Shown here: positions 1-27,773 of the stretch, in pieces
Numbering within the stretch: position 1 is the first letter of the stretch
Layout: each line of letters starts with the position of its first letter
Notes under the pieces: generated by a model
The model's input: the letters and a program-made list of their open reading frames with translations, nothing else
Told to the model about the DNA's origin: nothing
Databases searched by the model: none
Origin: Puniceicoccales bacterium
GTDB taxonomy: Bacteria > Verrucomicrobiota > Verrucomicrobiia > Opitutales > JAIRKQ01
Assembly: GCA_031257495.1 (NCBI GenBank)
Contig: JAIRON010000021.1
Span: 1-27,773 of the forward strand
Length of the DNA: 27,773 bases
Direction: 5' to 3'
Translations under genes and position numbers: made by a program

Positions 1-13
1 TGCACAGGGGGCT

Positions 14-940
14 TTGGCAAAAGAAATAAGTGCTTTAAACGATCTAATTGACAATGCTAAGAAAATTAAAACTTTGCAGCTAAAACAAAAAAAACTTTCA
101 CTTGAAAGAGAGGCTAGAGAGCTTCCACAGCGAATAAGAAAAACCGCAGCTCAAATTGAAACCATTACACAAGAACAGGCAGATCGACCTTCTCCCGAAA
201 AGTTAAGAGAGGAAAAAGCGGGAAAAGAAGCAGAGTTGGGAGCCCTTCGTAGGGATATTGCCTCAAAAGAAGAAGCGTTCGCCGCAGAAGAAAAAAATTT
301 GAGAGACGAACTAAGTGAAAAAAGTTCCCGTTCTGAGCGTCTTAAAGAGGAGCTGCAAATAGAAAGAAATGAATTAGCAACTGCTAAAACTGAACTAGAA
401 TCAGCAATTGACTGCCTTAGAAGGGCTCATGGAAATATCCCTTCAACCATGCCGGAAGAATGGTTTTCCATGTCCGAAGAAACTCAAGGTGGATTTACTC
501 TTACAACAACAAGAGCAAGTCCAATGCTGGAGCAAGTTTCCGAATCCCCAGTGGCCATGGAATATCTTGCCGATCAACTGGCTCAGCTAAGTGGCGTAGG
601 AGATGTACTGGAATGCATAAGTAAACTTTATCCAACAACATTAAATTCAAAGTTGCAGAATATATGTCGTACAGTTTTTGAAAAAATATGCCAGTCTACT
701 GTGGATGCGGAAATAAGACAAGAAGCTAATGCCGCCGATCTCAAGAAAGAAGCGGTCAACAAAATGGCTGATTTGCTAATGGCATTTAAAAATGTGGATT
801 TTTCTTCCTTAGAGACAAAATTCTTTCCCACTGACTCAATTTCCAATGAAAGCAAAATAAGGCGAGGAATATTCATGGAAGCAAAAAGGATTTCACAAGA
901 AATCAACAAACTTATGAACACAAGTAACCCTACCGCCTAA
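14..940 (+). CDS. Orphan coiled-coil protein (hypothetical); possibly 5'-truncated by the window edge
   Basis: 308-codon ORF from TTG 14 to TAA 938-940. The same frame stays open back to nt 2, so the true start may lie upstream of the window; alternatively the GGGGG run at 6-10 could be an SD for TTG 14. The first ~140 aa are E/K/R/L/A-rich with heptad-like spacing (LKQKKLSLEREARELPQRIRK, RSERLKEELQIERNELATAKTELESA). No catalytic or family motif recognised. The antisense ORF 628-921 looks like a shadow. Confidence 0.6.
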   Translation: MAKEISALNDLIDNAKKIKTLQLKQKKLSLEREARELPQRIRKTAAQIETITQEQADRPSPEKLREEKAGKEAELGALRRDIASKEEAFAAEEKNLRDELSEKSSRSERLKEELQIERNELATAKTELESAIDCLRRAHGNIPSTMPEEWFSMSEETQGGFTLTTTRASPMLEQVSESPVAMEYLADQLAQLSGVGDVLECISKLYPTTLNSKLQNICRTVFEKICQSTVDAEIRQEANAADLKKEAVNKMADLLMAFKNVDFSSLETKFFPTDSISNESKIRRGIFMEAKRISQEINKLMNTSNPTA

Positions 941-960
941 GGTATAACCTGGGATAAATT

Positions 961-1037
961 TTCATAAAACAAGGTGGAAAAAGGTAAAAAAACAGTGAAA
1001 TAAGTGAAAAAGTGGAAGCACGAGTAAAAATTATAAT
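961..1037 (+). repeat. Phased A-tract / GTRRAAAAA decamer array ending in a perfect TATAAT hexamer
   Basis: Purine-rich run aaGGTGGAAAAA GGTAAAAAAA CAGTGAAATAA GTGAAAAA GTGGAAGCA CGAGTAAAAA. A-tracts lie at 966-969, 978-982, 986-992, 998-1000, 1007-1011 and 1026-1030, so centres are ~9-12 bp apart over most of the array. TATAAT follows immediately at 1032-1037. No matching -35 hexamer. Confidence 0.45.
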
Positions 1038-1986
1038 GCCAATTCTTAAGCTTAGCAAAAAAAATTAGCCCCAAATAAGTAAAATTAATAAAATCGGATG
1101 TTCAGTATTACAACGAAAATTGTATGCCCTTATTGAAAAAGGTTTTCCGAGAAATATTTCCCTTCCTCAAAGGGCAAACCATTTAGGTAATTAGCGGCAT
1201 CGTAGAAATGGTGAACTATTTTTATGATTCCTTGGATCGTCGGCTACACTACTCAGCAATTCGTTGGGCCACTGCGATATTGTTTTGGGAGGCAAACACT
1301 TGTTAATACATCCATATCATGGCCAGACCTGCCCTGGAGGTATGCTAAGCCGTTGTCGAAGAGGATAGATCGTATCTCGGATACTCGAGTTACTACGTTT
1401 TGTGGTCTCTTTGGAATGGCAAATTTCGGCTCCAGCTCAACACCCGGTGTGTTGCCAAATAGTTGAATTCGAACACAATTTGCCGGCAAAAAACAAAAGG
1501 GCTCGGGCGTAAATATCCGAAATTTCCTTCGCCAAATATGTTAAATTTTACTCTTCAGATTGTTTTTCACAGTTGGCCATACGGTGGCGTCCCGCTGCCC
1601 AGGGCAACTATCTTCGCTCTTATGCGCATAACCTTTTATTGTTGTAAATTTTAAATACACATTTCAATGTTTCTCCTTGCTCCATCGATTCACTCGCTTG
1701 CGGATACTATACCATTTTCCATATTTCTACAGTGACGCCCTTGGCGACCCACTTGTTCCCATCCTTCAATACCTGCAAGTTACCTTGCCTAGGATTCCTT
1801 TTGTTGTGGCAAACTTTGTACTCTCTTTTATTATTTTATGCTCCTCCCTAAAAATTTTTCCCTTATTTTTCCTAATGGCGTCAACTCGCCCTTGCTTAGC
1901 TTAAAAATCTTCCCTTGTTTTTGACCTTGAAAAGGGGCATAAAATTCTCGCAATTTTCTGCAAAATCGAGTATGGCGTGGACCTTG

Positions 1987-2721
1987 ATGAGTACTTTGGA
2001 GATCAATAAACTAAGCGTTAGCGTTGAAGGTAGGATGATTTTGCACGATTTTTCATTGCTCATTCCCGAGGGAGAAGTTCATGCACTAATGGGCCCGAAT
2101 GGTGCGGGCAAGAGTTCGCTAGCTAATGCGATTGTTGGCCACCCTCACTATAAAATAGAGTCCGGCGATATTTTGTTCGATGGAGCTTCTATTATCGGGT
2201 TGCCACCGGATGAGAGGGCACGCCTGGGAATTTTTTTATCCTTCCAATGCCCAGCGGAATTACCCGGTATTAGCGTGGCAAATTTTATGCGGGCGGCCCT
2301 GCAAGCACGCTCCAAAGAGCACGTTTCGGCAACGGAGTTTTATAAAAAATTGTACGAATGTATGGATCTTTTGCGGATCGATCGTAGCTTTACTTCCCGT
2401 TCGATGAATGTGGGTTTTTCCGGGGGCGAAAAAAAACGCTTTGAAATTTTACAAATATTAATGTTGCAACCGACGTGCATCTTGCTCGATGAAATCGACA
2501 GCGGGCTCGACATTGATGCCCTTAAAATTGTTGCCAAAGGGTTTAATTCCTTTCGTGGTGAAGGGATATCGGCCCTTGTCATTACCCATTACAAGCGACT
2601 GCTGCAGCACATCGTACCCGATGCTGTGCACATCATGGATAGCGGTCGAATTGTTCGCAGCGGCGGGCTGGAGCTAGTAGATTCGCTGGAGGAGAGCGGC
2701 TATCAACGCGTAGGAACATAG
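1987..2721 (+). CDS. sufC: Fe-S cluster assembly ATPase SufC
   Basis: Frame of ORF 1915-2721. The conserved N-terminus begins at ATG 1987 ([15 protein letters not shown]...), so the TTG 1915 extension is unlikely. Walker [14 protein letters not shown] signature FSGGEKKR, Walker [13 protein letters not shown]-loop ITHY. Stop TAG 2719-2721 overlaps the sufB GTG by 1 nt. Confidence 0.93.
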
Positions 2722-4121
2722 TGGAAGCGGAAATCTACAATGCGCGAAATGGTAGTGATTTTCACTGCGATGTGGAATATGCCTACAATTCCGGATTTGG
2801 GCTAAGCCACGCTACCGTCGACTATATTTCCAACGCCAAAGGCGAAGAATCCTGGTTGCGTAAATTCCGCCATAGGGCATTGGACATATTTTTTTCCAAA
2901 GATCTCCCTAAATGGTTTGATCACGGGGAAGTTAGGGCCATGAATTTCGATAAAATTCGCTACTATCTCGCTCAGGGTGAAAAAGTTGGGCATACCTGGG
3001 AAGACGTTCCCGACAAGATCAAAGAAACCTTCGAACGTTTGGGAGTTCCTGAAAACGAGCGTAAGTTTTTGGCCGGCGTGGAAGCTCAATTTGACAGTGA
3101 GGCGGCCTATTCCCGGATGAAGGATGCTTTGCTGGAACGGGGCGTGATTTTTGTCGATTCTACGGTGGGGCTGAAGGAGTATGCCCATATTTTTAGAAAA
3201 TTTTTTGCCACGGTGGTTCCCGTGGATGATAACAAATTTAGCGCGCTAAACAGTGCGGTTTTCAGTGGGGGCAGTTTTATCTATGTCCCTGCGGGCGTGA
3301 AAGTTGAGCAACCGCTGCAAGCCTATTTTCGCATAAATTCTGAAAACTTTGGGCAGTTTGAGCGCACCCTAATAATAGTTGGCGAAGGCGCCGAAGTAAC
3401 ATACTTGGAGGGGTGCACCGCTCCAAGATTCGACACTTCGAATCTGCACTCAGCCGTCGTCGAGCTTATAGCCTTGCCCGGTGCAAAGATTCAGTACATA
3501 ACGGTACAAAATTGGTCCAATAACGTCTACAATCTCGTGACAAAGCGGGCCGTTGCTCATGCCAATGGGGACATTCGCTGGATAGATTGCAACATTGGTT
3601 CCAAATTGACGGCCAAGTACCCTGCGATTATCCTGAAGGGGGAGCGTGCCCGTGGGGAAGTATTATCAATTGCGGTTGCCTCCAATGGACAGCGTCAGGA
3701 TACGGGTGCTAAGATGATACACTTGGCGAATGATACCCGTTCCAATATTATCTCAAAGTCGATATCCATTCGGGATGGTGTAGCCTCTTACCGTGGTCTC
3801 GTCAAGATAGCTCCGGGGCTGTCCGGCTGCAGGAATAAAACTTGCTGCGATGCATTGCTGCTGAATGGTGGTAGCCAAAGTGCGACTTACCCGATGATTC
3901 AATCGATTGGTAGTAAGAATAGGGCGGAGCATGAGGCCAGTGTTTCCCGTATCGACGGTGAGCAAATTTTTTACATGATGCAGCGGGGAATCATGGAAAA
4001 ACATGCCCTTAGCCTTAGCGTAAACGGTTTCATAAACGATCTTGTCCGTGAATTCCCCATGGAATACAGCGTCGAACTTAAGCGACTGATCGAATTGGAA
4101 ACGGAAAACTCCATCGGCTAA
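2721..4121 (+). CDS. sufB: Fe-S cluster assembly scaffold SufB
   Basis: 466 aa starting at GTG 2721. Carries SufB-typical blocks [65 protein letters not shown] and [22 protein letters not shown]. Translationally coupled to sufC. Confidence 0.93.
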
Positions 4122-4149
4122 TTTTAGGAAAAATTCCGCCCTGTATCGT

Positions 4150-5568
4150 TTATTTTGAATTGGCAACGAGCTTTTGCAAATATTCCACCGTTCTCTTGAT
4201 GGAAGTATCCTGATCGATCATGTTTTCAACGGTTTTACATGCATGAATAACCGTTCCATGATCCCGCCCACCGAATTCGTTGCCGATGTCGGACAGCGAC
4301 TGGCTCGTCATGATGCGACACAGATACATGGCTACCTGCCGCGGAAAGGCAATATTTGCCGGACGCCGCTTACTCACCATGTCGGCCAGCTTAAGCCGAT
4401 AATACTCTGAAACTTTTTTCTGAACGTGTTCGATGGATACCTGAGTCGCTGCTTCTTCGTGGAAAAGGTCATGCAAAAGATGTTCAACGGCTTCGGTATT
4501 TATGGGGGCATGGGTGAGGGAGGAGTAGCTCGCTAAACGCATCAGCGCCCCCTCCAATTTGCGAACATTACTCGATACACGATTGGCCAGGCACTCCACC
4601 ACGTCCTGGGGGAGATACAGGTTTATTGCAGTCGCTTTTTTAGCCAATATCGCCATCCTTGTTTCAAAATCCGGCGCCTGTATGTCCGTGACAAGCCCCC
4701 ATTGGAAACGGGAAACGAGCCTGCTTTCAAGTTTAGAAATCTCCGATGCGGGCCGATCGCTGCACAGCAAAATTTGTTTTTGCGATTCAAAGAGTTCGTT
4801 AAAAGTGTGGAAAAATTCCTCCTGAATACGCTCTTTACCCGATAGAAAGTGAATATCGTCGATTAGTAGTACGTCGATGTTGCGATATTTTTGCCTAAAA
4901 TTTGGCAAGCTGTTCCGCTGTAGGGAATTTATAAATTCATTGGTGAATTTTTCCGTGGAGGTATACACTACGTGGGTACGGGGAGCCTTTTTCAGGATTT
5001 GGTGGGCAACAGCCTGGATCAAATGTGTTTTCCCCAGCCCTGTGTCGCCGTAGAGAAACAGCGGGTTATAGGCACGCCCGGGGGTACTTGAAACGGCTAT
5101 GCATGCGGCATGAGCCATTTGGTTCCCGGAGCCGACGACAAAATTTTCAAAGGTATTCTTGAGATTAAGTAAACACGTTTCACCCGTTCTTTGTTCCGAC
5201 TTGTACTTCGGTTGTTGCTTCGGTTTTACCGCTTGCTGGGGCTGTGTGGTGTTATCAACGCTGCCATCGCTGCTAACGCGTAGCGCAACGTCGACTTGAT
5301 GCCCAAGGGCAAGGCTGAGCCTCTTGGTAATTACATCCAAATAATTTTCCTGTATCCAGATGAGAGCGAAATCGTTTTGCACACCGAGAACGATCGCTTT
5401 TTCATCTTCCTCAAGTATGGCTATGGGCTCAAACCATATCCTATACACATCCGGCGGGAAAATGTTAGAAAAATCGGACTTCACCGATTCCCAAAGGGGG
5501 GATTTTATTTCTATTTTATCACTGTTCACAGAAAGTTGTTCACAATTGTTGAAAACACACCGTGCCAT
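4150..5568 (-). CDS. dnaA: Chromosomal replication initiator DnaA
   Basis: 472 aa. Walker A GDTGLGKTHL, Walker B/sensor LLIDDIHFLSGKERIQEEFFHTFN, and C-terminal DNA-binding signature VAMYLCRIMTSQSLSDIGNEFGGRDHGTVIHACKTV. Convergent with sufB, 28 bp apart. An internal GTG ~13 codons in is an alternative start. Confidence 0.95.
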   Translation of the reverse strand: MARCVFNNCEQLSVNSDKIEIKSPLWESVKSDFSNIFPPDVYRIWFEPIAILEEDEKAIVLGVQNDFALIWIQENYLDVITKRLSLALGHQVDVALRVSSDGSVDNTTQPQQAVKPKQQPKYKSEQRTGETCLLNLKNTFENFVVGSGNQMAHAACIAVSSTPGRAYNPLFLYGDTGLGKTHLIQAVAHQILKKAPRTHVVYTSTEKFTNEFINSLQRNSLPNFRQKYRNIDVLLIDDIHFLSGKERIQEEFFHTFNELFESQKQILLCSDRPASEISKLESRLVSRFQWGLVTDIQAPDFETRMAILAKKATAINLYLPQDVVECLANRVSSNVRKLEGALMRLASYSSLTHAPINTEAVEHLLHDLFHEEAATQVSIEHVQKKVSEYYRLKLADMVSKRRPANIAFPRQVAMYLCRIMTSQSLSDIGNEFGGRDHGTVIHACKTVENMIDQDTSIKRTVEYLQKLVANSK

Positions 5569-5760
5569 AGAATTATAGGTTTTTCAGTGAAACACACCGG
5601 TTAAAATTTTGAAACTTTCCCATTGCAAATAATTCACTTAACTTGCCTTCAATAAATATGTTACGTTGATTTCGTGTGTTCATGAAATTTTGAAAAAAAC
5701 TGATGGAATTCACCCAATTTAGCGCCTAATAGTTAAAATCAACGATAAGAAATCAACAAG

Positions 5761-5784
5761 TTATTAACAACCAAATGTGAATAA
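5761..5784. promoter_or_regulatory. Inverted pair of DnaA-box-like 9-mers upstream of dnaA
   Basis: TTATTAACA (5761-5769; one mismatch to TTATNCACA), then 6 nt, then TGTGAATAA (5776-5784; its reverse complement TTATTCACA fits TTATNCACA). Located ~195-210 bp upstream of the dnaA start. Confidence 0.3.
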
Positions 5785-5851
5785 CTTTCGTAGATTTTAT
5801 GAGCCAGGAACTTAGGAGCAATTTTGGCGTAGAAAAAATTTTTTAATTTAT

Positions 5852-5886
5852 CAATTTTTACCAATATTTGCCCAATTTTAACCAAT
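5852..5886. repeat. Two 14-nt direct repeats, 21 bp apart
   Basis: CAATTTTTACCAAT (5852-5865) and CAATTTTAACCAAT (5873-5886) match at 13/14 positions. Start-to-start distance is 21 bp, about two helical turns. They sit just downstream of the rsmA stop, in the dnaA upstream spacer. Confidence 0.4.
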
Positions 5887-5892
5887 GCTGAC

Positions 5893-6693
5893 CTAAAAAT
5901 TTTGCCAAGCATCCAGGGGAATCTGTTCCGGTCGCGCACTGGGAGAGATTTCGTTTGCCTTTAACCATGCACCGAAGCCGAACCCACATTCGTTGGCAAT
6001 CCTTGAAATTTGCTTACGTCTGGTACCAAAAATTTTTCTAATTACCTGCCTGGTTTCCGGTAAAAACAGATATGGCTTTTCCTTTCGAGCTAGGAACAGC
6101 ATGACGGAATCGACGGCGGGGGCGGGATGGAAGGAGTTTCGTGCTATGTTGCACATCGAAATTTTTACGTAGGTCGACTGAAGAAAGATGGATATGGGGC
6201 CAAAGGATTTCGTTCCATGTCGGGCTAAAAATCTATTGGCCGCATCGAGTTGTATTATCAATGCGAGCGATTTTGGCAAATTTTCGCACCGCAGTAGCGC
6301 TTCTATCCACGGGGATGATATGGCATAGGGCAAGCTTGCCACAACTTTATAGTCCTTACATTTTCCAGACAGGGCAGCGATGGGAAATTTAACCGCATCT
6401 CCATGCATGAGATTAAAATTTTCATTGGCTCCGTATTTCTCTTTCAGAAAGCCGAACAGTCGCCTATCCAATTCGACGGCAAACAGTTTGGTGCCATGCT
6501 TTAAAATTTCTTCGGAAACCGTTCCCAATCCCGGTCCAATTTCGACCACGTTATCCCCTAAGCCCAGGTCGGTGGAGTGCACAAATTTTTTGACCAAGTT
6601 TTTGTCTATCAGAAAATTTTGACCAAATTTTTTCGTCGGTCTGCATCCCAAAGCCGTGAGCGTGTCAACTGTATATTTAAAGAGAGAAACCAT
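5893..6693 (-). CDS. rsmA: 16S rRNA (adenine1518/1519-N6)-dimethyltransferase RsmA/KsgA
   Basis: 266 aa. N-terminal KKFGQNFLIDKNLVKKFV, SAM-binding VVEIGPGLGTVSEEIL, and LPYAISSPWI block typical of KsgA/Dim1. Confidence 0.93.
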   Translation of the reverse strand: MVSLFKYTVDTLTALGCRPTKKFGQNFLIDKNLVKKFVHSTDLGLGDNVVEIGPGLGTVSEEILKHGTKLFAVELDRRLFGFLKEKYGANENFNLMHGDAVKFPIAALSGKCKDYKVVASLPYAISSPWIEALLRCENLPKSLALIIQLDAANRFLARHGTKSFGPISIFLQSTYVKISMCNIARNSFHPAPAVDSVMLFLARKEKPYLFLPETRQVIRKIFGTRRKQISRIANECGFGFGAWLKANEISPSARPEQIPLDAWQNF

Positions 6694-7259
6694 CGATCAG
6701 CCTCTAGTAGTTAAAATTTTTCTCCCTTGGCGAGAATTTTATTTCCAAGCCCTTAATAGGAAAATTTTTGCAAAAAATTATTGATAGATTATGCATTATT
6801 TATATAATCATAAGCATCGGTTCCGGCCAAAGTGTAAGCGAGGCTGGGGCTGAGTATCGCAAAGGATGGGGGGCTGGTCGTTGGATTGGTCCTAAGATTT
6901 TTTGGCCTACCGCTGCTCTTTATCTGTGATTTGACGTAGTTTTGGAGGCAGATCTAAAGTTTTATGATGCGGCGGCCTTGATCCCGATTGTTAAAACGTA
7001 GGCGTGGCAATCAGCGATTTACATGGCAATGAAATATGCATTGATAATTTTAGCGGAACGTTAATTGTTGCCCGGAGCCAAAATTTGCATGAAGGGTTTC
7101 TAAAAATAGATAATTGCCGCCCCAACGGGTATTGATTCATTTTAAAATGAACATCTATTGCTTGGTGTGTCTGGGTAAAATAATTAGCAAACTGTCGAAG
7201 TTTAAAAAATTTCTTTAAAAATTCACCTAACTTCTTCAAAAAATGTCTATTTTTTAGCT

Positions 7260-7736
7260 TCAAAAATAAGTAGGTTTCTTGCCTAACCAGGCATTGCGAG
7301 CGTTATTTACTTTGGCTTTTGTGAAATTTGCCCACCATAAATCTGTGTCTTGTGCCTCTTGATAGTTAATGTAATGCCAGACATGCTCTGTGTTTTCCGA
7401 TTCGTCCGTGTCTATCTTTTGTACAGTTTCCACACAAATTTTAGCACGGTTACTAAAAGCTTTTAATTGGCTCTCAAATTTTTCTACACCGCTGATATTT
7501 GTAAATTTACCGATGGCCATTTCTCTTGCCTTACTGTCAATTTCGGAGGCAAGTTTATGAAGTTTTCCAGCGGTTTCTGCGTAATCTTTATTGATTTTTT
7601 CAAGCTTTTTCTTTCGTTCTGCGTTATTTGCTTCTTTAATTTTTTCAGCTGCAGCTTCGGCTATTTTTCCCGTGTCACTGATTTTTGTACGAATTGCTTC
7701 GGAATATTCTCGCATTTCTTGTATATGTTTTTGCAT
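7260..7736 (-). CDS. Orphan protein, helical K/E/A-rich N-terminal two-thirds and Trp/aromatic-rich C-terminus (hypothetical)
   Basis: 158-codon ORF, ATG 7734-7736 to TGA 7260-7262. The composition is coding-like, whereas the antisense ORF 7467-7874 is an F/C-rich shadow. No recognisable motif. The start lies 3 nt after the stop of the -1 frame of the upstream ORF. Confidence 0.6.
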   Translation of the reverse strand: MQKHIQEMREYSEAIRTKISDTGKIAEAAAEKIKEANNAERKKKLEKINKDYAETAGKLHKLASEIDSKAREMAIGKFTNISGVEKFESQLKAFSNRAKICVETVQKIDTDESENTEHVWHYINYQEAQDTDLWWANFTKAKVNNARNAWLGKKPTYF

Positions 7737-7819
7737 TTGCTAAATCTTTTCAGCTATACTTGTGGCAACGCTAATGTGATCGTCTGTATTCGGGTTTATG
7801 CGGATTGTGTATTTTTGCT

Positions 7820-8038
7820 TTATGTTTCGTGTAGAGTCACCATTATCGGCTCCAGCAGTTGCTTTCTCATTTGAAAAAAAGTCACTTCAATTCTTTTAAA
7901 AAGCCATAAAAAGCCACCGCGCATAACTTTCACTTGCCCAATGATACGTTTACCACTAGTGACAGGGCAAACTTTTCCGGGACTTTTGTCCCTTACTTGA
8001 TCGATAATTTCTTGTACCCGTGTGCTAATATCATCCAT
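7820..8038 (-). CDS. Small orphan ORF (72 aa in zero frame); may continue in the -1 frame to 7740 (conceptual 99 aa)
   Basis: ATG 8036-8038. No SD in the 9 nt between a TATACT hexamer and the ATG. The T7 run (plus-strand A7 at 7874-7880) sits exactly as acU UUU UUU in the zero frame (codons T53 F54 F55). The -1 frame is then open for 44 codons (SNEKATAGADNGDSTRNIKQKYTIRINPNTDDHISVATSIAEKI) to TAG 7740-7742. Confidence 0.4.
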   Translation of the reverse strand: MDDISTRVQEIIDQVRDKSPGKVCPVTSGKRIIGQVKVMRGGFLWLFKRIEVTFFQMRKQLLEPIMVTLHET

Positions 8039-8047
8039 GAAAACTTA

Positions 8048-8075
8048 AGTATACATGGTTTTAATTTGATGTTAA
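8048..8075 (-). promoter_or_regulatory. Candidate sigma70-like promoter for the orphan cassette (would give a near-leaderless mRNA)
   Basis: On the minus strand: TTAACA (plus 8070-8075), a 16-nt spacer, then TATACT (plus 8048-8053). The -10 hexamer ends 9 nt before the ATG at 8038. Confidence 0.3.
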
Positions 8076-8274
8076 TGTAAAATTTTAACAAACAACCACC
8101 CATTGGTTTGATGGGTAAATTTTAAAATTTTTGTACAAATTGCCGCCAATCTGAGGTGTGGCAATAAATAAATATGAATCTTGAAAAAACGGTGGAGACA
8201 TTTGATAGTTAATATTTGTTAAATTCATTGAATAATTGATTGAATTTCACGGAAAATTTATCCATTTTGAAGCC

Positions 8275-10290
8275 ATGGATTCATTCGTGCGAGGACGCAA
8301 ATTCGGCGTAAAATTCGCTTACGATTGGGATACCCTAGGGGAAGCGGCATTGATTTCAAAGGGCCTTGTTTGCGATCAAGTTGCCTGTGCCCAGTCTGGA
8401 CACTTGGGCACGGCCCTTGGCTGTTCGGCAATAGGTGCGGCGCTATTTGGGTATTTGCTGCGATTTAATCCACGGGAACCGCGCTGGTTAAATCGGGATA
8501 GGTTCATCCTATCCTGCGGCCATGCCAGTGCATTTTTGTACGCATGGTTGTACCTAGCTGGCTACGGACTTTCACTGGAGGATTTGAAAAATTTTAGGCA
8601 AGCCCATAGCAAAACGCCGGGGCATCCAGAATTTGGGGTAACGGATGGCGTGGAGTGCACAACGGGACCTCTGGGACAGGGCATTGGAAACGCTGTTGGT
8701 TTCGCCATCAGCGGCAAAAAATTGGAAGCGATGTGCAACGGTGATGGGCGGAAAATTTTTAACTACAACGTGGTGTGTTTGTGTGGAGATGGATGCTTAC
8801 AAGAGGGCGTAGCATCTGAAGCCTGTTCCTTGGCTGGACACCTGAAATTGGACAATCTGATCCTGATTTACGACAGAAATAATGTCACCATAGATGGTGC
8901 ATTGTCCCATTCACAGAGCGAGGATATTGAGAAAAAATTTGAGGCCTACGGATTTGAAATCGACACCATTGATGGGGGCTCTGCGGAGCAGGTTGTTGCC
9001 TCCTATGCAAAGTTGGTTTCATCGAAAAATGGACGGCCAAAAATGCTAATCGCCGACACAACGATAGGCGACGGCATCGACGAGGTTGCCGGCACGAATA
9101 AAGCTCACGGGGAAGGAGGGACGAAATTTATAAAATTGGCCAAGGCAAAACTTGGACTGCCCGACGCCGAATTTTTTGTTTCCGAAAAGGTGAGGAATTT
9201 TTTCGAAGAACGGCTAAGGGAAAGGGTAGAGGAGTATAATTCTTGGCGTTGCATTTTTGATGCATGGTCGAAGGATAATCCGAAATTGTGTAAAATTTTG
9301 CTGAAAAGTGACAGCGATAATATTTGTGAAAAGTTGAGAAATTTTGAATACGATGATTCTGTGGAAAGTGTTTCCACGCGTGTGGCCAACGGTGAAATTA
9401 TGCAATTTTTAGCGAAATGTGATCCTCTCATGGTGACTGCCAGTGCCGATTTGTTCTCTTCCACAAAAAACTATCTCAATGGCTGTGGAGACTTTTCGGC
9501 CAATGATAGATACGGCCGAAATCTGGGATTTGGCGTACGCGAACATGCCATGGGGGCAGCCCTAAATGGCGTATGTTACGATGGAATCTTTAATATGTCC
9601 TGTGCAACATTTTTGGTGTTTTCCGATTACATGAGAGCAGCAATTCGCCTTGCATCCATGGCCAAATTGCATGCGCTTTATCTATTTACCCATGACTCCA
9701 TTGCCGTGGGAAAAGATGGCCCAACACATCAGCCAGTAGAAACACTGGCATCTTTGAGATGTATTCCAAATTTATACGTCATGCGACCTGCCGATTATGA
9801 GGAGTTGATTGGTGTGTGGATTGCTTACTATTTGAGTAAAAATTTGCCATTCGCGTTCGTATTGTCGCGCCAAGATTTACCAATTTTGCGCAAAGATGGA
9901 ACAAACAGGGCAGAGGTACTTCACGGTGCTTACATCGTCCATAGGGAAAAATTGCAACTTCGATGTATTGTGATTGCAACGGGTAGTGAATTGTCGATTG
10001 CCATTGAGGTTGCTAAGAAGTTTGACGATGTGCGTGTTGTTTCCATGCCATGCATGGAGCTTTTCGACGAACAGGAAGATGATTTCAAGGAGTCCATTCT
10101 GCCAGGGGCATGTGAAAACAGAGTGGCGATTGAAGCGGGTGTGGCAATACCCTGGTACAAGTATGTGGGAGTCGATGGTAAATGCGTGTGCGTGGATAAA
10201 TTTGGTTTCAGTGGTTCGGAAGACGATTTATATATTGCCAATGAATTGACAATTGCTAACCTTACTCGCCAGTTAAGCACTTTTACATGA
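8275..10290 (+). CDS. tkt: Transketolase
   Basis: Frame of ORF 8236-10290. ATG 8275 is preferred over TTG 8236 because conservation begins near LGEAALISKG. Motifs: SGHLGTALG (usually SGHPG), GDGCLQEGVASEA, NNVTIDG, FTHDSIAVGKDGPTHQPVE. Stop TGA 10288-10290. Confidence 0.93.
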   Translation: MDSFVRGRKFGVKFAYDWDTLGEAALISKGLVCDQVACAQSGHLGTALGCSAIGAALFGYLLRFNPREPRWLNRDRFILSCGHASAFLYAWLYLAGYGLSLEDLKNFRQAHSKTPGHPEFGVTDGVECTTGPLGQGIGNAVGFAISGKKLEAMCNGDGRKIFNYNVVCLCGDGCLQEGVASEACSLAGHLKLDNLILIYDRNNVTIDGALSHSQSEDIEKKFEAYGFEIDTIDGGSAEQVVASYAKLVSSKNGRPKMLIADTTIGDGIDEVAGTNKAHGEGGTKFIKLAKAKLGLPDAEFFVSEKVRNFFEERLRERVEEYNSWRCIFDAWSKDNPKLCKILLKSDSDNICEKLRNFEYDDSVESVSTRVANGEIMQFLAKCDPLMVTASADLFSSTKNYLNGCGDFSANDRYGRNLGFGVREHAMGAALNGVCYDGIFNMSCATFLVFSDYMRAAIRLASMAKLHALYLFTHDSIAVGKDGPTHQPVETLASLRCIPNLYVMRPADYEELIGVWIAYYLSKNLPFAFVLSRQDLPILRKDGTNRAEVLHGAYIVHREKLQLRCIVIATGSELSIAIEVAKKFDDVRVVSMPCMELFDEQEDDFKESILPGACENRVAIEAGVAIPWYKYVGVDGKCVCVDKFGFSGSEDDLYIANELTIANLTRQLSTFT

Positions 10291-10300
10291 GGAGCGTTTT

Positions 10301-13276
10301 GTGAAAAAAATCGTAAAAATAATAGTATTTATATCGTTATTTGCATTTGGTATTTTCTTATTTCCCTGCCTTCCCTTTGTTCAGAGGCTTATTGTTAAGG
10401 GTATTTTATCTCACTATTTTGATGATGTGCGAATCCCAAAGGCGAGCATCGGGTTTTCCGAAGTAAAGGCGAAAAATGTTTGCATGCGCTACAAAGATAT
10501 GACCATTAGGTTCGCGGATTTGGATGTGAAGTGGAGCTTGAAAGATTGGTTTAGCCAGAAAATCTTAAGTGTAAAAAGTGCGACCCTTGACGGGCTGATG
10601 TTCTCATTTGAAAATGAACCAACGGACGTGTTGTATTTCGAAAAAAAGAAGGCAAGGATTGCTGCTAAATTTGACGTGGACCATGCCTTGAGCAGAGTAT
10701 TTCAGCAATTGAATAAACTTTCCGTGCTCTGCTCAAAGCCTGTCGCCATCGGAAAATTATCAGTAAATGGATCCTTTGATGTGTATGAGAAAATTTTGGG
10801 CGACTTTTCATTTGATGTATTAAATTTTGCTCGAGCTAAAACTGCCGATATTAGTTTCACATTAGATTCAGATTTTACGGGACAGTTGGTCGGTAAGCTT
10901 AAAATTTCCGGGCATTCATCCATTGACCGTGACATATCTGGGGCAATAAATTCAATGTCACTGAATTCGTTTATTGACTCGAAGGATGGCACGGCGAAAA
11001 ATGAAAAATCATTTTTGCTGAATGCAGCTTATGCCAGACCCACGGCCGCAGGCAATTTGCTACAACTGACCTTCATCGATGAGCAGAATTTAGATAAAAT
11101 TCTAGATGCTTCCTGTGAATTTGATGATAAGTCTCAAAACATGCGCTTTAACTTCGATGTTAAACTCACGGATCAGGAAGCCAAATACTTTGCTTTTGGT
11201 GCGGATATAAAACCATTTTTATGCCACTTATGTTCAACTGGAGAGTATAATTTGCCCCAGGCCAATGGATTAGCAAAGTCTTCATTTGAAGCAACATTTT
11301 CCAATGAAATTTTTGATCGTGTAGTACCGGAACTGAAAAACAACATTAAAGTTAGGATTGTTTTTTCCTTGGGTATTTTTGGGGAAAATATTGAGATACA
11401 GTCAATCAAGGGTGAAATTGGCGACGAGGAGAAGAAACAGATCGCTTGTTCCCTCGAATTACCGGACAAATATCGCTTTCATTGGTCAAAAAGCAGTCCT
11501 CTAAAAAGCCTAAATGGTTTGTCCATCAGTATCAATGTCGACAATATAGATACGGCGATTTTGGGGGCAATTTATAGCAATTGGCACTTGCATTCTCTGA
11601 TTAGCGGCAAATGTATTTTGGCATTCAAAAATAATCAGTTAAACATTTACAGTGATGCGAAAAGGTTTCACATGACGCCGATGAGTCTCATCCGTGGCGG
11701 AAATAAAATTTTTGATGAATTTGAGTGTTCCTTTGAACCGAGGATAGTTATCGGAGATGTAATCAAATGTGACATCACGGGTTTAACATGTACGGATAAA
11801 AAAGGTGCGAGTGTTATAGAAGGAAGTTTAACTTTCACATTGGATGATAGTTTCCGTTCCTGTTCGGGAAATTTGGTGTGCGATTTGGCCGATCTCTTAA
11901 AGCAGCCTATTTTTAAAAATGATCTTAAAGTTTCTTCCGGTTTAGCTTCCGGCGATTTCAATTTGGTGCAAAAAGACCATTTTTATACCGGCAATGCCGA
12001 ATTAAAATTGAAAGCGGTAAATTACGGCGAGGACAAAACACCATTGAATGGAAATTTAGACGTTGTTGTTGGTACTACGCCCACAAAAAATGAAATGAAA
12101 TTCAACATTAGCGGCAGCTTACACAATACCATGGATTCCGATGTATTGATAAATGGAATAGTTGGGGTGACAAATAACAAAAAGGAAGCGCTGGACAGTA
12201 ACATCCGCGTGGATATCAGGAGTTCGGTTATTTGTTTGTCAGATATCGTCATTCTTTCCAAATTATTTGCAATGAAGGAGTTTCAGAGCCCTGGCCCACA
12301 GGATGAATTTTTTGCAAAGCGTATCGAGTCGAGCAGAGTATCATTGTGGGATGAAATTTTATTCGATGCTTCCATTCAAGCTAATGCACTATACATGAAC
12401 GATGTTCAGCTCTGTTCTGACCTGTCTTGTGGACTAAAAGTGAACCCCAAGACAATTAATTTGCAAAATATGATGTGTTCCGTTTTTGGTGCATCTTTTT
12501 TAGGTTCGGGTTCGATTACCTTTGCTAGCGATGACTATGAAGGAACGTACAATGCCAAGGCGTATTTTTCCTTATCAGATCTGAGTGCCAGCAAATGCAT
12601 GTTGCTCCTAAAGAGAGACCCAAGGGCTTTTACCGGCATATTTGGGGCGAAGGGGAGTCTTTCCGCTTCCCAGCGTCTTTTGAGCGATTTACTGCCCCAC
12701 ATACAGGGTAAGGTCGATGTGGTTGGGATTAATGGAAATATTTCCCCAATGAAATTGCTTAGTAACACCCAGAAAGGCTTTATAGGGATTGTTGGAATTG
12801 CAGATAGTTTGTTAAATACGAACATTGCAAACGATGTGATACTGGCCTTTGAAAATATACCCTATGACAAGATGTCCACGTCCATAATTCGGCAAAGCAA
12901 TGGGGATATAATTTTAGACTCCTCTATCATCGTAGGGGAAAATATCAGGATGGTGGCAAATGGAATGGTAACTTCAAAGGTGGGCTACCCATTTCAGGAT
13001 TACGGTCTACGAGTCGAGTCACAGATAAGTACGAAAGGAAGCATGACGGAGCTCTTTAGTAGATTGGGATGGACGACTGACAAGGCCTTCGATTATTACG
13101 GATATAGACTGGGGCCGAAAGTCAATATAGGGGGAACGGTTGGAAATCCGAATTTGAGTGATCTCAAAATGTTAATAGGAACAGCAACCACTAAAATACT
13201 AGCGGAACAAGGGACGAATGGCGCACCTCAGCCGATCATCAACCCGGAAACTTTACTAAAAATGTTTCAGAAATAG
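10301..13276 (+). CDS. Large membrane-anchored beta-rich protein, AsmA/TamB-like (tentative)
   Basis: 991 aa from GTG 10301, preceded by GAGGAG (10289-10294, overlapping the tkt stop) at 6-nt spacing. Single N-terminal TM helix (VKIIVFISLFAFGIFLFPCLPFV). The long body alternates polar and hydrophobic residues. The C-terminal region (IIRQSNGDIILDSSIIVGENIRMVANGMVTS...YGLRVESQIS) resembles the AsmA-family C-terminal pattern. The family call is by eye only. Confidence 0.8.
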   Translation: MKKIVKIIVFISLFAFGIFLFPCLPFVQRLIVKGILSHYFDDVRIPKASIGFSEVKAKNVCMRYKDMTIRFADLDVKWSLKDWFSQKILSVKSATLDGLMFSFENEPTDVLYFEKKKARIAAKFDVDHALSRVFQQLNKLSVLCSKPVAIGKLSVNGSFDVYEKILGDFSFDVLNFARAKTADISFTLDSDFTGQLVGKLKISGHSSIDRDISGAINSMSLNSFIDSKDGTAKNEKSFLLNAAYARPTAAGNLLQLTFIDEQNLDKILDASCEFDDKSQNMRFNFDVKLTDQEAKYFAFGADIKPFLCHLCSTGEYNLPQANGLAKSSFEATFSNEIFDRVVPELKNNIKVRIVFSLGIFGENIEIQSIKGEIGDEEKKQIACSLELPDKYRFHWSKSSPLKSLNGLSISINVDNIDTAILGAIYSNWHLHSLISGKCILAFKNNQLNIYSDAKRFHMTPMSLIRGGNKIFDEFECSFEPRIVIGDVIKCDITGLTCTDKKGASVIEGSLTFTLDDSFRSCSGNLVCDLADLLKQPIFKNDLKVSSGLASGDFNLVQKDHFYTGNAELKLKAVNYGEDKTPLNGNLDVVVGTTPTKNEMKFNISGSLHNTMDSDVLINGIVGVTNNKKEALDSNIRVDIRSSVICLSDIVILSKLFAMKEFQSPGPQDEFFAKRIESSRVSLWDEILFDASIQANALYMNDVQLCSDLSCGLKVNPKTINLQNMMCSVFGASFLGSGSITFASDDYEGTYNAKAYFSLSDLSASKCMLLLKRDPRAFTGIFGAKGSLSASQRLLSDLLPHIQGKVDVVGINGNISPMKLLSNTQKGFIGIVGIADSLLNTNIANDVILAFENIPYDKMSTSIIRQSNGDIILDSSIIVGENIRMVANGMVTSKVGYPFQDYGLRVESQISTKGSMTELFSRLGWTTDKAFDYYGYRLGPKVNIGGTVGNPNLSDLKMLIGTATTKILAEQGTNGAPQPIINPETLLKMFQK

Positions 13277-13339
13277 GTTGATTTTATGTTGTATTTTAAA
13301 TGGTCCTGCTTATGGTGGGGAAACTTAGATCAGAAGGAT

Positions 13340-13510
13340 ATGCCGAGAGAATATATAATTTTGGAATGTGCGGAAGCAAAAGCTGAGGGAAAACCTGCTT
13401 CTCGCTACATGTCTACGCGTAATAAAAAAGTGCAGACTGAGCGCATTGAGAAAATGAAGTATAACAAATTTTTAAGAAGGCACACATTGCACCGGGAAAT
13501 AAAGGGTTGA
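13340..13510 (+). CDS. rpmG: 50S ribosomal protein L33
   Basis: 56 aa from ATG 13340 ([56 protein letters not shown]), with L33 hallmarks STRNKK and RRHTLHRE. The 18-codon upstream extension from ATG 13286 is unlikely to be translated. Confidence 0.9.
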
Positions 13511-13532
13511 GATACCCTTTAAAATTTTTTTT
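13501..13532 (+). terminator. Candidate rho-independent terminator after rpmG
   Basis: Hairpin AAAGGGT (13501-13507) / ACCCTTT (13514-13520) with loop TGAGAT. It is followed by AAAA and a T8 run (13525-13532). The stem overlaps the rpmG stop codon. Confidence 0.5.
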
Positions 13533-13601
13533 GAATGGCTTGTTAGCTCGTTTCTACGTTTTTTAGATGGTTCCCAAAAAATAAAAAACAGTGGGGATTT
13601 T

Positions 13602-14825
13602 ATGTTTGATGTTAGCCAATTTCGCTCCCATTTTCCCATTTTAAATTCTTCCCTGGACTCTGGTAAAAAGCTGGTCTATGTCGATACCGCCTCCACTTCA
13701 CAAAAGCCTTCCTGTGTCATTGATAGTGTGTGTGATTTTTACCGCTCCTATAACGCTAATGTAAACCATGGATTATACGATTTTGCCGTTCGTGCCACGG
13801 AGGCCTATGAGTTGACCCGTTCCCGCATCGGGAAATATTTCAATGTTTCCGAAAAGGAAATAGTATTCACCTACGGTACAACGGATGGCATGAACACCTT
13901 GGCTGCTTCCTATGGCAGAAAGTTTTTAAGCGCGGGCGATGAAGTTTTAATCGGTGCGGCGGAACACCATTCCTCCTGTTTGCCGTGGAGAAGGGCCTGT
14001 GCAGACACCGGTGCCACTGTGAAAATTATTCCCCTCAGGGGCAAACAATACGAGCTGGATGTGGATTTTTACCGATCCATGTTTGGAAAGCGCACAAAGC
14101 TTGTTGTCATCCAGCACATAAGCAACGTTTTGGGGAACATTAACGACATTAAGTTATTTACGAGTATTGCCCACGAGAATGGAGCAAAAATAGTTATTGA
14201 TGGTGCGGCGAGCATGGCTCATGGCCCCCTTGATCTAAGTGATATCGATTGTGATTTTTTTGTAACTTCCGGCCACAAGGCCTTTGGTCCGAGCGGAAGT
14301 GGGTTCCTCTTTGGCAAATATTATCTCCTAGATGAGATGCCGCCCTTCCGTGTCGGTGGCCGAATGGTAAACGAAGTGTCTTTCGCCGATGCCCTGTATA
14401 AGTTACCGCCTGAGCGCTTCGAAGGAGGCACACCCAGCATCGCTTCTGTCATTGGTTTCGGTGAAAGTATAAGATTTTTATCGGAGATAGATTGGGTTTC
14501 CGCTAGGCAATATCTTGCTGAGTTGGCCAAGTATTTCCGCGACAGGTTGCTTGAAGTTGATGGCATTGAGTTGTACGGTTCTGGAAATGCCGGTATTTTT
14601 TCCTTCAACATTGCGCCCTTGCATTGTCACGACGTTGCAACCATCTTAGCGAAGTACGGTATTGCGATCCGCGCCGGGCACCATTGTGTCCAACCACTAA
14701 TGAGCCTGCTTGGCACAAGTGGAACGGCGAGAATATCCCTTTGCCTCTACAATACCGTCGAAGAAATCGATTTCATTGTCGACATCCTAAAAACTTGTAA
14801 AAGTTACTTTACTCGCCGTGCCTAA
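13602..14825 (+). CDS. sufS: Cysteine desulfurase, SufS/CsdA group (class V aminotransferase)
   Basis: 407 aa. PLP-lysine motif FFVTSGHKAFGPSGSGFLFGK, catalytic-cysteine loop RAGHHCVQPLM, and N-terminal FPIL...VYVDTASTSQKP. Confidence 0.92.
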   Translation: MFDVSQFRSHFPILNSSLDSGKKLVYVDTASTSQKPSCVIDSVCDFYRSYNANVNHGLYDFAVRATEAYELTRSRIGKYFNVSEKEIVFTYGTTDGMNTLAASYGRKFLSAGDEVLIGAAEHHSSCLPWRRACADTGATVKIIPLRGKQYELDVDFYRSMFGKRTKLVVIQHISNVLGNINDIKLFTSIAHENGAKIVIDGAASMAHGPLDLSDIDCDFFVTSGHKAFGPSGSGFLFGKYYLLDEMPPFRVGGRMVNEVSFADALYKLPPERFEGGTPSIASVIGFGESIRFLSEIDWVSARQYLAELAKYFRDRLLEVDGIELYGSGNAGIFSFNIAPLHCHDVATILAKYGIAIRAGHHCVQPLMSLLGTSGTARISLCLYNTVEEIDFIVDILKTCKSYFTRRA

Positions 14826-15744
14826 GCACCAAATATTTTTCATTTAGCCTTTCCACTCCGATAAATTTTTGTTTCAGTTCAGGTAAGTTCTTGTCAACGT
14901 AATAGCGATTGACTCCGTACTGGTATGCAAACTCATAATCGTTTGCCGATAATATATCTTCCCATTTTTGTTGAGTTGGTATCATGGTGCATGGCTCCGT
15001 TGCTTCTATTACGAATATTTTGGGTCGAAAATTTTGAAAATCGAAACCAAGTAGCACTTCCCGTTCGAATCCCTCCACATCTATTTTGCAAAATTGGATT
15101 TCCTGATCCCTTGGGCAATATTCTCTGCAAATATCACCCAATGGAACTACCTTAACTTTCCTGGGAGATGGGATGTATTCCCATGTTTTAGCGATGTTTG
15201 GATCTAAAGTGGAAAGCCCACCCCTTTCATATAGCTCGAGCTCTCCGTAATTTTCCCCAGCGCAGACGCACAGATTTACATCGCGATCCCTGTCTATGAC
15301 GAGCTCACCGTATTCCTTTAGAAGCGGCTCAATATTGATGCCACGATAGCCATTTTCGTAGAAAAATTTCGTCACGGAATCGTGGATCGGGTGGTTCGCT
15401 CCAACATCAATATAAAACCCATTTTTAACGTCACCGAGGGCATCATATAAAATTAGATCTTCTAAAACCTGCGCATAGGAAACAAATGCAATTTTTTTAG
15501 ATAAAATCTTCACTTTATCGCTGTACTTTGTTATTTTCTTTCGCAATTCCGTTACTTCGTTCCCTGGCCTTTTACGATTACCGGCGACTTGCCCTATATT
15601 TTTTTTGGTAAATACTCTTTGGCTATACTTTTTAATTTTGTGATCCGTTCTTTTAGGTTCACCGTTCAAAGAAGATTGCCAGGGCAATCCGACAAACATA
15701 CACGTAACTAAAGTTGCCAGCGAAGCACAACATTTTTTATTCAT
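14809..15744 (-). CDS. FkbM-family SAM-dependent methyltransferase with N-terminal hydrophobic anchor
   Basis: 311 aa. Core YAQVLEDLILYDAL...FYIDVGANHPIHDSVTKFFYENGYRGINIEP...FCKIDVEGFEREVL matches the FkbM pattern (DVGAN...EP...IDVEG.E). N-terminus MNKKCCASLATLVTCMFVGLPW is signal/anchor-like and is followed by a K/R-rich ~55-aa segment. The 3' end overlaps sufS by 17 bp (convergent). Confidence 0.8.
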   Translation of the reverse strand: MNKKCCASLATLVTCMFVGLPWQSSLNGEPKRTDHKIKKYSQRVFTKKNIGQVAGNRKRPGNEVTELRKKITKYSDKVKILSKKIAFVSYAQVLEDLILYDALGDVKNGFYIDVGANHPIHDSVTKFFYENGYRGINIEPLLKEYGELVIDRDRDVNLCVCAGENYGELELYERGGLSTLDPNIAKTWEYIPSPRKVKVVPLGDICREYCPRDQEIQFCKIDVEGFEREVLLGFDFQNFRPKIFVIEATEPCTMIPTQQKWEDILSANDYEFAYQYGVNRYYVDKNLPELKQKFIGVERLNEKYLVLRHGE

Positions 15745-15949
15745 ATAATCCCTCCCTTATTATAAATTGAGAAGGAAATTATATGGAAAAACTTACGTTT
15801 GTAAATGCTAAATTTTAGCAAAAAAAGAAAGCTATAAGGATCAAAAATCCTTTTAGCAAAAAACCTAGGAATAGTGCCTTAGCGCATGCGCATCACTTTT
15901 GTTACAGTGAAAACTTTCAATTCAATAATAGTTTGCTGAGATTTTCTAT

Positions 15950-15972
15950 CTAAAAACTCGCTTTCCAAGCGG
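15950..15972 (-). terminator. Weak candidate terminator downstream of ppdK
   Basis: On the minus strand: CGCTT-GGA-AAGCG hairpin (plus 15959-15971), then AGTTTTTAG (plus A5 at 15952-15956), ~20 nt after the ppdK stop. The stem is only 5 bp. Confidence 0.3.
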
Positions 15973-15990
15973 CTCATAAACTTTTTTTAA

Positions 15991-18684
15991 TTATTCCGAG
16001 AGGACGGCTTGGGCAGCTGCAAGCCTAGCTACGGGAACGCGATTCGGCGAACAACTAACATAGGTCAATCCATATTGGTGACATAATTTTATGGAATCCG
16101 GGTCGCCACCGTGCTCCCCACAGATGCCAAGTTTAATGTCTGGCCGCGTCGATCTACCACGTTCACAGGCCATCTTTATCAAGCCGCCAACGCCAACGAG
16201 ATCTATGGACGCGAAGGGGTTTGTTTTTAAAATTTCCAAATCAAAGTACTTTGGCAGGAATCCATTGACATCATCCCGACTCATGCCTAGGCATGTTTGG
16301 GTCAAATCGTTGGTACCGAAGCTGAAAAATTGGGCATCCTTGGCAATTTCATCGGCACAGAAACAAGCGCGTGGAATTTCTATCATTGTTCCCACTTTGT
16401 ATTTTATTTGCATGCCCGTTTCCGATATAATTTCTTTGGCTACGCCGTGTATTATATCGGTCTGATTTTTCATTTCCGCGGGAAATGCCGTCAAAGGAAC
16501 CATGATTTCCAGATCGACTTTGACTCCCGCTTGGGTGACGTCGGCTGCCGCTTTAAAGATGGACCGAGCTTGCATGCGTGTGATCTCGGGATAGCTAATT
16601 CCCAAGCGGCAACCGCGGTGTCCAAGCATGGGATTTGCTTCTTTCAGCGAGGCGACGCGCAGCTTCATTTTTTCCTGGTCCACGTGGAGCTTTTGGGAGA
16701 GTAGCTCTATTGCCGTGGCGTCGTGGGGCAAAAATTCATGTAAAGGTGGGTCCAGTAAGCGTATGGTTACGGGAAAGCCTTTCATTTCCTTGAATATGCC
16801 CTCAAAGTCACCCCGTTGCAGCGGTTCAAGTTTTGCTAGAGCTGTTTCCCGCTCCGCCGTGCTGTCGGCCAGGATCATTTCCCTCATGTGGTCGATGCGA
16901 TCATTTTCGAAAAACATATGCTCCGTGCGGCATAGGCCGATGCCTTCAGCTCCCAACTGCATAGCCACCCTAGCTTGTTTGGGACTGTCCGCATTTGTTC
17001 TAATTCCAAGTCGACGATATCCATCTGCCCATTCCATTACGGTGTTAAACAATCTATAAGTATAACTTTTTTCCGGAATGAGACTTCCCTGTAGCACCTG
17101 ATTGACTTCCGAAGGGGCGGTTTCAAGCTTCCCTATGAAAACTTCCCCCGTGGTCCCATCTATGGATATGGGATCACCTTCATTTATAACCGTATCATCG
17201 ATGAAAATCTTTTTTAGGGAGTAGTCTATGCCCAACTTGCCGGCGCCGCATACGCATACCTTGCCCATTTGCCGTGCAACTAGTGCGGCGTGGGAACTTA
17301 CCCCGCCTCTGCTCGTTAAAATTCCCTCCGCGGCGAGCATTCCTCGAATATCTTCTGGGGAAGTTTCTATCCTGCAAAGAATGACATTTTCACCCTTGCC
17401 ATGCATCTCTTCCGCTTTCTTTGCTGAAAAATAGATACTCCCCGAAGCCGCACCCGGTCCGGCGGGAAGGCCGGAAGCGATGCTACGCACCTGTCCCTTG
17501 CTCTTGATGTCAAAGATTGGGACAAGTAGGGTTGATATGGAGTCAGCGGGTATGCGTTGTATGGCAGCCTTTTTATCAATTAGGCCTTCTTCCACCATCT
17601 CTACAGCAATCCTGATAGCGGACAAACCAGTTCTTTTCCCGTTCCTCGTTTGGAGCATGTAAAGTTTATCATTTTCGATGGTGAACTCAAAATCCTGCAT
17701 ATCGCGGAAGTGGGACTCCAGAGTTTTGCATACGTTTACGAGCTGATCATATACGACGGGCATATCCCTTTTTAGATTTGCAATGGGATTTGGCGTGCGG
17801 ATCCCCGCCACAACATCTTCACCCTGAGCATTGATCAAATACTCGCCGTAAAATTCCTTTTTACCAGTGGCCGGATTGCGGGTAAATGCGACGCCCGTGG
17901 CGCAATTATTACCCATGTTGCCAAAAACCATACACTGCACATTAACTGCTGTGCCGTATTCACTCGGTATGCGATATTTTCTCCTATACACTATGGCCCG
18001 CTCATTGTTCCAGGATTCGAAAACCGCGCATATTGCCCCATGTAGCTGTTCGAAGACGTCCTGGGGAAATTCCTTGCCGGTGTGCTCCACTATGATTTTC
18101 TTATAGGATGCAATCAATTCTTTAAGATTATCCGCCGATAATTCGGTGTCCACTTGGACTCGAGCCTTTTCCTTTGCTGCGTCGAGCGCTTCCTCGAATG
18201 GATCCTTCGAATTCTCATCCTTCGCCTTAACGCCGAGGACGACGTCGCCATACATCTGAATAAATCTTCGGTAGCAATCGTAAGCAAAGCGCTCATTGCC
18301 ACTTTTTTTAACTTGCCCCAATACTGTTTCGTCGTTGAGCCCCAAATTTAAAATTGTGTCCATCATGCCTGGCATGGATTCCCGAGCTCCGGAACGAACT
18401 GAAAAGAGAAGAGGATTGTCCCTGTCGCCAAATATTTTTCCTTGTTGCGTTTCCAAATTTTTCACTGCGGCCTTGGTATTTCCCCATATGTCCTGGGAAA
18501 GAGTGTTTCCGTCCTTATAGTATCTGTTGCAAATTTCCGTTGTTATTGTGAAGCCGGGAGGGACGGGCAGGCCTATCCTTGCCATTTCTGCTAGATTTGC
18601 ACCTTTCCCTCCGAGCAATGCTCGCATTGAAGCTTCTCCATCGGTATGCCTGCCGAACTCGTATATATCCTTTGAAATTTCCAT
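15991..18684 (-). CDS. ppdK: Pyruvate, phosphate dikinase
   Basis: 897 aa. N-terminal [26 protein letters not shown], phospho-histidine loop [18 protein letters not shown], and C-terminal PEP/pyruvate domain with [20 protein letters not shown] and [12 protein letters not shown]. Confidence 0.96.
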
Positions 18685-18832
18685 AGTATGCTGGCTGCCA
18701 AAATCAGGAAAAATTTTTGGTTGTCAAATTATTATATGGATTAATGTTGACATTTGATATGATTCAATTTCCCTTGCACTAGTTTTATTTAGAAGAGCAT
18801 TCCCCATATGCCTAAAGCTTCCTTGGGTAGGG

Positions 18833-19882
18833 GTGCTTGATAGGCGTATGATAACAAAATGTGTAGGTGGTTTTTTGTTGGCCATAATTGTAGGTTTTTT
18901 TGTATCTCCAGCTATTTTTGCCTTTTTCAGAAAAAAAAAGTTTAATCAAATTGAAAGGGGGCGTGAAATTATCCGCAACTTAGCTGATTTGCACCGGGAT
19001 AAAAATGATACGCCAACTATGGGAGGAGTGGCGATATTTTTATCGGCGATGATTCCGGTTATATTTCTAGTAAAATTTAATTTATATACAATCCTTGTTT
19101 TGTTTGTCTGTGTGACGCTGGGGTTGTTGGGATTTATAGATGACTTTTTCAAGCTTTCCAAAAAAAATGTTAAAGGGATTTCGGGAAGAAAAAAATTGGC
19201 CATACAATTGGCAGTGTCTACCGTTGTTTTCGTTGTTCTATACCGATTCTCCGGAAGGGATATCATTGAAATGCTGCCATTTTTTGGTTGGTGCCCCAAG
19301 TGGATTTTTATTTTGATCGCATTTTCTTTTGTTTTTTTCGTCCTTGCGGGAACGAGCAATACGGTCAATTTGACGGATGGGTTGGACGGTCTAGCTTCGG
19401 TTTGTATTATTCCCAATTTTATTTTTTTCGCTGCGGCGGCTTGCATCTTCGGTTCGGAAAGGCTATCTTCTCTTTGCGGCTTTGTTTACCTATCTGGAGC
19501 AGGGGAGTTAGCCATCATACTATCTTGCTTTTGCGGAGCACTGTTAGTGTTTTTGTGGTATAATGCACATCCGGCGAGCATTATGATGGGTGATACCGGC
19601 TCGTTGATGTTGGGTGGACTGTTAGCAGTCAGTGCACTGTTGCTTTACATGCCATTTTGCTTGCTATTGACTGGGATTGTTTTCCTGGTTGAGGCTCTGT
19701 CGGACATTATCCAGGTTGGATCGAAAAAAATTAGACACGGAAAAAGAGTGTTTTTAATGGCTCCCATACACCACCACTTTGAGCTTGCTGGTGTTAAGGA
19801 AACAAAGATTGTGGCCCGTGCGGGAATTGTAACTTGGATTGCAACCGCGCTGTGTGCCGCTATTTTGCTCTATGTTAGATGA
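18833..19882 (+). CDS. mraY: Phospho-N-acetylmuramoyl-pentapeptide transferase MraY
   Basis: 349 aa from GTG 18833 (ATG 18848 is an alternative). Motifs TPTMGG, NTVNLTDGLDGLA, HPASIMMGDTGSL and APIHHHFE. Confidence 0.93.
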   Translation: MLDRRMITKCVGGFLLAIIVGFFVSPAIFAFFRKKKFNQIERGREIIRNLADLHRDKNDTPTMGGVAIFLSAMIPVIFLVKFNLYTILVLFVCVTLGLLGFIDDFFKLSKKNVKGISGRKKLAIQLAVSTVVFVVLYRFSGRDIIEMLPFFGWCPKWIFILIAFSFVFFVLAGTSNTVNLTDGLDGLASVCIIPNFIFFAAAACIFGSERLSSLCGFVYLSGAGELAIILSCFCGALLVFLWYNAHPASIMMGDTGSLMLGGLLAVSALLLYMPFCLLLTGIVFLVEALSDIIQVGSKKIRHGKRVFLMAPIHHHFELAGVKETKIVARAGIVTWIATALCAAILLYVR

Positions 19883-21203
19883 TGTTTTTAGTAAGGGCTT
19901 CAGGATCGGGATTTTTGGCGAAGGTGTTTCTGGCAAAGCTGTATCCAAGTGGTGCAATCAAAACAATATCGATTACACCATTTTTAGCGAAGATGGCAGG
20001 GAAATTTTTACAAATGCCATTGCTAGCTCTTTCAATCTAATAATTCGAAGCCCAAGTTTTTTGAATGATCACCTTTGGCTGGCCGTGGCACGGGCAAATG
20101 GGGTGCCATGTATCGGAGAATTGGATTTAGCTGCCAAATTTTGGAAGGGTAAAATAATCGCCGTTACTGGAACGGATGGCAAAACTACAACGGTTGAATT
20201 TCTTAAATATTCTCTGCGTAACGCCGGTTATGAAGCCGTGGCCGTAGGAAATATTGGATTACCGTTCATAGCCGTTGTTGACGATACTGTAAATTTTCCT
20301 GATTCATGGGCAATTGTGGAAGTTAGTTCCTTTCAAGGGCAGCAATTACAAATGATGCATCCTGACTATGTTTTGTGGATAAACTTTGCTCCGGATCATA
20401 TGGATAGTCATCATTCTTTGCATGAATACTTCAGGTCGAAGTACAAGTTAATTGAAGTGGCAAAATTTTGCGATACCGACCACATATTTATCGGCAAGAG
20501 TGTTCTAAATTATGCCAGAAATAATCCTGAATTTGAATCGTTGAATAATGTTACGGTTTGTGAAAAATTCTGCAGTGTGCCTTCCGGATCATGTTTAGAT
20601 ATACCCGTTCAACGGGAAAATTTTGCACTCGTTCAAAACTTTTGGAAAGCCCAAAACTTAGATTTGGACGTACTCAGCGCTTCTGCTGAAACCTTTCGGC
20701 TTCCAAAACACAGGTTGCAGAAAATATGTTCCATCGAAAAAGTTGGCTCAAATGGCGAAAAATTTAATGTGGAATTTTGGAATGATTCGAAGGCCACAAA
20801 TTTCCATTCTTTCAAAGCAGCTGTGGATTCGTTTGATAAAAAATTGATTCTCATTGTTGGAGGAAAGTCGAAGGGGGAAAACATTGAGCAGTATATTGGA
20901 ATTTTATTAAAAAAAGTTAGAATTTTATTCTTGCTTGGAGAGACGGGAAAGATAATTTTCGATGCATTGAATAAGAGTAATTTTATCAAAATGTTTGATT
21001 GTTGCGAATTTTTTTGCGACTATCTGTTTGATTCACAAATTGTTATGCACAATTTAGTAAAACGTGCATTTAGTGTTGCAAAAGGGGAGGACATAGTGTT
21101 ATTATGTCCAGGATTTTCAAGTTTGGACATGTTCAGCGGATATGATCAGCGTGGTTCTTTGTTTGAGGAATATGTTAAGAAATTGAAAGAGGAGAATGTT
21201 TAA
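19872..21203 (+). CDS. murD: UDP-N-acetylmuramoylalanine--D-glutamate ligase MurD
   Basis: Frame of ORF 19839-21203. ATG 19872 (MLDDVFSKGFRIGIFGEGVSGKA...) overlaps the mraY stop by 11 nt and gives a normal N-terminus. ATP-binding IAVTGTDGKTTT; C-terminal WNDSKATN and LIVGGKSKG. Confidence 0.9.
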   Translation: MLDDVFSKGFRIGIFGEGVSGKAVSKWCNQNNIDYTIFSEDGREIFTNAIASSFNLIIRSPSFLNDHLWLAVARANGVPCIGELDLAAKFWKGKIIAVTGTDGKTTTVEFLKYSLRNAGYEAVAVGNIGLPFIAVVDDTVNFPDSWAIVEVSSFQGQQLQMMHPDYVLWINFAPDHMDSHHSLHEYFRSKYKLIEVAKFCDTDHIFIGKSVLNYARNNPEFESLNNVTVCEKFCSVPSGSCLDIPVQRENFALVQNFWKAQNLDLDVLSASAETFRLPKHRLQKICSIEKVGSNGEKFNVEFWNDSKATNFHSFKAAVDSFDKKLILIVGGKSKGENIEQYIGILLKKVRILFLLGETGKIIFDALNKSNFIKMFDCCEFFCDYLFDSQIVMHNLVKRAFSVAKGEDIVLLCPGFSSLDMFSGYDQRGSLFEEYVKKLKEENV

Positions 21204-21221
21204 TTTAAGGGGAACTTTGTT

Positions 21222-22601
21222 ATGAACAAAAATTCAGTTTTTAGTGTGTGTGTAACTTGCGGGATCGTGTTGCTCACAGGATGTTCGGCTACTTACAAAA
21301 ACAGGGGACAAGCCAACAATGTTGCCTATAGCGTCCCTGAGAGCGTAGCCAGGGATGGCATGGAGGTAAGAGTAAGGCCACTCAGGCCATATTGGACCGA
21401 GGATGATTTTTCGGTGGCAAATTTTAGAAGAAGAGGAAGGGCAGAATCTAGGGCTAATGCAGTTACGTTTAGGCCTGAAACTTACGTTGTAAAAAAAGGT
21501 GACACAGTTTATAGCATAGCACGTCGTTTCGGAATTTCTGCGCGGGAAATTATGGATTTGAATAACTTGGATGGGTTTTTACAGCTTCGTGTTGGCCAAG
21601 AAATAAAACTCCCAAGGGAAGATGGAGAAGCAGAGTTTGATCACATTGCTAAAAAATACGGCTTCTCTACGAGAGATACCATCAAGTATACCGTTGAGCG
21701 CGGTGATTCTCTGTTGAAGATAGCTAAAATGCATTCAATGAAAGTGGATGAACTCAAGGAACTTAATGGTTTAACAAGCGATTTTATTAGGGCTGGTCAA
21801 CGGTTGGATGTTTATAGGCCAAATGGTTTTGTGTCAGATATGGACAGCGTTGGCAGCAAAAGAGACATCGTCAAGTATACCGTTGAGCACGGTGACTCTT
21901 TGTCGAAGATTGCCAAAAAGCATTCTATGAAAATTGCTGAACTTATGGAATTAAATGGTTTGTCCGGTGATTTAATTAGAGTTGGCCAGCGATTAGAGGT
22001 TTATAAACCCGATGGTCGGATAGCTAAAAGTGGAACTGCAAAGGTAAAGGCTGATCTGGGTAAAAGGAAAGTAGTGAAGTACGTTGTTAAACAGGGTGAT
22101 TCTCTGTCAAAGATAGCTAAGATGCACTCCATGAAAATTGCCGAGCTTAGGAAGTTAAACACTTTATCTAGCGATACTATCGTGATTGGTCAACAATTGG
22201 ATGTTTACAGTCCAAATGATCCTACATCTTTTAAAGTAAAAGAGACTTCTCCCAAAAAATACACCCTTGATGCAGATGGTCTTTACACCATCCAAGAGGG
22301 TGATTCTTTGGATAAAATTGCCCGTGGTTTTGGAGTTAGTTCCAAAGTTTTGGGAGAAGTCAATGGGGTCGATGATCCGTTAAAACTGCAAGTTGGCAAG
22401 AAATTAGTCATACCTTCCAATGATGCTGTCTCAAAGCCTGTGATTGGGTCTGCAGTCTCTGCTCAAGATCGTGCTAAACCTAGAGTTCCTTCTGAAGATA
22501 GGATGAAGGTTCCTGGCACTGGAAATAATCTTTCCCGAGAAGGGAGTGATGATGATTTTTTTGAAACATTCGATAATATTGAAGTCTTTGAAGTTGATTA
22601 G
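21222..22601 (+). CDS. Lipoprotein with five LysM peptidoglycan-binding modules and an acidic/aromatic C-terminal tail
   Basis: 459 aa. Start preceded by AAGGGG. Lipobox signal MNKNSVFSVCVTCGIVLLTG|C. LysM modules begin at nt 21483, 21687, 21876, 22080 and 22284 (Y.V..GD[ST]L.KIA......ELN.L....I..GQ.L). No M23, amidase or other catalytic domain is visible. The tail is SREGSDDDFFETFDNIEVFEVD. Confidence 0.88.
   Translation: MNKNSVFSVCVTCGIVLLTGCSATYKNRGQANNVAYSVPESVARDGMEVRVRPLRPYWTEDDFSVANFRRRGRAESRANAVTFRPETYVVKKGDTVYSIARRFGISAREIMDLNNLDGFLQLRVGQEIKLPREDGEAEFDHIAKKYGFSTRDTIKYTVERGDSLLKIAKMHSMKVDELKELNGLTSDFIRAGQRLDVYRPNGFVSDMDSVGSKRDIVKYTVEHGDSLSKIAKKHSMKIAELMELNGLSGDLIRVGQRLEVYKPDGRIAKSGTAKVKADLGKRKVVKYVVKQGDSLSKIAKMHSMKIAELRKLNTLSSDTIVIGQQLDVYSPNDPTSFKVKETSPKKYTLDADGLYTIQEGDSLDKIARGFGVSSKVLGEVNGVDDPLKLQVGKKLVIPSNDAVSKPVIGSAVSAQDRAKPRVPSEDRMKVPGTGNNLSREGSDDDFFETFDNIEVFEVD
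21681..22215 (+). repeat. Three tandem, DNA-level similar LysM-coding repeats (periods 189 and 204 bp)
   Basis: The units starting at 21687, 21876 and 22080 share long near-identical stretches. For example, tataccgttgagcGcggtgaTtctCtgtTgaagat matches tataccgttgagcAcggtgaCtctTtgtCgaagat. The encoded sequence is Y[TV]VE/K.GDSLSKIAK.HSMKI.EL..LN.LS.D.I..GQ.L.VY.P. Confidence 0.85.
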
Positions 22602-22604
22602 TTA

Positions 22605-23741
22605 GTGGCCACTTTTTTTGAAAGGTTGCGCAGGTGTGTCTCCCCTGACAAAAGCTTTGCTTGTTTAACCGCGCTGTTCTGTCCGGTTGTTCTTACTTTT
22701 GTTGGGCTGGTTGCATTATCTAGCGCCAGCTTGTCATTTTATAGGAACGAATCGCTGTTTTCTAAGCAATTGTATTGGTTTTTGATTTCCCTGTTTTTTT
22801 TTCTAATTGGAACATTTGTCGATCTTAACTTCATAAGGAAGCACATATCGAAGGTATTGATTGCCTTTTTTGTTTTGTTGATACTGGTGCTGATACCTGG
22901 CATTGGGCATTCCGTTAACGGTTCTCGACGTTGGCTCTTAATCTTTGGCATGAACTTACAAGTTTCCGAATTTGTCAAAATAGTTCTTATTTTGTGGCTA
23001 GCCAATTACATCAGTCTCGCTGAAAGGGAAATTAAGTCCTTTTTCAAAGGTTTTTTTAAACCATTTTTGGTGGCGGCATGCATAAGCGGTCTAGTTTTAC
23101 TCGAACCCGACTACGGAACAGCGATCCTGCTGGGCGGCATAGCCATATCACTGCTGTTTTTGTATGGATCTAAAGTTTTATACATTGGAGGATCGCTGGT
23201 AGTGGCTTTGGTTTCCGTATCGATTTTAATATTTTTTAACCCGGTACGCATGCGCAGGGTCATGGCTTTTATGGACATCGATGCCAATAGGCTTGGGGGA
23301 GCATATCAGTTGTGGCAAGGAATTTTAGGGTTTGTTTCCGGAGGGCTGTGGGGAAGCGGTGTAGGGAATGGTAAGCAGCAATTGGTTTATCTGCCCGAGG
23401 CTCACACGGATTTTATCCTGCCAATCTTGGGTGAAGAGTTTGGTTCCATAGCCGTTGTCTTCGTTTTAATTTTATATTTTGTTTTTTTCATCACTTGCAT
23501 CGTACATGGAATGAGGATCAAATCTATTTATTATTCCGCTGTTTCTTGCGGAATAGCATTGCTGGTTGCTTACCAGGTTGTCATAAATGTTGGTGTTGTC
23601 AGCGGGCTCTTGCCGACAAAGGGCATAGTTTTGCCGTTCATAAGTTACGGCAGGTCCAACTTGCTTGCAATGTATTTTATGCTTGGAATTTTGCTAAATT
23701 GTTTCCTATTTAATCAGGATTTACCCTCAGAAATTGAATAA
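22605..23741 (+). CDS. ftsW: SEDS-family peptidoglycan polymerase FtsW (by dcw context)
   Basis: 378 aa from GTG 22605, 3 nt after the LysM gene stop. Polytopic membrane protein with SEDS blocks QVSEFVKI, LLEPDYGTA, PEAHTDFI and GLLPTKGIVLPFISYG. Confidence 0.9.
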   Translation: MATFFERLRRCVSPDKSFACLTALFCPVVLTFVGLVALSSASLSFYRNESLFSKQLYWFLISLFFFLIGTFVDLNFIRKHISKVLIAFFVLLILVLIPGIGHSVNGSRRWLLIFGMNLQVSEFVKIVLILWLANYISLAEREIKSFFKGFFKPFLVAACISGLVLLEPDYGTAILLGGIAISLLFLYGSKVLYIGGSLVVALVSVSILIFFNPVRMRRVMAFMDIDANRLGGAYQLWQGILGFVSGGLWGSGVGNGKQQLVYLPEAHTDFILPILGEEFGSIAVVFVLILYFVFFITCIVHGMRIKSIYYSAVSCGIALLVAYQVVINVGVVSGLLPTKGIVLPFISYGRSNLLAMYFMLGILLNCFLFNQDLPSEIE

Positions 23742-23742
23742 A

Positions 23743-26700
23743 ATGAAAAAGTACGCCATAGTTTGTGGTGGGACGGGAGGACATATTGCACCAGGAATAG
23801 CCGTTGCCGAGCGGCTCTTTGAAAGAAATAATGAGTGCATTTTGGTCATCAGTAAAAAAGAAGTTGATGGCGTTTTTCTGCGCAAGTATTCCTCCATTAA
23901 AAGCGTAGCGTTTTCCGCTGCACCCTTTTCCAAGAGGCCATTTAAATTTTTAAAATTTCTCTTTTCCCAAACATTTTCCTTTTTTACCGCCCTGTTTTTT
24001 CTTTTAAAAAATAAAATAGATTGTGTCATTGGATTCGGAGGATTTACGAATGTGCCAATCGTTTTAGCGGCGTTTTTTCTGAGAAGGCAAATTGTTCTCC
24101 ACGAATCAAATCGAATTATAGGGAAGAGTGTAAAACTTTTGTCTATGTTTGCAGATACGGTTTATTTGCCACATGAAGTAAAATTTCGATCAAAGTTTCT
24201 AAATAAAAAAGTCAAAAATGTCACCTGTCCACTCAGAAGAGAAATCTTTAAATTTAGCCAATCGGTGGCTAGAAAAAGACTCGGTATGAGCACGGAATCT
24301 CGTCTAATTTTAATCTTGGGAGGAAGTCAAGGGGCGAAAATTTTGACAAACTGGGCAATGGAAAATTGTGAAAATTTTAACAGAAGAAAAGTTCATTTAT
24401 ACTGCATAAGCGGCAGCCACGCTCCCAAAAATTTCGAGGTCAATGGCAATAAATTTATTCCCTTTTGCAATGATATGAATCTGCTCTACAATGCGGCGGA
24501 TATTATCGTAGCCCGTGCCGGTTCGGGGACGATTTTTGAGGCGATGAGGTGCCAAAAAAAGATGGTTCTTGTTCCGTACAAGCGTGCAGCCGATGAGCAT
24601 CAGCTGGCGAATGCCAAATATGCAGAAAAATTGGGATTTGCGACCTACGTTGAGGAACAAGAAATTGATAAGTTATTCGGCAGAGTCATGCAAGCTTTAG
24701 AATCAAAAAATAAACCCCTTCCCGTTACTTCTCACGAAATTGATCCGGCGACGGTGATGATCGGTGACATCGATAAGCCGCAAAACATTCACATGATAGG
24801 AGTTTGTGGAGCTGGGATGGCTCCGTTGGCGATTTATTTGGCTGAAATCGGGTTTAACGTGTATGGCTGGGATGATTTTCCAGACTTAAATGTCAAGGAT
24901 ATGTTGCTGCGGCACAGGGTTATTTTCATGCCGAACAGAGTATTGCCGCGCAAGTGTGATTACGTTGTTGTGTCGAGTGCGATAAATGTGAAAACAGATA
25001 ATTTGTGCCTCCAGGCTAAGGAACTTGGGCTTAGCATTTTCAAGCGTGGTGAATTTCTAGCAAAAATTATCAAGCACAAAAAATTGTTGGCAATCGTCGG
25101 TTCCCACGGCAAAACTTCCGTGTGTGCGCGCATGGCTCAAATTTTGACTTCCTCAGATATGCCTTTTGACTATATCGTCGGTGGGTTTTTCAAGGACAGC
25201 GCTGTTGCTCCGGCGAAGTACAATCCAGGTTCCGAATGGGTCGTTGCGGAGATTGATGAAAGCGATTGTACGATCAGGAATTTTTCACCGGAAGTGACCG
25301 TTGCCCTAAACTATGACGATGATCATATTGTAAACTACCATGGAAGCGAAAGGCTCAAAGAAACTTTCCGAGACTTATTTGCTCGTACGAAGTCAAAGGT
25401 TTACATTACTGCTGATGACGCCGTTTTCGTTCCAATGGCAGCGCTGATGCCTGGAAAATTTTCTATCATGGAAGGGCTACCAAGCAATGATTTCATGGAT
25501 CGCAATAGTCAGATTGCTGATTTCGTTGTTGGAGATTTTTTCGCCATTGAGCGGGATGGAAACATCCATTTCAGTGGGGTGAAGCGCCGCAATGACTTGA
25601 TGTGTGAGGTCGATAATTTGACTTTTGTCCAGGATTATGCCCACCATCCAACGGAAATTAGGGCCATATTGACCTATGCCCGTTCCCACTACCCCAACTA
25701 CAAAATTACCGCTGTTTTCCAGCCACACAGGGTGTCTCGTACGAGGCAGTATTTCGAGGAATTTGCTCGAGTTTTGCAGGGATTCGATGCAGTTATACTA
25801 GTAGAGATATACTGTGCTTTTGAGGAGCGGCTAGGTGGGGTTTCCAGCAAACTTATCTACGATAGGTTGAAAAATGGGAAAAAAATTTTTGTCGAAAACA
25901 TTAACAATTTGGGCAATGAACTGGAAAAATATTGCGCTTCTCTGGATAGGAATAGGAAGCATTTGATTCTGTTCGTTTGTGCCGGTGATTTACTCAAATA
26001 CGGGAGGGCATTTGTGGACGAGTATCGTGCGAGCATAGCTGTGAAGAAACTCGGTGCAGATATTTGTTCCCAAGATGTGCCCCTTGCAACTAAGACCACC
26101 TTCGGTTGTTCCTCCTTGGCAAAAATGTTCACCGAACCAAAGAATGGAGAAGACTTGCTGAAAATTTTACACCTGTGTAAAGACTTAAACCTTGACTATG
26201 TCCTGCTCGGTAGCGGTTCAAACGTGGTGTTCCCCGACGGAATTTACAGCAAAATTATCATAAAATTTAGCGGGGAATATTGGCGACGCATTGAATCTCT
26301 GTCAGAGCAATGTCTGCGTGTTTATGCCGGTGCAAAGTTGAACGATATAGTTGCAACAGCATGGGAAAGAGGTTTTTCCTGTCTCGCATTCTTGGAGTAT
26401 ATTCCGGGAACTATCGGTGGGGCGTTAGTTATGAATGCCGGTGCCCATGGGCATTCAATTTCGGAATTTGTGTCAAAGGTTTGCGTGCTAAACGGTGATG
26501 GAAAGGAGAAGATTCTTTCCAGAGAGGAATGTAATTTTGGCTACCGTTCCTCCGGATTCGAACGCGAATCCATAATTGTTTACGTTGATTTGGAGTTGAA
26601 ACGGACGGATGAAACGGAGAATAATTACAAAAAAATACGCCAATTGACGCAACCGCAAGGAAAAACCTTCGGTTGTATTTTTAAAAATCCAAGGGAAGAT

Positions 26701-26907
26701 TACGCTGGCCGCCTAATAGACGAATGCGGGTTAAAGGGGTATCGCTGTGGTGATGCGGTTATTTCCGAGAAACATGCCAATTTTTTGATGAACGTGAGAA
26801 AAGCATCAGCGAAAGATGTGGAGCATGTTATTGACAATGTGCGCTATGAAGTCTTTGATAGGTTCAATGTGTTTTTGGAAACAGAAGTCCTGTTACTGAG
26901 AAAATGA
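23743..26907 (+). CDS. murG/murC/murB: Tri-functional fusion: MurG glycosyltransferase + MurC UDP-MurNAc--L-Ala ligase + MurB UDP-GlcNAc-enolpyruvate reductase
   Basis: One uninterrupted frame; the ORF track starts at TTG 23734, but ATG 23743 is preferred because it lies 1 nt after the ftsW stop. MurG spans nt ~23743-24700: CGGTGGHIAPGIAVAE, GFGGFTNVPIVLAA...VLHESN, LGGSQGA, ARAGSGTIFEA. MurC spans nt ~24787-26025: IHMIGVCGAGMAPLA, VGSHGKTS, AEIDESD, DYAHHPTE. MurB spans nt ~26074-26904: PLATKTTFG, GSGSNVVF, IPGTIGGALVMNAGAHG, GCIFKNP, SEKHANF. The linkers are ~29 and ~16 aa and contain no stop or frame change. Confidence 0.9.
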   Translation: MKKYAIVCGGTGGHIAPGIAVAERLFERNNECILVISKKEVDGVFLRKYSSIKSVAFSAAPFSKRPFKFLKFLFSQTFSFFTALFFLLKNKIDCVIGFGGFTNVPIVLAAFFLRRQIVLHESNRIIGKSVKLLSMFADTVYLPHEVKFRSKFLNKKVKNVTCPLRREIFKFSQSVARKRLGMSTESRLILILGGSQGAKILTNWAMENCENFNRRKVHLYCISGSHAPKNFEVNGNKFIPFCNDMNLLYNAADIIVARAGSGTIFEAMRCQKKMVLVPYKRAADEHQLANAKYAEKLGFATYVEEQEIDKLFGRVMQALESKNKPLPVTSHEIDPATVMIGDIDKPQNIHMIGVCGAGMAPLAIYLAEIGFNVYGWDDFPDLNVKDMLLRHRVIFMPNRVLPRKCDYVVVSSAINVKTDNLCLQAKELGLSIFKRGEFLAKIIKHKKLLAIVGSHGKTSVCARMAQILTSSDMPFDYIVGGFFKDSAVAPAKYNPGSEWVVAEIDESDCTIRNFSPEVTVALNYDDDHIVNYHGSERLKETFRDLFARTKSKVYITADDAVFVPMAALMPGKFSIMEGLPSNDFMDRNSQIADFVVGDFFAIERDGNIHFSGVKRRNDLMCEVDNLTFVQDYAHHPTEIRAILTYARSHYPNYKITAVFQPHRVSRTRQYFEEFARVLQGFDAVILVEIYCAFEERLGGVSSKLIYDRLKNGKKIFVENINNLGNELEKYCASLDRNRKHLILFVCAGDLLKYGRAFVDEYRASIAVKKLGADICSQDVPLATKTTFGCSSLAKMFTEPKNGEDLLKILHLCKDLNLDYVLLGSGSNVVFPDGIYSKIIIKFSGEYWRRIESLSEQCLRVYAGAKLNDIVATAWERGFSCLAFLEYIPGTIGGALVMNAGAHGHSISEFVSKVCVLNGDGKEKILSREECNFGYRSSGFERESIIVYVDLELKRTDETENNYKKIRQLTQPQGKTFGCIFKNPREDYAGRLIDECGLKGYRCGDAVISEKHANFLMNVRKASAKDVEHVIDNVRYEVFDRFNVFLETEVLLLRK

Positions 26908-27773
26908 GAGATGTTATAATTTTATCCGGTGGTGAACGCTCATCTGAGCGCGACGTTTCCCTGCGTTCAGGAAGGGCACTTTACGATTCGCTGTCGAAAA
27001 ATTTTAGGACGGAGCTGATTGTTTACGATAAGGATGAGCTGCCGAGCGTCGTTGTCGAGCGTCGCGACGCGATAATATTCCCCATAACGCTCGGTGAATT
27101 TGGCGAAGATGGGGGCTTGCAGGCCTTGATGGACAATGCAGGCCTATGCTACGTTGGTTCCGGTAGAGAGGCTAGCGCTCTGTGCATGGACAAATTTGCC
27201 ACCAAAGCCACCGTTGCAGAGAGGAGCGTTCCCGTTATCGATGGCGTGAAATTTTCCGTCAAAGGTGGCAAAGCGATGGACTTGAGCAAGGGGTTCCGTT
27301 TTACCGGTGATTGCGTTTTAAAACCAAACGATCGTGGTAGCAGCATTGGGGTAAAAAAGGTAGCTGGAGAAAATATCGATGCTGCACTTATCAATGCCCA
27401 TGACGGTGAATTTTTGCTCGAAAAAAATATTGTTGGCAAAGACTTGACAGTTGGGGTGTTGGATGGTCGGGCGTTGGAAGTTGTAGAAATCTTGCCGAAG
27501 CATGGCTTCCTTGACTACGACAGTAAATATACGGTAGGAGCAGCGGATAAAATTTGCCCTGCCCCCATTAGTCCCGGAGCAACAAAAAAAGTGAAAACGT
27601 ATGCCGAGACTGCGTACCGTGCCTGTGGTTGCCGCGATTGGGCTCGCGTCGATTTCATGATTAATGATTCCGGCGATGTGTTTTTTCTGGAAGTTAATAC
27701 GATCCCCGGTATGACCCAGACCAGCTTTTATCCCCTGAGTGCGCAAACGGCAGGAATTTCCTTCGATGATCTG
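26904..27773 (+). CDS. ddl: D-alanine--D-alanine ligase (3'-truncated by window end)
   Basis: Not in the ORF track because no stop is reached. ATG 26904 overlaps the fusion-gene stop (ATGA). Translation is MRDVIILSGGERSSERDVSLRSG...GEDGGLQALMD...CMDKFATK...VKPNDRGSSIGV...WARVDFMINDSGDVFFLEVNTIPGMT, and 290 codons stay open to nt 27773. The minus-strand ORFs 27149-27439 and 27318-27746 are shadows. Confidence 0.92.
   Translation, partial: MRDVIILSGGERSSERDVSLRSGRALYDSLSKNFRTELIVYDKDELPSVVVERRDAIIFPITLGEFGEDGGLQALMDNAGLCYVGSGREASALCMDKFATKATVAERSVPVIDGVKFSVKGGKAMDLSKGFRFTGDCVLKPNDRGSSIGVKKVAGENIDAALINAHDGEFLLEKNIVGKDLTVGVLDGRALEVVEILPKHGFLDYDSKYTVGAADKICPAPISPGATKKVKTYAETAYRACGCRDWARVDFMINDSGDVFFLEVNTIPGMTQTSFYPLSAQTAGISFDDL

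Follow-up and report, generated by a model that had tools for sequence, protein, structure and literature searches.

[quoted passage not shown]

Whether the cytoplasmic Mur enzymes operate in a membrane complex scaffolded by MurG has been debated for decades. Two-enzyme chimeras have furnished the main genomic argument in this debate and MurE-MurF its main structural entry point. The DNA analysed here (the "window", 27,773 nucleotides of contig JAIRON010000021.1 of the Puniceicoccales assembly GCA_031257495.1) raises the question of whether three of these enzymes, MurG, MurC and MurB (G-C-B), are united in one polypeptide, how such a chain came about and whether it works as a unit. It would link MurG, which catalyses the last and membrane-associated step, with MurB and MurC, the enzymes of the second and third steps, respectively, and carry the argument from pairs to a triple. 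We consider it about 80 % probable that the polypeptide consists of MurG, a divergent MurC of the Opitutia type and MurB, that all three are active, and that the chain remains uncleaved and resides at the membrane.

The ORF list contains a single frame on the forward strand (23734 to 26907), which yields 1057 amino acids if read from a TTG codon. As the orthologues all begin with MKKY, MKTY or MRKY, the true start is the ATG at 23743, which results in a protein of 1054 amino acids with a mass of about 119 kDa and a pI of 8.9 (Table 1). The initial annotation, made from the DNA alone, had described one frame of about 1054 codons encoding MurG, MurC and MurB in this order, and the ORF list as well as the Pfam and NCBIfam scans agree with it. 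The domain scan that it had suggested returned all seven expected Pfam domains in the order Glyco_transf_28, Glyco_tran_28_C, Mur_ligase, Mur_ligase_M, Mur_ligase_C, FAD_binding_4 and MurB_C, although Mur_ligase_M stays below its cut-off. The tight packing of the gene on both sides is likewise evident, since the TAA of ftsW (23739-41) is followed by a single A and then by the ATG of the fusion gene, whose TGA (26905-07) in turn shares an ATGA with the ddl start codon at 26904. Neither in the DNA nor in the translation of the MurG-MurC and MurC-MurB junctions was a stop codon or a frameshift found, just as had been claimed. Upstream, the succession of mraY, murD and a LysM protein gene is identical in loci L001, L003 and L086.

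Table 1. Features of the window and of the fusion protein.
Feature	Position (nt)	Strand	Residues	Basis or remark
mraY	18833-19882	+		Pfam; upstream part of same gene string (18833..22601)
murD	19839 or 19872 to 21203	+		Pfam; upstream in same gene string
5x LysM protein	21222-22601	+		Pfam; upstream in same gene string
ftsW	22605..23741	+		PF01098; stop 1 nt ahead of fusion-gene ATG
murG-murC-murB fusion gene	23743..26907	+	1054 codons + TGA	ORF list, Pfam and NCBIfam scans, same-length orthologues
MurG domain	23743..24771	+	1-343	PF03033 and PF04101 above cut-off, structure alignments, model superposition
Glyco_transf_28			5-141	Pfam
Phe/Leu/Lys-rich long helix, MurG N-domain	23938..24009	+	66-89, PFKFLKFLFSQTFSFFTALFFLLK	Model helix H66-89 and sequence
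Glyco_tran_28_C			189-327	Pfam
MurG-MurC junction	24772..24783	+	D344-K345-P346-Q347	Three-frame DNA comparison of fused and unfused loci; translation
MurC-like Mur-ligase domain	24784..26025	+	348-761	N and C domains pass their Pfam cut-offs; PDB alignments, fold match
Mur_ligase			348-446	Pfam
Mur_ligase_M			452-561	Pfam, 21.9 bits, slightly below cut-off of 24
Mur_ligase_C			615-717	Pfam
MurB domain	26026..26904	+	762-1054	Short (type II-like) form; PF01565, PF02873, TIGR00179, structure alignments
FAD_binding_4			795-922	Pfam
MurB_C			961-1051	Pfam
C978 codon	26674..26676	+	978	MurB general-acid serine position (FGCIFKNP)
ddl	26904..27773	+		PF07478 and PF01820; continues past window end

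The N-terminal module displays the GT-B two-domain architecture of MurG (Glyco_transf_28: 81.7 bits, cut-off 26.2; Glyco_tran_28_C: 96.0 bits, cut-off 22), while its score against the NCBIfam equivalog TIGR01133 (178.1 bits) is below the cut-off of 250.25. It contains the GGTGGH loop (residues 9-14), HESN (120-123), GGSQGA (193-198), RAGSGT followed by E266, and H286-Q287 followed by N290. Of these, G9-H14, G193-A198, E266 and H286-Q287-N290 have counterparts in the aligned MurG structures of E. coli, A. baumannii and P. aeruginosa, and the motif columns are invariant in an alignment across independent G-C-B triples. For the G-loop and the donor-binding motif residues we assume the functional roles derived from the E. 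coli MurG structures. The MurG part of the AF2 model superposes on 1nlm and 1f0k (TM 0.66-0.71). The MurG lineage is a divergent one, and its free-standing members are about 50 % identical to the module. Its native C-terminal helix comprises residues 335-343, the tail being homologous to the C-terminus of the free MurG of sister lineages. The long helix of the N-domain is a candidate membrane-association surface, a role which we presume from the E. coli MurG structure. The module is predicted to transfer GlcNAc to lipid I and to associate peripherally with the membrane.

Orthologues of 1053-1054 residues and 69-91 % identity are present in at least five further Puniceicoccales MAGs (P0001-P0004 and P0219); the names of the MAGs with the fusion match a lower-termite gut MAG series. 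Congruent NJ trees were obtained for the MurG part and for the MurC-MurB part; each of them recovers the fused sequences as one monophyletic clade with 100/100 bootstraps, and this clade is nested among relatives which possess a separate murG and a fused murC-murB. A scan of GTDB species combined with ORF architecture revealed the triple at loci L004-L006 only, the other Opitutales/Puniceicoccales loci having murG plus murC-murB; MurC and MurB are fused at every locus of this group examined. The unfused sister locus L003 shows the same synteny (PPDK on the minus strand, mraY, murD, LysM, ftsW, murG, murCB, ddl). By this comparison of sequences the MurC-MurB fusion is the ancestral state of the group, with the MurG-MurC junction as the sole new joint, corresponding to the former out-of-frame overlap of the murG stop and the murC-murB start. 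As the two genes of the relatives share 4-14 nt in different reading frames, fusion required a frame-restoring indel and not the loss of a stop codon. The two stop-codon losses envisaged by the initial annotation thus give way to a single event, in which one small indel within the overlap would have created the triple in the ancestor of the clade. Where a stop and a start codon of the dcw cluster overlap out of frame, a single indel suffices for fusion, which has happened repeatedly.

[quoted passage not shown] The production of UDP-MurNAc and the addition of L-Ala would then, as a physical consequence, be tethered to the membrane. MurB and MurC catalyse consecutive steps, and a hand-over from MurB to MurC within the fusion is conceivable. 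The steps of MurG and MurC, in contrast, are not consecutive (PMC10214165), so that substrate channelling cannot explain the MurG-MurC junction. This fits a reading which we regard as a serious, if not the favoured, possibility, namely that the fusion is real but selectively neutral, an easy one-indel accident which provides no channelling or scaffolding advantage, was tolerated since these enzymes act next to one another anyway and was perhaps fixed by drift in a host-associated lineage. Given the gene overlap, a single step is enough for fusion; at least three other lineages acquired this architecture independently, and odd Mur fusions abound. Moreover, the junction segment exhibits a dN/dS of 0.26-0.35 compared to 0.04-0.10 for MurG and MurC (overall, 0.04-0.20 in domains versus 0.26-0.42 in junction segments). 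Yet neither the fused state nor the exact length was lost over a time in which synonymous sites became saturated (dS > 1.5), no indel occurs at the junction or elsewhere among the five aligned 1054-residue sequences (window protein and P0001-P0004), and the arrangement predicted by AF2 is fixed rather than floppy. The substitution ratios show purifying selection on all three domains.

The AF2 model of the full chain, a check proposed at the outset, is a confident, compact single chain without any disordered linker (pLDDT 92.6; pTM 0.78, the one value on which its inter-domain geometry is based), and its domains match solved MurC, MurB and MurG structures. Over residues 321-350 the pLDDT falls to 71-81, and no residue is below 50. 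The C-terminal helix of MurG enters the first β-strand of MurC via about four residues (D344-Q347), and the MurC-MurB joint, almost devoid of a linker, is predicted as a continuous helix. The linkers are therefore short, as had been stated, but the stretches assigned to them largely represent native enzyme termini, i.e. the C-terminal helix of MurG and the N-terminal helix of MurB. That the linker-less chain constitutes a rigid obligatory assembly whose fixed geometry reproduces in covalent form the interfaces of free MurG, MurC and MurB in the long-postulated Mur complex, MurB handing UDP-MurNAc straight to MurC at the membrane underneath MurG, we consider unlikely; if true, it would afford the first direct structural picture of early cytoplasmic steps docking onto the lipid II synthase. 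The 119-kDa fusion is a practical target for cryo-EM or crystallography, activity-coupling assays and complementation. It is improbable that internal starts or proteolysis release MurC-MurB or MurB so that the enzymes act separately. At the MurC-MurB junction the window does contain an in-frame GTG (26014) with GGGAGG located 6 nt upstream of it, and a conserved methionine (M351) is located at the start of the MurC part; the Shine-Dalgarno-like site is, however, missing in loci L004-L006, the GTG is replaced by GTC in L005 and L006, and no such sequence precedes the M351 codon. Since most of the genuine starts in the window have no Shine-Dalgarno sequence either, this signal is uninformative; the junctions, for their part, are predicted to be structured and not exposed loops, which speaks against separate products.

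The favoured reading of three active modules has to account for the divergent MurC. Its N and C domains pass Pfam (33.5 bits, cut-off 21, and 52.3 bits, cut-off 28.4), the middle domain covers only 127 of 200 profile positions, and the score against the NCBIfam equivalog TIGR01082 (243.5 bits) is below the cut-off of 335.1. The second half of this central domain is shortened and atypical, about 48 usual residues being missing, and the PDB alignments fall into two stretches. Conserved, on the other hand, are the P-loop GSHGKTS (453-459), AEIDESD (502-508), NYDDDH (523-528), RRND (615-618) and DYAHHPTE (631-638), ATP/Mg motifs which align to 4hv4 and 2f00 and are invariant in the five aligned sequences as well as across independent triples, in addition to FQPHRVSRT (659-667). 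The GxHNxxN motif is changed to xDFxxRN. In class Opitutae TIGRFAM detected no authentic MurC, the same divergence as found here, and L-Ala-adding activity was shown for the Verrucomicrobium spinosum homologue, whose MurC part is more typical (PMC4803751). We infer that the module is a UDP-MurNAc:L-Ala ligase of the divergent Opitutia type with predicted activity.

MurB is readily recognised by FAD_binding_4 (65.6 bits), MurB_C (97.8 bits) and the NCBIfam equivalog TIGR00179 (208.4 bits, above the cut-off of 144.5). It was aligned to 4pyt, 3tx1, 9dtk and 2gqt, and its part of the model gives TM values of 0.86-0.88 to 1hsk, 3tx1 and 2gqt. Y934-R935, C978 at the general-acid position and E1048 are present; we take the catalytic Arg, Ser (general acid) and Glu to be R159, S229 and E325 of the E. 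coli enzyme, 1uxy being its S229A mutant. The acid position is occupied by Cys in the window and P0001 and by Ser in P0002-P0004; among 54 MurB motifs of the fetched loci, 22 have Cys and 31 Ser, and Thermus MurB (2gqt) has Cys as well (AGCAFKNP). Cys978 is therefore probably functional. Each of the three domains retains the motifs of its family. The altered MurC GxHNxxN motif and the MurB Cys, together with the sub-threshold equivalog scores of MurC and MurG, the weak Mur_ligase_M match and the TIGRFAM result for Opitutae, would suit a relic in which one module, most likely MurC or else MurB with its Cys, is inactive and replaced by a gene outside the window. We judge this very improbable in view of the purifying selection on all modules, the invariant P-loop, Mg/ATP and UDP-MurNAc motifs and the match of the MurC fold to ligand-bound H. 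influenzae MurC (1p3d; TM 0.80-0.82 over about 466 columns). The atypical MurC is, furthermore, common to the whole order, and at the loci examined the dcw cluster holds no second MurC-like gene; the Cys recurs as described, also in the crystallised Thermus enzyme.

That a spurious indel joined murG to murC-murB in this metagenome-assembled contig, as a one-base error in the out-of-frame overlap could mimic, is practically excluded, because the same frame is shared by at least six distinct sequences of 69-91 % identity, which stem from several samples and were put together by more than one assembler, with junction codons that vary yet stay in frame, in a monophyletic clade. For P0003 and P0004, the JGI and the Logan assemblies gave identical sequences. 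The same frame in independent assemblies of related genomes excludes chance or local sequencing error, and the fusion is a genuine gene.

Two-enzyme Mur fusions, cited in the initial annotation, are indeed on record: MurE-MurF, MurC-Ddl, MurC-MurB, MurG-MurC and MurD-FtsW are listed as natural chimeras, all of them pairs, in a survey that nowhere uses the word "triple" (PMC10214165), and MurB/C of V. spinosum has been characterised (PMC4803751). The window protein shares their hallmarks of adjacent dcw genes in one ORF, complete enzymes and conservation in a lineage. V. spinosum MurB/C has the same architecture and MurC-then-MurB order as residues 348-1054 and stems from the same phylum-level lineage; it is an essential protein which rescues murB and murC mutants and is not cleaved (PMC4803751; PMC12283558), although its MurB activity could not be demonstrated in vitro (PMC4803751). 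In this and other Verrucomicrobiota the usual context is ftsW-murG-murB/C-ddl, as here. The window protein differs by the MurG covalently attached in front, by the almost linker-less MurC-MurB joint in place of a reported linker of ~100 residues, and by its divergent MurC missed by TIGRFAM. MurG-MurC chimeras, reported mainly from Actinobacteria such as Cellulomonas gilvus, also carry MurG N-terminal to MurC, a union of two non-consecutive steps which has been read as evidence for a Mur complex scaffolded by MurG (PMC10214165; PMC4929429). Proteins of this type (P0046-P0051) belong to a different phylum, lack MurB and are only 25-28 % identical to the window protein, which indicates an independent origin. 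Bordetella pertussis MurE-MurF is, like the window protein, a natural linker-less head-to-tail fusion. The C-terminal end of its first enzyme packs directly against the N-terminal end of the second, and the chimera has served as a structural view of the proposed Mur complex (PMC10214165; PMC6420597). Unlike the window protein it has two modules, both ligases of consecutive steps, and no membrane-associated partner. Chlamydia trachomatis MurC-Ddl, from the same PVC superphylum, is likewise a Mur fusion of non-consecutive steps. There MurC has a different partner, whereas ddl of the window is separate and overlaps the stop codon of the fusion.

In the literature searched, no description of a G-C-B triple, be it that of the window or another, or of a MurC-MurB-Ddl triple was found, in line with the initial annotation, which named no described three-domain protein of the G-C-B kind. 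The triple is nevertheless not peculiar to this DNA. An exhaustive search of representatives uncovered at least three further, unrelated G-C-B clusters (P0068; P0138/P0217; P0198) as well as MurC-MurB-Ddl triples. P0068 and P0205 (MFA7004099.1 and MFA6560814.1; 1155 amino acids) originate from Verrucomicrobiia MAGs, and P0217 and P0198 comprise 1204 and 1210 amino acids, respectively. P0205 is situated between ftsW and ddl, and the dcw cluster around it is complete, including ftsQAZ; this arrangement is found on two contigs longer than 300 kb. Pfam confirms the three modules and their G-C-B order in these proteins, but their identity to the window protein amounts to only 26-34 %, and they have linkers of about 35-100 residues and a canonical MurC central domain; they are separate fusion events. 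The fusion thus extends the known two-enzyme Mur fusions, while its architecture is not unique. The window protein itself is already public at NCBI (MDR0595465.1). Like the other fusion proteins it is named after a single domain ("UDP-N-acetylmuramate dehydrogenase", i.e. MurB only), so that murG and murC may be mistaken for absent genes when pathways are reconstructed for these MAGs.

The open reading frame between ftsW and ddl is a single frame whose Pfam matches comprise, in this order, both GT28 domains of MurG, three Mur-ligase domains, and FAD_binding_4 together with MurB_C of MurB. Since every orthologue opens with MKKY, MKTY or MRKY, we consider ATG 23743 the start codon, from which a product of 1054 residues (~119 kDa) results. 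The NCBIfam scan is in agreement with Pfam; the match to the murB model exceeds the equivalog cut-off, and those to the murC (243.5 vs. 335.1) and murG (178.1 vs. 250.25) models fall short of theirs. All three domain sets, for which the initial annotation had proposed a domain scan, are hence recovered by Pfam. One base separates the TAA stop codon of ftsW from the ATG of the fusion gene, and the TGA of the latter overlaps with the ATG of ddl within the tetranucleotide ATGA. According to the ORF list, the Pfam/NCBIfam matches and the sequence itself, both the single MurG-MurC-MurB (G-C-B) frame and this layout of flanking start and stop codons are present where they had initially been annotated. 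The gene string assigned by Pfam reads mraY, murD, a gene for a protein with five LysM repeats, ftsW, the fusion gene and ddl. Positions of all features discussed are compiled in the table.

Features of the window (forward-strand coordinates)
Feature	Position	Strand	Remark
ORF	14-940	+	no Pfam match
dnaA and adjoining sufC-like and sufB/D genes	4150-5568 and 1915-4121	- and +	
ORF	7260-7736	-	no Pfam match
ORF of 991 aa	10301-13276	+	no Pfam match at E<=0.01
Stump of the dcw cluster, pyruvate-phosphate dikinase gene abutting mraY	15991-18833		
murD start region	19839-19882		TTG 19839 (listed) or ATG 19872
Gene of five-LysM-repeat protein	21222-22601	+	
murG-murC-murB fusion gene	23734/23743-26907	+	
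GGGAGG and in-frame GTG in the MurC-MurB joint	26002-26016		

The MurG motifs GGTGGH, HESN, GGSQGA and HQ..N as well as Glu E266 align with the solved enzymes of E. coli, A. baumannii and P. aeruginosa and are invariant across unrelated G-C-B triples, too. Within the MurC part, the P-loop GSHGKTS and the motifs AEIDESD, NYDDDH, RRND, DYAHHPTE and FQPHRVSRT are found. Compared to solved MurCs, the central domain is shortened by about 48 residues in its second half, and the GxHNxxN motif is changed to DFxxRN. Such a shortened and altered MurC characterises the order as a whole and is not specific to the fusion. The divergence of the MurC part agrees with the description of the class Opitutae, in which TIGRFAM detects no authentic MurC and a divergent Mur-ligase domain forms the N-terminal part of long “MurB” proteins (PMC4803751). 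In the MurB part, R935 and E1048 are present, and the general-acid position is occupied by Cys978 in the window protein and its 91 % identical relative and by Ser in the other three orthologues. Of 54 MurB motifs from the fetched loci, 22 have Cys here, as does the crystallised Thermus enzyme (2gqt). As Cys is a common natural variant, C978 was dropped as an inactivating change, and we consider this position probably functional rather than defective.

Nei-Gojobori estimates of dN/dS between the window and a fused relative (L004; dS 0.28) amount to 0.10 for MurG, 0.14 for MurC and 0.20 for MurB, to 0.27 for the MurG tail plus junction and to 0.42 for the MurC-MurB joint. Compared to the two further fused relatives (L005, L006), for which synonymous sites are saturated, dN/dS is 0.04-0.14 for the domains and 0.26-0.35 for the MurG-MurC junction segment.

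The AlphaFold2 model of the full chain, calculated from a 134-row composite alignment, has a mean pLDDT of 92.6 and a pTM of 0.78, with no residue below 50. The sole dip (pLDDT 71-81) extends over aa 321-350, a stretch which includes the C-terminal helix of MurG (335-343) and leads into the first strand of MurC (348-352), and a continuous helix (750-770) runs into MurB. For a three-enzyme chain of 1054 residues, the predicted pTM of 0.78 suggests that the modules take up a defined arrangement and are not loosely strung together. A Foldseek comparison with the PDB assigns the MurG part to 1nlm and 1f0k (TM 0.66-0.71), the MurC part to 1p3d (TM 0.80-0.82) and the MurB part to 1hsk, 3tx1 and 2gqt (TM 0.86-0.88); no solved chain in the PDB spans more than one of the three parts.

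For the fusion, the analysis shows that the frame is intact and conserved, how it originated and that its motifs are preserved, while we infer the mechanism. The fusion would be produced as one polypeptide, coupled to ftsW and ddl within the gene string. E. coli MurG binds to the membrane via its N-domain, and the N-domain of MurG in our model contains a long Phe/Leu/Lys-rich helix (aa 66-89). If this domain is membrane-bound, MurC and MurB would necessarily be kept at the membrane at a ratio of 1:1:1. Because MurB and MurC catalyse consecutive steps, a local hand-over of UDP-MurNAc from MurB to MurC is conceivable. MurG and MurC are non-consecutive, so that their joint would serve only co-localisation, stoichiometry or stability, an argument which has likewise been put forward for MurG-MurC chimeras (PMC10214165). 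The MurC-MurB fusion of V. spinosum complements both E. coli mutants, is uncleaved and is essential (PMC4803751), a precedent which makes an uncleaved, multifunctional G-C-B product plausible by analogy. A serious alternative is that the fusion constitutes an accident which is tolerated without being of any benefit. The fusion offers a concrete and unusually rigid-looking natural construct to probe the Mur-complex hypothesis.

To trace the origin of the fusion, one genome per GTDB species was scanned for stop-to-stop ORFs with domains assigned by phmmer. Among the 80 best loci, fused triples are confined to three (L004-L006). In every other Opitutales/Puniceicoccales locus of these 80, murG is a gene of its own (mostly 343-373 aa), and a murC-murB fusion of roughly 710-770 aa comes after it. 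The exact synteny of the window, namely the pyruvate-phosphate dikinase gene (PPDK, opposite strand), mraY, murD, LysM, ftsW, murG, murC-murB and ddl, is found in L003, the closest lineage without the fusion (51 % identity). Neighbour-joining (NJ) trees calculated separately for MurG and for MurC-MurB agree with each other. Each recovers a monophyletic fused clade in 100 of 100 bootstraps, with an unfused clade as its sister and other unfused lineages branching around it. In addition, the free MurGs closest to the MurG part of the window share contigs with the closest MurC-MurB proteins. The congruence of the trees and these shared contigs therefore argue for one in-situ fusion in the ancestor of the clade. 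MurC and MurB, whose fusion has already been reported for Verrucomicrobia (PMC4803751, PMC10214165), were joined before MurG was added.

In relatives that lack the fusion, the end of murG overlaps with the start of murC-murB in a different frame, by 14 nt (ATGTTACAAAATAA) in the four sister loci, by 8 nt in L011 and by 4 nt (ATGA) in L009 and L015. Upon alignment with MAFFT the fused sequences exhibit two additional nucleotides in the overlap zone compared to the sister, which is the shift required to unite both frames. From this alignment, a single small frame-restoring indel appears to have created the MurG-MurC fusion. The two stop-codon losses suggested initially are not borne out since MurC-MurB was pre-fused and the overlap of the relatives’ genes is out of frame. 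Reconstruction of the exact mutation was abandoned as the overlap zone is too diverged to name the event. The MurG tail is retained in the fused clade (IDPATVMIGDI in the window, corresponding to ENPVTKIIKDV in the sister) and resembles the C-terminal helix of E. coli MurG. It is followed by D344-K345-P346-Q347 and NIHMIGVCGAGM, the native first strand of MurC. Hence, the short linkers of the initial annotation do exist as short junctions, but junction alignment and translation identify them mostly as native enzyme termini.

Within the MurC-MurB joint, GGGAGG precedes an in-frame GTG by 6 nt and resembles the start of a free MurB. The motif is absent in L004, and GTG is replaced by GTC in L005 and L006; internal initiation was therefore dropped for lack of conservation, and GGGAGG is probably a by-product of Gly-Arg codons.

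A word-indexed search covering 5.8 billion proteins yielded four 1054-aa proteins (P0001-P0004) with all three domain sets and 91, 73, 72 and 69 % identity, and a fifth orthologue (P0219, 1053 aa) belongs to the 90 % cluster. In NCBI, the four are annotated after their MurB domain as UDP-N-acetylmuramate dehydrogenase. The window’s own protein is already public (MDR0595465.1, contig of 27,775 nt). The five aligned 1054-aa sequences (window, P0001-P0004) contain zero indels, and the junction segment is only 33-53 % identical in the more distant pairs. Orthologues of equal length, the identical recovery of both P0003 and P0004 from JGI and Logan assemblies, and junction codons which vary between genomes with the frame kept rule out an assembly artefact. 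The names of the MAGs (Cc175, Po218, Gx481, Kf353, Gsp477 and others) follow the pattern of a lower-termite gut series, in which Kf353 and Gsp477 denote gut metagenomes of the lower termites Kalotermes and Glyptotermes (PMC11707648). From this shared naming scheme we infer a termite origin also for the MAG of the window, Cc175, Po218 and Gx481.

The top 150 matches of an exhaustive HMMER search against 1.84 billion cluster representatives include further G-C-B triples: P0068 (1155 aa, Verrucomicrobiia MAGs), P0138 with its sibling P0217 (1204 aa) and P0198 (1210 aa). As a lower bound from these 150 matches, at least four independent G-C-B lineages exist. A word-indexed search with a profile of ten triple fusions missed even P0068 and is uninformative on further triples. 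The additional triples share 26-34 % identity with the window protein and, unlike the latter, have a MurC with a canonical middle domain as well as longer linkers. For the 1155-aa form (P0205), two contigs of more than 300 kb, assembled independently, show a complete dcw cluster (murF, mraY, murD, LysM, ftsW, G-C-B, ddl, ftsQ, ftsA, ftsZ). In a Verrucomicrobiia lineage, the 90 % cluster of P0068 mixes 1155-aa triples with MurC-MurB proteins of 744-837 aa; given these short members, this fusion may have arisen very recently or be polymorphic, unless the genes were called inconsistently.

Obvious names for G-C-B or MurC-MurB-Ddl triples occur in no paper of the literature searched, and a survey of Mur chimeras from 2023 comprises pairs only (PMC10214165). 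The novelty claimed initially thus holds for the searched literature but not for the architecture, which recurs in P0068, P0138/P0217 and P0198. The window fusion is an undescribed yet recurrent extension of known Mur fusions, with its most compact version in the termite-gut clade. As G-C pairs, C-B pairs and the G-C-B gene order exist, such a triple is to be expected; to specialists on the cell wall it would be of use but hardly a surprise.

Other Mur architectures were encountered as well. P0183 and P0193 (~1070 aa) are MurC-MurB-Ddl triples, and P0040, P0044 and P0126 (~690-700 aa) combine complete MurG and MurB domain sets with no MurC in between, an architecture absent from the published list of Mur chimeras. 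Besides such triples, the unusual proteins P0183, P0193, P0166, P0052-P0059, P0338 and P0058 include an IspD-MurC fusion, MurC with an NRPS-like AMP-binding/PCP/thioesterase module (~1260 aa), an FtsW-MurG fusion (755 aa) and MurG with an FtsQ-type POTRA_1 domain (720 aa).

Regarding the gene neighbourhood, the listed murD start (TTG) entails a 44-nt overlap with mraY; the alternative ATG (MLDDVF…), with an overlap of ~11 nt as in the relatives, is the likelier one. The LysM protein has a lipoprotein-like N-terminus (…LLTGCSATY). Its gene lies between murD and ftsW in every verrucomicrobial dcw locus inspected (window, L001, L003, L084, L086), even in a distant Verrucomicrobiia locus, and LysM genes are marked in these neighbourhoods in fig. 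7B of PMC4803751. The dcw cluster of the window clade is a stump (also in the relatives L001 and L086): mraY directly borders on PPDK, which lies on the opposite strand, so that mraZ/W, ftsL/I and murE/F are missing there, and ddl of the relatives is followed by unrelated minus-strand genes instead of ftsQ-ftsA-ftsZ. The independent Verrucomicrobiia triple locus L084 retains murF…ftsQAZ. The 991-aa ORF is matched in position by a 990-aa counterpart in sister locus L003 and is thus conserved, albeit uncharacterised. The presence of dnaA next to sufC-like and sufB/D genes places the window probably near the chromosomal replication origin. Across most of the window cumulative GC skew increases, and it dips at ~15-19 kb.
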